Source: an uncultured Methanosarcinales archaeon (lineage in GTDB: Archaea; Nanobdellota; Nanobdellia; Woesearchaeales; DATDXC01). From it: DNA of 64,000 nt. The stretch is taken from contig CAZDZV010000001.1 in assembly GCA_964510025.1 (NCBI GenBank), positions 165,399 to 229,398 of the forward strand. Direction: 5' to 3'. Below the pieces are notes generated by a model. The model was not told the origin of the DNA and did not search any database. It was given only the letters and a program-made list of their open reading frames with translations. Every line of letters begins with the position of its first letter. Within the stretch, counting starts at the first letter, position 1. The position numbers were made by a program, and so were the translations under genes. Shown here piece after piece: positions 1 to 64,000 of this stretch.

Positions 1-1288
1 CTGTAATATTAAACCAACCTGACGGATATTCTGAAGTGTAGATATCTAAGGATTCAGAGCAAGCTACAAACTCCCTTAGCGCAGGAGTGAATGTTACTTT
101 TGTGTTGAATGGGCCAAAGCCGCTGTGAATATCGGTAACTAGATACCTTTTCAGGAAATCCAGATTATGTCCGGAAAATTTTATGTAGTTTCCTACTTCG
201 ATCTTATCCTGGTCATTGTCAGATATATAGATATTATCGCTGCCTTTGGAGAATCCGGAACAGGGATTTATCAGGCTGCTCGATGCCAAGCCTATTGTAT
301 CTAGAAGCTTTGAAGGTGTGCCCAATATAGGAATAACGTCATGATAGACCGCCTGATCAGGCTGTTCTTCGCTCAGCACAACAACCTCTAATTCGCATCC
401 GCTATTGCCGGTATAGCCGATTATCTGTGTTGGCGATATGGATGTTGGATTAAGATTTTCGCCCTCCAAGTCCCAGAGAACAATGCCAATGGCGCTGCTG
501 TCAGAGACCTCGATAATTATGCTCCTGGTACCCTGATTTGAGACATTATCCTGGGCTGTTATCTGCAGTTCGTAAGCTCCTGCAGGGAGAATCGGTATGC
601 TCGTATTGTAGCTATCGCCAGCAAGATTAGTCATCGTATAGCTATCATAGGGCGTATCCTGCCTAATCAAAGATGCGGAAGCTCCAGTCACTTTGGTTTC
701 AGGGATGTTGTCAAGATCATCATTTATTATGGCTTCCAGCATAATCTTGTTGCCTACCTCTATATGAATAGGCTCACCTGCATAATCCGCATTGTTCAAC
801 TTTATATTGCTTATCAGGGGAGGATCTATATCTATGTAGAAATGATATGCCTTGTTGCCAGAATATATATTGGGATTGACATTTTCTGAGTCATCCATTG
901 TGCTCATGAAGAGTTCATATAAACCAGAGTCCAACTCATCTCCTAGCAACTCAAATTTCCAGACATTTGCAAATATGCAGTTTGTGCATCCGTCCCCGAT
1001 ATTGTTCATATTAGGCACCACCTGCAAAGGTGAGCTGTCTGTGGCCTTGTACCTATAATAAGCAAAATCATTATCAGAAAGGCTCACTTCAGTACCACTT
1101 CCAATAATCTTGAATTCAAGTGGGACTCTCCTGTCGCTAGCTCTCTTGAAATTTACTGTCACGTTAGGTATATAATTTATAACATCCAGATTGCCAATGC
1201 AGAAATCCTTAGAGCATTGAGCATATGCGTATATTGGGATAATTAGCAGAAATAACAGTACAATCCCAATATTCCTGTTGGCTCTCAT
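1..1288 (-). CDS. Secreted beta-rich/Ig-like surface protein, C-terminal part cut by the window edge (>=429 aa)
   Basis: Absent from the ORF track because it has no stop inside the window. My reverse-strand reading from ATG 1288..1286 stays open to nt 1: MRANRNIGIVLLFLLIIPIYAYAQCSKDFCIGNLDV... This has a Sec-type signal peptide (AYA/Q). The ATG overlaps the TGA of the 1920-aa gene (ATGA). Confidence 0.7.
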   Translation of the reverse strand, partial: MRANRNIGIVLLFLLIIPIYAYAQCSKDFCIGNLDVINYIPNVTVNFKRASDRRVPLEFKIIGSGTEVSLSDNDFAYYRYKATDSSPLQVVPNMNNIGDGCTNCIFANVWKFELLGDELDSGLYELFMSTMDDSENVNPNIYSGNKAYHFYIDIDPPLISNIKLNNADYAGEPIHIEVGNKIMLEAIINDDLDNIPETKVTGASASLIRQDTPYDSYTMTNLAGDSYNTSIPILPAGAYELQITAQDNVSNQGTRSIIIEVSDSSAIGIVLWDLEGENLNPTSISPTQIIGYTGNSGCELEVVVLSEEQPDQAVYHDVIPILGTPSKLLDTIGLASSSLINPCSGFSKGSDNIYISDNDQDKIEVGNYIKFSGHNLDFLKRYLVTDIHSGFGPFNTKVTFTPALREFVACSESLDIYTSEYPSGWFNIT

Positions 1289-4200
1289 ATTATTGTCTCA
1301 AAACCCTCGCAGTCCTGCTCTGTACAGTCCCCATAACCAAGACAGTTGCAGTCCTGTTCATTGTTGCATTCTCCATCTGAACAGTAATCCTCTACTATGC
1401 AATCCTGCTCACTGCAGTCCCCGTAGTAAAGGCAACCGCAGTCTATGGCTGGATTACATGCATTATCATCACATTGATCCTGACCGGTACATGGATCGGC
1501 ATCAGGATTTCCTCTGCAATAGTCCTTGCTTTGCTCAGTACATAAGTTTCCTTCTGTCTGGTCATTCACGATATCCACCTTAAAGCACAAGGAAAGGGAG
1601 CTGTAAAGCTCCGGATAGTCTCTTGCTGTGCAGTTTATGTGGTAGTAATGGTAGACTGCATTCCCTCCTACAAGGCAGTAATTCCCGCTGTTTTCCTTGC
1701 AGTCGTCTGCATCAACCTCATATGTGTGTGTCCCGCCTGCGGAAGAAACCATATCATCTTTAAATCTTGGGGCGATATTGTCTTCATCTGAGTGTATTAT
1801 TTCACAATCTGAAGCGAAATTCTCAGTCTCTACCTCGATTATTATCTTATTGCCATTGTCTTCGAAATCTTGTTTATTTACCAACCTTGTAGTACCGTCA
1901 ATTGAACTTATATGGGATGGTTCGAGAATGTTTATACCAAGATCCACAGAGGAATCATAATAAACATACCTGTACGCCTGGCTTGTAAGGCCGTTTACAT
2001 CTGTTGTTGCTACCTTTATCACATTTAATTGATCGCCAAGAGCAATGGTCTTCCTAAAATAGCCTGTTGGATAGGCAGTAGTGAATATATGAACCCTTAC
2101 CAGAGAGCTAGCTTGTTGTGGAAACTCCTTATCAATCACAGTAATGGTGCAGTCATTACCAAAAGGGCAGCCCATATTAGCGTTTACTGCATCCAGAACT
2201 CTGAAGCGTGGATACTCCTGTTCTCTTACACCATCTATTGTAAGTTCCAGATATTTACCATAAATCTCTGATGCCAAGTGCCCCTGCACATATAGAACAG
2301 TGTCCCTTTTTTGAGGAAGGGCAGCCAAGATAAAGGTGTCAAGCTCTACAGACTCATCTGGAGATGACATTGTGGTCTGCAAGTCATGCTGCGTGAAGCC
2401 TGTCTCATCCCAGGACGATATCTCAAGATTTATGGCTGGGTCTGTCTCTCCGATTACTGAAATTTGGGATGAATATACTGTCTCCGGCGTATGCATAAAG
2501 CTGGCTGTTATGGGCGGATTCACGATATTTATCACCGGCCTTTGAGTGTCATTCATATTTATGGTGATGATATGCTGAACCTTATTGCTGTATTCATCTT
2601 CTGCGGTGAAGTTGACAACGTAAAGGCCCAGAGGTAGGGGGGCTTGAAGTATAAATTGATAGTTTTGCCTTGAGGTATTCGAAAGCTTGTATTTGTTGTA
2701 AAGGCTGCCATCCTTATGGTACAGGCTTACATGAACAGTCTCGTTATCCACACCTATCATGTCATCTGCAAGCTGGATCCTGAAAGTAAGATTCTTGTTG
2801 TATTCGAGGTGTTCTTCCTCATCCTGATCGATAATATTGCCATCTGAGTCCCTGTCGAAATTGTCAAATATCTGGGCAGATATTACTGTAGGAGGATTCC
2901 GGTCAAGATACACCGAAGCAACAGCCTGCCCAAGATTGCCTGCGGTATCGTTTGCGTCCGCCCTTATCACGTTTGTACCGTCATAAAGGGCTACATTTTC
3001 CAGCTTATAATACCTATCTTCAGAGCCATAGCGATCGGCGATTTCACTTATTGAGTAGCCTACATCAAGTCCATTAATTGTCACCTGGACCTTGTCTGTG
3101 TCTGCCGTGGCTTCCCCTTTTATTGTGTGGTATCTAATATTTGTGACCTGTACCATATAGCCCTCTGTAGGGTGCTTCCTGGTCTGTGAAGGAACCAGTG
3201 GCTCTATCGATACGGTTGGGGCTGTATTATCAATAATCACCCTTCCGGACCTGATTCTTTCTTTGTTGCCCTGTGGATCAACAGAATAATAATAGAGATA
3301 ACCGCTTTGAGCGAAGACTATACTATCTGCGCTCTGGGATGTGGGCTGGAAATTGCATGAACCATAAGTCAAGCACTGGCCGGGCAAAGTTGATTTGAAT
3401 ATATATGTTTCAGCACATCCTCCCTGCCCAGATATGCCGGGAACTCCGGCAATGTGTTTATCATTGCATTCCAAAGGCACTGAAACATGGTCTAATCCTG
3501 AATCAAATTTATGCTTTACAGGACTTGATGGAGTCCAAAATTCAAAGTCCGTCGCAGTCTCTGGGGGTTCATCATCTAAGGTAAAATGATAAAATGCATA
3601 GTCATTGCCTCCGTTCAATCTCGTGCATATTGTCTTTACCAAGTATGAAACATTCCTTCTTTCAGCAGAAATGAATATCGGTCCAGCAGTATGATTATAT
3701 GAGGCACCGGCTGGCGTAATCTTCTTCTTCTGGTTCATTTGGATGGAGCCTTCGAAGAGCTTGTAAGGCAGATCTTCTGTATCAGATACAGAGGTTAGCA
3801 TACAGGACGAATTATCATACGTGGTAAGATAGAAAGATATATGGTCCTCATTCAGTATGTGCATATTAGGAAACTGCGCAACTGCATTATGATCTAGGTC
3901 AACCATAAGCTCCGCTGTTATGTTAACCTCATTGCCGACAACATCGCTGCAGTTTATTTTCATCACATAGTTTCCATCCTCAAGATTCCTGAACTTAACT
4001 GCAAATGATGTGTTGAAAGAGCTGCCAAAGTTATCCTTGACTATCCTAGCAGACTCAACCTCAGGAAACATATCATAGGAGCATTGTATAATCTCATTCA
4101 TAGAAAAGAGTTCAAATGTGGTATAGTTATAGCGTCCTTCCGGCTGGGTATAATAGTTCAGGGTGATATTGGGCTTGATCCTATCAATATAAACAGCTAT

Positions 4201-7047
4201 ACTTTTTATCTGCTCGATATTATCATATTTATCTTCTGTGAAATACCTCAGGTAATATACAGATGCCTCATCAACACTATCTGCAGCAGCAGTATCCATT
4301 GGGTTAAAAGTGGTGCTCATACCGTCCAAAGATATCTCCATTTCTTGGTCAGGACAGCATAGATCTTCTTTGTCAAGACAAAACCTGAAGCTGCTCAGCT
4401 GGTCCCCGGTATACAAGGCTTCCCCATTATTTACCCTGAATGTGATTTCTCTGCCCTGCTTGTTAAGCATAGGGATCTCAGTTGTGGGCATGGTTTCAGC
4501 AGGCTTGAAATCAGCCTGGCATTCATGCCTGGCATCTGGATTGGATATATGGGAACAGTCAGCTATCCCATCCTGGTTGGCATCTTTGTTACATGTGGAA
4601 CCATCCCATCTACAATATCCTAGATCGCATGCATCATTGCTGAAGTTGACAGATACAGGACAGGTACTGTCTATCTCAACAGGCTGCTTGTTGAAAGAAT
4701 CTGATTTTATGCATGTGTTCTCAGTCAAAAAATCTTCACATCTGGTGCGCTGGGCTATCGGCTGCTCATCATATACACATGAAAAGCATGAATCGCCGTT
4801 CAGATAGCAGGCACCCAAAACATCACATATTTGCTGGGTGCATAGAGCATTCTGAAATATGTGAATATTTAGATTGGAGCACAAGCCGCAATAATCTCCC
4901 CCTCTGTTATCTGCATCATAGCAGATTCCCTTGCCTGTCTCTGAATAGGGTGTTGGCTTCCACTGGCACCCGTTGTTGGTCCCTGATGTTATTTTTCCGC
5001 CTGCTTTGCAGTTGTCTTTCAAGCATGCTTCCTCTGATCTATAGTCATAGCAGGAAGAGACAGCGTTGCAGTCATAACAAGTATCAACTGTAGTGTCAGA
5101 ATAATCATAATAGCAGAAAAGATTTTGAGCTTCACAAGCTTCCCAGTTATCCTTTACAACGAAAGCTGTAAAGAACAAGCCAAATGGGTTTCTAAAGTCA
5201 GGGGTGCAATTCTTGGATAAGTCCATACGGGCGCAGTCTGTTCTTCCATCAGGATCAGGCCCTATGCACCTATTGGTAATTTGGTCTGTATCGTATGTTC
5301 TGCAGTCAGAGTTTACCCCCCCTGTTGATGCGGGTATGATCTCATTGTTGCCTGTGCACCTGTACCTAAGCACAGGAAGATCACTTTTTTCCAAATCTGA
5401 GTCCAGGCAAAATTCATGATCATTTGTTTGGGTTATATCCTCACAGTATGGGTGACCCAAAGCTATAGTTGCGCTTGTGTTTTCACTAATGTAGCCTGGC
5501 TTTCCTGGTTCCCCATAATGGACCCTGATTATATATTCATAAGAAGATTGCCAGCTGACATTATCGTCTATCAGCTCCAGGTTGAGAAGTGCGGGAGAGC
5601 TTTGTATCTGCTTTGGACCTGACGCAAATGCCGGAACCCTAAACAGCTCGTAATGGTCTACCTTTCCTGTATGATCAGCGCAAGGATTTGACCACCTCAG
5701 CCGTACTGCTTCAACACCTTTTATGTGCTCTGCTCGGAAGTCAGACGCTCCTGGAGGATGACTGCTGTCGCATTCGTCCTCAACCAACGGAGTCATGGGG
5801 TAGTTCTTCGTCAACGTCCCCTCACCTGGGGGTTTCTCGTTTATGGCTTCGAAATCAATTATGTTTGGATAATAGTTAGGATGGGTTATGGTAATCGTAT
5901 AGCTAATATGCAGGGGGATGTAGTTAATACGGTACTCACCGGCACTATCTGTCATCGCCTTAAGATCGGGTGTTATCTTAACCTCTGCCCCAGGGACATG
6001 CGTGCTCGGGCTTCTGATATCATAGACATATCCTTCAAGGTTAAAATATTCGCCAGAACAAGGTGCATTCCTAGCTCCATCGGCACAGCACCATTTCTCT
6101 TTATCTATCGTATCTGCGGGATCATAAGGAATGCCGTTGCACCAGCATCTCTGCTCCGGATTGATGCCTATCTTCTCATTGGGCCTGCATTGGGGTCTTA
6201 GGCATTCCTCACCGCAAGGTACAGTCGGGCAGGTAGCATAAAGATCTGACAGGATATCTGGGCATTGCCAGCTCCACTCACAGCAATCTGTGTACATAGC
6301 GGCACATTCCCTGCAGCATTGGGGCTGGGCTGGATCAGAGGAGAAACAGGCGAAATCACCATCTGGGTAGGAAGGTTCATTACCTGCGCATGCATCGCAG
6401 CATTCAAAATAATCTCCTGCTTCCTGATGGACAATGCAGTCATTTTCTGGGGGACAAGGATCTTCATTCGGATTAAGACGCCACGTATTGTCCCAACAGC
6501 AGTAGCCGTTGTCATGAACTTCGCCTCCACAGTAACATCTTTCTCCTGCAGGGATCCATGCGCCTTCTGCGCAGTCAGGAATAAATTCTATTTCCTGGCA
6601 TAGGGAGTTGCATGTTGCAAAATCATCATAGTATTGCTCGTTTATCCAGCAGTAATATTTATTGCCTGGAACTATCCCTGATTGACCAATACAGGTGGAA
6701 GGATTTAGGATGCAGTTATCATTGCATGATGCGATGGTGCCTCCGCAGCCTAGTGTTTCTGCGCACAGCGCCTCTTGCTTGTCAAAGGCTGTCCCCTGTT
6801 TGACATTTTCGCATATGCCACGTCTTATGTATTCATAATCATCACCGTAGCAGCAGCATACATAGTCGCATTCGCTTACTTCATTGCATGATTTGCTGAA
6901 ATAGTTGCCTGTGTAGACATCGCAGTCCAAGGCATCATATTGCTCAGTACAAAGACCTATGGCTTCGATATAGCAACATTGGTCAGCGCTAACAGTGATG
7001 GCTAAAGCTGCCAAAATCAGGAACAAGGTTATAGTGGCCTTATTCAT
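1285..7047 (-). CDS. Giant (1920 aa) cysteine-rich secreted surface protein
   Basis: Single uninterrupted ORF with signal peptide MNKATITLFLILAALAITVSA/DQ. The first ~330 aa and last ~90 aa are extremely Cys-rich, with tandem DC[GN]CL[YG]YGDC[ST]EQDC at the C-terminus. GYVYDIRSPSTHVPGAEVKITPDLKAMTDSAGEYRINYIP resembles a carboxypeptidase-regulatory-like beta-sandwich. The middle is long and beta-rich. Confidence 0.85.
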   Translation of the reverse strand: MNKATITLFLILAALAITVSADQCCYIEAIGLCTEQYDALDCDVYTGNYFSKSCNEVSECDYVCCCYGDDYEYIRRGICENVKQGTAFDKQEALCAETLGCGGTIASCNDNCILNPSTCIGQSGIVPGNKYYCWINEQYYDDFATCNSLCQEIEFIPDCAEGAWIPAGERCYCGGEVHDNGYCCWDNTWRLNPNEDPCPPENDCIVHQEAGDYFECCDACAGNEPSYPDGDFACFSSDPAQPQCCRECAAMYTDCCEWSWQCPDILSDLYATCPTVPCGEECLRPQCRPNEKIGINPEQRCWCNGIPYDPADTIDKEKWCCADGARNAPCSGEYFNLEGYVYDIRSPSTHVPGAEVKITPDLKAMTDSAGEYRINYIPLHISYTITITHPNYYPNIIDFEAINEKPPGEGTLTKNYPMTPLVEDECDSSHPPGASDFRAEHIKGVEAVRLRWSNPCADHTGKVDHYELFRVPAFASGPKQIQSSPALLNLELIDDNVSWQSSYEYIIRVHYGEPGKPGYISENTSATIALGHPYCEDITQTNDHEFCLDSDLEKSDLPVLRYRCTGNNEIIPASTGGVNSDCRTYDTDQITNRCIGPDPDGRTDCARMDLSKNCTPDFRNPFGLFFTAFVVKDNWEACEAQNLFCYYDYSDTTVDTCYDCNAVSSCYDYRSEEACLKDNCKAGGKITSGTNNGCQWKPTPYSETGKGICYDADNRGGDYCGLCSNLNIHIFQNALCTQQICDVLGACYLNGDSCFSCVYDEQPIAQRTRCEDFLTENTCIKSDSFNKQPVEIDSTCPVSVNFSNDACDLGYCRWDGSTCNKDANQDGIADCSHISNPDARHECQADFKPAETMPTTEIPMLNKQGREITFRVNNGEALYTGDQLSSFRFCLDKEDLCCPDQEMEISLDGMSTTFNPMDTAAADSVDEASVYYLRYFTEDKYDNIEQIKSIAVYIDRIKPNITLNYYTQPEGRYNYTTFELFSMNEIIQCSYDMFPEVESARIVKDNFGSSFNTSFAVKFRNLEDGNYVMKINCSDVVGNEVNITAELMVDLDHNAVAQFPNMHILNEDHISFYLTTYDNSSCMLTSVSDTEDLPYKLFEGSIQMNQKKKITPAGASYNHTAGPIFISAERRNVSYLVKTICTRLNGGNDYAFYHFTLDDEPPETATDFEFWTPSSPVKHKFDSGLDHVSVPLECNDKHIAGVPGISGQGGCAETYIFKSTLPGQCLTYGSCNFQPTSQSADSIVFAQSGYLYYYSVDPQGNKERIRSGRVIIDNTAPTVSIEPLVPSQTRKHPTEGYMVQVTNIRYHTIKGEATADTDKVQVTINGLDVGYSISEIADRYGSEDRYYKLENVALYDGTNVIRADANDTAGNLGQAVASVYLDRNPPTVISAQIFDNFDRDSDGNIIDQDEEEHLEYNKNLTFRIQLADDMIGVDNETVHVSLYHKDGSLYNKYKLSNTSRQNYQFILQAPLPLGLYVVNFTAEDEYSNKVQHIITINMNDTQRPVINIVNPPITASFMHTPETVYSSQISVIGETDPAINLEISSWDETGFTQHDLQTTMSSPDESVELDTFILAALPQKRDTVLYVQGHLASEIYGKYLELTIDGVREQEYPRFRVLDAVNANMGCPFGNDCTITVIDKEFPQQASSLVRVHIFTTAYPTGYFRKTIALGDQLNVIKVATTDVNGLTSQAYRYVYYDSSVDLGINILEPSHISSIDGTTRLVNKQDFEDNGNKIIIEVETENFASDCEIIHSDEDNIAPRFKDDMVSSAGGTHTYEVDADDCKENSGNYCLVGGNAVYHYYHINCTARDYPELYSSLSLCFKVDIVNDQTEGNLCTEQSKDYCRGNPDADPCTGQDQCDDNACNPAIDCGCLYYGDCSEQDCIVEDYCSDGECNNEQDCNCLGYGDCTEQDCEGFETII

Positions 7048-7180
7048 GCTCCTCCTCCATACGACGCTTAATCAAGAATTCAAGGCCATGTGATCTGTTG
7101 GCGAATACCTTTGCCTTGATTTTCTTGTCTAGCCAATCCAGAAGTTCCTGATCTATAGTTACTGTAATTCTTTCCTTCAC
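7040..7180 (-). CDS. Small ribbon-helix-helix (CopG/Arc-like) DNA-binding protein, 46 aa
   Basis: Below the ORF-track size cutoff; read by hand. GTG 7180..7178 gives VKERITVTIDQELLDWLDKKIKAKVFANRSHGLEFLIKRRMEEEHE*. This shows the beta-strand/helix/helix pattern with the typical (F/Y)xNRS motif of CopG-type RHH proteins. Its 3' end overlaps the ATG of the 1920-aa gene by 8 nt (ATGAATAA). Confidence 0.55.
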   Translation of the reverse strand: MKERITVTIDQELLDWLDKKIKAKVFANRSHGLEFLIKRRMEEEHE

Positions 7181-7447
7181 TATCGAAGCCTCATACTATA
7201 GCATATTATTACATATCTTGAATTATTTTATATTATTTAGTATGTTATATTTAAATCTTTTTATATATCTTTCTGATGCATTTTATTACTTATTATTGCA
7301 TATTTTTGATTATTATTGCTTTTTATTAATTATGAAATAAGTATTATTTAAACTTTATTATTTTCTTTAGTATGTTAAAAACTTATTATTTCTTATTATT
7401 ACATATAATGTATGTATAATTTATCCTAACCATATCAATCTCGAGTA

Positions 7448-9805
7448 TTAATAGTGTGGAGAACAGTGACCAAAGGTGCAAGGATAGCCTTCTGCTGGAT
7501 CGCAGCATGCATTACAGGTTTTCCAATGATAGTCATTTCCAACCTCACAGCAATCATGCGATCCTGGACACCGCACCTGGAGTTTTATATCCTGGTAATC
7601 AGAAAGGCCCTCACTATCTGTGACAGTGATCCTGACCCAGTGATACCCAACATCTTCAGCAGTAGTCTGCAGGTTTGCATCTTTGAATAATTTTGAGCTC
7701 GTGTTAAAGCCATTTTTGTAGTAGTCTGAATTTTCCCAGTAGTTCATTGGAGTAGGCATACCCCCATAGACATGACTGCCGCGCCAGAAAGCTGGTGGGT
7801 GGTTGGTGTCTTGGTAGTATTCCCAGTGCTCATAGGAGAGGTTAAATATAGACATGTTGGTCTTCCAACCCGAATATTTGAAGCTTAGGTTTTCATCATC
7901 CGGATCTTGACCGAAAGGAAAAAACTCTATCTCCTGGCCTGCGTCCACAACAACATTATACCCCTTTGGATTTGGATGCATTGCCGTCTTGTTGTAAACC
8001 TGGGCGATTTTCTTCTGGTAGAAATGGTCAGTATAGTTGCTGTAGAAATAGCTGGCATTTACTGACTCATCAATATAATCAAGAGCAGGAATCCTGTTTT
8101 CCACTGCAAGAAGGAAGCTCAAGGGCCTTCCATCTATTATTGAGCTATTGTCGATTATTTTAAGTATATGGGAGTGCTGATAGTGAGCGTCCAGGTCTTG
8201 GCATTGAGGAACATAGAGATTATCCTTGCAGTAGCTGTTTTCAAGAGCTATGACAAAGGTGTTTCCTGGGTTACAGGGATAAGGAAAGATTGTCTTTGAC
8301 TTGTTTACTACAAACTTACAGTCTGCAGGATCATCTGAAAAATTAAAGAATATATTGTTAGAGTCTGCAGTAGGAATATAGTTGCTTATCCAATCCTTAT
8401 GGCCTATTATATGCTGTGCCAGTTCGTGTACTTTCTTGAATCTGACATCCAACGGAAAATTAAAACTGATCATTTTTGTAACTGGCGGCTTTCCGGCGAT
8501 ATTGACTGTTATTGGATAGTACAGAAGCACCAGCAGATCCTCTTCACCGAAAAGAACATCTGCTGTCATTTCGCCTTCTGTTACGTTATACCTGTATATC
8601 TGCCTGAAATAACTGAAATTGACACATTCTTTTGTCCTGTTGGCTATAAATTGGGCCAACATAGTCTGCACTGAATCGTTATGTATTGAATATGTCTCGC
8701 AGGTATATGTTGCCTTCGAATAGTTAAAATAGTTGGGGCCAACTACATTGCACAATTTCGGGAATACCTGGTAGTCCTGATTGTGGTAAGAAAACAGGCC
8801 GTAGTGGTCTATCGGCGGAAAAAAAAGCGAATCATTGTATTTCTCCACTGGGTCAATCACCAAAGAAGTGTTGTAGGGATATAGCGGAATATCTAGATTG
8901 AATATGTCAATTCTTGGCACAGGAGCCTTTATGCCGTAGCTTACATGGTGAATATTATTTTCCTGCCTGTATGGGACCATATCGTTGGATACAAGGGGAT
9001 TTGTCATGGTAGGCTGAAAATATGACCTTGCTCTTATCTCTTTTAAATTAAGGGAGGTGTTGTAGATTGCTACTTCATCTATAGTTCCGTTAAAGTAATT
9101 TCCTTCGCTGTCTTTGCCTATCAACAGGCTAGCTGCATTATCTATTGGCGTTACTGTTATCGCATTTGAATAATCCATTGGATTTCCATCTATGAAGAGG
9201 GTCAGTTTTTGGTTTTTTGTCAACGTACAAGCAACATGATGCCACAACCCATCAGCAACTGTGGCTGATGCAACTGTCACTTTCCTGAGCCCATTACTAA
9301 TTGAGCATTGTATCTGGTTGTTGTTCAGAGACAAAGAAAAATATCTGCCTGAACCATTCTTTTCCAAGATTGTCTGGTCTTCTTTGTAGTTAGTGTTGAT
9401 CCATGCAGTGATAGTGAAATTCTCCAAAGCCAATGTTTCGTCATGACTTACTTCTATAAAGCTTCTATAACCATCAAATCTATAGGCAGCATCGAAGACA
9501 CCCTGAATTGTCCACTGCATGTCATTAAGTATTCCATCATTTTGGAGTGCATGATCTTGTGTGATAAGCGAGGTATTCTGGTCAAAAGGAAGGTATACCA
9601 CAAGATTCTCATGTTTGCTTGGTTTTCCTATCTGCTCATCGTAAATGCGGCCTCCCTGCAAAGCAGCAAGCCTTATGGCATTTTTTGCCTGTATCTCAAG
9701 GCAATTCTGCACATATTCTTTAATGAGCGTGGTCCTCAAGAAATCCTTGAATACCTTATCAGCCTGGTCTTCCTCCTGGGCCAGCTTATCAGATACATAG
9801 AGCAA
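7448..9805 (-). CDS. LamG/concanavalin-A-like lectin domain surface protein (785 aa from TTG; true start probably further upstream)
   Basis: FDGYRSFIEVSHDETLALENFTITAWIN...GLWHHVACTLTKNQKLTLFIDGNPM...LLIGKDSEGNYFNGTIDEVAIYNTSL is a classic LamG_3 pattern. The C-terminal GYHWVRITVTDSEGLSDYQDIKLQV is PKD-like, followed by a Cys-rich tail. The track start is a TTG. The 39 in-frame codons upstream (9806-9922) encode a signal-anchor-like helix (see findings). Confidence 0.8.
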   Translation of the reverse strand: MLYVSDKLAQEEDQADKVFKDFLRTTLIKEYVQNCLEIQAKNAIRLAALQGGRIYDEQIGKPSKHENLVVYLPFDQNTSLITQDHALQNDGILNDMQWTIQGVFDAAYRFDGYRSFIEVSHDETLALENFTITAWINTNYKEDQTILEKNGSGRYFSLSLNNNQIQCSISNGLRKVTVASATVADGLWHHVACTLTKNQKLTLFIDGNPMDYSNAITVTPIDNAASLLIGKDSEGNYFNGTIDEVAIYNTSLNLKEIRARSYFQPTMTNPLVSNDMVPYRQENNIHHVSYGIKAPVPRIDIFNLDIPLYPYNTSLVIDPVEKYNDSLFFPPIDHYGLFSYHNQDYQVFPKLCNVVGPNYFNYSKATYTCETYSIHNDSVQTMLAQFIANRTKECVNFSYFRQIYRYNVTEGEMTADVLFGEEDLLVLLYYPITVNIAGKPPVTKMISFNFPLDVRFKKVHELAQHIIGHKDWISNYIPTADSNNIFFNFSDDPADCKFVVNKSKTIFPYPCNPGNTFVIALENSYCKDNLYVPQCQDLDAHYQHSHILKIIDNSSIIDGRPLSFLLAVENRIPALDYIDESVNASYFYSNYTDHFYQKKIAQVYNKTAMHPNPKGYNVVVDAGQEIEFFPFGQDPDDENLSFKYSGWKTNMSIFNLSYEHWEYYQDTNHPPAFWRGSHVYGGMPTPMNYWENSDYYKNGFNTSSKLFKDANLQTTAEDVGYHWVRITVTDSEGLSDYQDIKLQVRCPGSHDCCEVGNDYHWKTCNACCDPAEGYPCTFGHCSPHY

Positions 9806-9922
9806 AAAACCAAAAATTATCAGGATTACAATACCGAGTAGAAAGAAGATTGTTATTTGAGATTTTAAGGAAACCTTAATCGCCTCTTTTTTGCTAAACA
9901 GTGGACTAGAATAATTTAAATC

Positions 9923-12900
9923 TTACTCCAAACCATGCGTCCTGATCCTTGCAGTCAAATCCAACCAGGTTCTAAATCCAAGATAGTTATGCTGTACACC
10001 ACTAATAGGGCTGGGAGGAGCAGGCATATATTGAACATAGTGGTTATTTGCCGATGCATAACAACTTATAGATTCCCTATCCCATCCGACACCCCACCTA
10101 TCATTCATCAAATTAATATTGTAGGCCTCAACAGCTGAACAGATATCTGAATCGAAATGGGAATATTTGACCGAAAAAAATGTATTTTTGCCTTCATGCC
10201 TGCTGATATTAGTCTCCATTAATCCCTTTATTTCTTTATCCCCGTCCTTTAGTAAATATATTTTGTTAAAATCCTTTGTATATTTGATAAAATCCCAAGC
10301 ATCTTCCTGGGGATCATAGTGTGGCTGTGGTGGCTTTAGGGTATTCCTTATGAAGTCTATTATGCCTTTGAAGGGGTTCCTAATCCATATCAAAAACTTC
10401 TGCCATAGGTTTGGTTCATCTAAGTCTATTTCTTGGTTGCTGTATATAACGCTTTGAGTTTTCCTATTGTACCATGCTTTTGCAGGGTTGCAGGCTGAAT
10501 AGTTGCCATATATCCCTGTTTGTGGTTTGGATATTGCATTATCACAATCGTTGAGATTCATATCCGGAAACAGTAGGATGAAAGGAAAGTGCCGGTTATC
10601 ATTTAGCAAATTTATGGGCTGGTTTAAGGAGGTTCCGAAAGCGACTTTCTTGTTAGTTCCTTGATGATAGACAAGGACACACATCTTATTTACGCATTTA
10701 TCCTGATCAGCCGTATAAACAGAATTGTCATCACATTCAAAGATGTCCAGCTCATTATTATAGCCTTCTAAGAAGTTCCATGCCTTTGCCTCAATCGTAG
10801 TGTGCCTTTCATATTCAAAATAGTTCAGTGTATTTTGATAGCTGTCACAGAATAAGGTATAATTTTCCTCTGAGCCCTGTTTCTCCACCAGATCAAGGAG
10901 CTGGAGGGCTACTAATTTTGTCCTTGATGTCCAGGAGCCATTCTCACAAAAATGGTCTAAGGTCCAGTTCCCCGGATCTACACATCCTCCTAGCTCAGGA
11001 AGATAACACTGTTGGTTGGTATTATCACAGTAGCCACAGGTGTTTCTTTCTTTGCAGCCTGTATCAGGAATCTCGTACCATGCATATTTGAGCTCAAGCG
11101 GAATGCTCCATGATCCATCGCTGCATCTTCTCATCTCATCGCTGATATTATACGGCTCCTCTCTCGCAGGATAGCAGGTGCTGTTCCATACACAGTCCTC
11201 AGCAGCACTGCAGCACGCATCATCATCCTGGTCATCAAAATCAGGATTTTTATAGTAGTTATAGTGCTCTCCAGAGTCATCTCCGCAGCACTCCTGAATG
11301 CCAAAAGTCCGGTTGTATTCACCAAAGCCTGAATATTCTCCGCTCTTCGCCCAGAACCTTGTGTCGCTGTTATAATCTGCATTGAAGTGGCTTAGGTCAT
11401 CGCCGAATAAAGCTTCGCAGTACAAGGGATCTTCATCTGGATCAGTCCATTGGCCGTTTAAGCATATATGTCTCTTGCCGTCGAACGAATAAGTGCTGTT
11501 GGTATAGGTCTCATGAGGGGGGACGGTCGGCGGTGGATTGTTTGGCCCTGGCGGCTCTGGACAAGATATATCATTACAGAACACATCGCGGTAACATACA
11601 TCATCTGCAACACAGTCTAGCGGGTGGTTGCAGCATGCGTGATTAGATAGGGAAGAATCGGGAATGCAGCTGGCTGCACAGTCTGCGCCTGCAGATGCCT
11701 CGCACTGACTGCTGTTTGTCTGGCATACTACTGATTTATTATATTCATCCACATCATCTCCGCAGCATTCTGCAGAATCTGCCGCCTCCCCATCAATATT
11801 CCACCTATCTTGGCCCACCATACAATCGCAGACTATTTGTGAATAATCTGGCTCAATGAAGTATGAACCTTGGTCACAGGCGCCTATGCTTGAGCCTATC
11901 TCGCCATTACAGCTGTTGTCCAGCATATCATCACCGCAGCATGCGCCGGAAATGTTTAACCAACATCCGGTTTCGCCTTCTACATCACATACATCCTGGA
12001 TACCAGGTTCACCACATTCACATACTGAGGAACCTATAATCTCGATAGAATCATAATAGATAGGGGAGTCCTCGCCTGAAGGAGAATTTCCGTGAAGCAA
12101 AAATCTCCATTCATGGCTAGCAGTTGGATCTCCGAATGCATCGACCAAAGGAACAGTCATCACCTTTGTCAAGGTTTGCCACTGATTTTTGCCGGGCTCC
12201 TGCCATGAGTAGGTCCTTCCTACAATATCCCCTGAAATATCCTTCCAGTCGAAGTCTTTTAAGGTAACCCAGACACTGTGTTCCAGGGTGGTATTATACC
12301 TAACCTTAATTGTATAGGTGCTCCCCGGATTTAGAAATATGGGGGCTGAGGTAACTTCCTGGCGACCCCTGTTCTCTGTTTCCATTTTAACGCATTTTTC
12401 GCTATAACAGCCGCTATTCACAATTGTCTCGTAGTTCTGTGATTCATCGGCGCCGGTATCATCATAACTCTTGTGTTCCCAGTGATCAAAATCATCTTCA
12501 AAACCAGGGTTCTTTATCAGGTTTCTTCCATCGCCATCCACAACTTCACCTGCTGAGCAGCCCGTATATCCCGGACCGCAATAATATTCGGCAAAATCAT
12601 CGCCACAGCAGTTACCTGTATCAACGCCTGATTGGTATACAACCCAGTGATCAGGCCCCATGTAGCAGATACAGTCTGCTTCGTCTGCGTCCCAGTCTAC
12701 AGTATATATCGGGTTGCCGGGGTAACTTTTTGTGGTTGTTCCTAGGATATCATCCCACGCTGCTGCTCTTATGGATACAGTGCCTTCTGCACTACAAAAA
12801 GGCATTTCCGGCTGATCCTCGCTTCCTACCAGATGGGAACAGGTATTTGCATCCTCACAGGTTGCTGCTGTATACCAGTTGCCATCGTAGTGGACTTCCA

Positions 12901-12973
12901 CATAGGTATGTTCTGAAAAAGCCATAACTGAACATAGCACTCCCACCAAAATTAATGTACACAGCTTATTCAT
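9923..12973 (-). CDS. Cys-rich secreted protein (1016 aa) with CBM4/9-like carbohydrate-binding module
   Basis: Signal peptide MNKLCTLILVGVLCSVMAFS/E. NLIKNPGFEDDFDHWEH...IYYDSIEII matches the usual start and end of CBM_4_9-type modules. There are four copies of a CCGDD motif (NCCGDDFAEYY, ACCGDDMLDNS, ECCGDDVDEYN, ECCGDDSGEHYNYY). Confidence 0.8.
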   Translation of the reverse strand: MNKLCTLILVGVLCSVMAFSEHTYVEVHYDGNWYTAATCEDANTCSHLVGSEDQPEMPFCSAEGTVSIRAAAWDDILGTTTKSYPGNPIYTVDWDADEADCICYMGPDHWVVYQSGVDTGNCCGDDFAEYYCGPGYTGCSAGEVVDGDGRNLIKNPGFEDDFDHWEHKSYDDTGADESQNYETIVNSGCYSEKCVKMETENRGRQEVTSAPIFLNPGSTYTIKVRYNTTLEHSVWVTLKDFDWKDISGDIVGRTYSWQEPGKNQWQTLTKVMTVPLVDAFGDPTASHEWRFLLHGNSPSGEDSPIYYDSIEIIGSSVCECGEPGIQDVCDVEGETGCWLNISGACCGDDMLDNSCNGEIGSSIGACDQGSYFIEPDYSQIVCDCMVGQDRWNIDGEAADSAECCGDDVDEYNKSVVCQTNSSQCEASAGADCAASCIPDSSLSNHACCNHPLDCVADDVCYRDVFCNDISCPEPPGPNNPPPTVPPHETYTNSTYSFDGKRHICLNGQWTDPDEDPLYCEALFGDDLSHFNADYNSDTRFWAKSGEYSGFGEYNRTFGIQECCGDDSGEHYNYYKNPDFDDQDDDACCSAAEDCVWNSTCYPAREEPYNISDEMRRCSDGSWSIPLELKYAWYEIPDTGCKERNTCGYCDNTNQQCYLPELGGCVDPGNWTLDHFCENGSWTSRTKLVALQLLDLVEKQGSEENYTLFCDSYQNTLNYFEYERHTTIEAKAWNFLEGYNNELDIFECDDNSVYTADQDKCVNKMCVLVYHQGTNKKVAFGTSLNQPINLLNDNRHFPFILLFPDMNLNDCDNAISKPQTGIYGNYSACNPAKAWYNRKTQSVIYSNQEIDLDEPNLWQKFLIWIRNPFKGIIDFIRNTLKPPQPHYDPQEDAWDFIKYTKDFNKIYLLKDGDKEIKGLMETNISRHEGKNTFFSVKYSHFDSDICSAVEAYNINLMNDRWGVGWDRESISCYASANNHYVQYMPAPPSPISGVQHNYLGFRTWLDLTARIRTHGLE

Positions 12974-13107
12974 TTTTTCTTATCTTCCTGGATTTTTAAG
13001 GCTAAAGCTTCATGGATATATTCTATCAAGGTCTTATTCTGAAGAACAGCATTTAATTTCGCTTTCTTGTGCAATTCCTTATCTATATCAATGTTGATTC
13101 TGGTCAT
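12970..13107 (-). CDS. Small VapB/DUF2191-like ribbon-helix-helix protein, 45 aa
   Basis: Read by hand: ATG 13107..13105 gives MTRINIDIDKELHKKAKLNAVLQNKTLIEYIHEALALKIQEDKKK*. The N-terminal (T/R)xNIDIDxEL strand followed by two helices is the VapB-antitoxin-type RHH pattern. Its TGA overlaps the ATG of the 1016-aa gene (ATGA). Confidence 0.55.
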   Translation of the reverse strand: MTRINIDIDKELHKKAKLNAVLQNKTLIEYIHEALALKIQEDKKK

Positions 13108-13268
13108 TATAAGTTAACTAAGTTAATTTGCTTTGTTTAATAAGCAAAATAACTTTACTTAGTTATATATATTTAAGTATATAACTTATTATTCATTATA
13201 CTAGTATTTAAATATTCCGAATATTTAGCAGATAATCTGTGGAGGATTGAAAAATCATAGGGTATTTT

Positions 13269-14363
13269 TTGCCCGCCATCATCGGGCTTGGCGGGGCAAC
13301 AAGCTACGAGGATCTGAGATATGGCAGAATAAGCAACAAATGGGTAGTATTAGGGCTGGCCTATTCTTTCTTTATGTACATTATATTAATTGCATATTAC
13401 AGCATGAATAGCAGAATTTCCGGAACATACCTCATAGAGCTAGCTACTAATTTTATATTTGCTTTAGCAGTAGGCTTTGGATTATGGTATATTAGGGTAT
13501 GGACTGCTGGAGACGGCAAGCTTTTTATTGCATATGCTGCCCTACTGCCCTTATCTGTCTATACCAAAGGCTATCAGAAATATATACCTTGTTTTGTCTT
13601 TCTAACCAACATTTTTATATCTGCAGCAGCAATAATGGTCTTCTATGTCTTATTCAAGGCAGGATTGAGAAAATGCGCCCAGGTAGCCTTGACTTTTATT
13701 AGAGAATTTTTTAAGCTGAAAAATCTCCTTGAATCTGCGATAAGCTTATTCGCTATCTATTGGATTATTGATATCCTTTTTCATTTTTTACAGCTGGGAA
13801 ACAACCTTGTATTGAGAATATCATTTACTATATTCGCTTTTTCAGCGGTCAGGGCGAAATTTGGACCGAATACAGTATACGCTACTGCAGTTATCTCTGT
13901 GTTCAGATTATTTTTCGATGACTCTGTTTTCTCTGTCGGCTTCCTTACTAATTTTCTATTTCTGATATTTGTATGGAGATTATTCAGAAGCCTAGTCAGA
14001 GGAAGCCTCTCCAAATTGGCTGAAGATATTTTTTCAAAGGATGTTCCTGTGGATAAACTGGAGGAGGGCATGGTTTTAGGTGAAATACTGCGAGAAACCA
14101 GAGGGGGGTCGCAAACTATCAACTATGGGGGAAAAGCTTATGAAAAAACATCAAAAAATTTCCTTGACTTAGAAAATTTTCTGGATGAAGAACCTGAGGG
14201 CTTAACCAAGCGGCAGATAATGAAGCTTAAAAATATGGGGATCAAGGAGATAAAGGTGAGCCAGACGATCGCATTCGCCCCCTTTATCTTTCTTGGAGCT
14301 ATCCTAACTTTAATTGCAAAAGGAAACATTTTAATATTTATCCGAAACCTCTTTCAGCTATGA
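13269..14363 (+). CDS. A24-family aspartyl membrane peptidase (prepilin/preflagellin peptidase-like) with inserted soluble domain
   Basis: Polytopic membrane protein. The first Asp motif is SYEDLRYGRISN. The second catalytic motif, WTAGDGKLFIAYAALLP, matches G-x-G-D-x-K-L of PibD/FlaK-type enzymes. The terminal helix is AFAPFIFLGAIL. The start is a TTG, the only canonical start after the in-frame TGA at 13248. Confidence 0.7.
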   Translation: MPAIIGLGGATSYEDLRYGRISNKWVVLGLAYSFFMYIILIAYYSMNSRISGTYLIELATNFIFALAVGFGLWYIRVWTAGDGKLFIAYAALLPLSVYTKGYQKYIPCFVFLTNIFISAAAIMVFYVLFKAGLRKCAQVALTFIREFFKLKNLLESAISLFAIYWIIDILFHFLQLGNNLVLRISFTIFAFSAVRAKFGPNTVYATAVISVFRLFFDDSVFSVGFLTNFLFLIFVWRLFRSLVRGSLSKLAEDIFSKDVPVDKLEEGMVLGEILRETRGGSQTINYGGKAYEKTSKNFLDLENFLDEEPEGLTKRQIMKLKNMGIKEIKVSQTIAFAPFIFLGAILTLIAKGNILIFIRNLFQL

Positions 14364-14764
14364 AAGGTTTGAAGGTTAAGGGCAATTCTGCGGAAATTAG
14401 AGTGGATCCGAAGGTCTATCCGCTGGAGGCTGTTTATTCTGCAGCCTATGTTTTTTTGGATAAGGCGTATTTTATCCTTGATGGCGATCCTAAGAAGGAG
14501 ATTATCGTCAATCTTGAAGCAAAAGAAAAAAGCATGGGTGAGAAAGTAGCAAAAGAATTTCTTAATGAACTTATCAATTACGCTGATTACATAACGAGAG
14601 CCAAGCAGACAAAAAAACTCAGGGAGACAATCCTTCAAAGGGCGCTAATAACGAATGATCCACTTATGCTGGAGGATGATGTATCTGATGATTTTATAGA
14701 TGATCCTGAAGGTATTGCAATACCATGGGAGGAAAAGTATGGTAAGGATAAAGCTAAGCAATAA
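14360..14764 (+). CDS. HxsD-like small protein (His-Xaa-Ser system accessory protein candidate)
   Basis: ATGA overlap with the peptidase gene. IRVDPKVYPLEAVYSAAYVFLDKAYFILDG...EFLNELINYADYITRAKQTKKLRETILQRAL resembles my recollection of the HxsD family (TIGR03976, LLNDYxLRE-type motif). It is adjacent to HxsB-like and HxsA-like genes. The assignment is from memory and not searched. Confidence 0.4.
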   Translation: MKGLKVKGNSAEIRVDPKVYPLEAVYSAAYVFLDKAYFILDGDPKKEIIVNLEAKEKSMGEKVAKEFLNELINYADYITRAKQTKKLRETILQRALITNDPLMLEDDVSDDFIDDPEGIAIPWEEKYGKDKAKQ

Positions 14765-14930
14765 GTTATATAGGAAAAAAGCGGTTATTAAGGCACTAAA
14801 TGATTTCAAAGAAATTATGGACGGAAGAATACTGAATGAGGATATGGATATTGAAGTTCTTCCTAAAGAGCAAATAGAGAATTTAGACAAGGAATTCTGT
14901 AATTACGTTCTGGGTCTGATGAAAGGATAA
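14739..14930 (+). CDS. Second small HxsD-like/half-size paralog (63 aa)
   Basis: MVRIKLSNKLYRKKAVIKALNDFKEIMDGRILNEDMDIEVLPKEQIENLDKEFCNYVLGLMKG has the same layout as the preceding ORF: strand, then Y...A(V/I)..A...F, then a terminal EFxNyvL motif. It overlaps the upstream gene by 26 nt and ends 1 nt before the rSAM gene. Confidence 0.35.
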   Translation: MVRIKLSNKLYRKKAVIKALNDFKEIMDGRILNEDMDIEVLPKEQIENLDKEFCNYVLGLMKG

Positions 14931-14931
14931 A

Positions 14932-16293
14932 ATGGACTATGTGATGGCGAATTATCGGTCAAAAAGATTTGGCGATAAGTATTTCGTGACTACTGATCAT
15001 GGAAGCCACTGCATACTAAATGCCAAGGAATTCTCTAAATTGAAGCATAACAAGATGGATAGAAAATTGCTGGATAAACTGGAAAATAGCGAGGTTATCC
15101 TAAATACACAGAATATGGAAGAAGCCAGGGGATTGATGAGAAAAAGGTATAATTTCCTGTTCTCAGGGGCATCTTTGCATATCATAGTTGTAACATTGAG
15201 ATGCAATATGAACTGTATCTACTGCCATGCCAGTTCCAGAAATAAAAAGGAAGAAGGTTTTGATATGGATAAGGCGACAGCTGAAAAAACGGTAGATTTC
15301 ATAATGCAGGTGCCGCAACAGGATATCACGATAGAATTCCAGGGCGGCGAGCCCCTATTGAACTGGGAGGTTGTCAAGCATATAATTGAATACAGCCAGG
15401 AAAAGGCCAAGGCATTTGATAAGAACCTTATGCTCACTCTTGTGACAAACATGTCCTATATGGACGAAAATAAGATGGATTACCTGATAGATAAGGGGGT
15501 AGCGATATGCACATCTCTAGATGGCCCCAAGAAGCTGCATGACCATAACCGAGCATCATCAGGCAGCAACTATGAACAGGTGGTAAAGTGGATAAAGAGA
15601 TTCAATGAAGAATATAAAAAAAGAGCAATAGAGAACAGAAGGATAAATGCCCTAGTTACCTTGACCAAGGAAAGCCTGAAATACTGGAAGGAGATCATAG
15701 ATGAGTACTATCATTTGGGGCTGAGGAGCATACATCTTAGATTCCTCAACAAGCTGGGTGTTGCCAAGAAGGCATGGTCTTCAATCAATTACAGTGTCGA
15801 TGATTATCTTAGGTTCTGGAAAAAATCCGTTGATTATATAGATAAAATTGGAAACCAAGAATTTGAAGAAAGAATGGTAAAGATAATGGAAAACAAGATA
15901 GCCAAGCAGCATGACCCTAATTATCTAGATTTAAGAAGCCCCTGCGGTGCAGCTATTGGCCAGCTGGCATATCACCACAATGGCGACATATATACATGTG
16001 ATGAAGCAAGGATGATTGGTGAAGACCTTTTTTTGCTAGGAAATGTGAAAAAGGACAAATATAAGGATATAGTAACAAGTGATAAGGCATGTGCAACTGT
16101 AGCTGCTTCCATAAACGACCAGTATGTCTGCAATGATTGTGTCTACAAGCCTTATTGCGGCATATGCCCCGTCTGTAATTACGCGGAAACAGGCAGCGTC
16201 ATAGGAAGAATAAGCGAGTCAGCCAGATGTAAGATCTTTAAAGAACAGTTTGATTGGGTTGTGAAAGAAAGATTTATAAATAAGAAAAACTAG
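14932..16293 (+). CDS. Radical SAM/SPASM-domain maturase, HxsB-like
   Basis: CX3CX2C motif in VVTLRCNMNCIYCHAS, plus GGEPLL. The C-terminal auxiliary-cluster region is CGAAIGQLAYHHNGDIYTCDE...CNDCVYKPYCGICPVCNY (SPASM-type). An ~85-aa N-terminal extension precedes the cluster motif. It lies directly upstream of the His-Xaa-Ser repeat peptide gene. Confidence 0.75.
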   Translation: MDYVMANYRSKRFGDKYFVTTDHGSHCILNAKEFSKLKHNKMDRKLLDKLENSEVILNTQNMEEARGLMRKRYNFLFSGASLHIIVVTLRCNMNCIYCHASSRNKKEEGFDMDKATAEKTVDFIMQVPQQDITIEFQGGEPLLNWEVVKHIIEYSQEKAKAFDKNLMLTLVTNMSYMDENKMDYLIDKGVAICTSLDGPKKLHDHNRASSGSNYEQVVKWIKRFNEEYKKRAIENRRINALVTLTKESLKYWKEIIDEYYHLGLRSIHLRFLNKLGVAKKAWSSINYSVDDYLRFWKKSVDYIDKIGNQEFEERMVKIMENKIAKQHDPNYLDLRSPCGAAIGQLAYHHNGDIYTCDEARMIGEDLFLLGNVKKDKYKDIVTSDKACATVAASINDQYVCNDCVYKPYCGICPVCNYAETGSVIGRISESARCKIFKEQFDWVVKERFINKKN

Positions 16294-16304
16294 TATTAGA
16301 TAAA

Positions 16305-16613
16305 ATGAAGATTCCTAGGTTAAAGAAGAAGATAAGGTCTTTTCTTACAAAAGAGGATGGAAAGATAAGCAAGGAAGCTTTGCTGAAGACAGGGATTCTA
16401 CTAAGCGCTGCTGCCCTAGCTTCATTGAATGCTGCTGCAGATTGCCCAGCTGACAGTTCCCTCAGCCATAATGATCATTGCAATGACCTGAGCATAGGAT
16501 ATGACGAACCTAGTGCAGTTGCGACAGCAGGGCATAATCATGGACATGGGAGCCATGCGTCACATGCAAGCCATGGATCACACGGAAGTCATGGAAGCCA
16601 CAATAGCTGGTGA
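16305..16613 (+). CDS. His-Xaa-Ser repeat peptide (HxsA-like candidate precursor), 102 aa
   Basis: It has a basic N-terminus, a hydrophobic stretch (ALLKTGILLSAAALASLNAAA), two Cys, and the C-terminal HNHGHGSHASHASHGSHGSHGSHNSW. Seven H-x-S triplets lie at nt 16545-16607, encoded with mixed His (cat/cac) and Ser (agc/tca/agt) codons. Confidence 0.7.
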   Translation: MKIPRLKKKIRSFLTKEDGKISKEALLKTGILLSAAALASLNAAADCPADSSLSHNDHCNDLSIGYDEPSAVATAGHNHGHGSHASHASHGSHGSHGSHNSW

Positions 16614-17377
16614 ATATGTTAAAAAAAAGACAGATCTACGTATCCTTAATTGTTTTATTATTGATAGTTGGGGCTGTTTTTGTCATAACTAGAATAAAGG
16701 AAATTGAAAAACCAAAAAAACCTGAAACAGAGCAATTAAAAGACTGCACAGGGATCAATGACATATATCTTCATTGTATGAGCCTCATGGCTGCATCAGA
16801 TTCTTTTTGCCAAACAGAGGAATGGGCAGTTGATACCTACGAGCTTCAAAAAGATAGAGATTTTTGCCTTTATTTTAGAAAATATAAGGAAGCAATTATA
16901 AAAAAAGACAGAGAAGTTTGCTTAGAAATCCTAGACCTTGATAATTTTGACTCATATGACTGCTCAAAGGACGAATTTGGATGCCCTGACCAGCCACTAA
17001 ATTGTTACATAGCATTGTCCGAGGATGCATCTGTTTGTGATGAGTTAGATAGGATAATAATAAAGGGATTTACCCAAGAAGAAAAAAAGGATTACTGTAA
17101 TCTTGTGTTCGAGTTAGAAAAAGAGGAAAGACATTATGAAACTGATTTATTCAAAAATAGGAATAAAGATACACAAAAAATAATGACAATGATACAATCA
17201 ATAAGAAGAAAGGATCCGGCATTGTGTGTACATATGGATAAACACTCAAGAGATTTTGTAGCTTGTCATATCTATAGCAGCCTATATACCTATGGTTCGG
17301 GAAATATAGACCAAGACTTCTGCGACCAGTTCAAGGAATGTGATCCTAAAGAAGGCATGCTACAAATTGAAGATTAG
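16610..17377 (+). CDS. Membrane-anchored Cys-rich protein (255 aa)
   Basis: The GTG start overlaps the TGA of the peptide gene; an alternative ATG lies at 16616. The N-terminal anchor is IYVSLIVLLLIVGAVFVIT. The ectodomain has 14 Cys, mostly in D/F-x-C contexts. I recognise no family. Confidence 0.6.
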   Translation: MNMLKKRQIYVSLIVLLLIVGAVFVITRIKEIEKPKKPETEQLKDCTGINDIYLHCMSLMAASDSFCQTEEWAVDTYELQKDRDFCLYFRKYKEAIIKKDREVCLEILDLDNFDSYDCSKDEFGCPDQPLNCYIALSEDASVCDELDRIIIKGFTQEEKKDYCNLVFELEKEERHYETDLFKNRNKDTQKIMTMIQSIRRKDPALCVHMDKHSRDFVACHIYSSLYTYGSGNIDQDFCDQFKECDPKEGMLQIED

Positions 17378-19227
17378 AGACCTTCGATAAATATATTAAA
17401 TAAATTATCTAGCTTTAGATTCATTTTGTCTTCTTTTGAAGAATAATCTTCAGGTTCATCATCCAGAAGGCCTAACTGCCCAAAATCAGATATATCCATT
17501 ACATTGGCTATCCTCTTTTGCGGTTGATTTTGCATAATGAATTTATTATTTGAATAAATATCGCCATTACAGTCAATGCACCAGCCCCTTGTAAACAAAT
17601 AGGAGTCCTGCCAAACCTCCTTGTTGATAACATCTATTTCTTTATCCACCAAAAAATCTCTAATTTTTTGCATTTCGCTTTCAAGTACCTTAAAATCTTT
17701 TATGTGCCAATCATCATAAAAAGCTGGTAGAAAATTGAATTTCCTAAAGCCCTTATTATACAAATATTTGAAATTTTCAAAGAAATTACCGCAATTGTTA
17801 TTAGACACAACCATATTTAGAGAAACATAATCCACAAAAGGTGTTAGGACCTTAATAACCTTGCTAGATTTTTTTCCCCTATTTTTGGTCTGCCATTTAT
17901 CTTTACCGTCAACACTTACCCTTAGTTCAACATTATTGAGCCTAAAATAATTAATTATCTCTTTTGTAAGCAATACCCCATTTGTGGTTAACACAAATTT
18001 AGTATTGTCATTTTTGGAAGTGGCATAGTGGATTATTCTCTTAACCAGATCTAATTCCAATAAGGGTTCCCCCCCAAAAAACCTAACATAGTAAAAAGGG
18101 GATTTTAAATTCAATAATAGATCTAGACTCTTTTTTGCGGTTTTAAAAGATATAGATTCTTCTTTTTTTACAGTTATACAATATTTGCAATCAAGATTGC
18201 ATTTATATGTAACAACCAAAACCAACACCGGCAACCTATTAGATATCTTAAACAACTTAAGAAATTCCTGACTTATTTCCTTTTTTTCCCTTCCCTTAAA
18301 GTAGGCCTTATATAGTCCCTTACAAGATTTGCTTAAAATGCATTTTTTACATAAAGCAAATTTATGCTTAAAGGATTCTATGTTATCCTTTAATTTACCA
18401 GTATCTTCCTTATTCAGATCAGTAGTGCTAGTACTGTATCCTTTATCCAATGCAGCAAACAAACCAAGTGTTTCTATCCTGCCATCTTCACCAATATACA
18501 AGCTTGAGCTTATATCCTGAAAATGTATTTTTTTTGTATTAAGAATGCTATCTCTGAAAATACATAATGGGAAATCTTCCACATCTATCGTATCCACTAA
18601 CTCTTTAGCCTTGAATAAAAAGTAATTTAAAGAAGTTAACTCTAATAAAGACGGGGAGTACTTATTGTAATCATCTTTCAACCTACCAAAAGGTCCCAGC
18701 ATCAAGATTCCCAATTCTCTTATCTTCAGGGCATCTACCAAAAACAAATAGTCGTCTAACTGCTTAATATTGCCGGACCAGATGGGGATGTTTAAACATA
18801 CAGTTTCATCAGCTTCCAAAAGATTTTTTATACCCTTGATGGTCTGCTTGAAGCTGCCCCGAGTTCTTGTCCAGGATTCATGTATCTTTTCAGTTGCCCC
18901 AAATAGTGTTATATTGAAGCTTGAAACCGCCCCTTTAACTTTTTTGATATATCCTTTATAAGAAAAAAACCTTCCGTTCGAGGTTAACACTGTCTTATAG
19001 CCCAATTCTTTAGCGATCGCCAAAATCTCCAACAGATCCGGATGAAGTGTTATTTCACCCCCAATTGGATGAAATATCCGATAGCCTTGTTTTACTCCCT
19101 CCTTTAATTCTTCTTTTATAGAACTTAGGCTCCTGTATTCATTTTTTTGGATATTTGGATCCACAGCGCAACCAATACAATTATTATTACAAGAATTATT
19201 GACATTAAGGTATAATATCTTTCTCAT
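17374..19227 (-). CDS. Fusion of two radical SAM domains (617 aa)
   Basis: Domain 1 has NNSCNNNCIGCAV, IGGEIT, HESWTRTRGSFKQTIKGIKNL, and CKKCILSKSCKGLYKAY. Domain 2 has TYKCNLDCKYCI (aa 343-350) and FGGEPLL. ATGA-type 4-nt overlap with the upstream gene. Confidence 0.8.
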   Translation of the reverse strand: MRKILYLNVNNSCNNNCIGCAVDPNIQKNEYRSLSSIKEELKEGVKQGYRIFHPIGGEITLHPDLLEILAIAKELGYKTVLTSNGRFFSYKGYIKKVKGAVSSFNITLFGATEKIHESWTRTRGSFKQTIKGIKNLLEADETVCLNIPIWSGNIKQLDDYLFLVDALKIRELGILMLGPFGRLKDDYNKYSPSLLELTSLNYFLFKAKELVDTIDVEDFPLCIFRDSILNTKKIHFQDISSSLYIGEDGRIETLGLFAALDKGYSTSTTDLNKEDTGKLKDNIESFKHKFALCKKCILSKSCKGLYKAYFKGREKKEISQEFLKLFKISNRLPVLVLVVTYKCNLDCKYCITVKKEESISFKTAKKSLDLLLNLKSPFYYVRFFGGEPLLELDLVKRIIHYATSKNDNTKFVLTTNGVLLTKEIINYFRLNNVELRVSVDGKDKWQTKNRGKKSSKVIKVLTPFVDYVSLNMVVSNNNCGNFFENFKYLYNKGFRKFNFLPAFYDDWHIKDFKVLESEMQKIRDFLVDKEIDVINKEVWQDSYLFTRGWCIDCNGDIYSNNKFIMQNQPQKRIANVMDISDFGQLGLLDDEPEDYSSKEDKMNLKLDNLFNIFIEGL

Positions 19228-20222
19228 CTTAAGCTTCTTTTCTGCCTTAAGCTATTTATCTCTTTTTCTATCTGAGATGCCCCTACTAATTTTATGTAAT
19301 CACAAAATATACCTTCACAAAGCCTTATCCTTGGACACCCCTCACAGGATTTTATTTTTATTCTGTATCTTTTAAACTTATTTTCTGCAGATTCTGATTG
19401 CCTTTGAAACGTAAGATTAGAATTAACGCAGAAATTAAATTCCCTTGCAGCAAATAGGCTGTAATTCTCTATATTTCCTTCCTTGTCTTTGTATATTTTT
19501 CCACTAGTATCAAATATATGCACATCGCCTCTATCCATAAAATCCTGGCTGAATATACACAAAGGAAAATCCTCAATCTCTATATTTAAAAATGATTTAA
19601 ATAATGAAAGCTGATCTTCTAACACTAAAAGCTTTTCTAGAGGCACAAATAACTTGTAATAATTTCTTCTAGCGCGCCCAAGAGGTACAAGATTAAAAAG
19701 ATCTATGTCCCTAATTGCCATTTTTTCCAATAATTCCATAGTCTCTTTGACCTTATCAAAACTTTTCTTCCAAACCAAATAGTTTATACCTACCTTTTTT
19801 GTAAATGACCTCAAGTTGCCTATACCTTGAATAGTCTGTCTAAAACTACCTGGTGTTCTTGTCCAAGATTCATGTATATCTTTATTGGGGCCACAAAGAG
19901 TGATGTTAAAGTGCGTTATTCCTGCATCAACCATTTTTTTTGTAAAACTAGGGTAAGAAAACATCCTTCCATTAGAGGTGATATAAACTTCATCATACAG
20001 TTCCTTTGCCTTCTTAAGAATCTGAAAAATATTATCCTGTATTGTAACTTCCCCTCCGGCGAGATGAAGATTTTTGTATCCTTTCTCAGCCCCAAGCTCC
20101 AAATCCCTGAATATACCGCTTATATCCCTACCATTTTTGGGCTTATTGAGATTATTATCCGCACAACCCAGACAATTATTATTGCATCCATTCTCTGTTG
20201 AGACAAAAAATATTTTCTTCAT
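19224..20222 (-). CDS. Radical SAM protein (332 aa)
   Basis: Motifs are ENGCNNNCLGCAD, AGGEVT, HESWTRTPGSFRQTIQGIGNL, and the C-terminal CEGCPRIRLCEGIFCDY. It is a paralog of domain 1 of the 617-aa protein. Confidence 0.8.
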   Translation of the reverse strand: MKKIFFVSTENGCNNNCLGCADNNLNKPKNGRDISGIFRDLELGAEKGYKNLHLAGGEVTIQDNIFQILKKAKELYDEVYITSNGRMFSYPSFTKKMVDAGITHFNITLCGPNKDIHESWTRTPGSFRQTIQGIGNLRSFTKKVGINYLVWKKSFDKVKETMELLEKMAIRDIDLFNLVPLGRARRNYYKLFVPLEKLLVLEDQLSLFKSFLNIEIEDFPLCIFSQDFMDRGDVHIFDTSGKIYKDKEGNIENYSLFAAREFNFCVNSNLTFQRQSESAENKFKRYRIKIKSCEGCPRIRLCEGIFCDYIKLVGASQIEKEINSLRQKRSLR

Positions 20223-22909
20223 CTTATTTTCATCTTGGATTGACTTTTTCTCAAATGGGGTTCTAGTTCATCAAAACCGTAAATTTTCGCATAATCTACA
20301 AATATGCCCTCACAATTTGCATTATAAATACATTTATTGCACCGCATACTTTTTGTTTTTCTAGTTCTGCAAATATATCTTAAAATTTCTTTTTTATCTT
20401 TGCTAAATTCCTCATTATAATCTTGTTTTACATGCTTAATACCGCCCCCATTAATTATACATTGGGGGATATTCCTTACAATAACTTCTTTGTTTAACTC
20501 CTTAAAAATCCCTTTTAGACTAGACAATTTTGGAACAAGCAACCTGTAATCTTCTATATCGTAAAAGGGCTCGATAAGATTAAGCATTATTTTCTTTCTT
20601 GAGTGTTTAAGCCTTTCTTTTACTTCTAATAAATTAAACTTATTTAAATTTAGTGTCTCTATTTCTTTATCATCTTTTTTTTTGTTATAAATTATTCTTT
20701 TGTATCTGCTGCACACCCCTTCCATAAAACAAAAACTGCATAAATTTTTGGAACAGTCAAGAAAGTAATCCCAATAATCTGCACAATCGTAAAACTCACT
20801 TAAATAATAAAAGATATCTAACTTATCCGGAATAAATTGGGGGAATGCTTCAAAATAGTACGGTTCTAAGAACTCAAAAGAAACCTTTAAATCGAACTTT
20901 TTTGAAATAAGAAAAATTTTATCCAAATTTCTTCTAAATTTTTTGTAGTCGATTTTGAACCTTCTGTAATCATTTAAAGCTGCCCCTTTTGGCAAAACTC
21001 CCTGTAGATTAAATCTTTTTATGCCCCTTTTGGATAAATCCTGCATTAACAAAGGAATAGAATCAAAATTCTTTTGCATACAGACAGACTGCACCATTAC
21101 ACTTACAGCTTCATGTCCCATGATATTATCAACAGCTCTTAGTATTTGTTTATAGCCGCCCTTAATATTTGTCAGATCGTCATTTACTTCTTTATAGCCA
21201 TGAACTGAAATTGTAAATTTTTTCAAACCCTTTTTTATTACCTCATCAGTAACTTTCTTGATAGAAAAAAGTCTTCCATTGGTTACTATAGATAATTCAA
21301 ATCCTTTTTTTTGAAAAAGGGTCATTAGTTTCAGCAACACATTATAGTAAAGTGTTGGTTCGCCTCCTGTAAAGGATATTTCTTTAAAATTTGAAGACAA
21401 AGCTTCCTTCACTTGGTCTTTCAGCTGCATATTTCCGACCTGTAATTTTTCCCTGGCAAAACAGGAAATACAATGATTATTGCACTTATCACCCAACTTG
21501 AGGTTATAACATTGATTCCTCTGCTTAACGTTCATGACTAATTTTTCAAATTTTCTAGCAATTCCTTCTAAATCAAAGAAAAAAAGTGAATATATAAACC
21601 GTTGTTTAGGTCCCTTTGGCAAAAATTTCAATTTATTCTCCATAATCTCTATTTTCCCCATTTTTTCAAGATCTGAAATCTCTTTCTTAAAATCTTCGGC
21701 CAGCTCCATATTGAATCGTTTCCTGTAATCTTCCAGGTCAATGGCTTCATCATAAGCAAGCCCATTCATAACATAACGTAATTTTTGCTCTTTTCTGCTT
21801 ATCTCAATTCCATCGAATACATAGCCATTCTGCCTGTAACGACATGAATTAAATATATATGAACATGAGAATTCACCTAAAGCAAAACAAGAGCCCTCAT
21901 TTTGGGAATCATAAGAATATGTAAATTTCATCTTTTTATAGTTTGTTGAAGGAAAAAACCAAGGAGAGGCTGTTCTTGGGTTGTCTAGCGTTGGTCTGTA
22001 CAAACCATAATTAAGGGGCATTTTGCCTTTTATAATTTTATTGTACAGACTCCTGATTTTATTATTAAGCTCCTTATAAAATGCCTCCTCATCAGAGTAA
22101 TAGTAATTTTGGATATACTCAGTCGTTGGTTGTAGTGGATATAATGATATGAAATCTGGTTCCAGATCCGCAATTTTTAAGATGCTGTCCAAAATAGTCT
22201 TCACGCCATCCTTATACAACCCAATAATTAAGTCTACATTAATTTCTTCAAATCCTAATTTTTTAATATCGCTCACCACTTTTTTTATTTGTGCGTATTC
22301 CTGATATCCCCGATTCTCAGATTTTAAAACGGATTTATCAAGTGTTTGCACACCGAGGGAAATTCTATTAAAATCAAAATCTCTTATCAGTCTCAATTTT
22401 TCAGAAGTAATGCTATCTGGATTACATTCAAACGTTTTTTCCCCTTTTGTCTCAAAATTAAAATTTTCAAAAATAGCCGCTAATATCTTTTTTATCTGTT
22501 CCATTCTAAGAATAGAAGGTGTTCCTCCACCGATATATAAACTCTTAAATCTTATATCCTGAAAAGTCTTGCCAAATTGGGACATTTGTTTGGATAATTT
22601 TTTGATATAGATTATAATTTCTTCTTCAGACCCCAATTTTTTAGAGGGGTACATACAATAATTACACTTGCCCCTACAAAAAGGGATATGCACATAAAAA
22701 TTAATATTATTTTTAGCCTTTCCCTCCCTTATCTTGTTTATGTGCTCACTCCATTTTTGTTTTATGTCCCCCAAAGAATAATTCTGTGTTTCTTTAATTA
22801 GATCAAATAAATCAGGTAACAAAAAATTATTTTTATAGCCCCCCTCTTTAATTAAGCCTGTGAATCTATTAAAAAAGTCTAATTTTTGATTAAAAAGAGC
22901 AATATTCAT
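20219..22909 (-). CDS. HemN-like radical SAM domain fused to a second radical SAM domain (896 aa)
   Basis: The N-terminal half has YVHIPFCRGKCNYCMY and LYIGGGTPS, the coproporphyrinogen-III-oxidase-like HemN/HemZ pattern. The C-terminal half has LGDKCNNHCISCFA, TGGEPT, then CSFCFMEGVC and CNKCIYNANCEGIFVDY. Confidence 0.8.
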   Translation of the reverse strand: MNIALFNQKLDFFNRFTGLIKEGGYKNNFLLPDLFDLIKETQNYSLGDIKQKWSEHINKIREGKAKNNINFYVHIPFCRGKCNYCMYPSKKLGSEEEIIIYIKKLSKQMSQFGKTFQDIRFKSLYIGGGTPSILRMEQIKKILAAIFENFNFETKGEKTFECNPDSITSEKLRLIRDFDFNRISLGVQTLDKSVLKSENRGYQEYAQIKKVVSDIKKLGFEEINVDLIIGLYKDGVKTILDSILKIADLEPDFISLYPLQPTTEYIQNYYYSDEEAFYKELNNKIRSLYNKIIKGKMPLNYGLYRPTLDNPRTASPWFFPSTNYKKMKFTYSYDSQNEGSCFALGEFSCSYIFNSCRYRQNGYVFDGIEISRKEQKLRYVMNGLAYDEAIDLEDYRKRFNMELAEDFKKEISDLEKMGKIEIMENKLKFLPKGPKQRFIYSLFFFDLEGIARKFEKLVMNVKQRNQCYNLKLGDKCNNHCISCFAREKLQVGNMQLKDQVKEALSSNFKEISFTGGEPTLYYNVLLKLMTLFQKKGFELSIVTNGRLFSIKKVTDEVIKKGLKKFTISVHGYKEVNDDLTNIKGGYKQILRAVDNIMGHEAVSVMVQSVCMQKNFDSIPLLMQDLSKRGIKRFNLQGVLPKGAALNDYRRFKIDYKKFRRNLDKIFLISKKFDLKVSFEFLEPYYFEAFPQFIPDKLDIFYYLSEFYDCADYWDYFLDCSKNLCSFCFMEGVCSRYKRIIYNKKKDDKEIETLNLNKFNLLEVKERLKHSRKKIMLNLIEPFYDIEDYRLLVPKLSSLKGIFKELNKEVIVRNIPQCIINGGGIKHVKQDYNEEFSKDKKEILRYICRTRKTKSMRCNKCIYNANCEGIFVDYAKIYGFDELEPHLRKSQSKMKIR

Positions 22910-22961
22910 TTCTAATAAATTTAAGCTTTAAATTTATTTCCTCACCGACATTACTTATCCC

Positions 22962-23879
22962 TTACGCTATTGATCTAAGTTTAACATATGTTTTCCAATA
23001 GCCTTCGCATATCTCATCATATTTACAGGTACCGCATTTACCAATCTTTGTTCTTCCTATTTTCCTTCGATTTTCTTCAGCATACCTATTTACAAAGTCT
23101 GGAGCTAAATGCTCTGTATGGAATTTTTTGACTTCATGTAGCTCACTTATCCGGTGATGGTATTTTTCACCAACAAAACATAAGGGATAATACCTTATAT
23201 GCCAATGACTTATTTTCCTTTCATTTCCAAACTCCAGTATTTTATCAACATAAGTAGAAACTTCTTCATAAGTTGGGACCAATTCAAAAAATCTTTTTTT
23301 TGGGCCCCCGTGTGTTGGGTCGACAAAAATAAACTCAGAATTATCAATGCCCAAACCATAAATAAATTTTCCAATTTCTAATAGATCTTTATAGTTTTGT
23401 TTTACTATTGTGGTATTTGACCCTATATTCTTAAATCCGATATTCTGAAGATTTTTTATTCCTTGTATTAGTTGCTGAAAGCTTCCCGGAACTTGCGTTA
23501 ACCTATCATGTAACTCTGGGTTGTGACCATGTATGGAAAAAACAACATGGTTTACACCTTCATCGATTATCTTTTTTGCAAATTCCTTATTTGAAAACAT
23601 CCTACCATTAGTTGCAAACATAATTGTCTCGAAACCGAACTTCTTTGCAAATGACACAATTTCAAAAATATCTCTCCTTATTGTTGGTTCCCCACCAATA
23701 AGTTCCAAGTATCTACTTCCATGTTTTTTCGCCCTCAAAATATCCTCCTTTATTTCTAGTGTTGGTTTGTCCAATACTTTTTCTCTTTTATCCTCATTAC
23801 AACAAAATATGCATTTATTATTGCAGGTATAACCCATGAATACTACTGTCTTTTTAGTTTTCATTTCTGAATAAATCAA
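22962..23879 (-). CDS. Radical SAM protein (305 aa)
   Basis: Motifs are GYTCNNKCIFCCN, IGGEPT, HDRLTQVPGSFQQLIQGIKNL and CGTCKYDEICEGYWKTY. It overlaps the upstream gene end by 26 nt; an alternative start is M6 at 23864. Confidence 0.8.
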   Translation of the reverse strand: MIYSEMKTKKTVVFMGYTCNNKCIFCCNEDKREKVLDKPTLEIKEDILRAKKHGSRYLELIGGEPTIRRDIFEIVSFAKKFGFETIMFATNGRMFSNKEFAKKIIDEGVNHVVFSIHGHNPELHDRLTQVPGSFQQLIQGIKNLQNIGFKNIGSNTTIVKQNYKDLLEIGKFIYGLGIDNSEFIFVDPTHGGPKKRFFELVPTYEEVSTYVDKILEFGNERKISHWHIRYYPLCFVGEKYHHRISELHEVKKFHTEHLAPDFVNRYAEENRRKIGRTKIGKCGTCKYDEICEGYWKTYVKLRSIA

Positions 23880-25242
23880 GTTCTTTTAACTTAGATATTA
23901 TCAAAGATTTCAGCCTTTTGGTTTCTTTACAATTCTCAGAACACGGGTAATATAAAAGTGTCAGTTCCTTACCATTTAAAGGGAATCTTGTTTTAGAAAT
24001 TAGTTTTTTCTCTTCTTGCTGACTAGTGAAGCTTTTTTTAGAAAACTTTCTAACACAGCATTCAGGATAGCCATACAAACTTCCCAATTCAAGATTAAAT
24101 TTTAAGTTGTCTCTTTCATTGAAAGTACCCGAATTCAAAATATTTGTCAGTTCACAAGCAGATTCTGCCTTCCGTATATCCTGGGATAGAAAGAGGTAAT
24201 CTCCCTCTTTAATCCTTGGTATTTTTTCAAGCCCGACAATAGCATCTTCGACTTTTTTACCTTTCAACTCTATCCTCAAAACTTCTTTCAGACCCAACAA
24301 AAAATATATTTTATCCAAATAAAAGTCATCATTCTTAGGTATTCTTTTAATTCTTTGGACAATTTCTTTCTTATGCAAAACATATTCTATGGGTCTAAAC
24401 TCATCTCCGCCAAAAATCCTCAAATAGCTCCCCCATACACCTGAGCATTTTTTCTTATAAGCACAGTCTTTACACTTTTTAAGGAAAGTGACTTCTGAAT
24501 TCTCTACTGTCAGCCCTTTTGATAACCCAAAAAGACTGCTTGGCAAAACACAATTAGGGAAATGATAAAGTTCCACTTTATAGCCATTTTTAATCAACCT
24601 TTTTATTGGATTTTCTAAAACTTTAGCTAATTCTGTTAGTTTTATGGCAACCAATCTCTCATTCTTTTTAGCTTGTTCCGTTAGCTTAGGGTTCATTATT
24701 ATTACTTTCACAAAGTCTTTACTGTCAAAATTATTAATAAGAAAATCAGCTATTTGATCAAAGTAACTATAGTTAAGTCTGTGCAATAATATCCTAATCT
24801 CCAAAGGCACATTATTCTTAATCAAGTTTTTTATCCCCCGAATCTTATACCTAAAACTATTGGGGGTTCTTGTGATCGAATCGTGTATCTTAGCATTTGG
24901 CCCGTATAAAGTAGTCACAATCTTCAAGTGCGGTATTTTTGATATCTTTTTAGCAAAGTCTTTATAATAAAAGGATTGAGAATTTGTCAAAAGCCCTACC
25001 TCTTCAGGATTCTTTTGGGAGATATATTCTAATATCCTTAACAAATCCTTTCTTAATGTCGGTTCGCCCCCGTTGAGTTCTATGTGCTTTGATATTTTAA
25101 GAATATCATTAACTTCCCTTAGGATATCCTTAAAGGTAGGATTTTCTTTATTTTTTCTCCTAGGAACAGGACACGAAATACAATTATCATTGCAGTCATA
25201 TATGACAGGAACAAAAGTCTTGAAATCTTTCTTATTTTTCAT
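23854..25242 (-). CDS. Radical SAM protein with extra C-terminal Cys-containing domain (462 aa)
   Basis: Motifs are IYDCNDNCISCPV, NGGEPT, HDSITRTPNSFRYKIRGIKNL and CKDCAYKKKCSGVWGSY. An additional ~170-aa tail contains LYGYPECCVRKF and YYPCSENCKE. Confidence 0.8.
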   Translation of the reverse strand: MKNKKDFKTFVPVIYDCNDNCISCPVPRRKNKENPTFKDILREVNDILKISKHIELNGGEPTLRKDLLRILEYISQKNPEEVGLLTNSQSFYYKDFAKKISKIPHLKIVTTLYGPNAKIHDSITRTPNSFRYKIRGIKNLIKNNVPLEIRILLHRLNYSYFDQIADFLINNFDSKDFVKVIIMNPKLTEQAKKNERLVAIKLTELAKVLENPIKRLIKNGYKVELYHFPNCVLPSSLFGLSKGLTVENSEVTFLKKCKDCAYKKKCSGVWGSYLRIFGGDEFRPIEYVLHKKEIVQRIKRIPKNDDFYLDKIYFLLGLKEVLRIELKGKKVEDAIVGLEKIPRIKEGDYLFLSQDIRKAESACELTNILNSGTFNERDNLKFNLELGSLYGYPECCVRKFSKKSFTSQQEEKKLISKTRFPLNGKELTLLYYPCSENCKETKRLKSLIISKLKELDLFRNEN

Positions 25243-26156
25243 TCTTTGATAGCCCTAAACTCCTTATCCCCAAATTTTTCAGGATACTCCTTCCAAGGCC
25301 CCTCACACATATTATCGTATTTGCATTCTCTACACTGCGAAAATTTGGATTTTCCTTCTTTCACCCTAGTATATTTATAATCATCAACAACCACATCAAA
25401 ATCTATTATTTTTGTTTCTGGTATAAATCTCTCTGAGACATAATCCTCAAATCCATGCATCATACAATAAGGCATTCCTTCTGCCATAACATTAATCCCT
25501 GCATCGATCCCTATTTGAAGGCCCCTATGAACATAGGGTGCAACTAGACTCATTTTAGGCACCATTTCATCATAATATTTATGGGCGTTCCCTATTGGGT
25601 GAACAAATGCAAATTGAAACTGATCAACCCCCAATTTGACAAGTAATTTTGCTATCTCTGGAAGATGTTTGTAATTTGGTTTTACCACAACTGAGTTAGT
25701 TATAATCTTTTGGTCAAGGAGCCTTAAATTCTTTATTGCTTGTATTGTCTGTCTGAAGCTGCCGGGACTTCTGGTCAAGAAATCATGAACATTTGGATTA
25801 TGTCCATGCACTGCGGGAGAAAATTCATTTGCACCAGAGGCTATTAATTTCTTTGTGAATCCCATATTTGACAGCATCCTGCAGTTCGACTGAATCTGTA
25901 TTATGCCATAGCCTATATCCCTAGCATACCCCACCAGATCAAACAAATCTGGCCTTATTGTAACTTCTCCTCCTGTGAAGACAATATCCTCGCAGTTGGC
26001 TCTAGCCTTTGAAATCTTCTCCTTTACCTCTGCTGTTGGTAAATTACCCAGGTGTTTTTTATGAGCCTGAACACAGAATCTGCAGCTATTATTGCATACA
26101 AAGCCTGTTTTAAGGTCTAATCTCTTGCCCCCCATAGACAGAAGAGAAGAATTCAT
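25239..26156 (-). CDS. Radical SAM protein (305 aa), first gene of the rSAM operon
   Basis: Motifs are GFVCNNSCRFCVQ, TGGEVT, HDFLTRSPGSFRQTIQAIKNL and CRECKYDNMCEGPWKEY. It is a paralog of 22962..23879. It starts only 17 nt downstream of the Rpp30 stop. Confidence 0.8.
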   Translation of the reverse strand: MNSSLLSMGGKRLDLKTGFVCNNSCRFCVQAHKKHLGNLPTAEVKEKISKARANCEDIVFTGGEVTIRPDLFDLVGYARDIGYGIIQIQSNCRMLSNMGFTKKLIASGANEFSPAVHGHNPNVHDFLTRSPGSFRQTIQAIKNLRLLDQKIITNSVVVKPNYKHLPEIAKLLVKLGVDQFQFAFVHPIGNAHKYYDEMVPKMSLVAPYVHRGLQIGIDAGINVMAEGMPYCMMHGFEDYVSERFIPETKIIDFDVVVDDYKYTRVKEGKSKFSQCRECKYDNMCEGPWKEYPEKFGDKEFRAIKE

Positions 26157-26173
26157 TTATATAATCTTTTTGT

Positions 26174-26752
26174 TTATCTGGATGAAAGAATCCTCTTGAC
26201 AGCTTCCAGGTCTTTAGGGGAGCGCATCTCGTAAGGGTCAGAGGCAAATGAAGCCAATATGGTCTTGACTTTATATTTATTACAGATTCTAATGTTCTGT
26301 TTCATCCTCCCAATAATCTTTGACCTTTGTTCACCCTTATTATCCAGTATAAGGTTAAAGGAAAAGGCCATTGTAACATTATTCTGGCTGGCGAACCTGC
26401 ATGCTGTATGATTTAGTCCAGATGCACGATGGTGAATGAAATCCCGTTTTCCTGTATTTTCAAGGTTAAATGCTACGAAATCTGTGTTCTTCTCTATTAC
26501 ATGGCGGTCGGGATTTTGAACCAGTACATATTTGGTATGCTTCTTAGCATTTTTTATGTTTTTTGGGAGAGCCAATAAACCGAATTCTTTGATTTTTTCC
26601 TTAGCTTGGGCAATCTTTACGCCGTAATCATATATAAATACAAGATTATCAAAACCTAGACTTCTGCCCATTCTAAGAAAATCCTCCTCATTATTATGGG
26701 GAAAAACAAAATCCAGCATTTTAATAAGAGATAGATTCACCTTTATAAACAT
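26174..26752 (-). CDS. rnp3: RNase P protein component 3 (Rpp30)
   Basis: The C-terminal two-thirds (HHRASGLNHTACRFASQNNVTMAFSFNLIL...IGRMKQNIRICNKYKVKTILASFASDPYEMRSPKDL) follows the archaeal Rpp30 pattern (GxDHv...a..n.va.gfsl..ll...r..ll......l..ky.v...ltS.A......R.prDl). The start may be M12 at 26719. Confidence 0.7.
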   Translation of the reverse strand: MFIKVNLSLIKMLDFVFPHNNEEDFLRMGRSLGFDNLVFIYDYGVKIAQAKEKIKEFGLLALPKNIKNAKKHTKYVLVQNPDRHVIEKNTDFVAFNLENTGKRDFIHHRASGLNHTACRFASQNNVTMAFSFNLILDNKGEQRSKIIGRMKQNIRICNKYKVKTILASFASDPYEMRSPKDLEAVKRILSSR

Positions 26753-26781
26753 TTATATAGTTAAATGGATTCTAAAATACT

Positions 26782-27672
26782 ATGCAGATAATTTTTTTAG
26801 GAACCTCCTCCATGGTGCCGACTAAAGACAGAAACCAAAGTGGGATTTTGATCAGCTATAACCAGCATGGAATTTTGGTAGACTGTGGTGAAGGCATTCA
26901 GAGGCAGATGAAAAAGGCCGGGATTCCACTAACCAAGATCACGAAGATACTGATAACACATTGGCATGGGGACCATGTTTTTGGTCTTCCAGGTGTAATT
27001 TCAACCCTGGGTGCTTCAGAATACACGAAAACTCTAGAGATATATGGCCCAAAGGGCACATCAAGGCATTACAGGGCAATGATGGATGCTTTTGTTTTCG
27101 ATAGAAGAATAAATGTCGTCATAAAAGAGATAAATGGAGGCATATTTTTTGAGAATAAGGATTTTTATCTTGAGGCCTACAAACTTGAACATGGCATACT
27201 TACTTTCGGATATAATTTTATTGAAAAAGACAAAAGAAGAATAAACTTAAGGAAAGCAAAAAGGCTTGAGATACCGGAAGGCCCTCTGATGGGTCAGCTA
27301 CAGGATGGTCGTCTTATAGAGCATAGAGGTGAAAAGATTAAGCCTGAGGATGTAACGTATATCAAGAAAGGAAAGAAAATCAGTATAATAGCAGATACTG
27401 CTTTATGCGACAACTGCTATAAGATGGCGGAAAAAGCTGATTTGCTCATAAGTGAAGCTACATATTCTTCTAATTTAGAAGAAAAAGGCGCAGAATACAA
27501 GCATATGACTGCAAAACAAGCTGCTTTAATTGCCAATAAAGCAGAGGTAAAAAAGCTGATTCTTACGCATTTATCTGCAAGATACAAGGAAAAGCATGAA
27601 ATTGAGGAGGATGCTCTGGATTATTTCCAGAATACTGTAGTAGCTGATGATTTTTTTAAGATTACATTATAA
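26782..27672 (+). CDS. rnz: Ribonuclease Z (tRNA 3' endonuclease)
   Basis: Metallo-beta-lactamase fold: MQIIFLGTSSMVPTKDRNQSGILI..., the HxHxDH motif ITHWHGDHVFGLPG, a ~300-aa length, and the C-terminal LTHLSARY. Confidence 0.85.
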   Translation: MQIIFLGTSSMVPTKDRNQSGILISYNQHGILVDCGEGIQRQMKKAGIPLTKITKILITHWHGDHVFGLPGVISTLGASEYTKTLEIYGPKGTSRHYRAMMDAFVFDRRINVVIKEINGGIFFENKDFYLEAYKLEHGILTFGYNFIEKDKRRINLRKAKRLEIPEGPLMGQLQDGRLIEHRGEKIKPEDVTYIKKGKKISIIADTALCDNCYKMAEKADLLISEATYSSNLEEKGAEYKHMTAKQAALIANKAEVKKLILTHLSARYKEKHEIEEDALDYFQNTVVADDFFKITL

Positions 27673-27673
27673 A

Positions 27674-28060
27674 ATGAGCAGAAAATCTAAGGGAATCAAT
27701 GCTGAGAGAAACCTCGTACATCAGCTGTGGGCACTTGGCTGGGCAGCTATCAGGATTGCTGGTTCTGGATCGATGAAATACCCTGCAGCTGACGTATTAG
27801 CAACAAATAAACTCAGAAGGCTTGCTATAGAGTGCAAGACCTGTGGAAACCTAAACAAATATCTAAAAAAGGCTGAAATAGAACAACTGCGAGAGTTTTC
27901 CGAATTATTCAATGCTGAGCCATGGATTGCAGTGAAGTTTGACAGGCATGAATGGCTTTTTGTGGATTTAGAGGACCTGACCAATACCGGAAATAATTAC
28001 CTTATTTCATATAATAACGCTATAAATAAAGGCTTATCACTTAATGAAGTCATAAAATAG
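27674..28060 (+). CDS. hjc: Holliday junction resolvase Hjc
   Basis: MSRKSKGINAERNLVHQLWALGWAAIRIAGSGS...AADVLATNKLRRLAIECKT matches the Hjc pattern (kG...ERel...L...Gf.v.R.agSg...pDiiA...laiE.K). The ATG at 27674 lies 1 nt after the rnz stop. Confidence 0.8.
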   Translation: MSRKSKGINAERNLVHQLWALGWAAIRIAGSGSMKYPAADVLATNKLRRLAIECKTCGNLNKYLKKAEIEQLREFSELFNAEPWIAVKFDRHEWLFVDLEDLTNTGNNYLISYNNAINKGLSLNEVIK

Positions 28061-28160
28061 CCTTATTCTCTTTAAAGAGACCTTTAAAGGTTAATCGGAT
28101 AACTAATAGAAATATTTAAATAGATAACTATCTAAAATTAACTTGAAGGGGGTGTGTTGA

Positions 28161-28664
28161 ATGAATCTGTCTAAGAGAGTAATAGAAGATACTGTAGAGC
28201 AAACAGCAGGCAAAGAGCTCATTCCTTTGGTCCATGCCTTAAAAAATAGGAAAAATGTGTCTGAATTTCAGCTGGCATCCAATATTAAAAAAGATATAAA
28301 TCAGACAAGAAATATGCTCTATAAACTATATAATAACAATCTTGTTTCTTCAATTCGAAAAAAGGATAAAAAAAAGGGATGGTATGTTTATTATTGGAGC
28401 CTAAATCTTAATAGGATGAGGTATCTGGCCAGTAAATCCAAGGAAAAGTACCTGGATGCCCTTAAGAAAGCTCTGGACAGGGAAAAGAATATTAGTTTCT
28501 ACTCCTGTTCAGGCAGATGTGTCAGATTGGAATTTGAAAAAGCAGCAGAGCTTGGGTTTAGATGTCCTGAATGCGGAAACCTCCTGCATCAGAAAGATAA
28601 TGCAAATAGGATTGAAAAACTTGAAAAAGATATAATGGAATTAAAAAACAAAATGGAAAAATGA
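28161..28664 (+). CDS. tfe: Transcription factor E, alpha subunit (TFE)
   Basis: An N-terminal winged helix (EFQLASNIKKDINQTRNMLYKLYNNNLVSSIRKKDKKKGWYVYYWSL) is followed by a Zn-ribbon (CSGRCVRLEFEKAAELGFRCPECGNLL). A TATA box lies at 28115-28122 and an SD-like GGGGGTG before the ATG. Confidence 0.8.
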   Translation: MNLSKRVIEDTVEQTAGKELIPLVHALKNRKNVSEFQLASNIKKDINQTRNMLYKLYNNNLVSSIRKKDKKKGWYVYYWSLNLNRMRYLASKSKEKYLDALKKALDREKNISFYSCSGRCVRLEFEKAAELGFRCPECGNLLHQKDNANRIEKLEKDIMELKNKMEK

Positions 28665-28859
28665 CTATCTCTTTCTTTTGAGCTTCTTTTCAATCTTAAT
28701 CTCTTCTTTCATAATTTTGTCTATTACCCTCTCTATATGGAGCTCTATCCTAGCAATTCTTCGTTCCATTAAAACCAGAATCCTAAGAGAGTAGACAATT
28801 GCAGCTAGAGTGCCGATAATGATGGCTAAAGTAATTTCCTGTACTCCTAAAACTGACAT
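28665..28859 (-). CDS. Small membrane protein with basic coiled C-tail (64 aa), hypothetical
   Basis: One TM helix (ITLAIIIGTLAAIVYSLRILVLM) and a Lys/Glu-rich tail. A TTTAAATA on the minus strand lies at 28913..28906. Confidence 0.4.
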   Translation of the reverse strand: MSVLGVQEITLAIIIGTLAAIVYSLRILVLMERRIARIELHIERVIDKIMKEEIKIEKKLKRKR

Positions 28860-28920
28860 TTTATGACCACCTCTTTTATTTTTATACTAAAATGTGGCCG
28901 GTTATATTTAAATCTTTTTG

Positions 28921-29694
28921 TTAAATCGCAAAAATCTTTTCCAGTAGGCTGCCGAAGAATTCTGTATTTACCCAAACGCCAACATCATAGCTTGGATGTA
29001 CTTTTTGATCATCTGAAAGCATAAAAAGAATTTCCTTTCCATCAACTATGCACACCCTAGTCCTTATATCTGTGTCTTTTATTTCTGCGATATTTGCGAG
29101 ATCTTTAACTGCTTTCTTGGCTTCCTTGTCCATCGGAGCAAATATTTTGACGATAGCGCCTTTTTGCCTGGCTTTGTGCAGTACAGCTTTCAGCGCCTTT
29201 GTTTTTCTAATCAAGCCGGTTGAGGTTGTGGATAAAATGATGCTTTTATTGGCATTCTTTATCATCGTGGTTAGATGATTATAGATATTTTCCCTGCCTT
29301 TAATCGAACCTGTCAGATCGGTAGGCTCAAGCAAATCCAACCCCTGATTAAATAGGCTGTTTAGTTCTGACATCAACCTATCTTCTTTAAGCTTGTTTAT
29401 AAGCTGGATATGCTTTTTTGTTTTCTCGTCTATCTTCTTTTTTATCCTCTCTATAACTTCTTCAGGAGGCACTGCCACGTACTTTATGGGCTTGCCAAGC
29501 TTCATTATGATGAATCCTTTCTTCTCAAGACTTTCAAGAACATCATAGCTTCTGCTTCGGGGGACCCCTGCAATATCAGAAAGCTCGCCTGCTGTTGAGC
29601 TTCCACGGGACAGCAAGGCTGTCCAAAGCTTTGATTCGTAGCTGTTTAGACCAAAATCCCTTAATTTAGATAAAAATTCTTTCTGGACTATCAT
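28921..29694 (-). CDS. TrmB-family transcriptional regulator
   Basis: FGLNSYESKLWTALLSRGSSTAGELSDIAGVPRSRSYDVLESLEKKGFI is the canonical TrmB N-terminal wHTH. Length is ~257 aa with a C-terminal effector-like domain. Confidence 0.85.
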   Translation of the reverse strand: MIVQKEFLSKLRDFGLNSYESKLWTALLSRGSSTAGELSDIAGVPRSRSYDVLESLEKKGFIIMKLGKPIKYVAVPPEEVIERIKKKIDEKTKKHIQLINKLKEDRLMSELNSLFNQGLDLLEPTDLTGSIKGRENIYNHLTTMIKNANKSIILSTTSTGLIRKTKALKAVLHKARQKGAIVKIFAPMDKEAKKAVKDLANIAEIKDTDIRTRVCIVDGKEILFMLSDDQKVHPSYDVGVWVNTEFFGSLLEKIFAI

Positions 29695-29778
29695 TTTAGT
29701 TTTGAGAATGGAATACCCCTATATAAATCTTTCTATTATTAACTATTCTATAGTAGTTAAAAAATAATTAGGGAAAGT

Positions 29779-29786
29779 TTTAAATA
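29779..29786 (+). promoter_or_regulatory. TATA box (TTTAAATA) 25 nt upstream of the uORF ATG at 29811
   Basis: The sequence and spacing match those seen upstream of other ATGs in this window (31677, 31900, 54760, 62081). Confidence 0.4.
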
Positions 29787-29810
29787 TTAGGTTTAAACAC
29801 TAAGTGTATT

Positions 29811-29858
29811 ATGAATCAATCAAGGAATATTGATATTATTTCTATTATTATAGCGTAA
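29811..29858 (+). promoter_or_regulatory. Candidate Ile-rich leader peptide uORF (MNQSRNIDIISIIIA*) upstream of cimA
   Basis: Read by hand: 15 codons, 6 of them Ile and 5 of those in the last 7 codons. The TAA at 29856-29858 directly abuts a hairpin (29859-29883) that contains the cimA SD-like GGAG. Confidence 0.3.
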
Positions 29859-29885
29859 GCTGCTTTCTAATCAGGAAAGGAGCCA

Positions 29886-31448
29886 ATGGCCATGACAAAA
29901 ATTTTTGATACAACATTAAGAGACGGCACCCAAAATCCGGAAGTTAACCTTTCGGTACGGGACAAGATTGAGATAGTGAAAGCTTTAGATGATTTTGGCA
30001 TAGATTATATAGAGCTTGGCTGGCCAGGAAGCAATCCAAAGGATATGGAGACTTTCTTGGAAGCCAGTAAATTAAGGCTAAAAAAGGCCAAGCTAGTGGC
30101 TTTTGGTGCCACAAGGAAAAAGGGATTGCGGGCTGAAGATGATAAGAACCTTCAGGCCATCATAAAAAGCAAGGCTGGTGTAGCCTGCATTTTTGGCAAG
30201 ACATGGTTACAGCATGTTGATAGGCAGTTGAATATAACAAAAGAAGAAAACCTTAAATCAATAGAAGAAAGTGTACTTTTTTTGAAAAATAACGGATTAA
30301 AGGTATTTTATGATCTTGAACATTTTTTCGATGGCTTTAAGGATAATAAGAGATATGCTTTGAGGTGTGCTAAGACAGCAGTAGAGGCAGGAGCTGACTG
30401 CATTGTCTTATGTGATACTAACGGAAGCAGTCTTCCCTCTGAAATATTCAGCATAGTCCAGGAATTCAGGAAGAAAATCGGCAATGTATGCATGGGCATA
30501 CATGCCCATAATGATTCAGGAACAGCGGTAGCTAATAGCCTAGCTGCAGTTGAGGCCGGTGTGAATGAAGTACAAGGCACAATAAACGGCTTTGGAGAAA
30601 GAGCTGGCAATGCTGACCTTTGCCAGCTTATACCTAACCTTATGCTAAAAAAGAAGATAAAGCTTCAGGTGAAACTTAAGAAACTTAAGGCACTAAGTGA
30701 CCTAGTCTATACCCTTGCAAACATTAAACCTAACAGCCAGCAGCCTTTTGTTGGGAAGAACGCTTTTTCCCACAAAGGCGGCATACATGTGGATGCTGTG
30801 ATGAAAGGGGCATCTTATGAGCACATAGATCCCAGTTTTGTTGGCAATAAGAGAGATATTGTCCTATCAGATTTAAGTGGGAAAGCAAACATCGTGGAAG
30901 TAGCTAAGAAATATGGCTTTATGGTAAAAAAAGACAATGACAAAGTAGATAGAATGTTAAGGGAAGTTGAGATAATGGAGAAACAAGGTTATAATCTCGG
31001 CAACCTGCATGCTGAGCAATTCCTGTTAACAAACAGATTTTTGAGCAGATACAAGGATTTTTTTAAGGTGAAGACATGGAAAATAATGACTGAGCAGAGA
31101 AACGGGGAGTTTTCTGAAGCAATAATCACAGGCACAGTAGACGGAAAAGACAGAGAAGTTGTGGCCCCTGTAAGCGGCGGGCCTGTGGGTGCAGCATATA
31201 ACGCCCTGATGAAGATGATAGCTACGAACTATAAGGATATCAGAAATGTCAAGCTCATAAACTATAAGGTTATGATAGCTGAGGATAAAGGGGCTGCCAG
31301 TTCTGTCAGGGTTTATATAGAGTTCAAGAATGGAAAAGAAGAGTGGGGCACTGTAGGTGTAAGCAGCAATATACTAGAAGCATCTTTAGAGGCAATCGAA
31401 AAGGGGTTCAGGTATTATCTGCTCAAGCATCATAATGCAGCTTCATAA
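29886..31448 (+). CDS. cimA: (R)-citramalate synthase / 2-isopropylmalate synthase family
   Basis: [69 protein letters not shown], a ~520-aa length and a C-terminal LeuA-dimer-type regulatory domain fit the CimA-type subfamily. Confidence 0.75.
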
Positions 31449-31677
31449 ATACCAGGGTTAAAGCAAAGCTTAAATTGATAATGTTGGCAATTATGAAAAC
31501 ATTGTCCATATTCACGAAACCATAAAGAATCCATGAAAACAGACCAAAGCTGATAATTACGAGGAAAGCCATCGAAACATCCCTGAGGGATTTTCTTCGA
31601 TAGCCCTTAATTATCTGCGGCAGATAGCTAATACCTATCAAGACTGTTGCTATAGTGGCGATTATTTCTTTTAGCAT
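31423..31677 (-). CDS. SemiSWEET / PQ-loop family small transporter (84 aa)
   Basis: Three TM helices with the PQ motif (IGISYLPQIIKGYRRKS). I chose the ATG at 31677 because a minus-strand TTTAAATA sits at 31708..31701, 24 nt upstream. The track ORF extends to 31728. Confidence 0.65.
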   Translation of the reverse strand: MLKEIIATIATVLIGISYLPQIIKGYRRKSLRDVSMAFLVIISFGLFSWILYGFVNMDNVFIIANIINLSFALTLVFMKLHYDA

Positions 31678-31700
31678 GGATCTGGTATAGGGGTAATTAG

Positions 31701-31708
31701 TATTTAAA
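31701..31708 (-). promoter_or_regulatory. TATA box for the SemiSWEET gene (leaderless geometry)
   Basis: TTTAAATA on the minus strand, 24 nt upstream of ATG 31677. Confidence 0.45.
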
Positions 31709-31869
31709 TCTACCTTAAGGCAGCACATATCGCACTATCCAAGATACTGAGGGAGAAGATAAATGCTGGATGGAGTTTAAATAGGGTTGCAATTACAAAA
31801 TTAGAGAGAAGGCCGTCAAATGTCAGCCGGCTTTCTTGGTTAGCGGTATTTCATTTAAATAGAGTTAAG

Positions 31870-31877
31870 TTTAAATA
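31870..31877 (+). promoter_or_regulatory. TATA box for the CBS gene (leaderless geometry)
   Basis: TTTAAATA lies 23 nt upstream of ATG 31900. A second copy is at 31853-31860. Confidence 0.45.
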
Positions 31878-31899
31878 GTCATTTTGTTTTTTCCAGATT

Positions 31900-32316
31900 A
31901 TGAAAGTTGCAGACCTAATGAACAAGCACACTGTTGTGGTCTACAAGGGAGACAATGTCCAAAAGGCAGCGGAAATTATGGCAGAGGAGCAAAAGGGATT
32001 TCTGGCTGTTTTAGACAACTCTGAGGAGAAAAATGTTGTGGGGGTGTTGTCTAATACAGATATCATAAACAGAGTGATGGCCAAGAAAATCATGCCGGAC
32101 AGCATCAGTGTGGGGGAAGTGATGACAAAAAATCACATAAATATACAGTCTGATGCTACAACTTCTGAGGCCATGCAACTGATGAGAAAGAACAACATAA
32201 AGAGGGTATTGGTAATTGACAAAGGTATTTTGCAGGGAGTGATATCATCCAATGATCTCCTGGACAAGATGATACAGCATAAGAAACAGCTTCTGGATCT
32301 GGCAATCGATTTTTAG
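31900..32316 (+). CDS. CBS-domain pair protein
   Basis: Two CBS repeats: VVVYKGDNVQKAAEIMAEEQKGFLAVLD...VVGVLSNTDIINRV and INIQSDATTSEAMQLMRKNNIKRVLVIDKGILQGVISSNDLL. Confidence 0.85.
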   Translation: MKVADLMNKHTVVVYKGDNVQKAAEIMAEEQKGFLAVLDNSEEKNVVGVLSNTDIINRVMAKKIMPDSISVGEVMTKNHINIQSDATTSEAMQLMRKNNIKRVLVIDKGILQGVISSNDLLDKMIQHKKQLLDLAIDF

Positions 32317-32429
32317 AGGGAAGTATTTAAATACTATAGCTTATTTATAAATCTTTATAAACAATTTGCTATTATGGGCATAATATAGCCTTTAAATATG
32401 TAAAATAGGTTTATAGGGGGTGCAAATAA

Positions 32430-32996
32430 ATGGCAAAGAAAGAATCTAAGAAAAGAGATATTAAGGTAGTCAATATAGTTGTTTCTACCTCACTAGAACA
32501 CGATATACCGCTTGAAAAGATGGCAGCGACCTTATCTAACACCGAATATAATCCAGAGCAGTTCCCTGGTCTTGTTATCCGGATTAAAGAACCAAAAACC
32601 TCTGCTTTGATATTTTCCAGCGGAAAAGTGGTTTGTACGGGTGCCAGAAGTATGGAAAAAGTACATGAATCCATCAAAAAGATAATAAAAATACTTGAAA
32701 AGATCAAAGTTAAGATTACTATAGAACCTGAAATAAAGATCCAGAATATTGTCGCATCCGGCAGTGTAGGTATGGATCTAAATTTGAATAATCTGGCTAT
32801 GAAGCTTGAAAACACAGAATATGAACCTGAACAGTTCCCTGGTTTGGTATATAAACTGGGGGGAACAGAGGGATTTTTGAAGGCTACTTTCTTACTTTTC
32901 AGCAATGGGAAAATTGTTTGTACTGGAACAAAATCTGAAAAGGAAGCTAACGAGGCTTTAGATCGATTGGTTGTTAACTTAAAGAAAGTTAAATAA
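32430..32996 (+). CDS. tbp: TATA-box binding protein
   Basis: Two direct repeats carry the hallmark YNPEQFPGLVIRIKEPKTSALIFSSGKVVCTGA and YEPEQFPGLVYKL...LLFSNGKIVCTGT. Confidence 0.95.
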   Translation: MAKKESKKRDIKVVNIVVSTSLEHDIPLEKMAATLSNTEYNPEQFPGLVIRIKEPKTSALIFSSGKVVCTGARSMEKVHESIKKIIKILEKIKVKITIEPEIKIQNIVASGSVGMDLNLNNLAMKLENTEYEPEQFPGLVYKLGGTEGFLKATFLLFSNGKIVCTGTKSEKEANEALDRLVVNLKKVK

Positions 32997-32997
32997 A

Positions 32998-35010
32998 ATG
33001 GATGCCAATGAGCAGATAGCCAAATTTAAGGATTTTATAGAGTCTAATTATTACAAGAGGCTAATTGAAAATGTTAGGGCAGGAAAGAAATTTCTTGTGG
33101 TGGATTTCTCAAACCTCAGCAAATTTGATCCTGAAATAGCGGACATGCTTCTGGATCAGCCTGAGGAGGTTATAAAGGCTGCAGAAACAAGTGTTGACCA
33201 TTTTGACCTGCCCGAAAAAGGGATCAAGATAAGGTTTTCAAATCTGCCAGAAAACCAAAAGGTCCTAATAAGGAACATCAGAAGCAAGCATCTTGGCAAA
33301 CTATACTACTTTGAAGGTGTTGTCAGGCAGAAATCGGACGTAAGGCCGCAAGTTGTATCTGCCAAATTTGAATGCCCTAGCTGTGGGAACATCATCAATG
33401 TTTTGCAGCTAGATCAGAAAATGAGGGAGCCATCGAGGTGTGGATGCGGCAGAAAAGGCAAGTTCAAGATGCTGAGCAAGGAGCTCATAGATGCCCAAAG
33501 AATCGTACTGGAGGAAGTTCCTGAGGATTTGGAGGGGGGAGCCCAGCCAAAAAGAATGAGCGTATTCCTAAAGGAAGACCTAGTCAGCCCGTTGACAGAG
33601 AGATATACTAATCCCGGGAGCCGAGTGTTTGTAACAGGCTTTGTAAAAGAGGTGCCTATTATAGGCCGTGACGGAGGTAAATTAACGCGGTTTGACCTGA
33701 TGATAGAAGCTAACTTTGTTGAAGGTGTTCAGGAAGATTTCTATGATATAGAGATATCCAAAGAGGAGGAAGAAAGAATACTGCAACTGGCAAACAGCAC
33801 AAAGATCTATGAGAGGGTTATCAATTCTATAGCACCTTCCATATACGGGCATGATAAAATAAAGGAAGCAATCGCATATCAGCTAGTTAGTGGAGTAAAA
33901 AAGGTCAGGTCTGATGGAGTGAAGACTAGAGGGGATATACACATCTTACTTTTGGGGGACCCGGGTGCCGGCAAATCTCAGCTTCTGAAGAGGGTGGCTC
34001 AAATCGCACCAAAAGCAAGATTTGTCAGCGGCAAGGGAGTATCGGGAGCTGGTCTTACCGCTGCCGTAGTAAGAGACGAATTCCTGCAAGGATGGAGCCT
34101 TGAAGCCGGAGCCCTGCCATTGAGCAATAAGGGATTCTGCATGATTGATGAAATGGATAAAATGAGCCAGGAGGATACATCTGCCATGCACGAAGCATTA
34201 GAGGGCCAGACGATAACAATAAGCAAAGCAAACATTCAAGCTACCTTAAGATGTGAAACAACCGTTTTAGCTGCAGCAAATCCAAAATTCGGAAGGTTTG
34301 ATCAGTATGACATAATTGCTAAGCAAATCAATATGCCGCCGGCCCTGATTAATAGGTTTGATCTTATATTCCCCATCAAGGATCTGCCTGATGAGAAAAG
34401 GGATTCATTGCTTGCAGACCATATATTAAGGCTGCATCAAACGCCAGAAACAAAGAGTCCTGATATTGACACTGAATTATTAAGAAAGTTCATCTCCTAT
34501 AGCAGGCAAAGATGCAAGCCTAAGCTTAGTGATAGCGCGTTGAATGAGATTAAGGCCTATTATGTAAATATGAGAAATAAGGAAGGAGATGAAAGTGCTT
34601 CAAGAAGCGTGCCAATCTCCCCGAGACAGCTGGAGGCCTTAATACGGCTTGCTGAAGCTTCTGCAAAATTACGGCTCTCAAATGAGGTCAAGAAAAAAGA
34701 CGCTAAGAGGGCTATAGATATGGTGCACTACTGCCTGACACAGATAGGTGTTGATCCAGAAACAGGTAAAATTGACATTGACAGGATAGCCACAGGAATA
34801 TCTGCTTCTCAGAGAAGCCATATTTTAAGCATTAAAGAGATAATTACTGAACTTGAGAATAAGATTGGAAAGACAATACCTATAGATGATATAATAAGCG
34901 AAGCTAAGGAAAAGGGCATAGAGGGTGACCGGGTTGAAGAAGCAATTGAAAAACTTAAAAGATCGGGTGATATCTTTGAACCGAGACGTGGCTTTGTGCA
35001 GAAGATATAA
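32998..35010 (+). CDS. mcm: MCM replicative helicase
   Basis: Zn motif CPSCGN...CGCG, Walker A ILLLGDPGAGKSQLL, Walker B CMIDEMDKM, Arg-finger region LINRFDLIF, and a C-terminal wH. The 670-aa length indicates no intein. Confidence 0.95.
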   Translation: MDANEQIAKFKDFIESNYYKRLIENVRAGKKFLVVDFSNLSKFDPEIADMLLDQPEEVIKAAETSVDHFDLPEKGIKIRFSNLPENQKVLIRNIRSKHLGKLYYFEGVVRQKSDVRPQVVSAKFECPSCGNIINVLQLDQKMREPSRCGCGRKGKFKMLSKELIDAQRIVLEEVPEDLEGGAQPKRMSVFLKEDLVSPLTERYTNPGSRVFVTGFVKEVPIIGRDGGKLTRFDLMIEANFVEGVQEDFYDIEISKEEEERILQLANSTKIYERVINSIAPSIYGHDKIKEAIAYQLVSGVKKVRSDGVKTRGDIHILLLGDPGAGKSQLLKRVAQIAPKARFVSGKGVSGAGLTAAVVRDEFLQGWSLEAGALPLSNKGFCMIDEMDKMSQEDTSAMHEALEGQTITISKANIQATLRCETTVLAAANPKFGRFDQYDIIAKQINMPPALINRFDLIFPIKDLPDEKRDSLLADHILRLHQTPETKSPDIDTELLRKFISYSRQRCKPKLSDSALNEIKAYYVNMRNKEGDESASRSVPISPRQLEALIRLAEASAKLRLSNEVKKKDAKRAIDMVHYCLTQIGVDPETGKIDIDRIATGISASQRSHILSIKEIITELENKIGKTIPIDDIISEAKEKGIEGDRVEEAIEKLKRSGDIFEPRRGFVQKI

Positions 35011-35073
35011 CTAAATCTTAAGCCAAAAATTATTTATAGTCCGCCAGATAACTATCGGGTGGGTGGTTAAGTC

Positions 35074-35685
35074 ATGCAGATTAAGCGCAATGTTGCCTTT
35101 CAGATAAGAATAAAGGATATCCTTGATTCTAGATACGTAAAGGGCGACGGTGACTGGTCACCCAACTATCTTGAGCTCGGAGAAGACCATGTCTCCAGGA
35201 TCAACCTAGTTGGGGTGGTTGTATCGAAAAACACAGGAGACAACCACAATAGTCTTCTGTTAGACGATGGTTCCGGCAGGATTGCCATAAGATCTTTTGA
35301 CCACGAAAAGCCGTTGGATGCAGACATAGGTGATTTTGTACTGATCATAGGGCGGCCCAGAGAGTATGGAAACCAAAGATATGTGGTCCCCGAGATCATA
35401 AAACAGCTGGAAAACGGAAAATGGCTTGAACTAAGAAAACTTCAACTGAGGGGAAAATTCCCAAAAAAAATTGTTGCTAACAAAGTGCAAGAAAAAGAAC
35501 CTGCGGAAAATCCGTTGGATAGAATCTTTCAACTAATAAGAAATTCGGATTCGGGGGATGGAGCAGATTTCCAAGATATAATAAAGAAGAGTAACATAAA
35601 AGACAGTGAAAAGATCGTACAGAATCTTCTCGAAAATGGAGAAATCTTTGAGATAAGCCCTGGAAAACTAAAGATATTAGAATAA
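35074..35685 (+). CDS. RPA32/Stn1-like OB-fold protein with C-terminal winged helix
   Basis: SRINLVGVVVSKNTGDNHNSLLLDDGSGRIAIRSFD...GDFVLIIGRPREYGNQRYVVPEII is the RPA2-type OB pattern (v.ivG.V.....t...l.DDgtG.I.v). The C-terminal ~60 aa are wH-like. It lies directly downstream of mcm. Confidence 0.55.
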   Translation: MQIKRNVAFQIRIKDILDSRYVKGDGDWSPNYLELGEDHVSRINLVGVVVSKNTGDNHNSLLLDDGSGRIAIRSFDHEKPLDADIGDFVLIIGRPREYGNQRYVVPEIIKQLENGKWLELRKLQLRGKFPKKIVANKVQEKEPAENPLDRIFQLIRNSDSGDGADFQDIIKKSNIKDSEKIVQNLLENGEIFEISPGKLKILE

Positions 35686-36501
35686 CATAGGCGTTATATA
35701 CACCTCAATAACGGCCGCTATAAACAACACGGCTAAAGATATAATGAGGAGGTCTGTTGAATCCAGTAGTATGTGCTCAAATTTTTTTGAGTCAAAATCG
35801 TGCGCAATAACAGCTACAGAGATTATGCCTCCGGCCAGCCCGGCTATAAAATAAGCTGCTATTTCAGGAATACCGTGGATCATATACCTCAGTATACCCA
35901 GCGGCGCCATGTGTAAGTAAGAAATGGCGTTGCTTACGTTACCGCGAATGAAAGTGCCGATGGCCGTTCCAATAACAGAAGCGTTCCAGGTAAGAATGAA
36001 GATTGCCCCTGCTCCGTATAAAAACGAGAACAAGATACAGAATACCATGACCCTAATATTGTTCAAAAATATCTTTATGAAAAGGCTGAAGCTCTGTACA
36101 GCTTGACCGGTTACCTTGTTGTTGATATCCGAGATTGTCTGCATCTGTATCCCAAATAGAGTATTCACTGTTGATTGAGGCACGAAGATATACCAAAGAG
36201 TAAAGGATATTGTAATCCCCAAAAACAAGAATACAAAAAAAGAGAGTGCCCTGCTGTGCTCTTTCAACAAGGCTCTTTCTTCTTCAATCTCGGTATCCTT
36301 CTTCTCCTCCATACGTATGGTATTATAGATAAGAGGTATACATGCCATAACAGTTAGGAATACCATAACAAGGCTGGCGTGCTGCTTAAAAACCCACAGA
36401 CTCAGTATAATGGCGATAGATGCGTAGAACAGACCGACAAAAAACATCTCCCAAGGCTCCTTTTCAGCCTTGAAAGGATTAATCAGAGATTCAAGTACCA
36501 T
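35677..36501 (-). CDS. SpoIIM/DUF95-like integral membrane protein
   Basis: Six predicted TM helices. FLNNIRVMVFCILFSFLYGAGAIFILTWNASVIG and HGIPEIAAYFIAGLAGG are typical of the stage-II-sporulation-M-like family. Confidence 0.65.
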   Translation of the reverse strand: MVLESLINPFKAEKEPWEMFFVGLFYASIAIILSLWVFKQHASLVMVFLTVMACIPLIYNTIRMEEKKDTEIEEERALLKEHSRALSFFVFLFLGITISFTLWYIFVPQSTVNTLFGIQMQTISDINNKVTGQAVQSFSLFIKIFLNNIRVMVFCILFSFLYGAGAIFILTWNASVIGTAIGTFIRGNVSNAISYLHMAPLGILRYMIHGIPEIAAYFIAGLAGGIISVAVIAHDFDSKKFEHILLDSTDLLIISLAVLFIAAVIEVYITPMLF

Positions 36502-36587
36502 AGGCTAAAAATTGAAAATCACATTTATATACTTTTTGTTTATTTTGAACAAAAAGATTTAAATAAGGACTACGATTTGCCTTTAAC

Positions 36588-36998
36588 ATGGATTACAAGG
36601 AAATGCTCAAGAAAGGAAGGGAGGCTCTACCTACATCTGTATTTGAAAAATCCAGATTTGATATACCTAAAGTCAGAGGCCATATCCAGGGCAACAAGAC
36701 AATAATCTCAAATTTCTTACAGATAGCCAGTACGCTAAGAAGGGATCCTAACCACATGCTTAAGTATATCCTAAAGGAGCTTGCTACTCCAGGGGAAATA
36801 AAGAAAAGCGGTTCTGTGATTGTTGGTACCAAAGTTTCTGCTGTCAAAATAAATGAGAAGGTCAGGAAATACGCTGAAGAGTTTGTATTATGCAAAGAAT
36901 GTGGAAAACCGGACACTAAGATTTTAAGAGAAGGCCAGTTCTCTTTTGTTAAATGCATGGCTTGCGGAGCCAAATATTCTATTAAATCAAGAATCTAG
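36588..36998 (+). CDS. eif2b: Translation initiation factor aIF2 beta subunit
   Basis: MDYKEMLKKGREALP...RFDIPKVRGHIQGNKTIISNF...RDPNHMLKYILKELAT plus the C-terminal Zn-ribbon CKECGKPDT...CMACGA. Confidence 0.9.
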   Translation: MDYKEMLKKGREALPTSVFEKSRFDIPKVRGHIQGNKTIISNFLQIASTLRRDPNHMLKYILKELATPGEIKKSGSVIVGTKVSAVKINEKVRKYAEEFVLCKECGKPDTKILREGQFSFVKCMACGAKYSIKSRI

Positions 36999-39900
36999 CC
37001 AAACCACTGGCCTAAGACTACCTGTTTTTCCTTGTCTTTACCAAAAACATCCTCTACTCTGCGTTTCGTAAGCTCTAGCGTCTGCTTTAGATATGAAGGA
37101 AGATGGTATTTCTTTGCCAGACTGATAGACGGTTCCAAATATTTTATTATTGATCCTTCTGATATTGTAAAAATTATCTTACCGCCGCATTTTACACATT
37201 TGCCGATTAAAGGGGGCCTTCGGTACTTCTCATTACAATCAACGCACCTAAACTGCTGCATTGAGAATTTCCTTAAATTTCCCTTGATGTCTGGGAGAAA
37301 ATGTTTTTCGATGACCAGCCTTGCTACATCTACCTCATCAGCTGCCCTAATTTTCTCAGCTAATTTCATCTGGCCCAGCAATTTTTCCTCCATCGAGGGC
37401 ATTGTCTTATAGGCTGAGCACCTAATCCCATCATTAATATCAGACGTGTTGTGGGTAAATCCAAAATCATAATATTGTTTTTCAGATCCGAGCCTGTCGG
37501 ATAGCTGTTCTATCTTTACATCCCACGGAGCCTTGTATTGCTCAGCAGCTTTGTAGAATTCTAAAGGATACTTCCATGCAACATCAAGGTCGAATACCAT
37601 ATCATCCACTTCAGAAGGAATAAGTTTAGATGTCAAAACAAGAGGGGCATCCTGTGTGGATCCTCTGGATTTTGGCAGAAAATATCTAGAAAAGTTCAGT
37701 AGCGCATCCATAAGCATCATAACGCTCGCCTCATCGCCATCACAGTCCCTTCTAGTTGCTGCATGAAGCATAGGGTGTGCAAAAAAACCTTGTGTTTTGG
37801 AAAAACCAATTATCCTAGCGACGATACCAGCTGATGTGTGGGGAGCCAGGACTACAACCAATTGTCCTGGCAGATCCCCCTTAGAAGTTAGATTGTAGTA
37901 TGGCTTAATCCCATACATCCTGCTAAGCAGCTCGTCAACATAAGAACACACGCGGGATAGGACGCTATCAGCACCCTCATCAGGGGATTCCTCGCATGAT
38001 GGCAGTATTACATCCTGGGGCTTTAACTCCAAAATCTGATCTTCATGCAGGAGCTCTTCGCCTTTTATATCCTTTTCATATCCAAGCTGGATAAGCAGGT
38101 CTATCCTCGTGCCTATCTCTTTTGGCTTAAAATGGGTTATAGGGAGCTGGGTCATATCATATCTAACTGTGCCGTCCTTGTTAACATAAATGTCATTCTT
38201 TGCTCTTAGCACGCCTTTCATCAGATTTTCCGGGAGATGATCCCTATTTGAGGTTCCTCTTACGCCCTTGATTAGGTCAGGGTAAGAATGAAGTTTGAGC
38301 TTCTTCAGTGATAGGCTGAAGTAATTATTTATATCTATCTCCCTTTTTACAAAAGTAGATGCTTTGCCATGCTTCGGGCAGCTTTCAGTCTCAATAAGGC
38401 CGCATACATTGCACCAAAACACCTTTTTTGCAGGGTGGCCGCATTTCTCACAGACACTGAAAACTGTCTCATTATTGCATTCCGTGCACTTAAATGCAGA
38501 AAATTCCGATACGATCTTTCCTGCTTCCATAGCACTCTGAAAGCACCGTAATTTTCCGCCTTCTTTTCCAACAGGAAACAGAACATGCGGGGACCCAGTA
38601 AGTTTTCTCATCTTTGCTTTCTCAGGACGGCCCATACGAGAACCGATAAAAATGCCTGACTTGTTCTTTATCTTAATTCCAGAAACCTTATTTATCAGAT
38701 CGAGCCCGTTGTCGCTCTCGGCAGCCTCTATGCTCTTTCTTATGTCTGAAATATTCTTCTGGGGCAGCTGAAAACAGCCATAAAATGCATGGGCATCATT
38801 GGATTTTATCACAACAAATTCCTTATTCACAACATGGTGTGGCAACGCAAGCAGCTCGATAACTCTTTTTGGATTTTCCTCAAACGGAAGTACAATCTTC
38901 TTTATCTTGTTGTTTTCCTCGAATATTTTTGCCTTGCTAAGCCAGCTGATCAAGAGAAGAAACTGCTCTCTGCTAATGGTATCCCAATACAATGTATATC
39001 TCGGATGAAGAGGGATTCCGATATTTTGTGAGAGGGAGAGAGCAACATCGGCACTAATAGAAAGCGGGTCTCTTAGCAGATTTTGCAGCGTTGCTGGCTC
39101 GACAGAAGCTAGATTGCCCAACTTTTCTAAATCAATATTTCCGAAAAGGTTTACGGTTTCTTTTTCAAACTCCTGGACCCAGTATTCCTCACAATAGCCG
39201 GGGGGGGCAAGCAAATGGGCGCGATTATAGAAGTCACCATAGTTGAACAGTATGTCCCCAAGGAAGATTATCTCTTGGATTTCATTCTTTACCTTTTTTG
39301 CTTCGCTTACGGTTTGTAACCTCACTACAGAGCCGTTATTAAGCTTAACTATGGGGCACTCTATTGTATCACAAAATGTTATGGTGGCTGCTTTTCCTGG
39401 CCTTTCAACCTTGATCTGGGTGCCAGTAGCTATATATGAGTCAAGTATTATAGAGGTGGCTGGGTGGATTGCAGCTGCCGAATAACCAGAGGTCCTAGAC
39501 CTGCCATATCTTAACCGAAATCCACCTGATCGAAGAGGGTGCGACAAAACAGGCCTACCTGCCACCAAATCTTTGATATAAGTGTAGTTAGGAGCTACCT
39601 TTTCCTTTTTTGCTGTCTCCTTTATCTTTGATTTGAATGTGCTTTGTATCTGCAAAAATTCCTTCAAAAAGGACCAATGCTCTAAGCCAAAATGCGCTCC
39701 CCATTTTGATATTTGTTTCCATATCTTGGGCGCTTTCTGTGCCAGGCATTCACAGTAAACAAGGCATATGCCATTTCTTACCCTATTGGTTTCAATTCTG
39801 TCCAGGTCCTTATAATTGGAAACCTCCATATCCTCGGATGGGTCTCCGTCTATCTGCAGGGGGGTATTTTTCACCAGATATGCCAGTTCTTCATCACTTG

Positions 39901-40516
39901 GCATGTACTGCAGATTGGTTACTCTCTCATGATAATCGTGCACCTCTGTAATTATCCTCTTAATCTCCTGATCGCTAGCATCATACTCCCCCAACCCTGC
40001 TTTTTTTCTCAAGTGATCGGCAATAAGAACCGAGACTGATGCTCCTGTGCCTCCTGCACTCCTTATTGGCCCCGAATAATACAGAGACAAATATTCTTTA
40101 CCATCCTTCCTTTTCTTAACGGCAAAGCGAACAAACCCCTCTAACGGAGATGCTACAGTACCCATGGTTATGTAGGCAAACCCCACCCGCATACCGACTT
40201 CCATGGCTTCCAGCTTATTGCTGAATTTACAGAATTTCTGTGCTGCGATCTCTTCTGCAATAGTCAAGGCTACACGCCAATCCTGGGCGCCAAATTTTTT
40301 TTCCAACTCTTTTATTCTTTTATCAATCCCCTTGTTCGCAATCCCGGGGGCAACTGCAGAAATCAGGCCAACTGACCTTTCAGCCATGTCTTCAGCTAGA
40401 GGTATGGGTGGCTCTTTTTCCGGATCAAACCCCTGCTTCCTGGCTTTTTTGGAAACATCATAGGCTGATACTACCTTTTTTTCCATCTGAACGAAATAAT
40501 CGTCCATATCACTCAC
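36995..40516 (-). CDS. dp2: DNA polymerase II (PolD) large subunit DP2
   Basis: 1173 aa, with several CxxC Zn modules (CTECNN...CEKCGH, CNVCG, CVDCNEKYRRPPLIGKCVKCGG). Conserved DP2 blocks include GRPEKAKMR and HTSAGIVARIIGF. It overlaps the dp1 stop by 8 nt. The length indicates no intein. Confidence 0.93.
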   Translation of the reverse strand: MSDMDDYFVQMEKKVVSAYDVSKKARKQGFDPEKEPPIPLAEDMAERSVGLISAVAPGIANKGIDKRIKELEKKFGAQDWRVALTIAEEIAAQKFCKFSNKLEAMEVGMRVGFAYITMGTVASPLEGFVRFAVKKRKDGKEYLSLYYSGPIRSAGGTGASVSVLIADHLRKKAGLGEYDASDQEIKRIITEVHDYHERVTNLQYMPSDEELAYLVKNTPLQIDGDPSEDMEVSNYKDLDRIETNRVRNGICLVYCECLAQKAPKIWKQISKWGAHFGLEHWSFLKEFLQIQSTFKSKIKETAKKEKVAPNYTYIKDLVAGRPVLSHPLRSGGFRLRYGRSRTSGYSAAAIHPATSIILDSYIATGTQIKVERPGKAATITFCDTIECPIVKLNNGSVVRLQTVSEAKKVKNEIQEIIFLGDILFNYGDFYNRAHLLAPPGYCEEYWVQEFEKETVNLFGNIDLEKLGNLASVEPATLQNLLRDPLSISADVALSLSQNIGIPLHPRYTLYWDTISREQFLLLISWLSKAKIFEENNKIKKIVLPFEENPKRVIELLALPHHVVNKEFVVIKSNDAHAFYGCFQLPQKNISDIRKSIEAAESDNGLDLINKVSGIKIKNKSGIFIGSRMGRPEKAKMRKLTGSPHVLFPVGKEGGKLRCFQSAMEAGKIVSEFSAFKCTECNNETVFSVCEKCGHPAKKVFWCNVCGLIETESCPKHGKASTFVKREIDINNYFSLSLKKLKLHSYPDLIKGVRGTSNRDHLPENLMKGVLRAKNDIYVNKDGTVRYDMTQLPITHFKPKEIGTRIDLLIQLGYEKDIKGEELLHEDQILELKPQDVILPSCEESPDEGADSVLSRVCSYVDELLSRMYGIKPYYNLTSKGDLPGQLVVVLAPHTSAGIVARIIGFSKTQGFFAHPMLHAATRRDCDGDEASVMMLMDALLNFSRYFLPKSRGSTQDAPLVLTSKLIPSEVDDMVFDLDVAWKYPLEFYKAAEQYKAPWDVKIEQLSDRLGSEKQYYDFGFTHNTSDINDGIRCSAYKTMPSMEEKLLGQMKLAEKIRAADEVDVARLVIEKHFLPDIKGNLRKFSMQQFRCVDCNEKYRRPPLIGKCVKCGGKIIFTISEGSIIKYLEPSISLAKKYHLPSYLKQTLELTKRRVEDVFGKDKEKQVVLGQWFG

Positions 40517-42089
40517 CGAACCTTAGAATCTTTACTTCCCTTGTCTTAAGATTTACTATAGGAACCCTGCTCGGCTGTGGATGGTGTCCTACCTTTTCCT
40601 GAAAGCTTGTCTTGCTTTGCCAGCATGAACCACATATCAACGTGATGTTCCTGTAGTGGGCAGCTATTGACTTATGCACGTGCCCTGTGACAAAGAAATC
40701 AGGTATTTTTCTTATAACGAGCGGATCCTGGTCTGAATCAGGGAGGTATAGAGTTGAAGTGTGTGTGGGCGCCAAGTGCCTTCTTTTAAGCAGAAATTTC
40801 ATTATCATGTCTGCCCGGTCATATCCCCCGCTATTCCTTATTGAAGCAACATTTGCCACAAAATAATCAAAAGAGTAGCCATGATACAGCAAAACATCAA
40901 ATCCGGAAAAATTGCCTGACTGACATACATTCACCACTGCCGGATTGGAAACCAATGTGACATTCGGTAGATCATATAAAGCTCCTGAGAAGTCCTCATA
41001 CAGGGGCGGCTGAGGCTCTGCAATCCGCATGGCATCGTGATTCCCGGGACAGATGATTATCCTTATGTGGCTGGGTATTCTCTTCAATAGCCTGGCGCAT
41101 TCCTCATATTGCTTGTAAATATCCTTAATATTCAGTTCTTCATCCTGGCCAGGATATATACCGCAACCATCGACAAGATCGCCCACGATAAAAAGAAACC
41201 GGACCTTGGATGCTATTTTTTTTTGCTGCTCTGTCCCGATTTCGCATCTTAGCCAAGATAGGAAGCGATTAAAGTCTTCTTCTAAGAAATTCTTGGAGCC
41301 GATATGAAGATCTGACAAAAAAATCGAGTATATCTCCTCCCCGTATTTCTTAAGCTCCTTTGTCATCGGTATATCCGGCCACAGAAGATTATTAGCGAAA
41401 ACAATGTTGTCACCGTTAACACCGACAATACCGATTATTTCATCCAAGACTATATCGTTTGCCTGGTTGAACAGGTCTGGCTTATTCTTGTTGATCAAGA
41501 CATTTATTGCGCCTGTCGGATCCTCGACCTTCAGGATAATATTGCCGTTCTTGGTGGTATGCTTTTCGGAAACTATAGCGATCAGTGATACGTTCTCCTT
41601 TTCTCTCTTGTTCAGTATCCTGACGATTGTATTCAGCCCCTGAAGTTCCTGCCTTTGGCGCAGTATTGCTTCCATGTCATTATAGCGGCTGTTGAAAAAC
41701 TGAACAAAATCCTGGATCTCGCGTTTTTTGGAAGGCAGATCGTAAGAAAAAACTACCTTTACCGGGCTTTGTTCTGGGGTTTCTTGCTTTTTTTGTTCGG
41801 CCGTTAGATAAGCAAGAAACTTATCATAAAGCTTCTCGTCCAGCCCCTTTTCAAGAAGTGCCTTTGATTTTTCCAGATCGAGCCAGCTTATGTCGATCTT
41901 AGGGAGCTTCGATAGAAGTTCATTGATATCTTTGTTAAGTATCAAGAATTCTGTAGTATTTATTTTTTCTGAAATAATCTTATGATGTTGCGAGAGATTT
42001 TCTGGTTTCAGGCCATCCAGTATATCCGGGCTGAGCAAGATTTTTTTGTCCAAAAAAAAATCAACAATTTCCTTTGTCTGTTGTTCCAT
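40509..42089 (-). CDS. dp1: DNA polymerase II (PolD) small subunit DP1
   Basis: An OB domain followed by a calcineurin-like phosphoesterase with FLSDLHIGS, FIVGDLVDG, CPGNHDA and TGHVH. Confidence 0.9.
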   Translation of the reverse strand: MEQQTKEIVDFFLDKKILLSPDILDGLKPENLSQHHKIISEKINTTEFLILNKDINELLSKLPKIDISWLDLEKSKALLEKGLDEKLYDKFLAYLTAEQKKQETPEQSPVKVVFSYDLPSKKREIQDFVQFFNSRYNDMEAILRQRQELQGLNTIVRILNKREKENVSLIAIVSEKHTTKNGNIILKVEDPTGAINVLINKNKPDLFNQANDIVLDEIIGIVGVNGDNIVFANNLLWPDIPMTKELKKYGEEIYSIFLSDLHIGSKNFLEEDFNRFLSWLRCEIGTEQQKKIASKVRFLFIVGDLVDGCGIYPGQDEELNIKDIYKQYEECARLLKRIPSHIRIIICPGNHDAMRIAEPQPPLYEDFSGALYDLPNVTLVSNPAVVNVCQSGNFSGFDVLLYHGYSFDYFVANVASIRNSGGYDRADMIMKFLLKRRHLAPTHTSTLYLPDSDQDPLVIRKIPDFFVTGHVHKSIAAHYRNITLICGSCWQSKTSFQEKVGHHPQPSRVPIVNLKTREVKILRFGE

Positions 42090-42091
42090 TT

Positions 42092-43300
42092 TTATTTCAA
42101 ATCAAGATTTTCCTCTAATAGGGATTTAGCTTTGGTGGCTGTTTGAGCAGGAATAGAAAGCTGTATCTCCCTTGTTCTCCCATATCTGCCTTTGGAGAGG
42201 ACCTTAGCAGTAATAATGCCGACTATGTCAAGTTCTGCAATAATATCAGACACCCTTCGTTGGGTAAGAGCGGATAGGGTGATCTTGTCGCAGATTTTCT
42301 TATATAGAGTATATACCTCTCCGGTAAAAATATTCTTTTCCTTGCTTGAGCATAGGACCGTAATTGAATAAAGAACTGCCTGAAACTGCTTAGGTTGTGT
42401 CCTAATCATCTCGATAATCCAGTCATCCTCTATCTTGGATTGGGCCATATCAATATGGCTAAGGCCGATCTTCTTATCATTCTCTCTTTCGGCCAGCTCT
42501 CCAGCTACGCGCAGCAATTCAAGTGCCCTTCTTGCATCACCATGCTCCCGGGCAGCATAAGCTGAGCATTTCTCTATGACTCCGTCTCCCAGCACATTAT
42601 CTTTGAATGAAAGGGCTGACCTGTATTTCAGTATGTCTCTGAGCTGAACCGCATTATATGGGGGGAAAACAACAGATTCCTCTGAAAGGGAGGATCTTGC
42701 CCTTGGATCAAGATTATCTGTAAAGGAAAGGTCATTAGATATACCAATGATGGTTAATTGAGAATCTACTAGCTGCTCATTGATCCTTGTGAGGTTATAC
42801 AAAATCTCGTCTCCTGTTTTTTTGATTAATTGGTCTATCTCATCGAGTATGATTATGAAAAGCTGCTTCCTCTCCTCAATTGTCTTGTAGAACAGATCAT
42901 ACACTTCTTGGGTAGGCAGGCCTGTACCGGGGATTTCTTTGCCCAGTTCTCTTCCTAACTGAGCGATCAGACGGTATTCTGTATCTGCAATCTTTTTTAG
43001 TTTACAGTTCAGATAAAGAAGATGGATATTTTTGTTATTGGTTTTTGACACTTCCCGCAGTTCACCGGCGATATGTCTGACTGTTAGTGTTTTCCCTGTT
43101 CCTGTCTTGCCATATATGAAAATATTAGAGGGCCTTTCCCCCCTTAAACAAGGTGCCAAGATATTAGCAACCTTCTTAAATTCGTTTTCGCGGTGTATAA
43201 TCTTTTCTGGCATATAGGAGCTTTGTAAGGCCTTTTTATTTTTGAAAAGGGATTCTTTATCAGCAAATTGTTGAAAGAAACTCTTTAAGTCTGTTTCCAT
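42092..43300 (-). CDS. cdc6: Orc1/Cdc6 replication initiator
   Basis: Walker A IFIYGKTGTGKT, Walker B IILDEID, sensor GISND, GDARRALELLR, and a C-terminal winged helix. It lies 2 nt upstream of dp1 and next to ORB-like repeats. Confidence 0.95.
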   Translation of the reverse strand: METDLKSFFQQFADKESLFKNKKALQSSYMPEKIIHRENEFKKVANILAPCLRGERPSNIFIYGKTGTGKTLTVRHIAGELREVSKTNNKNIHLLYLNCKLKKIADTEYRLIAQLGRELGKEIPGTGLPTQEVYDLFYKTIEERKQLFIIILDEIDQLIKKTGDEILYNLTRINEQLVDSQLTIIGISNDLSFTDNLDPRARSSLSEESVVFPPYNAVQLRDILKYRSALSFKDNVLGDGVIEKCSAYAAREHGDARRALELLRVAGELAERENDKKIGLSHIDMAQSKIEDDWIIEMIRTQPKQFQAVLYSITVLCSSKEKNIFTGEVYTLYKKICDKITLSALTQRRVSDIIAELDIVGIITAKVLSKGRYGRTREIQLSIPAQTATKAKSLLEENLDLK

Positions 43301-43306
43301 GGTAGA

Positions 43307-43325
43307 TTTCCATAGGAAATAGGGG
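43307..43325 (+). repeat. ORB-like origin recognition box 1
   Basis: TTTCCATAGGAAATAGGGG: a TTCC-N3-GGAA dyad followed by a G-string, as in archaeal ORB/mini-ORB elements. Confidence 0.65.
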
Positions 43326-43333
43326 TTTATAAG
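43326..43333 (-). promoter_or_regulatory. TATA-like box (CTTATAAA on the minus strand) of the cdc6-dp1-dp2 operon
   Basis: It lies 26 nt upstream of ATG 43300. ORB1 sits between it and the ATG. Confidence 0.4.
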
Positions 43334-43358
43334 TATTGTTGTAATGGAAAAGGTAATA

Positions 43359-43379
43359 CCCCCTTGTTTCCTATGGAGA
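43359..43379 (-). repeat. ORB-like origin recognition box 2 (inverted)
   Basis: The reverse complement reads TCTCCATAGGAAACAAGGGGG, with the same dyad and G-string as ORB1 in opposite orientation. Confidence 0.65.
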
Positions 43380-43479
43380 ACATAAATAAATAAAAATATG
43401 TATATATCATTTAATTTAATTTAATTATTTCAATATTGTAAAATAAAAAAATAAAAATATCTACTGAATAAAATACATA
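43380..43479. other. AT-rich duplex unwinding element candidate of oriC
   Basis: About 100 bp, almost devoid of G/C (cataaataaataaaaatatgtatatatcatttaatttaatttaattatttcaatattgtaaaataaaaaaataaaaatat...), flanked by the inverted ORB2 and ORB3. Confidence 0.6.
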
Positions 43480-43500
43480 TTTCCATACGAAATAAGGGTG
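43480..43500 (+). repeat. ORB-like origin recognition box 3
   Basis: TTTCCATACGAAATAAGGGTG is a degenerate copy of ORB1 (one change in the dyad) on the far side of the AT-rich stretch. Confidence 0.55.
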
Positions 43501-43552
43501 TCATTATCAAAATGAAAACATTTTTAAGGTCAATCACAAATTCATAGTAAAA

Positions 43553-44101
43553 ATGACAAAGAAAACAATAAAAAAGGACATTATTAGACTGTTTTTTGTA
43601 AAGGACAGAGTCCTCACTGAAAATTCTGATAAGGCAAGAGACCTTTATAACCAAAGCAGATACGGCACAATAATGAATGATGGGCGGGTCCAGTTGTCAC
43701 TAATCGAATCATTATATCTACTGGAAAAAAGCAGGGTGGATATTGTCGATGGCAGAAACAAGTCAATTCCGTTTGATAAGCTGCTTAAAAAAGCTAAGAG
43801 AAAGGAACCTAACCTGTGGACCAGATATTGTGTTTTTAAAGATATCAGGGACAGGGGCTACATAATAAAAACAGCACTAAAGTTCGGAGCGGATTTCCGG
43901 GTTTATGATAGGGGGGTCAAGCCCGGAGAAGATCATGCTCGTTGGATTGTATATCCAGTAAAAGAGACGAGCAACCTGACATGGTATGAATTCGTTGCGA
44001 AAAACAGGGTAGCGCACTCAACAAGGAAAAGACTATTAATAGGGATAGTCGATGAAGAGAACTCTGTGACTTATTATGAGCTTAGATGGCTCAGACCTTA
44101 A
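43553..44101 (+). CDS. endA: tRNA-splicing endonuclease
   Basis: LSLIESLYLLEKSRVDI..., YCVFKDIRDRGYIIKTALKFGADFRVY, and HARWIVYPV match the archaeal EndA catalytic domain (Y..lr..G......g.kfG.df..Y, H..y.v). Confidence 0.88.
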   Translation: MTKKTIKKDIIRLFFVKDRVLTENSDKARDLYNQSRYGTIMNDGRVQLSLIESLYLLEKSRVDIVDGRNKSIPFDKLLKKAKRKEPNLWTRYCVFKDIRDRGYIIKTALKFGADFRVYDRGVKPGEDHARWIVYPVKETSNLTWYEFVAKNRVAHSTRKRLLIGIVDEENSVTYYELRWLRP

Positions 44102-44140
44102 ACAAAAAAGTATATAAACAGCATTTTCTTTCTTTTTAAT

Positions 44141-44977
44141 ATGTCTGCGAGCGAAAGAATAAAGGGATATATCGGACAGCACGGCCCGGTTATCCCTGTA
44201 CAAATAGCAAAAGAACTGCAGACAGACATCATAATAGCATCTGCACACCTTTCTGAGCTGGTATCAAACAAGCAGCTTAAAATAAGCTCGATCAAAATTG
44301 GAGGGTCGCCCCTATATTATCTGCCAGGCCAAGAAAAAGATTTGCAAAAATTTTCAGATAGGCTCCACGAAAAAGAGAAAAGAACATACGATCTGCTGCT
44401 AGAGAAAGGGGTTCTTCGGGATAATGAGCTAGATCCGGTTTCTAGAGTGACAATAAAAAACATCAAGGATTTTGCTGTACCTTTGCAGGTTAATCATAGC
44501 AACAGGACAGAAGTCTTCTGGAAATGGTATCTCCTCCCAAAAGAGGATGCTGAGAAGATGATAAGAAAAAAATTAGGTGTCAAGGAAGCATCTGCACCAA
44601 AACAAGAACAAAAAAAATTAGAACAATCAAACATTGGGAAGGAGAAATCCCAAAAAAGCAATGTAGAAAGCGTTTTTTTCAAGCAGATCGAAGATTATTT
44701 TCGCAAAAATAACATTAAAATCAAGCAGCAGAATATAATAAGAAAAGACACAGATTTTGAATTTACAGTTGAACTGCCCAGCTCAGTCGGGGGGCTAGAT
44801 TATTACTGCAAGGCGAAGTCAAAGAAAAAGATAAATGACGGGGACCTGAGTTCTGCTTTCATAAAGGGCCAGTCAAAAAAATTGCCTGTGCTGTTCTTAA
44901 TAAAGGGGGACCTTACCAAAAAGGCCAAGGAAATGCTTGGGACAGAGTTCCAGGGAATGAGGGTAAGGAAGATCTAA
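44141..44977 (+). CDS. Hypothetical winged-helix protein with a possible PD-(D/E)xK-like C-terminal domain
   Basis: An N-terminal wH-like region (VIPVQIAKELQTDIIIASAHLSELVSNKQLKISSIKIGGSPLYYLPG), a Lys-rich linker, and the C-terminal DTDFEFTVEL...YYCKAKSKKK. I recognise no secure family. Confidence 0.35.
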   Translation: MSASERIKGYIGQHGPVIPVQIAKELQTDIIIASAHLSELVSNKQLKISSIKIGGSPLYYLPGQEKDLQKFSDRLHEKEKRTYDLLLEKGVLRDNELDPVSRVTIKNIKDFAVPLQVNHSNRTEVFWKWYLLPKEDAEKMIRKKLGVKEASAPKQEQKKLEQSNIGKEKSQKSNVESVFFKQIEDYFRKNNIKIKQQNIIRKDTDFEFTVELPSSVGGLDYYCKAKSKKKINDGDLSSAFIKGQSKKLPVLFLIKGDLTKKAKEMLGTEFQGMRVRKI

Positions 44978-46006
44978 ATGGGCATTGCTTTCAGCAAACT
45001 GATAACCGGCACTGAAATCGAGATCAGCAGCTTAAAAGGCCAAAAACTGGCTGTGGATTCCTTCAATATGCTATACCAATTTTTAACGACCATAAGGTCC
45101 AGGGACGGCTCTGTCCTTATGGACTCTGAAGGCAAGGTGACATCACATATAGTCGGTTTATTTTCTCGGACCGTCAAACTAATGCAATACGGGCTTAAGC
45201 CGCTATTTGTATTTGATGGAAAGCCCCCTACACTTAAACAAGCGGAAAGAGAAAGAAGAGCGAAATTAAAAGCCGAAGCCAAGGAGCAGTATAAGAAAGC
45301 TGCTTCTATGGGTGATCTAGAATCTATGAGAAAATATGCTTCCAGAAGCACCAAGCTGTCCTCGGAAATGGTTGAGGAGGCGAAAAAACTAGTTAATGCC
45401 CTTGGATTGCCAATAATTACTGCTCCATCGGAAGGTGAAGCTCAGGCCGCACATCTGGTTAGAAAGGGAGACGCATATGCCGCTGTTAGCCAGGACTATG
45501 ACAGCCTCATCCACGGGGCCTCCTTTTTGGTCAGAAACCTCTCTATAGTGGGCAAGAGAAAAAAAGCAAATAAACTCAAATATGAAACAATAATGCCTGA
45601 AAAGATCAGCCTATCAGAAAACCTAAACAGGCTTGGTTTTGATCAGGACCAACTGATTGTTCTGGCTTTACTGATCGGAACAGACTATAATGTGGGTGGG
45701 GTCAAAGGCATAGGCCCTAAGAAGGCCTATGATCTGGTCAAGAAGCACAAAAAGAATTTTGATGGGGTGTTTGAAGAGGCAGGCTGGGATTTTGATTTCC
45801 CCTGGACTGATCCGTATTATACAATTAAGAAAATGCCAGTTACAGATAAATATCGCCTGGCGTGGGGGGAAATTGAGGAAGAGAGATTATTACGGCTGCT
45901 AGTGGACAAGCATGATTTTGCAGAGGAAAGGGTAAAAAATTCCCTAAAAAAACTACATAATGCTAGGGATACGAACAAACAAAAAGGATTGAAAGATTTC
46001 TTATGA
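44978..46006 (+). CDS. fen: Flap endonuclease 1
   Basis: MGIAFSKLI...LAVDSFNMLYQFLTTIR, VFDGKPP, APSEGEAQAAHL, SQDYDSLIHGA, GTDYN.GVKGIGPKKA, and a C-terminal PIP-like GLKDFL. Confidence 0.95.
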   Translation: MGIAFSKLITGTEIEISSLKGQKLAVDSFNMLYQFLTTIRSRDGSVLMDSEGKVTSHIVGLFSRTVKLMQYGLKPLFVFDGKPPTLKQAERERRAKLKAEAKEQYKKAASMGDLESMRKYASRSTKLSSEMVEEAKKLVNALGLPIITAPSEGEAQAAHLVRKGDAYAAVSQDYDSLIHGASFLVRNLSIVGKRKKANKLKYETIMPEKISLSENLNRLGFDQDQLIVLALLIGTDYNVGGVKGIGPKKAYDLVKKHKKNFDGVFEEAGWDFDFPWTDPYYTIKKMPVTDKYRLAWGEIEEERLLRLLVDKHDFAEERVKNSLKKLHNARDTNKQKGLKDFL

Positions 46007-46818
46007 GACTAAAAGACCTTTGCAGAAATGAGCTCACAGCAAAAGAGAGAGAGCTGTTGCCTGCTTCATTTGATATAGTTGGGGATATTCTTATATTTTC
46101 TGATTTTCCTGAAGAGCTAGAGAAAAAGGAAAAACTAGTGGGGAAAATGATTCTGGATAATATGAAGAATGTTAAGGTCATATGCAAAAAAATCGGGAAA
46201 TATGCTGGCAGATTTAGACTACCTAAGCTGAAGATTATAGCCGGCGCCAGGAGAAAAGAGACCCGGCATAAAGAGAACAATGTAGTATTAGAATTGAATG
46301 TTGAAAAGGTGTATTTTTCCCCACGTTTAAGCACAGAAAGAAAACGGGTAAGTGGGCTCGTCAATCCGGGTGAGGATGTTCTCGTGATGTTTTCGGGTTG
46401 TGCCCCCTATCCCATAAACATCGCTAAAAATTCAAAGGCAAGAAGCATCTACGGAATAGAGGTCAATCCAGCGGCCCATCGGTACGGCCAGATGAACGTT
46501 AAGCTAAATAAGGCAGATAATGTTGTGCTTTTACAAGGTGACGTGCGACAGGTACTCCCCATGTTACATAAAAGATTTGATAGAATAGTCATGCCGCTGC
46601 CTAGAAAAGGAAAGGACTACCTGAAATTAGCTTTTTCAAAGTTGAGGAAAGGCGGAATTGTACATCTCTACATCTTTTTGAGGGAGGAGCAAATTAACAC
46701 AGATTATTTAAGAGACTATGTAGGAAGATACGCAAGGAAATTTAAAATCAAAAAAATAACAAAATGCGGGCAATTTGCACCGGGCAAGTATAGGGTATGT
46801 ACGGATATATTTAAATAG
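46003..46818 (+). CDS. trm5: Trm5/Taw2-type (Met-10+ like) SAM-dependent tRNA methyltransferase
   Basis: FDIVGDILIF..., RLPKLKIIAGARRKETRHKENNVVLELNVEKVYFSPRLSTER, and VLVMFSGCAPYPINIAK...GIEVNPAA fit the Trm5/TYW2 pattern. 4-nt overlap with fen. Confidence 0.75.
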   Translation: MRLKDLCRNELTAKERELLPASFDIVGDILIFSDFPEELEKKEKLVGKMILDNMKNVKVICKKIGKYAGRFRLPKLKIIAGARRKETRHKENNVVLELNVEKVYFSPRLSTERKRVSGLVNPGEDVLVMFSGCAPYPINIAKNSKARSIYGIEVNPAAHRYGQMNVKLNKADNVVLLQGDVRQVLPMLHKRFDRIVMPLPRKGKDYLKLAFSKLRKGGIVHLYIFLREEQINTDYLRDYVGRYARKFKIKKITKCGQFAPGKYRVCTDIFK

Positions 46819-46839
46819 GAAATAGTATTCATATTTTAT

Positions 46840-46903
46840 GCACGCGATGATTAAGTGAACACCAGTGCCGCTTATGGCAGACGGATGTAACTGATGAGCG
46901 TGC
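46840..46903 (+). ncRNA. Candidate C/D-box-like sRNA or structured intergenic RNA (weak)
   Basis: GCACGC...GCGTGC is a terminal 6-bp stem enclosing a near C box GCGATGA (46844-46850) and a CTGA D box (46891-46894). A TTTAAATA lies at 46810-46817 (about 23 nt upstream of 46840). The internal D'/C' boxes are degenerate. Confidence 0.25.
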
Positions 46904-46917
46904 AATTTTCAAGAAAT

Positions 46918-48072
46918 CTATCCAAACATATGTATGTAATCCTGGCCTTCAAGCTTCTCTTCAGCTTTAACCTTGTCTATGGCTTTCAGAAAATCATCTT
47001 TGACAACCTTATACCTATTCTTCCTTATTGCAAAGTAACCTGCTTCAGTACAAGTCGCATTTATCTCGGCTCCAGAGAAATTCTCCATCCTCTCAACCAA
47101 AGCATTCACATTTATATCCTGATCCAAATTCATACCCCTGCTGTGAATCTTGAATATCTCTATTCTAGCTTCCTTACAGGGTATTGGAACCAAGATTAAC
47201 CTGTCTAACCTCCCTGGTCTGATTATCGCAGGGTCCAGGATATCTTTTCTGTTTGTGGCACCGATTATCTTTACATTATCAAGACTTTTGAAGCCATCAA
47301 TTTCAGCTAGTAGCTGCATAAAAGTCCTGTTGACTTCTCTCTCCCCAGAAGTGCCTATCTCCATCCGCTTTGCAGCCAAGGAATCAAGCTCATCAATAAA
47401 GACCACAGAAGGAGCTTTCTTTCTGGCCAACTCGAATATTTCCTTAATTAGCTTGGCTCCTTCGCCGATAAATTTTTGGACCAGCTCAGAACCAACCACC
47501 TCTATAAAAGTTGAATCAGTTGAAGCAGCCACTGCTTTGGCCAACAAGGTCTTACCGGTCCCGGGCGGCCCATAAAGCAAGATTCCTTTTGGGGGTTTTA
47601 TCCCAACTTTCTTGAATAGTTCCGGCTTCCGAAGCGGCAGCTCTATTACTTCCTTGACCTCCTGAACCTGGTGTGATAGCCCGCCAACATTTTCCCATCC
47701 GATATCTGGCTTCTCTATAATCACAAATTTCTCCACGTCGAACGTTTTTGAAATCGGTATCTTCTTAACAATAGTGAGGTTTTTTTGCTCTGTGAGCACA
47801 ACGTCCCCCACTTTCAGGTTTTGACAAGAATCCGCTATCTTAACTGCAAACTGATTGCCGTTCGGGATCCTTATTATGGCCCCATCACCTATCAACTCCC
47901 TTACTTCACACACCATCAGCGGAGGATTCTTGAACTTTTCAATTTCTTTGGTTAACTTAGTTATTGTTTCCTTCAGGACCTTATTTTCCTCCCCAAGCCT
48001 GTTCGTATCAGTAGTATAGCTGTAGATGACGCTATCCAAAATGTTCTTCTCGTTAATCTCAGATGGAACCAT
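46918..48072 (-). CDS. pan: Proteasome-activating nucleotidase (PAN)
   Basis: An N-terminal coiled coil and OB domain. The AAA+ module has ILLYGPPGTGKTLLAKAVA, VFIDELD, and IGATNRKDILDPAIIRPGRLDR. The C-terminal HbYX-like tail is ...YIHMFG. Confidence 0.9.
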   Translation of the reverse strand: MVPSEINEKNILDSVIYSYTTDTNRLGEENKVLKETITKLTKEIEKFKNPPLMVCEVRELIGDGAIIRIPNGNQFAVKIADSCQNLKVGDVVLTEQKNLTIVKKIPISKTFDVEKFVIIEKPDIGWENVGGLSHQVQEVKEVIELPLRKPELFKKVGIKPPKGILLYGPPGTGKTLLAKAVAASTDSTFIEVVGSELVQKFIGEGAKLIKEIFELARKKAPSVVFIDELDSLAAKRMEIGTSGEREVNRTFMQLLAEIDGFKSLDNVKIIGATNRKDILDPAIIRPGRLDRLILVPIPCKEARIEIFKIHSRGMNLDQDINVNALVERMENFSGAEINATCTEAGYFAIRKNRYKVVKDDFLKAIDKVKAEEKLEGQDYIHMFG

Positions 48073-48112
48073 ATATCAATATTGTTATAAACTGATTTAA
48101 AAAGGTTTGGTT

Positions 48113-49072
48113 TTACAGCAGAAATGTCCCTTGGTCCATAATCTTTTTTTTGTCCAAAAAAATTGTTGGCTTTCTTATCACGCAATCAACATGCAACGGC
48201 ACTCTTGTCCTGCCACCAAATCCTATATTATTGCCTAACGCTATATGGCAGGTTCCAAAGGCCTTCTCATCCTCTAATACTATGCCAGTTACTTCTGCTT
48301 TCTTGTTTAATCCTATCCCAAATTCTGCAATATTTCTGGCTTTGTAACCTACCTTATCCAGCAAATTTTTAATCGGTTCTGATTTATAACCGGAAATATC
48401 GCTTACGTAGCCATTTTCAACCTCAAAGAATGTTTTTCTTATACATTTACCAAAACCGGCTATGGAACCATCTACGATAAAAGAGCCCTGCGCAGTCCCT
48501 TCAACAGGCGCAATAAATGCTTCCCCTTCAGGCAGATTACCCCACTGGCCTTTTTTGCTGTAGATGCCTGCTGATGCCCCCTGACCCCTTCTATTTTTTA
48601 CGCTGAATCCCAAGGAAGCTCTTCCCTTATCAATCTTCACATAACTTGCACTGCTTAGGAGTCTTATCATACTGTCTGTATTTTTTTTGAGTTTTTTATA
48701 GTCAACATCTATACATCTTTCAAGTACACGCTTAGTTACTCCTGGCATTGATGCAATCCGAACTCCTTTTTTTGTGGCTCTGTCCCTTGCCTTTGTATGT
48801 GAGAGAGACATGGTAGTAAGGAAAACAGCAGCATCATAGTTCATAAGCTGCAAAGCCACCCATTTTGGGGGCTCCTGGCCATTATATCTACCTATTGGGA
48901 TCTTCAATAAGTCCCCGTATTTTTTAAATCTCTTTGCGATATCTTCCCTTTTTTTGTCATAAATAACCACCAAGGACTCATTTTGCTTAAGAGCAAGATT
49001 TTTTTCCAGAATAATCCGAATAGCCTTAGATAACGAATCTTCCCTTTTTGTGTACCCAGTACTTTTTTCCAT
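48113..49072 (-). CDS. M29-family (thermophilic metalloprotease/aminopeptidase T-like) aminopeptidase
   Basis: GNLPEGEAFIAPVEGTAQGSFIVDGSI..., NIAEFGIGLN, and GTCHIALGNN...HVDCVI are M29 signatures. The start is uncertain: the track ORF begins at 49177, and I prefer M36 at 49072, which still overlaps the upstream gene. Confidence 0.6.
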   Translation of the reverse strand: MEKSTGYTKREDSLSKAIRIILEKNLALKQNESLVVIYDKKREDIAKRFKKYGDLLKIPIGRYNGQEPPKWVALQLMNYDAAVFLTTMSLSHTKARDRATKKGVRIASMPGVTKRVLERCIDVDYKKLKKNTDSMIRLLSSASYVKIDKGRASLGFSVKNRRGQGASAGIYSKKGQWGNLPEGEAFIAPVEGTAQGSFIVDGSIAGFGKCIRKTFFEVENGYVSDISGYKSEPIKNLLDKVGYKARNIAEFGIGLNKKAEVTGIVLEDEKAFGTCHIALGNNIGFGGRTRVPLHVDCVIRKPTIFLDKKKIMDQGTFLL

Positions 49073-50792
49073 CCTTATCAACACCATATATATCCAACTC
49101 CTGCCTAGGTGAATCAATAACAATATCAGTATGGTAATAGGTTGCGCGATCAGGCTCAAACCCGGAACCGAGGGCAATATGGATCATATTAGCAATTTTT
49201 TCATTAACAATAAGATATCTGCAAAGCTCCGCATTTGGATTGGTGTTTATTGCAAATTCTCCAATATTTTCGAAGTTTCTTTTATTGATGTCTATGATAT
49301 CTTGGGGCAGCGCCTTATTTTTTTCGTGCTTAAGAAGCTTGTGCCAAGATTCCGATTTCTTTTCTTCAAATTTATCCAAAATCTCTTTTGGCCCGCGGAC
49401 TATCTTATATTTATTCCTCATACACTGCACCACGATCGGTTTTTTTGCAGAAAGCAGATAACTTTGATCGATGCTGATCACAACATCACCAATAAACTGG
49501 CCTTTGATATATTCGGGCGTTACAAAAGCCTCTCCCCCAGGTATATTTGCCATCGTACCTGCTTTTATCCCTAGTTTCAGATATGCAGGATTGACTAGAT
49601 TTCGAGTTTCTACATCAGATCCTCTAAACTTCCTTCTTTTGCCTTTGTCTGAGACTAAACCAACCTTGAGTTCTGTCCGGTATCCATCGAATTTTTTGCC
49701 CTTCACTTCAATATACTCACATTTGTTTCCTATTTCAATTATCTTTTTGTTCCTTTTCTGCATCTTAAGCCAGTCGATGTTGCTTGTCCTGATAAAAACA
49801 TCTATGGGCAATGTTTCAGTAAAACCAATCCTGGCTTTTGGCAGCCTAGGATCATGAGCTGTCTGGGGATAATAGTCAAGCTTATAGATCATCTGGCCAG
49901 GCGATAACCATCTTATTTTCTTGTCTTCTGAAGGGTAGCCTATACATTCCCCAAAGTAGTGCTTTCCTGAATATCCTTTTCCGTGGATGCTGAATACAGC
50001 ACTGGCCACCTTAAGCCTGTCGATTTTCAGGAGGCTAGAAAGCTTCCTGAATTTCTCAAATATGGGCTCATCCGTATTTTTACACATCTCACAGCCAAGT
50101 AAGGTCGCCTTTAGTTCAGATATATTTTCCGGAGCGTCAAGCTGAGATTTCCTTGGAGTCGAGGATCCCATCCCCAAGATCTGGTCCTGCACTGCAGACA
50201 TCATAGCGTAACTGATCTGAAAAGAGTCCAAATAATCCTCTACGGGGAGGCCTGAATCACTCTCTTTCCTTAGAAGGTCAAATCCGATACTCACTTTTTC
50301 TTTTTTCTTTAAGTTAAAAACTTGTTTCCAAATAATTTGTGCAGTCTCAAGGAGCGCTTTTTTCCTGTATTCTTTCAACCATGAGAGTTTGTATGGCAGT
50401 GAATAGGAACCCTCAAATCCTCTGGCCGAAGCCTTTAGGTATATATCTGGAGGCTCAAAAATCTTGCCCACCATATTATTGCATTTTTTGTCTGCCAGCT
50501 GAATAAATTCACTTAGCGCTTCCGTCTGCTCTGTCTTTATTTCTTGCTTTAGATTTATGTATGTATCCCAAATATCATTCAAAAGGTCCAGACTGTCCGA
50601 TTTTCCGTTTACTGCCTGGACATTCATATCCCCTCCCAGCTCATGAATTGCTCTTGAAAGGGGGGCGAGAGAGTAGAATGCCTCTTTCTGCTTAATATCC
50701 AGCACTATCAGTATTGTCTTGCTGTCGATCCCCTTTAGCGCCTTTTTGTAACTCTCTACCGCTTTCTTCAACTGATTAAGATTATACCTCAT
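49026..50792 (-). CDS. Long M29-like aminopeptidase homolog (588 aa)
   Basis: The C-terminal half carries the same motifs: NIPGGEAFVTPEYIKGQFIGDVVI, GEFAINTNPNA, and IHIALGSGFEPDRATYYHTDIVI. I do not recognise the N-terminal ~300 aa. Confidence 0.55.
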   Translation of the reverse strand: MRYNLNQLKKAVESYKKALKGIDSKTILIVLDIKQKEAFYSLAPLSRAIHELGGDMNVQAVNGKSDSLDLLNDIWDTYINLKQEIKTEQTEALSEFIQLADKKCNNMVGKIFEPPDIYLKASARGFEGSYSLPYKLSWLKEYRKKALLETAQIIWKQVFNLKKKEKVSIGFDLLRKESDSGLPVEDYLDSFQISYAMMSAVQDQILGMGSSTPRKSQLDAPENISELKATLLGCEMCKNTDEPIFEKFRKLSSLLKIDRLKVASAVFSIHGKGYSGKHYFGECIGYPSEDKKIRWLSPGQMIYKLDYYPQTAHDPRLPKARIGFTETLPIDVFIRTSNIDWLKMQKRNKKIIEIGNKCEYIEVKGKKFDGYRTELKVGLVSDKGKRRKFRGSDVETRNLVNPAYLKLGIKAGTMANIPGGEAFVTPEYIKGQFIGDVVISIDQSYLLSAKKPIVVQCMRNKYKIVRGPKEILDKFEEKKSESWHKLLKHEKNKALPQDIIDINKRNFENIGEFAINTNPNAELCRYLIVNEKIANMIHIALGSGFEPDRATYYHTDIVIDSPRQELDIYGVDKDGKKYWVHKKGRFVI

Positions 50793-51853
50793 TTTATCGT
50801 CAATTCTTTCGGTACCTTTGTCAGTATATTTATCTTATCTGAAGCCAATATGCTATCCTCGATCCTAATGCCATATCTGTTGCTGAAATATATGCCCGGC
50901 TCTACAGTAAATGCTGCTCTTTTCCTGATTACGTCCTTCTCATCTGCTTTCAGGTTTGGCAGTTCATGAATGTCCAAACCAATCCCATGGCCTAACCCAT
51001 GGGTAAAATTTTTTGCATATTTTCCCAACAAGTCTACGGCTTCATCATATATATCTGCACACTTTTTGCCCACCTTTATATTTTTTATTATATGGTCCTG
51101 GACAGATAACAGAAAATTATATGTGTTTTTTTCGTTTTTTGAAGGTTTGCCCAGATATAATGTCCTGGTTATGTCAGAATTGTAGCCCCTGTAAACAACA
51201 CCAAAATCTATCAGGCAGAAGCCCCTGCGAAGTCTGGTAGGTCTAGGGGTGTAGTGGGGCATGCTACTCGCTTTGCCAGAGGCAACTATCGGGGGAAATG
51301 CCAGGCTGCACCCTCTTTCCACTGTCTTCCTATGAAGAAAAGTCTCAACGTCCTTTTCTGTAACAAGTCTATTGAATTTTGATAAGCATTCATTTAGTAT
51401 TTCCGAGGTTATCTGGCATGATTTCTTTATTAATTTAACCTCTTTTTCTGATTTAATTTCGCGGAGTTTCAATATGTGCTCTGATATGTCTATCAGCTTA
51501 AATCCTCTTATTGCTTTTCTAAGACTTTTCACTACAGTTAATATTGTATCTGCATAAACCATGCCAATCCTAGGCGCATTAATTCTTTTTTTCTTCAGGT
51601 ATGCACGGAGAACATCAAAAAATCGCTTACTCTTATCTGCCTTTAGAACAGCAACCTTTGAATATTTTTTTGCCCTTTCATATTCCATCATAGGCACAAT
51701 AATAAAAGGGGGTTTCTTTTTCGGCACTGCCAGACAACCAAGCCCCTCATATCCAGTAAAATAATATACATTCTTGTTTTCAGCCAGATTGAAAAATAGG
51801 GCCAAATCAATATCTTTTTCTGCCAGAAGCCGCTGTAGTCTCTTTAAGCCCAT
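50789..51853 (-). CDS. pepQ: Xaa-Pro dipeptidase (M24B)
   Basis: The creatinase-like N-domain is followed by a pita-bread domain with CLIDFGVVYRGYNSDITRT, HGLGHGIGLDIHELP, FTVEPGIY and GIRIEDSIL. Confidence 0.85.
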   Translation of the reverse strand: MGLKRLQRLLAEKDIDLALFFNLAENKNVYYFTGYEGLGCLAVPKKKPPFIIVPMMEYERAKKYSKVAVLKADKSKRFFDVLRAYLKKKRINAPRIGMVYADTILTVVKSLRKAIRGFKLIDISEHILKLREIKSEKEVKLIKKSCQITSEILNECLSKFNRLVTEKDVETFLHRKTVERGCSLAFPPIVASGKASSMPHYTPRPTRLRRGFCLIDFGVVYRGYNSDITRTLYLGKPSKNEKNTYNFLLSVQDHIIKNIKVGKKCADIYDEAVDLLGKYAKNFTHGLGHGIGLDIHELPNLKADEKDVIRKRAAFTVEPGIYFSNRYGIRIEDSILASDKINILTKVPKELTIK

Positions 51854-51932
51854 TATCTTTAATATTTTGACCCTATATTAAAAGCTTTCGCTGTGAAAAA
51901 AGTTTAAATATTAGTTCTCCCAAATTTTGTGG

Positions 51933-53141
51933 ATGGAGATTTTCAAGCTCAAAAACAGGATGAAAGTTGTATTTTCTAAGAGAAAAAATGACAGCGTGGT
52001 TGTTCAAGCAACAGTAAAAGTCGGATCTAATAATGAGACTGAAAGAATCAGTGGCATATCACATTTTATTGAGCATATGCTGTTTGAAGGTACAAGAAGA
52101 CGAATGGACGCTAGAATGATTACAGGAGAGATCGAGAATGTAGGGGGGGAAATAAATGCATACACATCCAATGAAAAAACCTGTTTTTATGTCAGGGTCC
52201 CCAAAAAATATTTCTCAAAGGCACTGGATACCTTATCTGATATTTTGTTGCATCCATTGTTCGATAAAAAGAAAATTTCAAAAGAAAGAAAGGTCATCCT
52301 GAAGGAAATTAATCTTCATAAGGATGAGCCAAGGCTTTATCAATGGGTGCTCTTCCAGAAGACACTTTTCCAGAAAACCGGGGTCAAGAACCCAACCTAC
52401 GGAACTGTGAGGGCTGTCAGGACCATATCCAAGGAAGATCTTATCAGCTTTTATGATGAGCATTATTCGGCCAGTAACATAGTAATCTCTGTGGTTGGTG
52501 ATGTAGATAATGTCGGGGCTAAAATGGAAAAATATTTTGGTAATTTTAAGTCAAAAGAAAAAAAAGAGCCGGCTAAGCAACAGGAACCAACCATGAAAAA
52601 AGTTGCTGTCAAGAAAGTCAGAAGAAGGATTTTGAGCGCATATATGGTAATGGGCTTCAAGTCAGTTCCAAGGATTCATAAGGACAGCTATGTATTGGAT
52701 GTGATAAAGGCCATATTGGGCAGGGGGCAGTCTGGCAGAATAAACGATGAAATAAGGAACAAAAGGGGGTTAGCATATGAGGTGGGCATACTTCACGACT
52801 GCGGCATCAATTACGGGTTTTTCGCATTCTACCTCAATACCAACAAGAAGAATATCGCTCGCATAAAAAGAATAATCCTGAAAGAGATTGATAAGCTTGA
52901 TAAGATCAAGGAAGGAGAAATTGCGGATGCAAAAGGATATCTGTCGGGAAATTTCATAATTGAAAACGAAGATAACAGAGAAAGGGCGGATCAGCTGGGT
53001 TTTTGGGAGTATGCCAAGGATGCAAGGATGTTCAGCGACTATTGCTCTAACATCAGAAAAGTACAAATACAGGACATAAAAAGGGTCGCAAAGAGGTACT
53101 TTTTTTCAGCCTATGCCTTAGCAATAATTGAGCCTATCTAG
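51933..53141 (+). CDS. M16-family (pitrilysin/insulinase-like) zinc peptidase
   Basis: Inverted zinc motif HFIEHMLFEGT (HxxEH) with a downstream E (GEIENVGGEINAYTS). Length ~400 aa. I chose the ATG at 51933 over the TTG at 51927. Confidence 0.85.
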   Translation: MEIFKLKNRMKVVFSKRKNDSVVVQATVKVGSNNETERISGISHFIEHMLFEGTRRRMDARMITGEIENVGGEINAYTSNEKTCFYVRVPKKYFSKALDTLSDILLHPLFDKKKISKERKVILKEINLHKDEPRLYQWVLFQKTLFQKTGVKNPTYGTVRAVRTISKEDLISFYDEHYSASNIVISVVGDVDNVGAKMEKYFGNFKSKEKKEPAKQQEPTMKKVAVKKVRRRILSAYMVMGFKSVPRIHKDSYVLDVIKAILGRGQSGRINDEIRNKRGLAYEVGILHDCGINYGFFAFYLNTNKKNIARIKRIILKEIDKLDKIKEGEIADAKGYLSGNFIIENEDNRERADQLGFWEYAKDARMFSDYCSNIRKVQIQDIKRVAKRYFFSAYALAIIEPI

Positions 53142-54213
53142 TTATTCTAATCTTATTTATATCCTTTTCCAGTTCCTGAGCTTTCTTGCTTTTTTCTAAT
53201 TTATCCCTTACCGGCTTTATCAGAGTATTGAGGTATGATGCTGTAGCTGCCTTTAAATCCATCGGGTGCAGCTCTTTTTTTGCATATGTTTTTTCCAGTT
53301 CATCATATGAACCAAATTCCATGTTACCTCCCCATTTCTTTGGCCTTTCCACAGTAATTTGGCTGTATTTTTCAAACAAAATATATTTACAGTATTCTAG
53401 AATCGGGTTCTCCAATATTGTTCCCTCAGGGCAATAGGCTTTTCCAATCTTTCTTTGTATTTCAGATTGTGAATCTGTCATGAATATTGCTGTATCTGGT
53501 TTAGATTTTGACATCTTTAGTTCTATTGCTCTGTCAGCACCGCTTAATTCAACTGCTGGTGGCTTACCAAGACCCATCAACATATGGTGGCTTACTACTA
53601 CCGGCTTTTTGTAACCAAGCTTGGGCGCTATCTCTCTTGCAAGCATATTTACTTTTCTTTGATCCATACCTAGCTGGGTTATATCTGCTTCCAGATGGAA
53701 TATATCTGCTGCCTGCATGCACGGATAGAGTATCTGTGATGCCTGCAGGGATTCAGATTCTTTTCTTCCCATTATCTGCGCGCATCTGATAATGCGCCTA
53801 ACAGTGGAATTAATCGCTACTTCCATAACCTTTTTCCAATAGCTTTCCTGTCTTATCAGGTCGGAAACCCATATAAATTCTACTTTATCAAGATCCATGC
53901 CGCATGCCTTCCAAACCTCTATCAAGTAACTGCCCACCTTTTGAATGTTGCCTAAGTTGCCCCCAAGCTTATTGTTTGCCCAGGCATGCCAGTCGGCTAC
54001 CAGGATTTTAAACCTGCACCCTGCTTTTGTCATCTTGTTGACATTAATAGCCCTTAACAATCCCTGCGCAATATGGATATTCGCTCCAGAAGGTTCGAAT
54101 CCATCATAAGCTACTGGGTGCTTCTTACTATGAAGAGTACTCTTAAGCTCATCCAATGTAATAATCTCCTCCCCAACCTGCTTAATCAAACCTAGTTGAC
54201 TGTTTATATCCAT
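53134..54213 (-). CDS. tyrS: Tyrosyl-tRNA synthetase (archaeal type)
   Basis: YDGFEPSGANIHIAQG (HIGH region), ILYPCMQAADI, GMDQRKVNMLAREI, KMSKSKP, and the C-terminal KKELHPMDLKAA. It is closely colinear with the M. jannaschii TyrRS sequence as I remember it. Confidence 0.92.
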   Translation of the reverse strand: MDINSQLGLIKQVGEEIITLDELKSTLHSKKHPVAYDGFEPSGANIHIAQGLLRAINVNKMTKAGCRFKILVADWHAWANNKLGGNLGNIQKVGSYLIEVWKACGMDLDKVEFIWVSDLIRQESYWKKVMEVAINSTVRRIIRCAQIMGRKESESLQASQILYPCMQAADIFHLEADITQLGMDQRKVNMLAREIAPKLGYKKPVVVSHHMLMGLGKPPAVELSGADRAIELKMSKSKPDTAIFMTDSQSEIQRKIGKAYCPEGTILENPILEYCKYILFEKYSQITVERPKKWGGNMEFGSYDELEKTYAKKELHPMDLKAATASYLNTLIKPVRDKLEKSKKAQELEKDINKIRITR

Positions 54214-54459
54214 ATTTTGCTAGTTAATAGTGTATATTAATAAACTTTAGGGTAAATGTCTGAACAAGCATAGTGCCGGTTGCTATTATTTACAATATGG
54301 AAACTTAATACTTGTGAGAGCTTTGCCCAAAGCAACATGTTGATAACACTGGGGCTGTTGTATACACCAAAATAAGACTAGAGAATCAAAAGTTTTAAAT
54401 ATAACTTAACCTATTCATAGCATTACTATAAAGTTGATAATAATATTGAGGGGAATAAT

Positions 54460-54723
54460 ATGGCTGAAGATGATAAGAAGTTTTCCAAACAACTGATAGG
54501 CAAGACAATCGTAAGCAAGACAGGAAAAAGGTTTGGGGAAGTAGGCGACATAATTTTTGAGACAAGATCAGGCGAGTTAATACATATGGTCCTAACCAAT
54601 CCTACCTCTTATACAGAGAAGCTTGAACTGGAAAAAAATAAGGAAGGCAAAATTCTGATCCCGTTTAGCGCGGTGATAGCTATAGGAGATTTCATGGTCA
54701 TAGCTGAAGAAGACATTATTTAA
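54460..54723 (+). CDS. PRC-barrel domain protein
   Basis: LIGKTIVSKTGKRFGEVGDIIFETRSGELIHMVL...ILIPFSAVIAIGDFMVI is the typical PRC-barrel pattern. Confidence 0.7.
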   Translation: MAEDDKKFSKQLIGKTIVSKTGKRFGEVGDIIFETRSGELIHMVLTNPTSYTEKLELEKNKEGKILIPFSAVIAIGDFMVIAEEDII

Positions 54724-54730
54724 AAAGATA

Positions 54731-54738
54731 TTTAAATA
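54731..54738 (+). promoter_or_regulatory. TATA box of rfcS (leaderless geometry)
   Basis: TTTAAATA lies 22 nt upstream of ATG 54760. This argues against the track start at 54739. Confidence 0.45.
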
Positions 54739-54759
54739 ATGCTTGGTTTTCTTTTTTAT

Positions 54760-55716
54760 ATGAAAGAAGCGGATATCGCTATATGGACTGAAAAATATAG
54801 GCCACAGGATTTTTCTGAGATTAAAGGGCAAGGCCATATAGTAAAAAGAGTCAAGGCTTTTGTAGAACAAAAGAATATGCCCCATCAGCTTTACGCAGGT
54901 CCGGCCGGGGTAGGCAAATCAACACTGGCTATTGTCGTTGCCAAGAAACTGTTCGGCATGGAATGGCGGCAAAATTTTCTGGAACTAAACGCCTCTGATG
55001 AGAGGGGTATTGATATTGTGCGAATAAAGGTTAAGGATTTTGCCAGAACCAAGGCCATAGGTGATGTGCCGTTTAAGATTATCTTCCTAGATGAGTGCGA
55101 TGCCCTCACTAGGGAAGCACAGCAGGCACTAAGGAGGACAATGGAAAATTACACAAAAACATGCAGATTTATCTTAAGCTGTAACTATCGCTCAAAAATA
55201 ATAGACCCAATACAATCAAGATGCGCTGTGTTTAAATTCAAGCCTCTGGAGGACAAAGACATCAAGCTCATTATAGGAAAAATTTCCAAAGATGAACATC
55301 TGGAGGTAGACGAAAAGGCAGAGGGCGCATTAGTGGAGATAGCTGGCGGAGATGTAAGAAGACTGGAAAATGTACTGCAGAGCTGCGCCGCACTCAGCAA
55401 ACATATAGATGAAGAGCTTGTGTATTCAATGTCTGCTGTCGCCAAACCAAAAGAGATAGCTGAGATGCTTAAACTTGCCTTTGATAATAAATTTCTGGAA
55501 GCAAGAAAAAAGCTCCTAGACATCATGTTAACCTACGGCCTGGCGGGTCCTGATATAATCAAGCAGATACAAAAAGAGATACTGGACCTAGACATTGACA
55601 ACAGAAAAAAGATGCTGCTAATTGAGAAATGCGGCGAAATCGAGTTCAGGATAACCGAGGGAAGCGATGAATATCTACAGCTAGAAGCTTTACTTGCATC
55701 AATAGCAATTATCTAA
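54760..55716 (+). CDS. rfcS: Replication factor C small subunit
   Basis: WTEKYRPQDFSEIKGQ, Walker A AGPAGVGKST, DEAD-type ILDECD, SRC motif QSRCAVFKF, and sensor 2 GGDVRR. Confidence 0.95.
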   Translation: MKEADIAIWTEKYRPQDFSEIKGQGHIVKRVKAFVEQKNMPHQLYAGPAGVGKSTLAIVVAKKLFGMEWRQNFLELNASDERGIDIVRIKVKDFARTKAIGDVPFKIIFLDECDALTREAQQALRRTMENYTKTCRFILSCNYRSKIIDPIQSRCAVFKFKPLEDKDIKLIIGKISKDEHLEVDEKAEGALVEIAGGDVRRLENVLQSCAALSKHIDEELVYSMSAVAKPKEIAEMLKLAFDNKFLEARKKLLDIMLTYGLAGPDIIKQIQKEILDLDIDNRKKMLLIEKCGEIEFRITEGSDEYLQLEALLASIAII

Positions 55717-56643
55717 TTACTGTTTTCGTATTCTAAGCTGCCTGTGTATCAGCTTTCTATACTTATAGCTCAGCACGAGGTCAAGCTCTTTTGTGTACAA
55801 TGTATCTTCTTCCATTGCTTCCTTGAGCTTACAAACAACTGTAAGCTTGTTGCTGGAATCAAATCGGCCTTCATTCAGCTTGCCTCCAGCCTTGCATTCC
55901 CACAGTTCCGGTTCTGCTGGCATGAAACTGAGCTGATTGAATCTTGAATCAAATGCCTCTTCTGGTTTTGTGACATCGCCGCCGCCGACATTCTCAACCT
56001 CAAACTCCACAGCCACCTTGCCAGTACCTGCGCGTTTTTCTGTTGCCGACTTTACCTGGATTGGCGCACCTGACGAATAGACTGTCTTTTCCTCATCAAC
56101 CTCACAGATGCCTTCTGTTTGCAGATTTTCCTTGAAGCAGACCTTAGGTACAGCAGCATGGGTGGAATATAGGTAAACAACCTCGCCAAATACACTTATA
56201 TCATAATGGGCCCCTTTTATTTCAATCTCATATCTTGCTTCTTCTGCACCAGGGGTGAAATCCAAATTTACTTCTCCACCTGCCTTGTTGTATTCAGAAA
56301 CACGCTCTATCATCTCTTCGTTTGATAGAACACCGTTGTTTGCTATGCCTGAAAAGTCATCCATCGCAATCCCTTTTAGGGTCACTGTGGCGTCGCCTAT
56401 ATCAACATTTTCTTCTCCCTTATTCTTGATCATAACCTCAATAGGGAAGGTTTCTCCTTCAAATATTTCCTCTATTTTGGTATCTTCATTATAGACTCCC
56501 ATTTCAAGAAATTCAGCTATAAGGCCCTGATTCCCGCCAAGGTAGGGGGATTCTGTACCGTCACTTGTCTGTTTGTCATCATCGCATCCGCTTATCATAA
56601 ATAGGCTTATAATAACAAAAATAACCATCAAATGATTTCTCAT
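55717..56643 (-). CDS. Lipoprotein-like secreted protein, paralog 3 of 3 (308 aa)
   Basis: Signal with lipobox-like Cys (VIISLFMISGC/DDD). It shares the blocks G.QGL.AEF, VC...C(E)V, SSGAPIQVKS, VENVGGGDV and LSYKY with the two upstream genes. Confidence 0.6.
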   Translation of the reverse strand: MRNHLMVIFVIISLFMISGCDDDKQTSDGTESPYLGGNQGLIAEFLEMGVYNEDTKIEEIFEGETFPIEVMIKNKGEENVDIGDATVTLKGIAMDDFSGIANNGVLSNEEMIERVSEYNKAGGEVNLDFTPGAEEARYEIEIKGAHYDISVFGEVVYLYSTHAAVPKVCFKENLQTEGICEVDEEKTVYSSGAPIQVKSATEKRAGTGKVAVEFEVENVGGGDVTKPEEAFDSRFNQLSFMPAEPELWECKAGGKLNEGRFDSSNKLTVVCKLKEAMEEDTLYTKELDLVLSYKYRKLIHRQLRIRKQ

Positions 56644-56704
56644 TTTATAACCTCCAAATACTTTTTTAATTTTATAGTGATTATTATATATAAATTTTTG
56701 TATT

Positions 56705-57649
56705 TTAATATTCTATCTCTTCAAAGATTTCTATATTTTTAGATTCAGACGTAGAATAACCATAGCTAAGCTCCACTGTCAAGGGGGTTGTGTATACTCT
56801 GTCTCCCACAAGTGATTTGTCCAATCTACAATAGATATATCCGTGGCCGTCAATCAGTTCCAGCGTATCGCCCACATCGGGCCTGCAGGAGCTCATCCTG
56901 AGGTCACCAACCCTTATGTCGTCTATCTTGATTTCGTTCAGGTCTCTCCAATCATAGCCTTCATTAGGATCCCTGTCTATATCTTCCCGGGGAATGACAA
57001 GACCATTTCCAGCATTTTGCACAAAGACCTTGAACAGGATTTTCTCACTTGATACATCCTGCTCGATTTTTGTAACGGAGACAGGGGCTCCTTGGCTGGA
57101 CATGGTGGTATCCCTCACTTCGCAGACCTTATCTCTAATATAGCTACTTCTTGGCTGGGGATCGATACAGACAACTGGGCTCGCAATGGTCTTGTAAAAA
57201 TATGTAGTGGTAAATATCAATGTTGGCTTATAATAGGGCGCACCAGCCGGAAGATCATATACGTTAGCATCGAATTCCACTGCAGTATAGCCGCCTTTTT
57301 CATTATACTGGCTTTTACCTTCCAGCTCGTATTCATCCAGGGTTACACCCCTGTCAGGGCTAATATCAATTATATCAGGGTCATAGCCGCCAATCCAAAG
57401 GTAGCCTTCAAACTCGCCCTCTTCCTCTATCTGGGGGAAAGCCCCCCTGTTCCTGATTTCGACAACAAATTTCACGTTCCTATCATTCTCATAGATTTCA
57501 TCTGGCAATTCTACGGGAAATTCAATTTCCAAGCCCTCTGTTCCCTGCCTATAGTCATATTCCTTGGGCTTTTCTGTTCTTTGTGTATTGCAACCAATAA
57601 GGATGAGAATTAGAATGATCAGGATTATTATATTTTTCATTGTGAGCAT
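56705..57649 (-). CDS. Lipoprotein-like secreted protein, paralog 2 of 3 (314 aa)
   Basis: LILILILIGC/NTQ, with the blocks GTEGLEIEF, VVCIDPQPRSSYIRDKVCEVRD, SQGAPVSVTKIEQD, VQNAGNGLV and ELSYGYSTSESKNIEI. Confidence 0.6.
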   Translation of the reverse strand: MLTMKNIIILIILILILIGCNTQRTEKPKEYDYRQGTEGLEIEFPVELPDEIYENDRNVKFVVEIRNRGAFPQIEEEGEFEGYLWIGGYDPDIIDISPDRGVTLDEYELEGKSQYNEKGGYTAVEFDANVYDLPAGAPYYKPTLIFTTTYFYKTIASPVVCIDPQPRSSYIRDKVCEVRDTTMSSQGAPVSVTKIEQDVSSEKILFKVFVQNAGNGLVIPREDIDRDPNEGYDWRDLNEIKIDDIRVGDLRMSSCRPDVGDTLELIDGHGYIYCRLDKSLVGDRVYTTPLTVELSYGYSTSESKNIEIFEEIEY

Positions 57650-57683
57650 ATTTGTATTTTGATTATATAAAAGTTTCGCTTTA

Positions 57684-58676
57684 TCATACTATTTTCTCAA
57701 TTTCCACTATCTTTGACTTAGTTGAGGTATATCCATAGTCTATTTCGATAATGAGGGGCGTTAGATAAGTGGCCTTTTCTTCTATCCCCTCCTTGTGCTT
57801 GCACCTTATAACCGCTTTTTTGTCCTTCAGCGTTTTCCTGGCTGTGTCTATGTCATTGTCTGGATCACAATCAAGTTTGATCCTGCTGCCTTTTTTCGTA
57901 AGATACGCAGATACCTCAACAATATTTAACTTTGAGTGGTCAAGTGCTGCAGAGGAACATGCTTCCCTGATACTGTCTTTATCCAGCACAAGCCCATCTC
58001 CCTTGTTTTCCACATATATAATAAACTGGGGCTCAACAAAATCTTCTTGAGGAAGCATCTTTGTCTCTATCTTTGTAACAGCTACGGGTGCCCCCTGGTC
58101 GTTTAGGGATATATCCTTAATCTCGCAGCTTTTTGTCCTCTTTTTCATATTGTATATGTCCGGGTCTATACAGACTGTCTCTGTAGCCATTGTCTTGTAC
58201 TGATAACAGGATGTTATTGCGATAGCTGACTTGTGGGACTGGCTCAGCTCTTCTAACTGTCTTATATATGCTGAGAAGGTCAATATATCTTCCTCTCCTT
58301 TTGGGGATTCTACTGACTTTCCGTTCAAATCGTATTTTATGTGGTCTTCTCCATCGAATTTGATTTTTTTTGAAGTGGACTGAAAAGAGGAAATATCGCT
58401 TTCCATATAGTCTTTTTCCATGGAAACAGCGAGATAGCCGTTATTTATGTCATAGGCTCCTTTGTTCTCCAGCTTCAGTCCGATCATTATTATGGCCCTG
58501 TCATCCTTATTGTTTGGTGCATACACCCTGTCCGGCGGAGCATTCTCCAGAAAATCTATTTCAAGGCCCTCAGCACCTTTGTAGATGTCTTTTGTAGTTA
58601 TCGTTTTCTTATCAAGGACATTTGTCTGGCAGCCAACTGTTAGCATTAGCAAAAACAAAGATAGTATCTTTTTCAT
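57684..58676 (-). CDS. Lipoprotein-like secreted protein, paralog 1 of 3 (330 aa)
   Basis: LLMLTVGC/QTN, with the blocks GAEGLEIDF, TVCIDPDIYNMKKRTKSCEIKD, DQGAPVAVTKIETK, VENKGDGLV and EIDYGYTSTKSKIVEI. 4-nt overlap with the upstream membrane protein gene. Confidence 0.6.
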   Translation of the reverse strand: MKKILSLFLLMLTVGCQTNVLDKKTITTKDIYKGAEGLEIDFLENAPPDRVYAPNNKDDRAIIMIGLKLENKGAYDINNGYLAVSMEKDYMESDISSFQSTSKKIKFDGEDHIKYDLNGKSVESPKGEEDILTFSAYIRQLEELSQSHKSAIAITSCYQYKTMATETVCIDPDIYNMKKRTKSCEIKDISLNDQGAPVAVTKIETKMLPQEDFVEPQFIIYVENKGDGLVLDKDSIREACSSAALDHSKLNIVEVSAYLTKKGSRIKLDCDPDNDIDTARKTLKDKKAVIRCKHKEGIEEKATYLTPLIIEIDYGYTSTKSKIVEIEKIV

Positions 58677-60814
58677 GTAGCAGCCTCCAACTGGATTACT
58701 GCACTGACAATTTCACTTTCCTGTCCTTCTCTATCTTTACATTGGAAATAGACTGTTTTTAGACCTGGGCCGTCGCTTAGTCTCCATTCCTTTGTAGGTG
58801 AAAATAAGCTCCAGCTTGACCATGCAGATGCCTCATTCCTAAGATGGCAAGCATGTGCGTTATGGGCACCTAATAGCAAAAGCACCTCTTGAACAGATGA
58901 TACTCCATCATGAAACCCATCACTATCATTGTCTATCATTATTGTCAAAGCTGCCGGCGCTGAACCCTCTTCAGGCACCCCACAGCTCACCCCTTTAGGG
59001 ATATCCCTTCCACCTGCAAGGCAGCCTTCATCGGTGCATGTGCAGCCTTCATCGTCTTCACATACATCTTCGCAATTGTCTATCTTTGTCTTTCCAGGAG
59101 TCTTGATCACCTTGATACTTTTTGTTTTTTCTACAAAATATGTATACTTCACATCAGCCCTGTAGTAATGCGTCGCTATAGGGGTGTTTCCCAAAACATC
59201 CCTGATGCTACTTCTATCTATCTCAATAATGCATCTTATTGTCTCAAAACGCTCAATCGGGAATTTGAAGGTTTTCTTGCCAGCTGAATTTAAGCTATAG
59301 GCAACATAGTTGTCATCTTTCATAACATCGGCCAACTCCCCAGGATCTACTGCCTCGAACCAGCCGTTGCAAAATGTGCTCTCATCTGTGGGCTCAAGCT
59401 GCATACTTTTTGGTATCTGTATGATCAGCTTGTCTATATCCTTTATTTTGCCGTTCCATTCATTTTCAATGGTTATCCCAAGCCTGGGCTTCTGTATATA
59501 GTCTTCGCCCAAGCCAATTGGAAGCTGGTCATTGGTACCTAATCCAATTTTTACAGGGCCTTTTGTGTGCACAGCTACGGGACTTTTTTCAGTTATACCA
59601 TACTGTTCCAGGGGATCTATCTCATCCCTCCTTAATGCACGCATCCTTTCAACATCCATGAAGTACGTCTTTAGATATGCCATTGTCTCGAAATTGAATT
59701 CAGCAGAAAGCCTGACAGTATGGGTACCTGGCTCATGGTTCGGCAATTTGCACTGGATACCTTCCTCTTCTGCTGCGGATATATTAAACTGGATTTCCTT
59801 ATCCTCAAAATAATCTGGCTTTATCTCTCCATCTTTTTTTGTCGCTTCCTCGCCCGTTGTACAGTTCATGATAATTCCAATCGGATCCTTCAGGGTTCTT
59901 GCCTTCAGATCAGCCCAGATTATTATCGATTCATCCTGGAAATATCTGTCGCTGGAGGTAATGATATTCTCTATAAAGACGCCTAACGGAGCTTCCGCAT
60001 TTTCCTCCACCTGGCCGCGGTAGTAGCCACCAGTGGCATATTCCAGCTGGTCTTCATAGCTGTCTTTCAATTTTGCAGGTATCTTTTTAATCGTTGTCGT
60101 GAATCGATTATAACCAGTAACAAGATAATCGAGCAAGCCGGTCCTCATCTCTGGATTTATGTAACCCAAATGTGCTAAGGCAGCTGTACTATCATCTACC
60201 AAGTAAAAGATTGTGGTTCCAAACAGCAGTATCAATAAAATTGTGGAAATAGGGTCTTTTTCAAATTTATAGGACTCAAACAGTGCAAAATAGCCCCATA
60301 TAGGAAAAATAAGTCTATTTGAAAACAACTTGATTAACGAAGCTGAACTCCAGGCTGCTCTTGCCAGATAGTGCTGCAAGAATCCATAACCATAATAATC
60401 AATTAACAATAAAAAACCTATTATCATGTTTGCGGATTCTTCATCATATACGTTTCTTGCCCAGAAAAACCATATCAACAGAGGAATGAAAAGATGAAAC
60501 ATACCTCCCCCATTAAATCCGCCAAGGGTCAGTATATTTAGTATAACAAAGGAAAAAAATAATCTTGATACCAACGTTTTTCCTCCTGCAGGCATCATGA
60601 AAAAAAGAAATAGATTAATAAAAACAAGCAAATTTAATGGAATAGCCCATAATACCTTCCAAGGTGTACTTGCTATGTTAGCCCAATCAAAACCATTAAA
60701 TCCATAAATAAGATCCAATATATACAAAATTATTACAAAAAAGATGATTAGGAATGCTGGTGGAGCTCCCTGGCCTCTAATAGCGTTTACTGTTCTATCA
60801 ATCCTTGCTCCCAT
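58673..60814 (-). CDS. Polytopic membrane protein with large extracytoplasmic C-terminal domain (713 aa)
   Basis: About 7-8 hydrophobic helices in aa 20-230. The soluble remainder contains blocks resembling the lipoprotein paralogs (SPVAVHTKGPVKI, ITIENEWNGKI) and a Cys-rich patch CEDVCEDDEGCTCTDEGC. Confidence 0.6.
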   Translation of the reverse strand: MGARIDRTVNAIRGQGAPPAFLIIFFVIILYILDLIYGFNGFDWANIASTPWKVLWAIPLNLLVFINLFLFFMMPAGGKTLVSRLFFSFVILNILTLGGFNGGGMFHLFIPLLIWFFWARNVYDEESANMIIGFLLLIDYYGYGFLQHYLARAAWSSASLIKLFSNRLIFPIWGYFALFESYKFEKDPISTILLILLFGTTIFYLVDDSTAALAHLGYINPEMRTGLLDYLVTGYNRFTTTIKKIPAKLKDSYEDQLEYATGGYYRGQVEENAEAPLGVFIENIITSSDRYFQDESIIIWADLKARTLKDPIGIIMNCTTGEEATKKDGEIKPDYFEDKEIQFNISAAEEEGIQCKLPNHEPGTHTVRLSAEFNFETMAYLKTYFMDVERMRALRRDEIDPLEQYGITEKSPVAVHTKGPVKIGLGTNDQLPIGLGEDYIQKPRLGITIENEWNGKIKDIDKLIIQIPKSMQLEPTDESTFCNGWFEAVDPGELADVMKDDNYVAYSLNSAGKKTFKFPIERFETIRCIIEIDRSSIRDVLGNTPIATHYYRADVKYTYFVEKTKSIKVIKTPGKTKIDNCEDVCEDDEGCTCTDEGCLAGGRDIPKGVSCGVPEEGSAPAALTIMIDNDSDGFHDGVSSVQEVLLLLGAHNAHACHLRNEASAWSSWSLFSPTKEWRLSDGPGLKTVYFQCKDREGQESEIVSAVIQLEAAT

Positions 60815-60834
60815 AATCTGCCTCTTTTTAAGAA

Positions 60835-61995
60835 CTATTCATCATATTCAACTATCATCTCAACTATATCTAAAGATGTTTTTGGGGTAAGCTTGATAAA
60901 GTTGTTATCCATCTCTATCCAGTTATAGATATTCCTTTCAAATACCTCGTCATACTGGTCAATGCGGTATAGATGGCCGTTTACATTAAGATCGGCCCTT
61001 TTTCTTTCTTCGTCATCCACAAACTTGATTATCAGATTGACTTCATCATCAATATCCTCAAAAACCGTTTGGTTTATCTCAAAGTAATAGACATTTGTTA
61101 TTGTCTCTTCTGATTCAAGCTTTACCTTTATTTGCTCTATTGAATAGCTGCCCCGGCCTGTCTTAAATATTACCTTGTTAGAACCTGAGCTCAAAACGCC
61201 AACGGGGATGTTTTGCACTATTGGATCATCACAAACAGGCACAGCAGAAAAGATATTGTGGTTATTAACAAAGATATCCAAAATGCCAATACTCCCACCT
61301 ATGCTGCAATATGGCACGAACCTGAGTTCCGCCGATTCTAGATTTTGGTATTCGGTTTCCGTAAGACTGAAAACATTCCTGCTTTCCTGCCTTGTTTTGT
61401 CTGTTTCGTCTCCTATTATCTTTATGCTTTCCAGGCTGTATTCATTTGTTGTCCAAAACTTAATACCCACACCGGAAACACTGAATTCAAGGTGATTTTG
61501 CTCCTGCAAGAGATTCTTGCTTATCTTTATAGGCTCGACATTAAGCTTGTTGATATCATACTCATAGATAAGGTTGTCATTAAGCTTAATGGTCAATACC
61601 CCCTGCCTTTTGGGGGCTGTAAAAGTCAGCATAACATTATCAATATTCTCTAGATTCCGGATCGAAAAGGAAGCTGTTTTTGCCTTCTTATCAAAAATAC
61701 CATTTCTTACATAAACGGGATTTAGTGAAGCAAGCTCTTTTGAGTTTGTGCTTTCAAAAAGATAGACATTCGGTATCTCCACATCAGATATGGTTTCAGT
61801 TGGATCCAGCCTGCCTACCTGTTCCTTAAGAAGCTCCACTTTGTCACCCTTTGTCTCAGAATCATCCTCCTCATCCTCAAGGATATCCTGCCTTTCTTCT
61901 GTGGGAAGAAACATCATATAAATAATGATTAAGGCAGCTATAATGGCCACTAGGATAGCAGCATTAAAGCCCTGAGCTTTCCTCCATGTTCTCAT
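60835..61995 (-). CDS. Signal-anchored extracytoplasmic protein (386 aa), first gene of envelope operon
   Basis: N-terminal anchor FNAAILVAIIAALIIIYMMFL, then an acidic linker and a beta-rich domain. I recognise no family. Confidence 0.55.
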   Translation of the reverse strand: MRTWRKAQGFNAAILVAIIAALIIIYMMFLPTEERQDILEDEEDDSETKGDKVELLKEQVGRLDPTETISDVEIPNVYLFESTNSKELASLNPVYVRNGIFDKKAKTASFSIRNLENIDNVMLTFTAPKRQGVLTIKLNDNLIYEYDINKLNVEPIKISKNLLQEQNHLEFSVSGVGIKFWTTNEYSLESIKIIGDETDKTRQESRNVFSLTETEYQNLESAELRFVPYCSIGGSIGILDIFVNNHNIFSAVPVCDDPIVQNIPVGVLSSGSNKVIFKTGRGSYSIEQIKVKLESEETITNVYYFEINQTVFEDIDDEVNLIIKFVDDEERKRADLNVNGHLYRIDQYDEVFERNIYNWIEMDNNFIKLTPKTSLDIVEMIVEYDE

Positions 61996-62048
61996 TAAGT
62001 ATCACCTGTTTTTATAGCTTAAACTAACCAATATTAAAAATGAATAAA

Positions 62049-62060
62049 TTTATATATAAA
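62049..62060 (+). promoter_or_regulatory. TATA box of the pelota gene (leaderless geometry)
   Basis: TTTATATATAAA ends 21 nt upstream of ATG 62081. Confidence 0.4.
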
Positions 62061-62080
62061 TGTTGTGCTTTTTAAAAGGT

Positions 62081-63139
62081 ATGAAACTATTAAACAGGAA
62101 TAAACAAGAGATAAAGGTCAGGATAGAGAATCTTGATGACCTCTGGTATTTAAGCAACATAATAGACATAGGCGATTTTGTCAGGGGCAAAACCCAGAGA
62201 AAGATAAAGATCGGAGAGAAGGAAGACAGGAACATTAAAGTCATAAAAAAGAGTGTTTTTATAGAGCTGCAAGCGGAAAAAATCGAATTTTCAAAAACCT
62301 CAAATGCACTTAGGGTTCTGGGGGCTATCACTCAAGGTCCTGATGAGGTTCAGAAAGGACTTCATCATTCTTTTAGTCTTGAAATGAACTCAGTGATCAC
62401 AATCAAGAAAGAGAGATGGCTAAAGTATCAATTAGACAGGCTTAAAGAAGCGTCCAGCGCGAAAATTTCCAGGATTTTGATCGTTGTTCATGATAGGGAA
62501 GAGGCATTTTTTGCACTGATGAAAAAATACGGCTATGAGCTGCTGAGCCATATCCAAGGAAATGTGAAGAAAAAAGTCGATGAGAACAAGGTAAGCAAGA
62601 ATTTTTATGTGGATATAATAAATAAGATGGAGGCATACGCCGAGAAGTACAAAATAGACAAGATTATAGTGGCCAGCCCTGCATTCTGGAAGGAAGACCT
62701 TATGAAGGAAGTGAAGAAAGATGACCTAAGAAAAAAGGTACTACTGGCAAGCTGCAGCTCAACCGGAGAAACAGCGATAAATGAGGTGCTAAAACGGGAT
62801 GAGGTAAGGAGAGCACTGCATGAAGACAGAATCACCAAGGAGATAAACATGATAGAAGATCTATTGACAGAGATAAAGAAGAATAATCTAGCTGTATACG
62901 GCATGAGGGATTCTGAAAAGGCGGCTGAAACAGGCGCAGTGAAAGAACTTATGGTTCTGGACTCGCTTATCAAGACCTTAAGGGAAGAAGGGGAATACCC
63001 AAGGCTCGAGGCTATCATGAAGAACGTTGAAGCCACAAAGGGAAATGTGAATATCATAAGCTCTGAACATGATGGGGGGAAAAAACTTAGCGGATTAGGG
63101 GGAGTGGGAGCAATCTTGAGGTATAAACTGAACTATTAA
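62081..63139 (+). CDS. pelA: Pelota (Dom34) mRNA surveillance/ribosome rescue factor
   Basis: MKLLNRNKQEIKVRIENLDDLWYLSNIIDIGDFVRGKT is the canonical Pelota N-terminus. The central and eRF1-like C-domains include GGVGAILRY. I chose the ATG at 62081 over the track start at 62060. Confidence 0.9.
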   Translation: MKLLNRNKQEIKVRIENLDDLWYLSNIIDIGDFVRGKTQRKIKIGEKEDRNIKVIKKSVFIELQAEKIEFSKTSNALRVLGAITQGPDEVQKGLHHSFSLEMNSVITIKKERWLKYQLDRLKEASSAKISRILIVVHDREEAFFALMKKYGYELLSHIQGNVKKKVDENKVSKNFYVDIINKMEAYAEKYKIDKIIVASPAFWKEDLMKEVKKDDLRKKVLLASCSSTGETAINEVLKRDEVRRALHEDRITKEINMIEDLLTEIKKNNLAVYGMRDSEKAAETGAVKELMVLDSLIKTLREEGEYPRLEAIMKNVEATKGNVNIISSEHDGGKKLSGLGGVGAILRYKLNY

Positions 63140-63140
63140 A

Positions 63141-63662
63141 ATGGATAATAGTGTTTTGGTTATCATTGATGTGCAGGAGAAATTTGTACCTGTGGTAAAG
63201 GATATTGATGAGGTAGTTCTCAATATTGTAAAGCTTGTCAAATCCTTTAAGGTAATGGGCATCCCAATCATATTAACAGAGCAGTATCCTCAGGGGCTGG
63301 GCAAGACAGTTGAAAAAATTCGGGAAGAAACAGAATATAAGCCGATAAAGAAGAGCTGCTTTGATTGCTTTGATTCAGGAGAATTTGTCACAAAAATCAG
63401 AAACAAAAAAAATATCATTCTTACAGGGATCGAATCCCACGTATGTGTCATCCAGACACTGATAAGCGGGATCTCTAAGGGGCACAATGTACATCTTGTG
63501 AAGGATGCTGTTTCGTCGAGAAAGGATTCAGACAGAGAGACAGCTATAGAGCGCGCAAAGCAAGAAGGAGCTATGATAACATCCACTGAGATGATAATCT
63601 TCCAGATGCTTAAGCGAGCAGGAACACATGAGTTCAGGAAGATAAGTAAAATAATAAAATAA
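63141..63662 (+). CDS. Isochorismatase-family hydrolase
   Basis: VLVIIDVQEKF (catalytic Asp), a conserved K (KKSCFD) and GIESHVCVIQT (catalytic Cys). Confidence 0.85.
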   Translation: MDNSVLVIIDVQEKFVPVVKDIDEVVLNIVKLVKSFKVMGIPIILTEQYPQGLGKTVEKIREETEYKPIKKSCFDCFDSGEFVTKIRNKKNIILTGIESHVCVIQTLISGISKGHNVHLVKDAVSSRKDSDRETAIERAKQEGAMITSTEMIIFQMLKRAGTHEFRKISKIIK

Positions 63663-63672
63663 TTACCCTAGG

Positions 63673-64000
63673 TTATTTCTTTGGAGCTTTAGTCACCAAT
63701 GCGATCAATGCAGCTAACAAACAGGCTATGCCTGCAGGGATAAATGCCCACAGGTAGCTTCCTGTAAGGTCAAATACTCTTCCACATAAGACAGGACCGA
63801 CTATCCCAGCAACACCGTAGCTCGTAAAAACAAGACCGTAATTCACGCCAATATTCTTAGTGCCAAAGTAATCTGCGGTTGCTGATGGAAACAAAGCAAA
63901 GTTACCGCCAAAATTAAAGCCTATCCAGGCAGCTGCTACTGCCAAAAGCAGAGCGCTCGATCCCATATTCATAAGATAAAGCATCATTGCGCCTTGAAGC
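63673..64000 (-). CDS. MFS transporter (oxalate/formate antiporter-like), C-terminal part only; continues beyond the window
   Basis: GNFALFPSATADYFGTKNIGVNYGLVFTSYGVAGIVGPVL is typical of the last helices of OFA-type MFS proteins. The reading frame is open to nt 64000. Confidence 0.6.
   Translation of the reverse strand, partial: LQGAMMLYLMNMGSSALLLAVAAAWIGFNFGGNFALFPSATADYFGTKNIGVNYGLVFTSYGVAGIVGPVLCGRVFDLTGSYLWAFIPAGIACLLAALIALVTKAPKK

Follow-up and report, generated by a model that had tools for sequence, protein, structure and literature searches.

Gene content and chromosomal setting

The stretch of DNA analysed here, a 64-kb window, contains two convergent operons comprising 12 ORFs, and an ORF check found every one of them where an earlier note on this DNA had placed it (Table 1). 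That note had described an Hxs-type cassette accompanied by a peptidase, a Cys-rich protein and extra radical SAM (rSAM) genes. All of these proved real, with HxsB, HxsD and HxsD_rel scoring above their NCBIfam cut-offs and the HxsA4 model matched along its full length at a score just below its own. The nine rSAM domains that it had assigned to seven ORFs were recovered as nine CX3CX2C motifs, two in each of the 617- and 896-aa proteins and one each in HxsB and in the 332-, 462- and both 305-aa proteins; the motif was absent from the other 33 ORFs in the 64-kb window that are 150 aa or longer.

Table 1. Genes of the two convergent operons (positions within the window; scores in bits against model cut-offs)
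Feature	Position	Strand	Basis
GxGD-type aspartyl membrane peptidase, A24 family, with archaeal A24 C-terminal domain	13269..14363	+	Pfam, ortholog alignment
HxsD, small adaptor, 134 aa	14360..14764	+	TIGR03976 52.5 (cut-off 50)
HxsD_rel, second, shorter HxsD-like protein (probable start)	14739..14930	+	NF038315 49.1 (cut-off 41)
HxsB, radical SAM/SPASM maturase	14932..16293	+	TIGR03978 431.3 (cut-off 370)
HxsA4-like precursor, 102 aa	16305..16613	+	NF038313 (HxsA4) 52.8 (cut-off 55)
CysR, membrane-anchored, conserved Cys scaffold, 255 aa	16610..17377	+	hhalign, iterated HMM
Two-domain rSAM, 617 aa: HxsC-like ~1-320, PapB/HxsB-like ~326-562	17374..19227	-	NCBIfam
HxsC-like rSAM, 332 aa	19224..20222	-	NCBIfam HxsC 88.8, HxsC4 88.0, both sub-cut-off
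Fusion of HemN-like and HxsC-like rSAM domains, 896 aa	20219..22909	-	NCBIfam, Pfam, alignment
HxsC-like rSAM, 305 aa, R305a orthogroup	22962..23879	-	HxsC4 151, HxsC 102, sub-cut-off
HxsC-like rSAM with C-terminal DUF483, 462 aa	23854..25242	-	TIGR03977 168.7 (cut-off 267.9); DUF483 31.3
HxsC-like rSAM, 305 aa, R305b orthogroup	25239..26156	-	HxsC4 165.9 (cut-off 500)

Four of the plus-strand junctions are as tight as the note had claimed: 4-nt overlaps at 14360-14363 and 16610-16613, a 1-nt gap at 14930/14932 and an 11-nt gap at 16293/16305. The exception is HxsD_rel, whose longest ORF, from ATG 14700, overlaps HxsD by 65 nt; a start at ATG 14739, which has GGAGG 8 nt upstream and leaves an overlap of 26 nt, is judged from the sequence to be the probable one. 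Packing on the minus strand is looser than had been implied: neighbouring genes overlap by 4 nt at three junctions and by 26 nt at a fourth, and 52 nt separate the remaining pair (22909/22962). The overlap of the terminal stop codons at 17374-17377 was confirmed: TAG (17375-17377, plus strand) and TAA (17376-17374, minus strand) have 2 nt in common inside a 4-nt TTAG.

The genes on either side (RNase P p30, Hjc, TFE-alpha, MCM, PolD and Cdc6) speak for an archaeal origin of the DNA. The host is a DPANN archaeon, Woesearchaeota/Nanoarchaeota-like, and the cluster lies in its core chromosome, surrounded by housekeeping genes in conserved synteny rather than in a mobile or defence island. A PADLOC run on the cluster returned zero defence models and viperin cross-hits only.

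The cassette: adaptors, maturase, precursor and peptidase

A co-occurrence search started from HxsB gave 79 genome loci, 41 of them archaeal; at these 41, HxsD was found in 38, HxsA in 36, the A24 peptidase in 33 and HxsD_rel in 30. HxsB has Pfam matches to Radical_SAM and SPASM and shares 34% identity (271 bits) with canonical Aeromonas HxsB, and relatives 55-72% identical fill > 120 clusters from Woesearchaeota and Nanoarchaeota. Its nearest NCBIfam families outside Hxs are the RiPP maturases PapB, SCIFF and QhpD. Homologs of HxsD form 513 clusters, many carrying that name. An AF2 model of HxsD (pLDDT 81.8) has a beta-beta-alpha-beta-beta fold with a long helix, and gave no significant match when compared with the PDB.

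The precursor covers HxsA4 model positions 1-93 of 93 and fails the canonical HxsA model (19.8 against a cut-off of 121.65). Its basic leader, of 30 aa, is conserved and has Gly as its last residue; after the leader come a short hydrophobic segment, a spacer, the seven C-terminal His-Xaa-Ser (HxS) triplets counted in the earlier note, and a final Trp. No second HxsA-type precursor was found in the 64-kb window. The leader register is kept in ~60 orthologs, with the consensus P-K-x-K-K-K-x3-F-L-x2-E-[ED]-G-K-I-S-K-x6-G, and the Gly lies exactly 7 residues past I-S-K in 50 of 60 sequences. The hydrophobic segment is short (median 13 uncharged residues), and an AxA-like site frequently comes after it; because of these two features, HxsA could be a plain Sec substrate cut by signal peptidase I. 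The mature region, of ~50 aa, has a median of 9 His and 19 Ser+Gly and hardly any Lys or Arg, which are absent altogether from the window HxsA and from 28 of 58 orthologs.

The peptidase scores just under the cut-off for Peptidase_A24 (25.3 bits against 26.5) and above that for Arc_PepC (24.5 against 23.4). Among 25 orthologs from Hxs loci, 19 match Peptidase_A24 and 15 match Arc_PepC, and D15, D82 (in the motif AGDGKL), N23 and K84 are invariant. We propose it as the leader peptidase of the Hxs-type system, and we regard the chances that HxsA is its substrate as evenly balanced. The leader Gly is replaced by Ala or Ser mainly at deltaproteobacterial and Elusimicrobiota loci showing no peptidase, a pattern with only two or three independent lineages behind it.

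CysR, with 14 Cys in its 255 aa, had no match in Pfam, NCBIfam or PADLOC. An iterated HMM recovered 48 ORFs across 42 loci, 29 of the 48 lying ≤150 nt from HxsA, and conservation is confined to ~12 Cys columns. By hhalign the Cys-scaffold groups are homologous (97.6% and 97.7% probability), the first value being that linking CysR to the CPR-locus group (E 4.5e-12).

The minus-strand genes and their recurrence

The earlier note had treated the minus-strand genes as an addition to Hxs, but all six carry HxsC-like domains. HxsC or HxsC4 is among the top NCBIfam matches of every one, the best match of the 617- and 896-aa fusions falling on their non-HxsC domain; the HxsC and HxsC4 cut-offs were reached by no protein of the window, the best scores being those of the 462-aa protein and R305b respectively (Table 1). 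Alignment shows that CX3CX2C, GGE and a C-terminal CxxCx5CxG are kept in all six HxsC-like domains, and the CxxCx5C motif is shared with canonical Aeromonas HxsC. On the strength of these sequence features, the six genes are the missing HxsC multiplied and not an unrelated battery.

The member nearest canonical HxsC is the 462-aa protein (90 bits against Aeromonas HxsC over the whole domain); DUF483-like genes stand alone at 11 related loci. The 617-aa protein gives matches to HxsC (residues 8-228) and PapB (334-526), with a full-length ortholog in locus L016 and homologs of its C-domain alone in L010 and CPR loci. Its N-domain is the nearest paralog of the 332-aa protein (~208 bits), which has orthologs in L010 and L016. 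In the 896-aa fusion, a HemN-like region (~56-430, with a Pfam match to HemN_C; NCBIfam STM4012, HemZ and HemN families at 146-179 bits, below cut-off) precedes an HxsC-like region (~455-720, matching HxsC/HxsC4 at 458-677) and a tail that repeats CxxCx5C. This fusion also occurs in L004, and HemN-like genes stand alone in CPR loci. Strict orthologs of R305a were found in 5 archaeal and 8 bacterial HxsB loci, and those of R305b, the most widely conserved accessory rSAM, in 6 archaeal and 15 bacterial ones.

We then considered the HxsB loci with ≥8 kb on either side (19 archaeal, 10 CPR). At least one HxsC-like domain was present at 14 of the 19 and 9 of the 10, and three or more at 8 of each; at five of the 19 archaeal loci there was no HxsC-like gene within 10 kb. 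A reverse search from R305b found HxsB within reach of 15 of 36 orthologs, HxsB or the peptidase at 19, and multi-rSAM batteries around 27. The battery is therefore modular and not obligatory, being missing from those five loci, while about half of the R305b orthologs have no reachable HxsB. Nevertheless, the minus-strand genes recur beside HxsB in related genomes, with a convergent layout like that of the window in L016, L010 and L085, and the adjacency of cassette and battery is not accidental. The enlarged gene set, which recurs in both ultra-small archaea and ultra-small bacteria, is widespread: it occurs in CPR bacteria, Omnitrophota and Elusimicrobiota as well as in DPANN archaea. Its recurrent parts are HxsB, a single HxsD gene or a pair, a leader-bearing HxsA with a Cys-scaffold membrane protein beside it, an A24 peptidase in which two Asp are invariant, and between one and eight HxsC-like rSAMs.

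Relation to bacterial HXS, proposed pathway and alternatives

The earlier description of Hxs as functionally uncharacterised is outdated: HxsDBCA of E. coli defends against phages by stopping DNA entry (Li et al., Nat Commun 2026; PMC13128918). The sole change mapped in E. coli is +8 Da, in one repeat, and the sole experimental data for any Hxs system show a protein effector in antiphage defence. The cluster described here is a genuine relative of bacterial HXS with an enlarged gene set. The undescribed maturation system that the note had suspected is thus undescribed only as a variant with an enlarged gene set; the Hxs system itself is known, NCBIfam variant models (HxsA4, HxsC4, HxsD_rel) already exist, and archaeal HxsB and HxsD are already named in public records. 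Unlike canonical HXS, whose repeats are Arg-rich, the archaeal system has an HxsA without Lys or Arg in its mature region and without a peptidoglycan-binding domain, and it lies in the core chromosome. These differences, the housekeeping synteny and the lack of a PADLOC defence model speak against carrying the E. coli mechanism over unchanged.

We consider it very probable that the 12 genes form one Hxs-type maturation unit, and the overall explanation that we favour, by a modest margin over even, is a single expanded HxsA4-type His-Xaa-Ser protein-maturation system. The 102-aa HxsA precursor would be made with its conserved leader, and HxsB and the HxsC-like enzymes, together with the two HxsD adaptors, would handle leader and precursor in the cytoplasm. 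Six HxsC-like, one HemN-like and one PapB/HxsB-like domain could introduce several radical-mediated modifications into the spacer and HxS repeats. The dedicated A24 (GxGD) peptidase would then remove the leader by cutting where it meets the hydrophobic segment, at the conserved Gly. The His/Ser-rich product would end up outside the cell, either held by that segment or freed at an AxA-like site, and might act there with the neighbouring CysR. This maturation logic is well supported, while product chemistry and physiological role we infer. As to the role, homology with E. coli HXS leads us to favour an envelope-level barrier to incoming viral DNA; this is the weakest step, and we suggest it only tentatively.

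A RiPP-type cluster, releasing a heavily modified His/Ser-rich peptide (metal-binding, antimicrobial or signalling) instead of an envelope-bound antiviral effector, seems unlikely. The leader would then serve for enzyme recognition only, and the hydrophobic segment and AxA-like site as an export signal, resembling a Sec signal peptide whose n-region is long. The composition of the mature region fits metal coordination better than DNA binding, and the RiPP maturases nearest to HxsB, the Cys-scaffold partner and the vertically conserved chromosomal position all favour this reading. However, the only Hxs experiments show a protein effector, the cluster has neither a transporter nor the peptidase domain usual in RiPP export, and the HxsA orthologs of L040 and L051 are ~500-aa proteins, not peptides. 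Moreover, in class III signal processing the product of a dedicated A24 peptidase normally retains its hydrophobic segment.

That the minus-strand operon serves a pathway of its own (cofactor, haem-like or lipid chemistry, for example) and merely adjoins a small core cassette made up of the peptidase, HxsD, HxsB and HxsA appears very improbable. The two operons are transcribed separately, the G+C content of the battery is lower than that of the cassette (0.329 versus 0.384), R305b orthologs occur alone in L105, L116, L118 and L120, and the five archaeal loci without HxsC-like genes point the same way. Yet the weak matches to AhbD, NirJ, MoaA and Tes are far under cut-off and never above HxsC/HxsC4, the C-terminal motif is that of canonical HxsC, and removal of the battery would leave the locus without any HxsC. 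Forward and reverse searches alike found the association, and in CPR bacteria and Omnitrophota the same orthogroups lie inside the unit, sharing its strand, with HxsA on one side and the A24 peptidase on the other.

Scarcely more probable is a general prepilin/pre-archaellin peptidase that is syntenic by descent, with HxsA processed by another protease. Pilins and archaellins are the usual A24 clients, and HxsA, unlike classical archaeal class III signals, has neither Lys nor Arg at -2, while its hydrophobic segment is short; synteny with RNase P p30 implies vertical inheritance of the region in Woesearchaeota. Against this, the 64-kb window contains no pilus or archaellum assembly genes, A24 homologs also occur in batteries from the reverse search, and two-Asp homologs in CPR, Omnitrophota and deltaproteobacterial Hxs loci are placed elsewhere, downstream of the rSAM battery.

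Gene content of the Hxs cluster

The 453-aa protein of the plus-strand operon clears the HxsB model (see the table), matches Radical_SAM and SPASM in Pfam and is 34% identical to HxsB of Aeromonas. More than 120 homolog clusters lie at 55–72% identity to it, many of them named HxsB in Woesearchaeota and Nanoarchaeota records; the next-best families are PapB ranthipeptides, SCIFF and QhpD. The assignment of an Hxs-type cassette in the earlier note is therefore upheld. Both small HxsD proteins also exceed the cut-offs of their models. The AF2 model of the 134-aa HxsD is good (pLDDT 81.8), and a Foldseek search of the PDB with it gave a best E-value of 0.02, to Pcc1- or Rpb11-like small alpha/beta adaptors, which is no significant assignment. 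On the basis of this model and search we rejected HxsD as a PqqD-type recognition element.

Our ORF list agrees with the 12 genes described at 13269–26156. Regular-expression searches likewise recovered the nine CX3CX2C motifs in seven cluster ORFs and the seven HxS triplets with which the 102-aa protein ends, and found CX3CX2C in none of the 33 other window ORFs of at least 150 aa. The convergent stop codons do overlap, TAG at 17375–17377 (+) and TAA at 17376–17374 (-) having two bases in common. The tight plus-strand spacing that had been reported stands for the 4-nt overlaps and the gaps of 1 or 11 nt, but not for the second HxsD-like ORF, which overlaps the first by 65 nt when read from ATG 14700 and by 26 nt from ATG 14739; a GGAGG lies 8 nt 5' of the latter. 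On the minus strand, three of the five junctions are 4-nt overlaps, another is a 26-nt overlap and the remaining one is a 52-nt gap. Pfam Radical_SAM matches all seven rSAM proteins and, judged from the sequences, each of the nine rSAM domains, like the peptidase, has intact catalytic motifs.

Features of the cluster and its surroundings, with model scores in bits and the cut-off of each model in brackets
Feature	Coordinates	Strand	Model and score (cut-off)	Remarks
1920-aa protein	1285–7047	-		Ig-like domains
785-aa protein	7448–9805	-		Laminin-G/ConA-like domain
1016-aa protein	9923–12973	-		58 Cys, no family match
A24 peptidase, 364 aa		+	Peptidase_A24 (PF01478) 25.3 (26.5); Arc_PepC 24.5 (23.4)	
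HxsD, 134 aa		+	TIGR03976 52.5 (50)	Homologs called HxsD in public records
HxsD_rel (second HxsD), 76 aa		+	NF038315 49.1 (41)	
HxsB, 453 aa		+	TIGR03978 431.3 (370)	Model match covers residues 8–445
HxsA, 102 aa		+	HxsA4 (NF038313) 52.8 (55); canonical HxsA (TIGR03979) 19.8 (121.65)	HxsA4 model positions 1–93 of 93
Cys-scaffold protein, 255 aa		+		14 Cys
617-aa rSAM protein	17374–19227	-		Fusion protein
305-aa rSAM protein, inner	22962–23879	-		
305-aa rSAM protein, outer	25239–26156	-		Last rSAM gene
RNase P p30	26174–26752	-		
MCM	32998–35010			Replication gene cluster, 32998–43300
PolD large and small subunits	36995–42089			Replication gene cluster
Cdc6/Orc1	42092–43300			Replication gene cluster
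588-aa protein	49026–50792	-		No Pfam match
713-aa protein	58673–60814	-		No Pfam match

The minus-strand genes had been read as an extra rSAM battery. The genes are real, but they are not unrelated to Hxs: all six products have a domain matching HxsC or HxsC4. These models are the top NCBIfam matches of the four single-domain proteins, and in the 617- and 896-aa fusions the top match falls on the other domain. Neither cut-off is reached. Against HxsC (TIGR03977, cut-off 267.9) the 462-aa protein scores best, at 168.7, and the others 85–104; against HxsC4 (NF038332, cut-off 500), the best match for both 305-aa proteins, the best window score is 165.9 and that of the best tested ortholog 172.8. 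When aligned, the six domains have in common the rSAM motif C-N-[ND]-x-C-x-x-C, an intact GGE motif, [TS]-N-x-[RQ] and a C-terminal CxxCx5CxG that looks like an auxiliary-cluster site. For comparison, we fetched the hxsD-hxsB-hxsC-hxsA operon of Aeromonas salmonicida plasmid 4. Its HxsC has the same C-terminal CxxCx5C ending, and matches the 462-aa protein at 90 bits over the whole domain and the other five at 19–36 bits. Given this whole-domain match and the common ending, the relationship to HxsC is clear, although the cut-off is missed.

Three of the six proteins carry a fused module: the 617-aa one an rSAM domain resembling PapB/HxsB, the 896-aa one a HemN-like rSAM domain plus HemN_C, and the 462-aa one a DUF483 domain. 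Residues 56–430 of the 896-aa protein score 179 for STM4012, 158 for HemZ and 147 for HemN, every one under its cut-off, and Pfam HemN_C scores 28.9 (cut-off 24). Searched against PDB sequences, the 462-aa protein gave just weak generic rSAM matches and none for DUF483. Viperin was rejected as an identity for the C-domain of the 617-aa protein (NF038283, 71 against a cut-off of 180), as was a haem, molybdenum-cofactor or tetraether-lipid pathway for the battery as a whole, since those scores lie far under cut-off and none exceeds that of HxsC or HxsC4.

By a strict score criterion, the orthogroup of the outer 305-aa protein extends over six archaeal and 15 bacterial loci and that of the inner one over five and eight respectively. 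The closest paralog of the 332-aa protein is the N-domain of the 617-aa protein, and vice versa; by the same criterion, orthologs of either occur in near relatives only. Two further families that the window lacks recur in related loci, e.g. L121:3817-5514 and L115:6573-7568 (L numbers denote Hxs-related loci gathered for comparison). Long rSAM-like ORFs with CxxxCxxC and a possible N-terminal cobalamin-type domain occur in 25 loci. In 11 loci a DUF483-like protein containing Y-P-E-C-C is encoded by a gene of its own; it matches the C-terminal domain of the 462-aa protein.

Recurrence and chromosomal setting

The minus-strand rSAM genes recur with the HxsB cassette in both directions of search, and we reject the accidental adjacency that the earlier note had considered. 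In the forward direction, an HxsB alignment gave at least 599 matches in species-representative genomes. We used the best 79 loci, which came from DPANN archaea, CPR/Patescibacteria, Omnitrophota, Elusimicrobiota, deltaproteobacteria and a few others, and mapped the window proteins and domains onto every ORF. The 41 archaeal loci among these best 79 contain the A24 peptidase (33), HxsD (38), the second HxsD (30) and HxsA (36), almost always in the order peptidase, HxsD, HxsD2, HxsB, HxsA. Where a locus from the best 79 had at least 8 kb on both sides, one or more HxsC-like domains were present in 14 of 19 archaeal and 9 of 10 CPR loci, and three or more in 8 of 19 and 8 of 10 respectively. The gene set is conserved beyond this genome. 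The convergent layout of the window, including the Cys-rich protein, is found in L016, L010 and the metagenome locus L085, and the HemN–HxsC fusion also in L004. In CPR loci a single strand carries the same rSAM orthogroups, placed between HxsA and the peptidase. The Omnitrophota set is compact and comprises HxsD, HxsD2, HxsB, the Cys-rich protein, HxsA, a pair of HxsC-like genes and the peptidase; a seven-gene form of it occurs in L069, L075 and L077. Some archaeal MAGs contain two separate HxsB loci (L007 with L023; L022 with L072).

In the reverse direction, a metagenome scan was seeded with orthologs of the outer 305-aa protein. For 36 clear orthologs the flanks totalled at least 8 kb; of these, 15 had HxsB in reach, 14 had the peptidase and 27 belonged to a battery of two or more HxsC-like genes. 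Some orthologs of this protein stand alone, and 5 of the 19 full-flank archaeal HxsB loci have no battery; we therefore consider the battery to be a frequent modular partner of the cassette, not an obligatory one.

The cluster is flanked by archaeal housekeeping genes (RNase P p30, RNase Z, Hjc, TFE-alpha, TrmB, MCM, PolD DP1 and DP2, Cdc6/Orc1), which places it in the archaeal core chromosome. The canonical type, in contrast, resides on conjugative plasmids and (pro)viral contigs. Plasmid-borne canonical systems are common (592 records, 365 of them conjugative), pairs of HxsB with a single HxsC occur on (pro)viral contigs too, and the expanded type was found in none of these canonical plasmid or (pro)viral records. 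Fifteen viral or proviral IMG/VR contigs (L161–L175) carry HxsB, 27–37% identical to that of the window, with a single HxsC of the canonical type; HxsA was detected in few of the 15 and the expanded rSAM type in none.

The RNase P p30 gene lies on the same strand as the last rSAM gene, 17 nt upstream of it, and is a repeated neighbour of archaeal Hxs clusters, adjoining the peptidase in some and the rSAM battery in others. In L013, HxsA directly abuts RNase P p30 with no battery in between. This suggests that the battery has been gained and lost at a fixed chromosomal site. G+C is lowest in the minus-strand battery (17374–26156; 0.329), intermediate in the plus-strand cassette (0.384) and highest in the remaining window (0.406); the low value of the battery could reflect separate acquisition or amino-acid bias.

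The precursor, its putative peptidase and the Cys-scaffold protein

With respect to the NCBIfam variants (HxsA4, HxsC4, HxsD_rel), the window HxsA aligns end to end with HxsA4 and the 76-aa protein clears HxsD_rel; however, archaeal HxsA proteins fall under the HxsA4 cut-off of 55 bits (34–53 bits), and the rSAM proteins far under that of HxsC4. Bacterial HxsA orthologs, from CPR bacteria, Omnitrophota, deltaproteobacteria and Elusimicrobiota, clear the HxsA4 model with 64–112 bits.

About 60 HxsA orthologs have a conserved N-terminus in fixed register, P-K-x-K-K-K-x3-F-L-x2-E-[ED]-G-K-I-S-K-x6-G, and the Gly is at the same register in 50 of 60 sequences. Both leader and Gly are therefore conserved. 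The leader is followed by a hydrophobic segment (median 13 uncharged residues) and often by an AxA-like site; then comes a variable spacer, in which the motifs HxN[S/D] and G[T/S]HxH occur. The number of HxS repeats ranges from 0 to 54, and 37 of 49 sequences end in Trp, Tyr or Phe. The mature region has a median length of 50 aa, and its median composition includes 9 His, 19 Ser+Gly and 1 Lys+Arg; that of HxsA in this window has 11 His, 5 Asp+Glu and no Lys or Arg. Repeat number correlates with rSAM count too weakly for use (Spearman 0.37, p = 0.044, n = 30, uncorrected for phylogeny). Giant forms of HxsA are encoded in some CPR loci (L040:3311-4825, L051:11508-13001, L056:11429-12205), being either ∼500 aa with 27–41 HxS repeats and a ∼300-aa C-terminal domain, or 258 aa with 54 repeats, so that the HxsA ‘peptide’ can be a sizeable protein. 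Tandem HxsA pairs occur in L007, L022 and L029.

In 25 orthologs of the 364-aa protein, from archaea, CPR bacteria, Omnitrophota and one deltaproteobacterium, D15 and D82 are invariant, the latter in a GxGD-like context (W-[TS]-A-G-D-[GA]-K-L), as are N23 and K84. Peptidase_A24 matches 19 of the 25 (E ≤ 0.01) and Arc_PepC 15; a profile of all 25 found no match among PDB sequences. The window protein shares both catalytic Asp motifs with FlaK, PibD and PilD, which process class III (prepilin and pre-archaellin) substrates, and has the archaeal A24 C-terminal domain in common with them. HxsA, the candidate substrate, resembles class III substrates in part, with its basic n-region, conserved Gly and following hydrophobic segment. 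It differs from them in having a leader of 30 aa, which is long and, as in a RiPP, of strongly conserved sequence, in a basic residue at -3 rather than -2, in the shortness of the hydrophobic segment and in the AxA-like sites after it; moreover, unlike class III systems, the cluster contains no pilus or archaellum assembly genes. The Gly is replaced by Ala or Ser mainly in deltaproteobacterial and Elusimicrobiota loci in which the peptidase was not seen. Whether Gly at -1 tracks the presence of the peptidase is unconvincing in the raw table and looks like an association after curation by hand; as two or three lineages carry it, we take this as a hint only.

The 255-aa protein has no NCBIfam or Pfam match, a large homolog search returned only itself, and its single-sequence AF2 model is unusable (pLDDT 44.7). 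Profile comparisons nevertheless place it in a fast-evolving family, linked by profiles alone: hhalign joined the group containing the window protein to that of CPR loci (97.6% probability, E 4.5e-12), and the latter to the Omnitrophota group (97.7% probability). An iterated HMM collected 48 ORFs in 42 loci, 29 of the 48 within 150 nt of HxsA and most having an N-terminal membrane helix. The ∼12 cysteines are virtually the sole conserved columns.

Relation to characterized systems and possible role

The four-gene system HxsD-HxsB-HxsC-HxsA (TIGR03976-03979) goes back to Haft and Basu (2011), as cited in PMC13128918. The view in the earlier note that Hxs lacks a characterized function has been overtaken, because the E. 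coli system was reported to stop phage DNA entry (Li et al., Nat Commun 2026, PMC13128918, and preprint). In that work, a non-canonical N-terminal cleavage of HxsA needs each of HxsB, HxsC and HxsD, HxsC binds HxsD, and processed HxsA is 8 Da heavier on its last repeat, the authors being unable to test which enzyme installs this change. The matured Arg/His-rich effector binds DNA and is periplasmic by virtue of a peptidoglycan-binding domain. HXS was reported to be 99.7% in Pseudomonadota and 99.8% four-gene (PMC13128918). This was the one functional Hxs study that our full-text searches found, and they returned nothing on archaeal, DPANN or CPR Hxs systems, HxsA4, HxsC4, a linked A24 peptidase or the Cys-scaffold protein.

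The window has in common with canonical HXS an orthologous HxsB, an HxsD that clears its model, HxsC-like proteins with the rSAM core and C-terminal CxxCx5C, and a substrate that combines tandem HxS repeats with an N-terminal region for export or processing. The logic would also be alike: cytoplasmic rSAM maturation, N-terminal processing, then action outside the cytoplasm. However, in place of a single HxsC there are six HxsC-like domains, none over the HxsC cut-off, together with HemN-like and PapB-like rSAM domains, two HxsD genes, the A24 peptidase and the Cys-scaffold membrane protein. HxsA itself is 102 aa, with a conserved 30-aa leader, C-terminal repeats lacking Arg and Lys and no peptidoglycan-binding domain, whereas Aeromonas HxsA has H-R-S-rich repeats followed by such a domain. 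The single D-B-C-A operon of canonical loci (e.g. L160) is replaced by two convergent operons, with the HxsC-like genes on the opposite strand. Compared with multi-rSAM RiPP clusters (PapB, SCIFF, QhpD), the small leader-bearing precursor similarly adjoins its maturase, but the repeats are His/Ser rather than Cys, Cys is not conserved in the precursor, rSAM domains are much denser and the transporter or peptidase domain typical of RiPP export is lacking.

We conclude that the cluster is an expanded Hxs maturation system, HxsA4-like in type, that is not unique to this genome. The interpretation of the earlier note thus stands as to an Hxs-type maturation cluster but not as to a wholly undescribed system, some of its parts having already been named by automatic annotation; the architecture is undescribed, and the A24 peptidase and Cys-scaffold protein are absent from published HXS. 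By analogy with E. coli HXS and RiPP logic, HxsA would be retained in the cytoplasm by its leader, in the company of HxsB, the HxsC-like enzymes and the HxsD adaptors, which would put several modifications on it. The A24 peptidase would then cut off the leader at Gly, as in class III signal processing, and the His/Ser-rich product would be displayed or released outside the cell, beside the Cys-scaffold protein.

As to physiological role, we tentatively favour an envelope-level antiviral function, an analogy in which we place rather less than even confidence, because this is the sole tested activity of any Hxs system. A simple transfer of the E. coli role is made doubtful by the lack of basic residues in the mature region, the lack of a wall anchor, the conserved position beside RNase P p30 and the lack of adjoining defence genes. 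Metal binding or another surface function, or a released RiPP, is a serious alternative. A search of ten cluster proteins with PADLOC (2023 library, which lacks an Hxs model) identified no defence model, just viperin cross-matches of rSAM cores. An antiviral function would mean that organisms with very small genomes have a defence at the level of the envelope; otherwise, Hxs machinery would have been put to another surface function.

A large and differently built branch in archaea and candidate phyla changes the view of HXS distribution and minimal parts, and the A24 peptidase and Cys-scaffold candidates bear on the enzyme that cleaves HxsA, its export route and its extracellular partner. If HxsB, a HemN-like domain and six HxsC-like domains all act around a single substrate of 102 aa, this would rank among the densest rSAM maturation pathways known. 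It is possible, though we are inclined to doubt it, that an ancient set of genes, passed between the two domains and common to DPANN, CPR and Omnitrophota, builds a new class of extracytoplasmic His/Ser-repeat protein by an exceptionally long succession of radical-SAM steps (a locus may have as many as nine rSAM domains), with a GxGD leader peptidase dedicated to it and a Cys-scaffold partner in the membrane. Were this so, the unexplained, non-canonical N-terminal cleavage of E. coli HxsA would have a candidate protease in the A24 peptidase, and ultra-small, largely host-dependent cells would have in the product a core feature of their envelope, which could serve as an antiviral gate or as a metal- or host-interaction device, with chemistry new to RiPPs.

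Three very large ORFs directly upstream of the peptidase gene encode probably surface-exposed proteins. At least eight Hxs loci of Woesearchaeota have a homolog of the 1016-aa protein at the corresponding place (L002, L006, L007, L009, L010, L016, L022 and L027), which could reflect plain synteny or a functional tie to the surface product. Elsewhere in the window, two large ORFs have no Pfam match and a tRNA scan found none; the replication gene cluster indicates that the window may lie near a replication origin.

What the first reader, a model, noticed from the sequence alone, without database searches (positions are those of the whole stretch)
16305..16613. Candidate precursor peptide with seven C-terminal His-Xaa-Ser triplets
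The translation ends ...AGHNHGHGSHASHASHGSHGSHGSHNSW. The HxS triplets (nt 16545-16607) use mixed synonymous codons (cat/cac; agc/tca/agt). The periodicity is therefore maintained at protein level and is not a recent DNA slippage repeat. The N-terminal 60 aa (a basic stretch plus ALLKTGILLSAAALASLNAAA) look like a leader or anchor. Two Cys (DCPAD, HCND) precede the repeat. Such a His/Ser array could be a metal-binding or rSAM-crosslinked core. Its chemistry is unknown.
Basis: partly seen in the sequence, partly recalled or inferred. Interest (0 to 1): 0.75.

Follow-up and report, generated by a model that had tools for sequence, protein, structure and literature searches.

The report
Archaeal His-Xaa-Ser radical-SAM peptide precursor
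This small gene in a DPANN archaeon encodes the histidine/serine-repeat substrate of a "His-Xaa-Ser" radical-SAM maturation cassette; this kind of system was recently shown to block phage DNA entry in E. coli, but here it comes in an undescribed archaeal layout with its own membrane protease and six extra radical-SAM enzymes.

Summary
ORF 16305..16613 (+) encodes a 102-aa peptide ending in seven consecutive HxS triplets with mixed codons, which chance does not produce.

It is a real, conserved gene. It has 96 close homologs and 838 profile-level cluster representatives, mostly 80-130 aa, from DPANN archaea and some CPR bacteria. It sits in a tight operon: A24-type GxGD peptidase, HxsD, HxsD-like, HxsB, the peptide, then a Cys-rich membrane protein. 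This operon faces six HxsC-like radical-SAM genes.

HxsB, HxsD and HxsD-like pass NCBIfam cut-offs. The peptide fails TIGR03979 (19.8 bits against 121.65) and just misses HxsA4 (52.8 against 55).

It is therefore a divergent variant of the known HXS system (Haft and Basu 2011; antiphage role shown in E. coli in 2026), not a new class. The differences are:
- no peptidoglycan-binding domain;
- no basic residues in the repeats;
- a highly conserved 30-aa leader;
- a cassette-specific A24 peptidase, present in 17 of 19 independently sampled loci;
- expansion of HxsC paralogs;
- a core-chromosome location rather than a plasmid.

Most likely the peptide is modified in the cytoplasm by the radical-SAM enzymes, loses its leader, and is displayed at the cell surface. 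Its function in archaea is untested.

The parts
13269..14363 (+). Cassette-specific A24-type (GxGD) membrane aspartyl peptidase, 364 aa; candidate leader peptidase
   Evidence: Pfam Peptidase_A24 scores 25.3 (cut-off 26.5) and Arc_PepC 24.5 (cut-off 23.4). It has 108 homologs, many carrying PF01478 or PF06819. D15 and D82 (in AGDGK) are invariant across 46 sequences. The AF2 model has pLDDT 92.4 and its top PDB match is FlaK 3s0x (prob 0.98, E 0.14). The gene lies next to HxsD/HxsB in 17 of 19 independently sampled loci, and also in homologs of only 31-37% identity.
14360..14764 (+). HxsD (134 aa)
   Evidence: TIGR03976 scores 52.5 bits, cut-off 50. It overlaps the stop of the peptidase gene by 4 nt.
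14700..14930 (+). HxsD-like small protein (probable start at ATG 14739, about 63 aa)
   Evidence: NF038315 scores 49.1 bits, cut-off 41. A 66-82 aa gene sits at the same position in relatives.
14932..16293 (+). HxsB, radical SAM/SPASM maturase (453 aa)
   Evidence: TIGR03978 scores 431.3 bits, cut-off 370. Pfam finds Radical_SAM and SPASM. It is 34% identical to the annotated Aeromonas HxsB, E 4e-90. CX3CX2C motif at residue 91.
16305..16613 (+). HxsA-type precursor (HxsA4-like), 102 aa, the finding itself
16305..16394 (+). Leader, residues 1-30 (MKIPRLKKKIRSFLTKEDGKISKEALLKTG): net basic and the most conserved part of the peptide
   Evidence: The mean majority-residue fraction is 0.77. P4, F13, E17 and G19 are invariant. 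K7, K8, L14, K20, I21, K23 and G30 are at least 90% conserved.
16395..16439 (+). Hydrophobic segment, residues 31-45 (ILLSAAALASLNAAA): signal-peptide-like h-region or membrane anchor
   Evidence: The Kyte-Doolittle maximum is 2.3 over residues 31-41, but only 1.47 over a 19-residue window. AF2 predicts a helix over residues 23-44.
16476..16544 (+). Conserved core motifs H58-x-N60 and H77-x-H79, predicted as a beta-hairpin (residues 57-80)
   Evidence: H77 is invariant. H58 and N60 are at least 90% conserved. AF2 predicts strands 57-67 and 70-80 at pLDDT 66-74.
16545..16607 (+). Seven HxS triplets (residues 81-101), followed by the C-terminal Trp (16608-16610)
   Evidence: The His and Ser columns are 0.76-0.89 conserved, while the X columns are about 0.3. 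The last residue is W in most of the 46 close relatives (majority fraction 0.65), and Y or W in 76 of 128 diverse representatives.
16610..17377 (+). Fast-evolving protein with an N-terminal TM helix and 14 Cys (253-255 aa), translationally coupled to the precursor gene
   Evidence: No Pfam or NCBIfam hit. Only one homolog was found, at 56% identity. Genes with the same architecture follow the peptide in L001, L003, L005, L006, L012 and L034.
17374..19227 (-). Two-domain radical SAM protein (617 aa): HxsC-like N-terminal half, SPASM-maturase-like C-terminal half
   Evidence: HxsC TIGR03977 scores 103.5 bits over residues 8-228 and PapB 119.6 over residues 334-526. It has two CX3CX2C motifs and one CxxCx5CxG motif.
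19224..20222 (-). HxsC-like radical SAM protein (332 aa)
   Evidence: The best NCBIfam hits are HxsC at 88.8 bits and HxsC4 at 88.0 bits. It has CX3CX2C and CxxCx5CxG motifs.
20219..22909 (-). Fusion of a HemN-like radical SAM domain with an HxsC-like radical SAM domain (896 aa)
   Evidence: The N-terminal half hits the HemN family. The C-terminal half scores 87.6 on HxsC4 and 85.2 on HxsC. Pfam finds HemN_C. It has two CX3CX2C motifs.
22962..23879 (-). HxsC4-like radical SAM protein (305 aa)
   Evidence: NF038332 scores 151.2 bits (cut-off 500) and HxsC 102.1. Orthologs of 46-69% identity occur in L001, L005, L012, L026 and L034.
23854..25242 (-). Closest HxsC homolog (462 aa), with a C-terminal DUF483 domain
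   Evidence: TIGR03977 scores 168.7 bits (cut-off 267.9) over profile positions 31-290 of 292. It is the best BLAST match of the Aeromonas HxsC, 27% identity, E 6e-27.
25239..26156 (-). HxsC4-like radical SAM protein (305 aa), the most widely conserved partner
   Evidence: NF038332 scores 165.9 bits. Orthologs of 48-66% identity occur in L001, L003, L008, L015, L025, L028, L032, L033 and L034.

Best explanation
The ORF encodes the ribosomal substrate (HxsA-type, closest to NCBIfam HxsA4/HxsA3) of an archaeal variant of the His-Xaa-Ser (HXS) radical-SAM maturation system.

Proposed course of events:
1. The 102-aa precursor is made with a conserved basic 30-aa leader, a short hydrophobic segment, and a His/Ser-rich acidic C-terminal region.
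2. In the cytoplasm the leader recruits HxsB (radical SAM/SPASM) together with HxsD and HxsD-like. HxsB and one or more of the six HxsC-type radical-SAM paralogs then install covalent modification(s) in the conserved HxN...HxH-(HxS)n core.
3. The cassette's own A24/GxGD membrane aspartyl peptidase removes the leader at the cytoplasmic face. The most likely site is after the near-invariant G30, just before the hydrophobic segment, as in class III signal peptides.
4. The mature peptide of about 57-72 aa ends up outside the cell, anchored or released.
5. By analogy with the only studied relative (E. coli HXS), it may act at the envelope as a barrier to virus entry. Because its repeats lack basic residues, it may act through bound metal or another mode rather than by direct electrostatic DNA binding.

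What is shown and what is inferred: the gene, its family, its architecture and the conserved cassette are shown. Modification by HxsB and the HxsC-like enzymes is inferred from family membership and E. coli genetics. Cleavage by the A24 peptidase is inferred from synteny (I put it at about 45%). An antiviral role is by analogy only (about 30-35%).
For: Family and architecture:
- 96 homologs and 838 cluster representatives at E<=1e-3.
- The leader is the most conserved region; the His and Ser columns are constrained.

Cassette:
- HxsB, HxsD and HxsD-like pass curated cut-offs.
- The operon is tightly packed, with gaps of 12 nt or less.
- The order A24-like, HxsD, HxsD-like, HxsB, peptide recurs in Woesearchaeota, Nanoarchaeota, Micrarchaeota and Altiarchaeota.
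- All six minus-strand radical-SAM genes have HxsC or HxsC4 as best or near-best family. Each shares the CX3CX2C motif and the C-terminal CxxCx5C motif with the annotated Aeromonas HxsC.

Peptidase:
- Both catalytic Asp are invariant, and FlaK is the top structural match.
- Homologs of only 31-37% identity still sit beside HxsD/HxsB. The most distant homolog instead sits beside a class III signal protein.
- G30 is at least 90% conserved and is followed by a hydrophobic stretch.

Precedents:
- In E. coli, HxsB, HxsC and HxsD are all required for a non-canonical N-terminal cleavage, a +8 Da modification in an HxS repeat, export and antiphage activity (PMC13128918).
- An intramembrane protease already serves a radical-SAM peptide: EpeP, family M50 (PMC10885120).
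Against: - The peptide is below the curated cut-off of every HxsA model, and no HxsC-like gene reaches the HxsC or HxsC4 cut-off.
- There is no expression, mass-spectrometry or activity data for any member of this clade.
- The site around G30 lacks the K/R at position -2 typical of class III signals. The hydrophobic stretch is short, 11-15 aa. No Pfam family, Class_IIIsignal included, matched the peptide at E<=0.01.
- The segment h-region plus NAAA|D also resembles an ordinary Sec signal peptidase site.
- Two HxsB loci with enough upstream sequence (L018, L034) lack the A24-like gene.
- Against an antiviral role by the E. coli mechanism: the mature region has 0 Lys/Arg and 5 Asp/Glu; X in the repeats is G, S, A or N and never K or R across the family; there is no peptidoglycan-binding domain; PADLOC finds nothing specific; and the locus lies in the conserved RNase P p30 / TBP / MCM chromosomal neighbourhood rather than on a mobile island.
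Confidence: 0.6

Rival explanations
1. It is a straightforward ortholog of the bacterial HXS antiphage effector and works the same way. The matured peptide sits in the envelope and binds incoming viral DNA electrostatically through its HxS repeats.
For: HxsB and HxsD are members by curated cut-offs. HxS repeats are present. The E. coli mechanism has been published. Repeat number, radical-SAM complement and the downstream Cys-rich protein all vary quickly, as expected of conflict systems.
Against: The mature region has no Lys or Arg and is net acidic. X is never basic across 46 relatives, whereas the canonical repeats read HRSHRSHSSHRSH. There is no peptidoglycan-binding domain, and archaea lack peptidoglycan. 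There is no BLAST similarity to canonical HxsA or HxsD. The location is core-chromosomal and syntenic, whereas the bacterial loci sit on conjugative plasmids beside restriction and Tn7-type genes. No member occurs on viral contigs and PADLOC gives no specific hit.
Confidence: 0.15
2. It is a metal-binding peptide (Ni, Zn, Cu or Fe capture, storage or delivery). The His-rich tail and the conserved His/Asn hairpin coordinate metal. The radical-SAM enzymes cross-link the peptide to pre-organise or stabilise the site.
For: The mature region has 11 His, 5 Asp/Glu and 2 Cys and no basic residues; the family medians are 10 His and 2 Cys. Invariant H77 and near-invariant H58, N60 and H79 fall on opposite strands of a predicted hairpin. 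The cassette is chromosomal, vertically conserved and housekeeping-like in small DPANN genomes.
Against: No metal transporter, chaperone or metalloenzyme gene is conserved in the cassette. Repeat number ranges from 0 to 20, which is unusual for a defined metal site. The AF2 model has only moderate confidence, pLDDT 68. The one experimentally studied relative has a different role.
Confidence: 0.2
3. It is a small pilin-like or surface-anchored protein processed by the adjacent prepilin-type peptidase, and its His/Ser tail is simply low-complexity sequence. The radical-SAM genes act on something else.
For: The A24 peptidase is adjacent. The peptide has a Gly followed by a hydrophobic segment. 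Giant surface proteins lie upstream.
Against: The peptide gene begins 12 nt after the HxsB stop codon and keeps that position in 25 or more loci. No pilus-assembly ATPase or platform gene is present in the cassette. The hydrophobic segment is too short for a pilin helix. The His and Ser columns are selectively conserved. The leader matches the curated HxsA3 and HxsA4 models.
Confidence: 0.04
4. It is a spurious ORF, or a recent DNA slippage repeat with no function.
For: The C-terminus is low-complexity, and Tandem Repeats Finder detects a weak 18-nt periodicity.
Against: There are 96 homologs with 100 to 27% identity and a conserved start, leader and motifs. The codons are mixed. Synteny is conserved across phyla.
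Confidence: 0.01

Closest known systems
HXS (HxsABCD) antiphage system of E. coli, Klebsiella and other Pseudomonadota (Haft and Basu 2011, J Bacteriol 193:2745, known to me only from reference lists; Li et al. 2026, PMC13128918)
   Same: Both have a ribosomal substrate with tandem His-Xaa-Ser repeats next to HxsB (radical SAM/SPASM), HxsD and HxsC-type radical-SAM genes. In both the substrate has an N-terminal hydrophobic export signal and is expected to be processed at its N-terminus.
   Different: The canonical HxsA is about 190-215 aa, with a plain Sec signal, basic repeats (HRS/HSS) in the middle and a C-terminal peptidoglycan-binding domain. Here the substrate is a 102-aa peptide with a conserved 30-aa leader, neutral X residues, repeats at the extreme C-terminus and no further domain. 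The gene order is D-D'-B-A with convergent C-like genes, rather than D-B-C-A. There are six HxsC paralogs instead of one. The cassette adds an A24 peptidase and a Cys-rich membrane protein. The hosts are archaea and CPR bacteria, and the location is core-chromosomal rather than plasmid-borne.
NCBIfam variant models HxsA4 (NF038313), HxsA3 (NF038309), HxsC4 (NF038332) and HxsD-like (NF038315)
   Same: The peptide aligns end to end with HxsA4 (profile positions 1-93 of 93). All 46 aligned relatives hit HxsA3 and 39 hit HxsA4. The HxsD-like gene passes its cut-off.
   Different: The peptide scores 52.8 on HxsA4 (cut-off 55) and 29.1 on HxsA3 (cut-off 65). The best HxsC4 score is 165.9, against a cut-off of 500. 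This clade is therefore a relative that those curated models do not capture; the few relatives that carry a source name are called hypothetical proteins.
Archaeal class III signal peptides and their A24 prepilin peptidases (PibD, FlaK, EppA)
   Same: The enzyme is a GxGD aspartyl protease with both catalytic Asp and an Arc_PepC domain. The candidate substrate has a charged N-terminus, a conserved Gly, and then a hydrophobic stretch.
   Different: There is no K/R at position -2. The leader is unusually long at 30 aa. The hydrophobic segment is short. No pilus or archaellum assembly genes are present. The peptidase clade is linked specifically to Hxs genes and not to pilins.
Epipeptide system EpeX/EpeE/EpeP (a radical-SAM-modified peptide with an intramembrane M50 protease)
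   Same: The logic is the same: a radical-SAM-modified ribosomal peptide whose leader removal and export are assigned to a membrane-embedded protease encoded in the same cluster.
   Different: The protease class differs (M50 metalloprotease against A24 aspartyl). The radical-SAM family and chemistry differ (epimerisation). The two systems are unrelated in sequence.

Membership tests
HXS (His-Xaa-Ser) system | HxsB radical SAM/SPASM maturase (TIGR03978, cut-off 370 bits) | tested here: met
   431.3 bits for 14932..16293. It is 34% identical to the annotated Aeromonas HxsB, E 4e-90.
HXS (His-Xaa-Ser) system | HxsD (TIGR03976, cut-off 50 bits) | tested here: met
   52.5 bits for 14360..14764.
HXS (His-Xaa-Ser) system | HxsC radical SAM maturase (TIGR03977, cut-off 267.9 bits) | tested here: not met
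   The best score is 168.7 bits (23854..25242), covering profile positions 31-290 of 292. The other five genes score 85-104 bits. All six share the CX3CX2C and CxxCx5C motifs with canonical HxsC, so they are HxsC-like paralogs and not equivalogs.
HXS (His-Xaa-Ser) system | HxsA substrate (TIGR03979, cut-off 121.65 bits) | tested here: not met
   19.8 bits. There is no BLAST similarity to Aeromonas HxsA.
HXS (His-Xaa-Ser) system | Tandem His-Xaa-Ser repeats in the substrate | tested here: met
   Seven consecutive triplets, beyond any of 200,000 shuffles. The His and Ser columns are conserved in relatives.
HXS (His-Xaa-Ser) system | Gene order hxsD-hxsB-hxsC-hxsA on one strand (99.6% of bacterial systems, PMC13128918) | tested here: not met
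   The order here is A24-like, D, D-like, B, A, then a TM protein on the + strand. The HxsC-like genes converge on the - strand.
HXS (His-Xaa-Ser) system | HxsA carries a peptidoglycan-binding domain and basic residues in its repeats | tested here: not met
   The peptide has no Pfam domain. Its mature region has 0 K/R, and X is G, A or N. The canonical sequence is shown.
HXS (His-Xaa-Ser) system | Radical-SAM-dependent N-terminal cleavage, +8 Da modification and block of phage DNA entry | not testable with these tools
   This needs expression, mass spectrometry and infection assays.
NCBIfam HxsA4 (NF038313) | Whole-protein score of at least 55 bits | tested here: not met
   52.8 bits, E 5.7e-14, with a full-length alignment over profile positions 1-93 of 93. 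This is a narrow miss. 39 of 46 relatives hit the model at E<1e-3.
NCBIfam HxsC4 (NF038332) | Whole-protein score of at least 500 bits | tested here: not met
   The best scores are 165.9 and 151.2 bits.
NCBIfam HxsD-like (NF038315) | Whole-protein score of at least 41 bits | tested here: met
   49.1 bits for 14700..14930.
Peptidase family A24 (prepilin/preflagellin peptidases, GxGD proteases) | Pfam PF01478 at or above its gathering score (26.5), or the Arc_PepC domain (23.4) | tested here: inconclusive
   PF01478 scores 25.3, just below its cut-off. PF06819 scores 24.5, just above. Many homologs carry one or both domains in precomputed annotation.
Peptidase family A24 (prepilin/preflagellin peptidases, GxGD proteases) | Two catalytic Asp, the second within a GxGD-type motif | tested here: met
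   D15 and D82 (in AGDGK) are invariant in 46 sequences and also in the locus-derived alignment.
Peptidase family A24 (prepilin/preflagellin peptidases, GxGD proteases) | FlaK-like fold | tested here: inconclusive
   FlaK 3s0x is the top Foldseek hit with probability 0.98, but E is 0.14 and the TM-scores are 0.26 and 0.46.
Class III (type IV pilin-like) signal peptide | Motif [K/R]-[G/A] followed by a hydrophobic stretch of about 20 aa; Pfam Class_IIIsignal | tested here: not met
   G30 followed by hydrophobic residues is conserved, but position -2 is T, A or V. The hydrophobic stretch is 11-15 aa. No Pfam family, Class_IIIsignal included, matched the peptide at E<=0.01.

The most novel reading that the evidence does not exclude
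The DPANN/CPR clade of Hxs cassettes is not a mobile defence island. It is a vertically kept, core cell-surface maturation pathway of ultra-small episymbionts. In it a dedicated GxGD (A24) intramembrane protease acts as the leader peptidase and export gate for a radical-SAM-modified peptide, and an array of HxsC paralogs installs several modifications. This would be the first aspartyl intramembrane leader peptidase in RiPP-like biosynthesis. It would also point to the class of enzyme behind the still unexplained 'non-canonical' N-terminal processing of HxsA in bacteria.
Probability: 0.3. Interest if true: 0.7.

Novelty: new variant of a known kind. Interest (0 to 1): 0.5.

Why it matters
The HXS system was a bioinformatic orphan from 2011 until 2026. 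It was then shown to block phage DNA entry in E. coli, but its chemistry (+8 Da) and the protease that trims HxsA remain unknown. That study reported 99.7% of systems in Pseudomonadota.

This window shows a sizeable sister clade, with 838 cluster representatives at E<=1e-3, in DPANN archaea and CPR bacteria. Three things about it are useful:
- It gives a natural minimal substrate of about 100 aa with no extra domain, which suits top-down MS.
- It names a candidate processing enzyme encoded in the cassette (A24/GxGD).
- It shows that the basic residues and the peptidoglycan anchor are not intrinsic to the family. The common denominator is the radical-SAM-modified His/Ser core.

These organisms have roughly 1-Mb genomes, yet this one spends seven radical-SAM genes (nine radical-SAM domains, about 11 kb) on the cassette. 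That investment suggests the cassette matters to their biology.

Tried and rejected
- Pfam on the peptide, HxsD, HxsD-like and the downstream protein: no hits.
- PADLOC: only generic radical-SAM similarity to viperins.
- Rfam and tRNA scans of the window: nothing found.
- PDB sequence search with the A24-like protein: nothing found. A fold search was needed instead.
- Viral contig scan for the peptide family: none found.
- Homolog search for the downstream Cys-rich protein: only one relative, so its family could not be defined.
- Haft and Basu 2011 could not be read, by DOI or by PMC id. It is cited only through reference lists.
- The AF2 model of the peptide has only moderate confidence, pLDDT 68. 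The hairpin and metal-site idea is therefore a hint only.
- Slippage repeat and spurious ORF were considered and rejected on codon diversity and conservation.
- The idea that the A24-like gene is simply the organism's general prepilin peptidase was considered. It is disfavoured because homologs of 31-37% identity remain linked to Hxs genes while the nearest pilin-context homolog is the most distant hit. It is not excluded, because whole genomes could not be scanned.
Full report
OBSERVATION. The ORF at 16305..16613 (+) exists and translates to the 102-aa peptide MKIPRLKKKIRSFLTKEDGKISKEALLKTGILLSAAALASLNAAADCPADSSLSHNDHCNDLSIGYDEPSAVATAGHNHGHGSHASHASHGSHGSHGSHNSW. Residues 81-101 (nt 16545-16607) are seven consecutive His-Xaa-Ser triplets. 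They use CAT/CAC for His and AGC/TCA/AGT for Ser. The 9-nt units are on average 59% identical to each other, and Tandem Repeats Finder reports only a weak 18-nt array of 2.5 copies, score 55. This is the only run of three or more HxS in all six frames of the 64-kb window. In 200,000 composition-preserving shuffles of the peptide, the longest run was 3.

IS IT A GENE? Yes. A search of 5.8 billion proteins returned 96 homologs at E<0.01, nearly all 80-130 aa and from metagenomes. The few with a source name are called hypothetical proteins. A profile search of 1.84 billion cluster representatives found 838 at E<=1e-3 and 260 at E<=1e-10. The alignment of 46 homologs (A1) gives the consensus MxKIPKLKKKIxSFLTKEDGKISKExLIKTG, then a hydrophobic segment, a variable stretch, HxN, TAxGTHxH, (HxS)n and a final W. 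P4, F13, E17, G19 and H77 are invariant. K7, K8, L14, K20, I21, K23, G30, H58 and N60 are at least 90% conserved. The leader (residues 1-30) is the most conserved region, with a mean majority fraction of 0.77. Within the repeat the His and Ser columns are 0.76-0.89 conserved while the X columns are about 0.3, so the periodicity is held at protein level. The length of the run is not fixed. It ranges from 0 to about 20 in related loci. Among 128 diverse representatives the longest run is 0 in 9, 1 in 38, 2 in 26, 3 in 21 and 4 or more in 34. The universal core features are therefore the HxN and HxH motifs just before the run.

WHAT SURROUNDS IT. The organism is an archaeon. The window encodes Hjc, TFE, RNase P p30, RNase Z, TrmB, TBP, MCM, PolD (DP1 and DP2), Orc1/Cdc6, FEN1 and tRNA-splicing endonuclease, and its GC content is 39%. 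The peptide's relatives come from Woesearchaeota and Nanoarchaeota, Micrarchaeota, Aenigmatarchaeota and Altiarchaeota, all DPANN lineages.

The peptide is the fifth gene of a tightly packed plus-strand operon (overlaps, or gaps of 12 nt or less):
- 13269..14363: an A24-type peptidase.
- 14360..14764: HxsD (TIGR03976, 52.5 bits, cut-off 50).
- 14700..14930: an HxsD-like gene (NF038315, 49.1 bits, cut-off 41).
- 14932..16293: HxsB (TIGR03978, 431 bits, cut-off 370).
- 16305..16613: the peptide.
- 16610..17377: a protein with an N-terminal TM helix and 14 Cys, with no family match.

Six radical-SAM genes converge on this operon from the minus strand (17374..26156). Each has HxsC (TIGR03977) or HxsC4 (NF038332) as its best or near-best family for at least one domain, and all are below the cut-offs. 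The best is the 462-aa protein at 168.7 bits against 267.9. Each carries a CX3CX2C motif and a C-terminal CxxCx5CxG motif. The annotated Aeromonas HxsC has the same arrangement (CDNFCIMC ... CDDCASKAVCC), and its best BLAST match in the window is the 462-aa protein (27% identity, E 6e-27). Counting HxsB, the locus holds seven radical-SAM genes with nine CX3CX2C domains.

FAMILY ASSIGNMENT OF THE PEPTIDE. Against NCBIfam the peptide scores 52.8 bits on HxsA4 (NF038313, cut-off 55), aligning over the whole profile. It scores 29.1 on HxsA3 (cut-off 65) and 19.8 on the original HxsA model TIGR03979 (cut-off 121.65). All 46 aligned relatives hit HxsA3 and 39 hit HxsA4 at E<1e-3. The peptide is therefore a relative of curated HxsA variants that falls just outside their thresholds. 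It shows no BLAST similarity to a canonical HxsA.

COMPARATIVE GENOMICS. In 34 non-redundant related loci, 29 have HxsB, 26 HxsD, 19 the HxsD-like gene, 22 the A24-like gene, and 25 at least one further HxsC-like radical-SAM gene. Among HxsB loci with at least 2.5 kb of upstream sequence, 20 of 22 carry the A24-like gene. Leaving out the three loci that were fetched through the peptidase itself, the figure is 17 of 19.

The peptidase association is specific. Homologs of only 37%, 33% and 31% identity (L036, L037, L038) still sit beside HxsD and HxsB. The most distant homolog, named FlaK by its source, instead sits next to a Class_IIIsignal protein with no Hxs genes nearby. The association also survives rearrangements (L015, L026, L032). 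Two loci lack the A24-like gene. One is L018. The other, L034, is a genuine Patescibacteria contig with FtsA and FtsZ that carries HxsD, HxsD-like, HxsB, an 89-aa peptide, a Cys-rich TM protein and radical-SAM genes. The cassette therefore crosses the archaea/bacteria boundary among ultra-small organisms.

The Cys-rich TM protein downstream of the peptide is conserved in position and architecture but barely in sequence.

In several Woesearchaeota-like lineages the cassette lies in the same RNase P p30 / TBP / MCM neighbourhood as in this window. The bacterial HXS loci found with HxsB are mostly on conjugative plasmids (325 of 411 records). [quoted passage not shown]

THE A24-LIKE PROTEIN. The Pfam scores are borderline: Peptidase_A24 25.3 against 26.5, and Arc_PepC 24.5 against 23.4. 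Many of its 108 homologs carry these domains, and a few are named prepilin peptidase, CpaA or FlaK. D15 and D82 (motif AGDGK), the two catalytic aspartates of GxGD proteases, are invariant in 46 sequences. An AF2 model is confident (pLDDT 92.4). Its top PDB match is the GxGD protease FlaK (3s0x; probability 0.98, but E 0.14 and TM-scores 0.26 and 0.46). I take it to be an active A24-type aspartyl protease, with moderate-to-good support.

WHAT IS KNOWN. The His-Xaa-Ser system was defined in silico by Haft and Basu in 2011 (cited in PMC9062424 and PMC13128918; I could not read the paper itself). In 2026, Li et al. (PMC13128918) showed that E. coli HXS is a broad antiphage system. Their findings are as follows:
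- HxsA has a signal peptide, five basic HxS repeats and a peptidoglycan-binding domain.
- HxsB, HxsC and HxsD are all required for a non-canonical N-terminal cleavage of HxsA.
- HxsA acquires a +8 Da modification in the SHRSS motif of the last repeat and is exported to the periplasm.
- There it binds DNA and blocks phage genome entry.
- The radical chemistry and the protease are unknown.
- 99.7% of the systems they surveyed were in Pseudomonadota.
Nothing in the searched literature describes the system in archaea, DPANN or CPR, and nothing links an A24 peptidase to a radical-SAM peptide. A 2023 review of RiPP leader proteases mentions no aspartyl or prepilin-type enzyme. It does describe the intramembrane M50 protease EpeP, which serves the radical-SAM-modified epipeptide.

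HOW IT MOST LIKELY WORKS. What is shown: the precursor's architecture and the conserved cassette. What is inferred from family membership and the E. coli genetics: HxsB, with HxsD and HxsD-like and one or more HxsC-type enzymes, modifies the His/Ser core in the cytoplasm, guided by the conserved leader. What is inferred from specific synteny (my estimate about 45%): the A24-type protease removes the leader at the cytoplasmic face, most plausibly after the near-invariant G30 that precedes the hydrophobic segment. The alternative is ordinary signal-peptidase cleavage after the h-region, at the NAAA|D-type site. The hydrophobic stretch is short (Kyte-Doolittle 2.3 over 11 residues, 1.47 over 19), position -2 is not basic, and the Pfam scan of the peptide returned no family at all, Class_IIIsignal included. 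The AF2 model of the peptide (pLDDT 68) shows helices at residues 4-14 and 23-44, a beta-hairpin at 57-80 that places H58 and N60 opposite H79 and H77, and a disordered HxS tail. That hairpin could be a metal site or a cross-link site, but this is only a hint.

Function is the weakest step. An envelope-level antiviral role is the only one with experimental precedent in the family. However, the mature region here has no Lys or Arg and 5 Asp/Glu. Across 46 relatives the medians are 1 K/R, 3 D/E and 10 His, and X in HxS is G, S, A or N and never basic. There is no peptidoglycan anchor, and the locus behaves like a core chromosomal feature. Direct electrostatic DNA capture as proposed for E. coli is therefore unlikely without metal or low pH. 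A metal-binding role or a surface or host-interaction role is a serious alternative.

VERDICT. The finding is not a new class. It belongs to the known HXS kind and is a near miss to the curated HxsA4 model. It does represent an undescribed variant, for these reasons: an archaeal/CPR clade, a minimal peptide substrate, a dedicated GxGD protease, an HxsD duplication, an array of HxsC paralogs, non-basic repeats and a core-genome location. I rate interest at 0.5 and novelty as a new variant of a known kind.

Noticed in passing
window 1285..7047 (-), 7448..9805 (-), 9923..12973 (-): Three giant predicted surface proteins lie directly upstream of the cassette: 1920 aa with Big_13 and CarboxypepD_reg hits, 785 aa with a Laminin_G_3 (ConA-like lectin) domain, and 1016 aa, Cys-rich, with no family. 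Homologs of the 1016-aa and 785-aa proteins occupy the same position in L001, L007, L020 and L036, so they may be functionally linked to the cassette as a cell-surface island.
   Followed up: partly
window 20219..22909 (-) and 17374..19227 (-): Two unusual two-domain radical-SAM fusions. One joins a HemN-like domain to an HxsC-like domain (896 aa). The other joins an HxsC-like domain to a SPASM/PapB-like domain (617 aa). Relatives carry other fusions: radical SAM with arginase (L003), with DUF364 (L001, L005), and a B12-binding radical SAM with a methyltransferase (L036).
   Followed up: partly
window 23854..25242 (-): The closest HxsC homolog carries a C-terminal DUF483 domain (Pfam 31.3 bits) that the canonical HxsC model does not cover.
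   Followed up: no
protein P0213: This family member has the same leader and GTHNH motif, but instead of an HxS tail it continues into a roughly 150-aa segment that looks by eye like a Hint/intein-type domain (CCFVAGT...HNC). This would suggest an alternative, autoproteolytic C-terminal module on the same leader.
   Followed up: no
L034 (JASEHL010000003.1, Patescibacteria), 7675..20000: A bona fide CPR bacterial contig, with FtsA and FtsZ upstream, carries HxsD, HxsD-like, HxsB, an 89-aa HxsA-type peptide, a Cys-rich TM protein and five or more radical-SAM genes, all on one strand and without the A24-like gene. The cassette is therefore shared between DPANN archaea and CPR bacteria.
   Followed up: partly
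window 26174..26752 (-) through 43300: The cassette is embedded in a conserved block of information-processing genes: RNase P p30, RNase Z, Hjc, TFE, TBP, MCM, PolD DP2 and DP1, and Orc1/Cdc6. This block probably lies near a replication origin. The radical-SAM array is contiguous with the RNase P p30 gene on the same strand (18-nt gap) and may be co-transcribed with it.
   Followed up: partly
L024 and L027 (same MAG, BS150m-G66); L016; L030: Some genomes carry a second leader-containing gene away from any HxsB (L027, L016, L030). In L024 and L027 the reading frame that my script extended from the leader match is 457 and 315 aa, far longer than a peptide. The conserved leader may therefore also be attached to larger proteins, or these may be orphan or decayed copies.
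   Followed up: no

Follow-up and report, generated by a model that had tools for sequence, protein, structure and literature searches.

The closest described relatives of the locus considered here are the bacterial HXS (His-Xaa-Ser peptide-maturation) systems, which block phage DNA entry (Li et al., Nat Commun 2026, PMC13128918). The antiphage system of Gammaproteobacteria has the gene order HxsD-HxsB-HxsC-HxsA (TIGR03976-TIGR03979) with one HxsC per system; 99.7% of HXS systems occur in Pseudomonadota, and archaea are not mentioned in that report (PMC13128918). The function itself, namely the block of viral DNA entry together with a radical-SAM-dependent change of +8 Da on an HxS repeat, is known only for systems of the E. 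coli and Klebsiella type. HxsA3- and HxsA4-type variants are defined only by NCBIfam models (NF038309, NF038313, NF038315 for HxsD_rel and NF038332 for HxsC4), and no experimental study of them was found in the literature.

The window, i.e., the whole stretch of 64,000 nt that was analysed, contains a core of the HxsA3/A4 type on the plus strand (14360-16613) and, convergent to it on the minus strand, a battery of radical-SAM genes arranged as a separate six-copy operon (Table 1). The reading that we favour, with a probability of roughly 0.65 that covers the mechanism proposed below, is that the six genes form a tightly packed operon of HxsC-family radical-SAM enzymes belonging to an archaeal HxsA3/A4-type HXS maturation system. 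In this small-genome archaeon of DPANN type, the locus would then represent an expanded form of HXS that has so far gone unstudied.

Table 1. Features of the convergent Hxs core and of the radical-SAM battery (window positions).
Feature	Start	End	Strand	Remarks
A24-family (prepilin-type) membrane aspartyl peptidase	13269	14363	+	directly upstream of hxsD
HxsD	14360	14764	+	TIGR03976, 52.5 bits (cut-off 50)
HxsD-like small protein (HxsD_rel)	14700	14930	+	NF038315, 49.1 bits (cut-off 41); probable start at internal ATG 14739
HxsB radical SAM/SPASM maturase	14932	16293	+	TIGR03978, 431.3 bits (cut-off 370); Pfam SPASM match
HxsA-type precursor, 102 aa	16305	16613	+	NF038313 (HxsA4), 52.8 bits (cut-off 55)
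Cys-rich protein, 255 aa, N-terminal membrane helix	16610	17377	+	start overlaps hxsA stop by 4 nt
g6, HxsC-like domain (18268-19227) fused to PapB/HxsB-like radical SAM (17377-18267)	17374	19227	-	tail 18301-18351
g5, HxsC-like radical SAM	19224	20222	-	tail 19296-19346
g4, HemN-like radical SAM (21548-22909, with HemN_C) fused to HxsC-like domain (20222-21547)	20219	22909	-	tails 20711-20740 (G-less) and 20291-20341
g3, HxsC-like radical SAM	22962	23879	-	probable start M6 (23864); tail 22986-23036
g2, HxsC-like (24388-25242) fused to DUF483 (23857-24387)	23854	25242	-	tail 24424-24474
g1, HxsC-like radical SAM, 305 aa	25239	26156	-	probable start M8 (26135)
g1 tail	25284	25334	-	
g1 P-x-C Cys	25464	25466	-	
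g1 SAM motif	26073	26096	-	
TATA-box-like element (archaeal), TTATATAA	26158	26165	-	about 25 nt upstream of the g1 M8 ATG; read from the sequence

Support for the HXS reading comes from the core, where HxsB, HxsD and the HxsD-like protein exceed their curated cut-offs and the precursor falls just short of that for HxsA4. The precursor consists of a conserved leader (KKKIxSFLTKEDGKISKE), a hydrophobic N-terminal helix, a Cys/His core, seven H-x-S repeats and an SW end, and 77 of its 83 unnamed homologues have at least three HxS repeats. A Pfam search gave no domain for it, and hence no peptidoglycan-binding domain. The HxsD-like gene is kept between hxsD and hxsB in at least nine related loci. 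The A24 protein matches Pfam Arc_PepC at 24.5 bits (cut-off 23.4) and Peptidase_A24 at 25.3 bits, just under 26.5; its gene is syntenic in eight loci (L007, L009, L010, L012, L014, L015, L017 and L060), and it is a candidate for the HxsA leader peptidase. The recurrence of the same core with an A24-like protein in a clostridial HxsA3 operon and in at least ten loci of Woesearchaeota and Nanoarchaeota also counts for the HXS reading. The 255-aa Cys-rich protein has no family match in Pfam or NCBIfam and a weak homologue at the equivalent position of L014.

A preliminary description had claimed six adjacent radical-SAM genes in the battery, and six minus-strand ORFs do sit exactly at 17374-26156. 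Four of the five junctions overlap (by 4, 26, 4 and 4 nt), g3 and g4 are separated by a 52-nt gap, and the ORF list gives no frameshift or internal stop in any of the six. The TATA-like element at about 25 nt from the M8 ATG of g1 suggests that the battery is transcribed from a promoter of its own, as a leaderless mRNA. Eight CX3CX2C radical-SAM motifs occur in the region. Six of them (CNNSCRFC, CNDNCISC, CNNKCIFC, CNNHCISC, CNNNCLGC and CNNNCIGC) fit the form CN[ND][NSKH]CxxC, and the two exceptions are, as described, CRGKCNYC of the HemN-like domain and CNLDCKYC; the restricted form has no further occurrence beyond the region in a six-frame translation of the window. The six C-terminal tails of the type CX2CX5C-x-G-ΦΦ-x2-Y were likewise all found, with none in the window outside the battery, and the chance expectation from residue-shuffled versions of the six proteins is 0.003. 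The count of the middle block, H[ED]x[WLI]TR[TS]PxSF[RK]xxIxGIxNL, held only in part. It had been put at five domains plus one variant; the variant (g3) stands, but exact matches occur in g2 and g5 only, g1 (G->A) and g6 (P->R) are one residue off and g4 is strongly diverged, so that the tally becomes four, one variant and one divergent copy. Two features had been overlooked, i.e., a fourth conserved cysteine (P-x-C) 26-71 aa upstream of every tail, and a seventh CX2CX5C, without the G, in g4 (CSFCFMEGVC).

HxsC or HxsC4 is among the best NCBIfam matches for all six genes, which counts for the HXS reading and, with the end-to-end alignment of the domains, bears out the earlier proposal that a single enzyme type had undergone paralogous expansion. 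On the HxsC model (TIGR03977), g2 scores 168.7 bits over model positions 31-290 of 292, followed by g6 (103.5), g3 (102.1), g1 (92), g5 (88.8) and the HxsC-like domain of g4 (aa 459-677; 85.2). The equivalog cut-off of 267.9 bits is reached by none, which counts against the HXS reading; a genuine HxsC used for comparison (L021) scores 308.6 bits. On HxsC4 (NF038332), the scores of 165.9 (g1), 151.2 (g3) and 78-88 bits (the others) lie below the cut-off of 500, so the window enzymes are not HxsC4 proper. In a neighbour-joining tree, bacterial HxsC clusters with g2, the paralogue nearest canonical HxsC, which counts for the HXS reading, and g1 and g3 form sister clades.

The window domains contain all four elements that mark HxsC (C-[ND]-N-x-C-x-x-C, the HDxxxxxxG[AS]Fxx[TI]IxG block, P/Q-x-C and CX2CX5C-x-G-ΦΦ), and these align in register with the annotated HxsC proteins from Nostoc (L006) and Aeromonas (L005), which counts for the HXS reading; in g4 the middle block is weak. 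The tail had been called private to the battery. In fact, it also occurs in those two bacterial proteins, in 67 domains of related loci and in 147 of the top 150 representatives from a family that comprises over 3,000 clusters; since the six genes encode diverged HxsC copies, it is a signature of the HxsC family. On the other side, the HxsC N-terminal domain of about 100 aa is missing from all six, which counts against the HXS reading: the window domains begin at most 20 aa before the SAM motif, and bacterial HxsC has 100-120 extra N-terminal residues. BLAST gave no similarity between that domain and the HxsD or HxsD-like proteins of the window.

The case that the preliminary description had named as its own refutation, that these are unrelated housekeeping radical-SAM enzymes (MoaA, heme, tRNA modification) adjacent by chance, was run and fails. 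There are weak matches to MoaA, AhbD, NirJ and viperin models, and the N-terminal part of g4 is HemN-like, but the scores are far below the curated cut-offs (archaeal MoaA, 44-89 bits against 325; AhbD, cut-off 500; prokaryotic viperin, cut-off 180), and family-specific motifs are common to the six domains and HxsC. Contradicted on both counts, a housekeeping origin is improbable in the extreme. The N-terminal half of g4 stays below the cut-offs for the STM4012 family (179 against 380), HemW (137.6 against 205.4), HemN (146.6 against 325) and a HemZ-type model, and its HemN_C domain scores 28.9 bits against a Pfam cut-off of 24. PADLOC returned only generic pVip-level similarity for the battery.

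It is also conceivable that tandem duplication of a single HxsC gave rise to six genes that are now redundant or decaying, only one of them still being functional. One HxsC is enough for canonical systems, related loci have anything from 0 to more than 10 HxsC-like genes (with fusions that vary too), and the middle block of g4 has diverged. Yet the SAM cysteines, the GGE motif (intact in the alignment), P-x-C and the tail are kept in all six domains, the reading frames are uninterrupted and the genes are tightly coupled. Moreover, the paralogues are only 23-37% identical to one another, whereas g1, g2, g3 and g5 have orthologues of 41-70% identity in another genome, which speaks for non-redundancy and makes decay a very unlikely explanation. 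The g3 and g5 orthologues in L014, for example, are 70% and 41% identical, respectively, and g5 shares 36% identity with the N-terminal domain of g6. By their sequences, then, the six genes are old, diverged paralogues of HxsC type. Their fusions include a DUF483 domain in g2 (Pfam, 31.3 bits) and, in g6, a short PapB/HxsB-like domain with the SAM motif CNLDCKYC and no Pfam SPASM match; the latter is encoded on its own in L014 (40% identity). In g4, the C-terminal sub-domain of the HxsC-like part is partly duplicated, with aa 746-896 aligning to the C-terminal parts of g1, g2, g5 and g6. Such a battery had been thought unusual for a small genome, but comparable batteries are present in Woesearchaeota and Nanoarchaeota, with runs that reach ten or more such genes.

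The tail had been taken for a truncated SPASM/Twitch-type auxiliary-cluster site, which is plausible given the four cysteines, the structural model and the fold matches. Each HxsC-like domain is predicted to bind the SAM cluster through CN[ND]xCxxC and very probably holds one auxiliary [4Fe-4S] cluster with P-x-C and CX2CX5C-x-G as ligands. In 48 orthologues of g1, C14/C18/C21 and C224/C268/C271/C277 are invariant, and only four conserved cysteines lie outside the SAM motif. The AF2 model of g1 (pLDDT 95) confidently places a beta-hairpin (241-250) and a helix (253-261) between the first of these cysteines and CX2CX5C, and by this model the four are located in a shortened Twitch/SPASM-like C-terminal module that corresponds to the tail. 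A Twitch module was defined as a shortened C-terminal beta-hairpin/helix module with a single auxiliary Fe-S cluster, and a SPASM domain as a PF13186 match plus CX9-15GX4C...CX2CX5CX3C...C with two auxiliary clusters. HxsB matches Pfam SPASM, whereas g1-g6 have no such match at E <= 0.01. The battery shares with known Twitch/SPASM enzymes (SkfB 6efn, BlsE 7vob, SuiB 5v1q and anSME-type maturases) the succession of partial TIM barrel, cysteine, beta-hairpin, helix and Cys-rich loop, and the tail is similar to the CX2CX5C segment within the SPASM motif of the window's HxsB (CNDCVYKPYCGIC against CRECKYDNMCEGP). The battery domains have four cysteines, enough for one auxiliary cluster, against seven or eight in SPASM, and the upstream Cys plus CX2CX5C followed by G-Φ-W-x-x-Y is specific to the HxsC family. 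Foldseek ranks SkfB first among PDB folds and BlsE next, with GDGT-MAS and SuiB also found; that several of the closest solved folds (BlsE, DesII, viperin and GDGT-MAS) act on small molecules or lipids counts against the HXS reading.

A further alternative, in keeping with the small-molecule enzymes among the nearest solved folds, is that the enzymes of the battery, or those of the g1/g3 clades at least, act on a substrate other than HxsA and are mere neighbours of the Hxs core. Candidate substrates would be a small molecule, a glycan, a lipid or the secreted Cys-rich proteins of nearby genes (16610-17377 and 9923-12973). No peptide-recognition domain was detected in the six proteins by Pfam search or alignment. 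The most conserved of the paralogues, g1, has more than 1,400 homologues, and the identity of 57-68% across phyla among the best 120 would fit a conserved non-peptide substrate; the HxS repeats are themselves highly conserved, however, and could explain this as well. About half of the g1-anchored loci have no Hxs component in reach, with glycosyltransferase, B12-radical SAM or PMT_2 genes instead. In L001, L002, L068, L071 and L074, hxsB, hxsD and hxsA are all missing from the surveyed flanks, and such orthologues often sit beside GT4 glycosyltransferases, a carbamoyltransferase, B12-radical SAM or PMT_2 genes; some g1 orthologues are also fused to a methyltransferase or kinase domain. With flanks limited to 10 kb, a lack of Hxs genes carries little weight. 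In L015 the Hxs core is present, but the interval from hxsA to the RNase P p30 gene holds no HxsC-like gene, which counts against a link between battery and peptide. Counting for it are the near-complete synteny of L014 with the window, the g1 orthologues divergent to hxsD/hxsB in four loci (L003, L064, L065 and L067) and those adjoining HxS-repeat genes in L069 and L076; moreover, HxsA is the genetic target of canonical HxsC, which belongs to the family. An alternative substrate thus appears rather unlikely.

Most likely, then, several specialised HxsC-type enzymes modify one exported HxS peptide. In this mechanism, the ribosomal HxsA precursor, with its leader, helix, Cys/His core and repeats, would be kept in the cytoplasm by HxsD, the HxsD-like protein and HxsB. 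Without the N-terminal domain that bacterial HxsC has, the archaeal HxsC-like domains would probably share these adaptors in trans. Each of the six old, non-redundant paralogues would install its own radical-mediated modification, differing from the others in site or in type, assisted by the fused HemN-like, PapB-like and DUF483 modules. The product would then be exported, its leader removed by the co-encoded A24 peptidase or a signal peptidase, and the modified His/Ser-rich peptide displayed on the cell surface. By analogy with bacteria, its role may be to block the entry of viral DNA. This is the least secure step. The core lies in a stable chromosomal neighbourhood amid housekeeping genes, unlike the mobile HXS islands of bacteria, which weakens the defence analogy.

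A broader proposal is tentative. DPANN archaea may possess an expanded HXS, in which a common recognition core (HxsD, the HxsD-like protein and HxsB), an A24-family peptidase dedicated to the system and an HxsC-type battery that varies and lacks adaptors would together produce a combinatorially and heavily modified His/Ser-rich surface peptide. That peptide might form a barrier against viral genomes entering the cell, bind metals or mediate contact with a host, and the battery would diversify like a conflict system with the g1 clade nearly fixed. If true, it would be the first case in archaea of a surface effector matured by radical-SAM enzymes.

How, then, does the locus compare with known systems? 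With the Gammaproteobacterial HXS it shares HxsB and HxsD above their curated cut-offs, a precursor with an N-terminal export signal and H-x-S repeats, and the SAM motif, middle block, P-x-C cysteine and CX2CX5CxG tail of HxsC. It differs in having six HxsC-like domains, none at the HxsC cut-off and all without the N-terminal domain, in place of one HxsC, and it adds the fused HemN-like, PapB-like and DUF483 modules, a second HxsD-like protein and the A24 peptidase. Its HxsA, of about 100 aa, has no Pfam domain, including a peptidoglycan-binding one, its battery is convergent to the core operon instead of following the D-B-C-A order, and its host is archaeal, with a stable chromosomal neighbourhood. 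The clostridial HxsA3 operon of the Haloimpatiens plasmid locus L021 has, like the window, HxsD together with HxsD_rel and, within the operon, a membrane protein of A24 type. In both, a hydrophobic helix comes after an xFLxxEEGxIxK-type leader in the precursor, and the likeness to HxsA3/A4-type systems extends to the near-threshold HxsA4 score of the window precursor (52.8 against 55) and to HxsC4 as the best match of g1 and g3. The window differs from L021 in its battery, where the clostridial system has a single canonical HxsC (308.6 bits) with its N-terminal domain.

The region holding the battery of radical-SAM genes contains exactly six minus-strand open reading frames, of 305, 462, 305, 896, 332 and 617 aa, numbered here g1 to g6 in the direction of transcription. 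The genes are tightly packed, with overlaps of 4, 26, 4 and 4 nt at four of the five junctions and a sole gap of 52 nt between g3 and g4. All six encode a Pfam Radical_SAM domain, with two each in g4 and g6; g4 additionally has HemN_C, and g2 ends in DUF483. Eight CX3CX2C motifs are found in the battery, and regular-expression searches showed that six of these fit CN[ND][NSKH]CxxC, the other two being CRGKCNYC and CNLDCKYC. The six-gene block and both counts agree with the preliminary description of this DNA, and the six C-terminal tails that it quoted (CX2CX5C-x-G-ΦΦ-x2-Y) were all recovered. In a six-frame translation of the 64-kb window there are six copies of CX2CX5CxG and six of the restricted SAM motif, all inside the battery, and only 0.003 tails would be expected by chance from residue-shuffled versions of the six proteins. 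A middle block, H[ED]x[WLI]TR[TS]PxSF[RK]xxIxGIxNL, had been ascribed to five domains with a variant in a sixth. The variant is indeed present in g3, and exact matches were limited to g2 and g5, with g1 and g6 one residue off and g4 diverged. Each domain also has a fourth conserved cysteine, as part of P-x-C and 26–71 residues ahead of the tail, which had been missed. Altogether, nine radical-SAM domains take up 11 kb at this locus.

Positions of the features discussed, in window coordinates or, where a locus number (L) is given, in those of that related locus
Feature	Position	Strand	Remark
Three very large ORFs, 1920/785/1016 aa	1285-12973	-	upstream
1016-aa product	9923-12973	-	Cys-rich, secreted
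A24-family membrane peptidase	13269-14363	+	Arc_PepC above Pfam threshold, Peptidase_A24 just below
HxsD	14360-14764	+	52.5 bits vs 50
HxsD-like protein	14700-14930	+	NF038315, 49.1 vs 41
HxsB	14932-16293	+	431 bits vs 370
HxsA-type precursor, 102 aa	16305-16613	+	HxsA4, 52.8 vs cut-off of 55
Cys-rich membrane protein, 255 aa	16610-17377	+	ORF
Battery, g1 to g6	17374-26156	-	six ORFs
Partial C-terminal copy in g4	20222-20670	-	residues 746-896
Extra G-less CX2CX5C of g4 (CSFCFMEGVC)	20711-20740	-	motif check
DUF483 domain of g2	23857-24387	-	fused
Suggested g3 start	23864	-	alignment with orthologues
Suggested g1 start (M8)	26135	-	
TTATATAA box	26135-26165 region	-	TATA-like
Giant HxsA-type gene	L003:~6860-7812	-	
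Separate DUF483 gene	L003:10891-11856		
g2 orthologue fused to DUF364	L009:8689-10401	-	
PEP-utilising enzyme	L014:14400-16301	-	g4 slot
g1 orthologue, kinase-like fusion	L014:18036-19586	-	
Separate DUF483 gene	L017:2889-3728		
HxsA homologue with Hint domain	L060:16087-16890	-	

The battery belongs to the HxsC family of the His-Xaa-Ser (HXS) peptide-maturation system. The best NCBIfam match of g1, g2, g3 and g5 is HxsC (TIGR03977) or its short form HxsC4 (NF038332), and both models are also matched by the HxsC-like half of g4 and that of g6, with no score reaching a curated cut-off (at best 168.7 bits for g2 against 267.9, and 165.9 for g1 against 500 for HxsC4). Models for MoaA, the heme pathway and viperin scored far lower relative to their own cut-offs, and such a housekeeping identity was rejected, every curated cut-off being missed widely. 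PADLOC 2023 returned only generic pVip similarity for the battery because it contains no HXS model. On IMG/VR contigs, a single weak generic match and no relatives of g1 were found, and a viral origin was rejected on that basis.

When the six domains were aligned with reference HxsC proteins from the annotated hxsDBCA operons of one Aeromonas and one Nostoc plasmid, the bacterial enzymes were seen to carry, in register, C[DN]N[FY]CxMC, HDYxVQxxGAFxxTIxGxxxL, a cysteine in a P/Q-x-C context and, opposite the tail, CDDCASKAVCCGFF or CKACVEKDHCGGFF. The tail, previously considered private to these genes, is therefore a signature of the HxsC family; the view that they represent one enzyme type was correct, given the shared HxsC/HxsC4 matches and signature motifs. 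Unlike bacterial HxsC, the archaeal copies have an extra terminal aromatic-x-x-Tyr and lack an N-terminal domain of ~100 residues, for which BLASTP detected no homology to HxsD or the HxsD-like protein. A profile of the six domains, searched against 1.84 billion representative proteins, matched 3,163 clusters (50% identity) at E ≤ 1e-30. The tail occurs in 147 of the best 150 family members (241 copies, 199 with the Tyr end), and 110 of these have 2–4 radical-SAM motifs in a single polypeptide. The named members that were looked up, from Nanoarchaeota and one Omnitrophota genome, are labelled just "radical SAM protein".

Identity among the six domains is 23–37%, and to bacterial HxsC it is 21–29%. 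In a neighbour-joining tree built from 71 HxsC-like domains, with HxsB as the root and without support values, the g1 domains form a tight clade, each locus contributing one member, and the g3 clade is its sister. The g2 clade adjoins canonical bacterial HxsC, g5 and the N-terminal domain of g6 form one clade, and the C-terminal domain of g4 pairs with a domain of L075. Judged from their sequences, the six are old, conserved and non-redundant paralogues, and the proposed paralogous expansion is borne out by alignment and tree as an ancient one of a single type. Recent or decaying duplicates were rejected, since, at this level of identity, all six domains still have GGE and every cluster cysteine.

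Among 48 g1 orthologues (57–67% identical to g1), the three SAM cysteines, C224, C268, C271 and C277 are invariant, as is E-G-x-W-x-E-Y after C277. The AlphaFold2 model of g1 is confident (pLDDT 95.1, pTM 0.91) and has, past the last barrel strand, C224, a β-hairpin (241–250), a helix (253–261) and then the CX2CX5C loop, a predicted layout that matches Twitch/SPASM modules. In a Foldseek search of the PDB, SkfB (Twitch) ranked first, followed by BlsE, GDGT-MAS and SuiB (SPASM; TM-score 0.69, >320 alignment columns), with viperins, DesII, MoaA and NifB lower down. When PDB sequences were searched with a profile of g1, the radical-SAM core alone aligned (BlsE, GDGT-MAS, SkfB), and the tail had no sequence relative among solved structures; no Pfam SPASM domain was found in g1 to g6. 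HxsB from the same window has a SPASM motif whose CX2CX5C portion the tail resembles (CNDCVYKPYCGIC). The tail likely belongs to a reduced Twitch-like module with a single predicted auxiliary [4Fe-4S] site of four cysteines, and the earlier guess at a truncated SPASM/Twitch site is therefore reasonable: the structure prediction and fold comparison proposed with it gave a Twitch-like g1 with SkfB and SuiB among the top folds, in keeping with the conserved cysteines and the likeness to HxsB. In g4, the extra G-less CX2CX5C precedes a stretch that aligns to the C-terminal sub-domains of other paralogues; its C-terminal module is thus partly duplicated, and this one HxsC-like domain may hold two auxiliary-cluster modules.

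The core Hxs operon lies on the plus strand, convergent to the battery. Upstream of g1 stand the gene for RNase P p30 and then RNase Z, Hjc, TFE and TrmB, all archaeal housekeeping genes. The g1 and g3 ORFs probably extend too far at their starts. For g1, the TATA-like TTATATAA ~25 nt ahead of the M8 ATG and a 298-aa database entry suggest a start at M8 on a leaderless mRNA, and for g3 a later start is suggested by alignment. The position of this box also suggests a putative promoter of the battery's own. A scan for σ70 promoters and intrinsic terminators gave counts no higher than in shuffles, and such a scan is unsuited to an archaeon. GC content is 0.31–0.35 over the battery (18000–26000) against 0.40–0.44 in the upstream flank, and HxsC-like genes are absent between hxsA and p30 in L015, which together suggest that the battery is a variable island, inserted at a constant position in the chromosome.

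The HxsA-like peptide has 83 homologues, none with an informative name. At least three HxS repeats occur in 77 of them (median 7, maximum 25 among these), a leader FLxxE[ED]G occurs in 69, and most end in an aromatic residue (e.g. SW, QW, SY). The hydrophobic helix is flanked by a conserved K-[TA]-G on its N-terminal side and an AxA-like site on its C-terminal side; the first would suit an A24 (class III, pilin-type) peptidase and the second signal peptidase I equally well. The synteny of the A24-family (prepilin-type) peptidase with hxsD in DPANN loci, and its homologue inside a Clostridial HxsA3 operon, point to the A24 protein as a candidate dedicated leader peptidase. Elsewhere, the giant HxsA-type gene of L003, immediately downstream of hxsB, encodes >60 consecutive H-x-S repeats, and L012 has two tandem HxsA copies. 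In L060, the HxS repeats are separated from a terminal GGWC by an inserted domain of Hint/intein-like type (Pfam PT-HINT, Hint_2, Intein_splicing), an arrangement that would suit release or ligation of the C-terminus through protein splicing.

Related loci were fetched with HxsB and with g1 as anchors, and their genes were annotated from BLASTP matches to proteins of the window. The core is found again in L007, L009, L010, L012, L014, L015, L017 and L060, and partially in L013 and L016, in the order A24 peptidase, HxsD, HxsD-like, HxsB, HxsA; the core is the recurrent part and the battery the variable one. A homologue of the 1016-aa protein often adjoins it (L007, L010, L012, L014, L016); the window's copy begins with a signal-like sequence and has no match in Pfam. 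L014 is nearly syntenic with the window, its orthologues of g1, g2, g3 and g5 being 61, 60, 70 and 41% identical and its g6 C-terminal domain a separate gene. L001 has nine radical-SAM motifs in six consecutive genes, and L075 at least 10 radical-SAM genes in a row.

Accessory domains of HxsC-like genes differ between genomes. For example, the g1 orthologue of L014 carries a fused APH/fructosamine-kinase-like domain, the g4 slot there is taken by a PEP-utilising enzyme (PPDK_N plus mobile phospho-His domain), and the g2 orthologue of L009 is fused to DUF364 (annotated putative heavy-metal chelation). The DUF483 domain of g2, with conserved GYPECC and YPCSxxC motifs, is encoded separately beside g1 orthologues in L003 and L017. 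It has no PDB sequence match and a single database homologue, its AlphaFold2 model is unusable (pLDDT 42), and literature searches turned up only unrelated DUF483x families.

More than 1,400 homologues of g1 were found, the best 120 being 57–68% identical; those named come from Woesearchaeota, Nanoarchaeota, Aenigmatarchaeota and one Thorarchaeota genome. An Hxs component was seen in about half of the g1-anchored loci, with hxsD/hxsB divergent to g1 (L003, L064, L065, L067), upstream on the same strand (L075) or nearby (L060), and with HxS-repeat genes immediately adjoining g1 in L069 and L076. The remainder hold glycosyltransferases, B12-radical SAM, PMT_2 or just more HxsC-like genes. It is conceivable, if rather unlikely, that some of the battery's enzymes, above all those of the strongly conserved g1 and g3 clades, act on a substrate other than HxsA.

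In the preferred reading, HxsA would be the common substrate, presented in trans by HxsD, HxsD-like and HxsB, since the archaeal enzymes lack the N-terminal domain. Each HxsC-like domain would carry a four-cysteine auxiliary cluster, and labour would be divided among the paralogues and the fused HemN-like, PapB-like and DUF483 modules. After export, the A24 peptidase would cleave off the leader. A role as a barrier to entry of viral DNA, like that of the bacterial system, is speculative, and a constitutive surface structure would fit the stable housekeeping-gene setting equally well.

The HxsC fold with its four-cysteine tail defines a large family (>3,000 clusters at 50% identity) that is massively expanded in genome-reduced DPANN archaea. 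With six specialised paralogues around one short peptide, comparison could make the HxsC reaction experimentally tractable and could reveal what a symbiotic archaeon with ~1 Mb of DNA spends >1% of its genome on.

A first function for HXS was reported only in 2026, when a radical-SAM-matured effector, periplasmic HxsA, was found to block phage DNA entry in E. coli (Li et al., Nat Commun 2026, PMC13128918). In that system, HxsC binds HxsD, and an rSAM-dependent modification of +8 Da falls within an SHRSS repeat (PMC13128918). According to the same work, 99.7% of HXS systems occur in Pseudomonadota, in the order D-B-C-A with one HxsC; archaea, SPASM and auxiliary clusters are unmentioned (PMC13128918). 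No publication on Hxs systems in archaea, or on batteries of radical-SAM genes in DPANN, turned up in literature searches. The archaeal core differs from the published bacterial systems in having an A24 peptidase. A Clostridial (Haloimpatiens) plasmid, L021, encodes HxsA3, HxsD, HxsD_rel, an A24-like membrane protein homologous to that of the window, a canonical HxsC (308.6 bits) and HxsB. Since this core make-up is shared, the window core belongs to the HxsA3/A4-type variant, known from NCBIfam models only. The locus is a new, expanded archaeal variant of the known HXS system, in which the catalytic domain is uncoupled from the N-terminal domain and a dedicated A24 peptidase appears to have been added.
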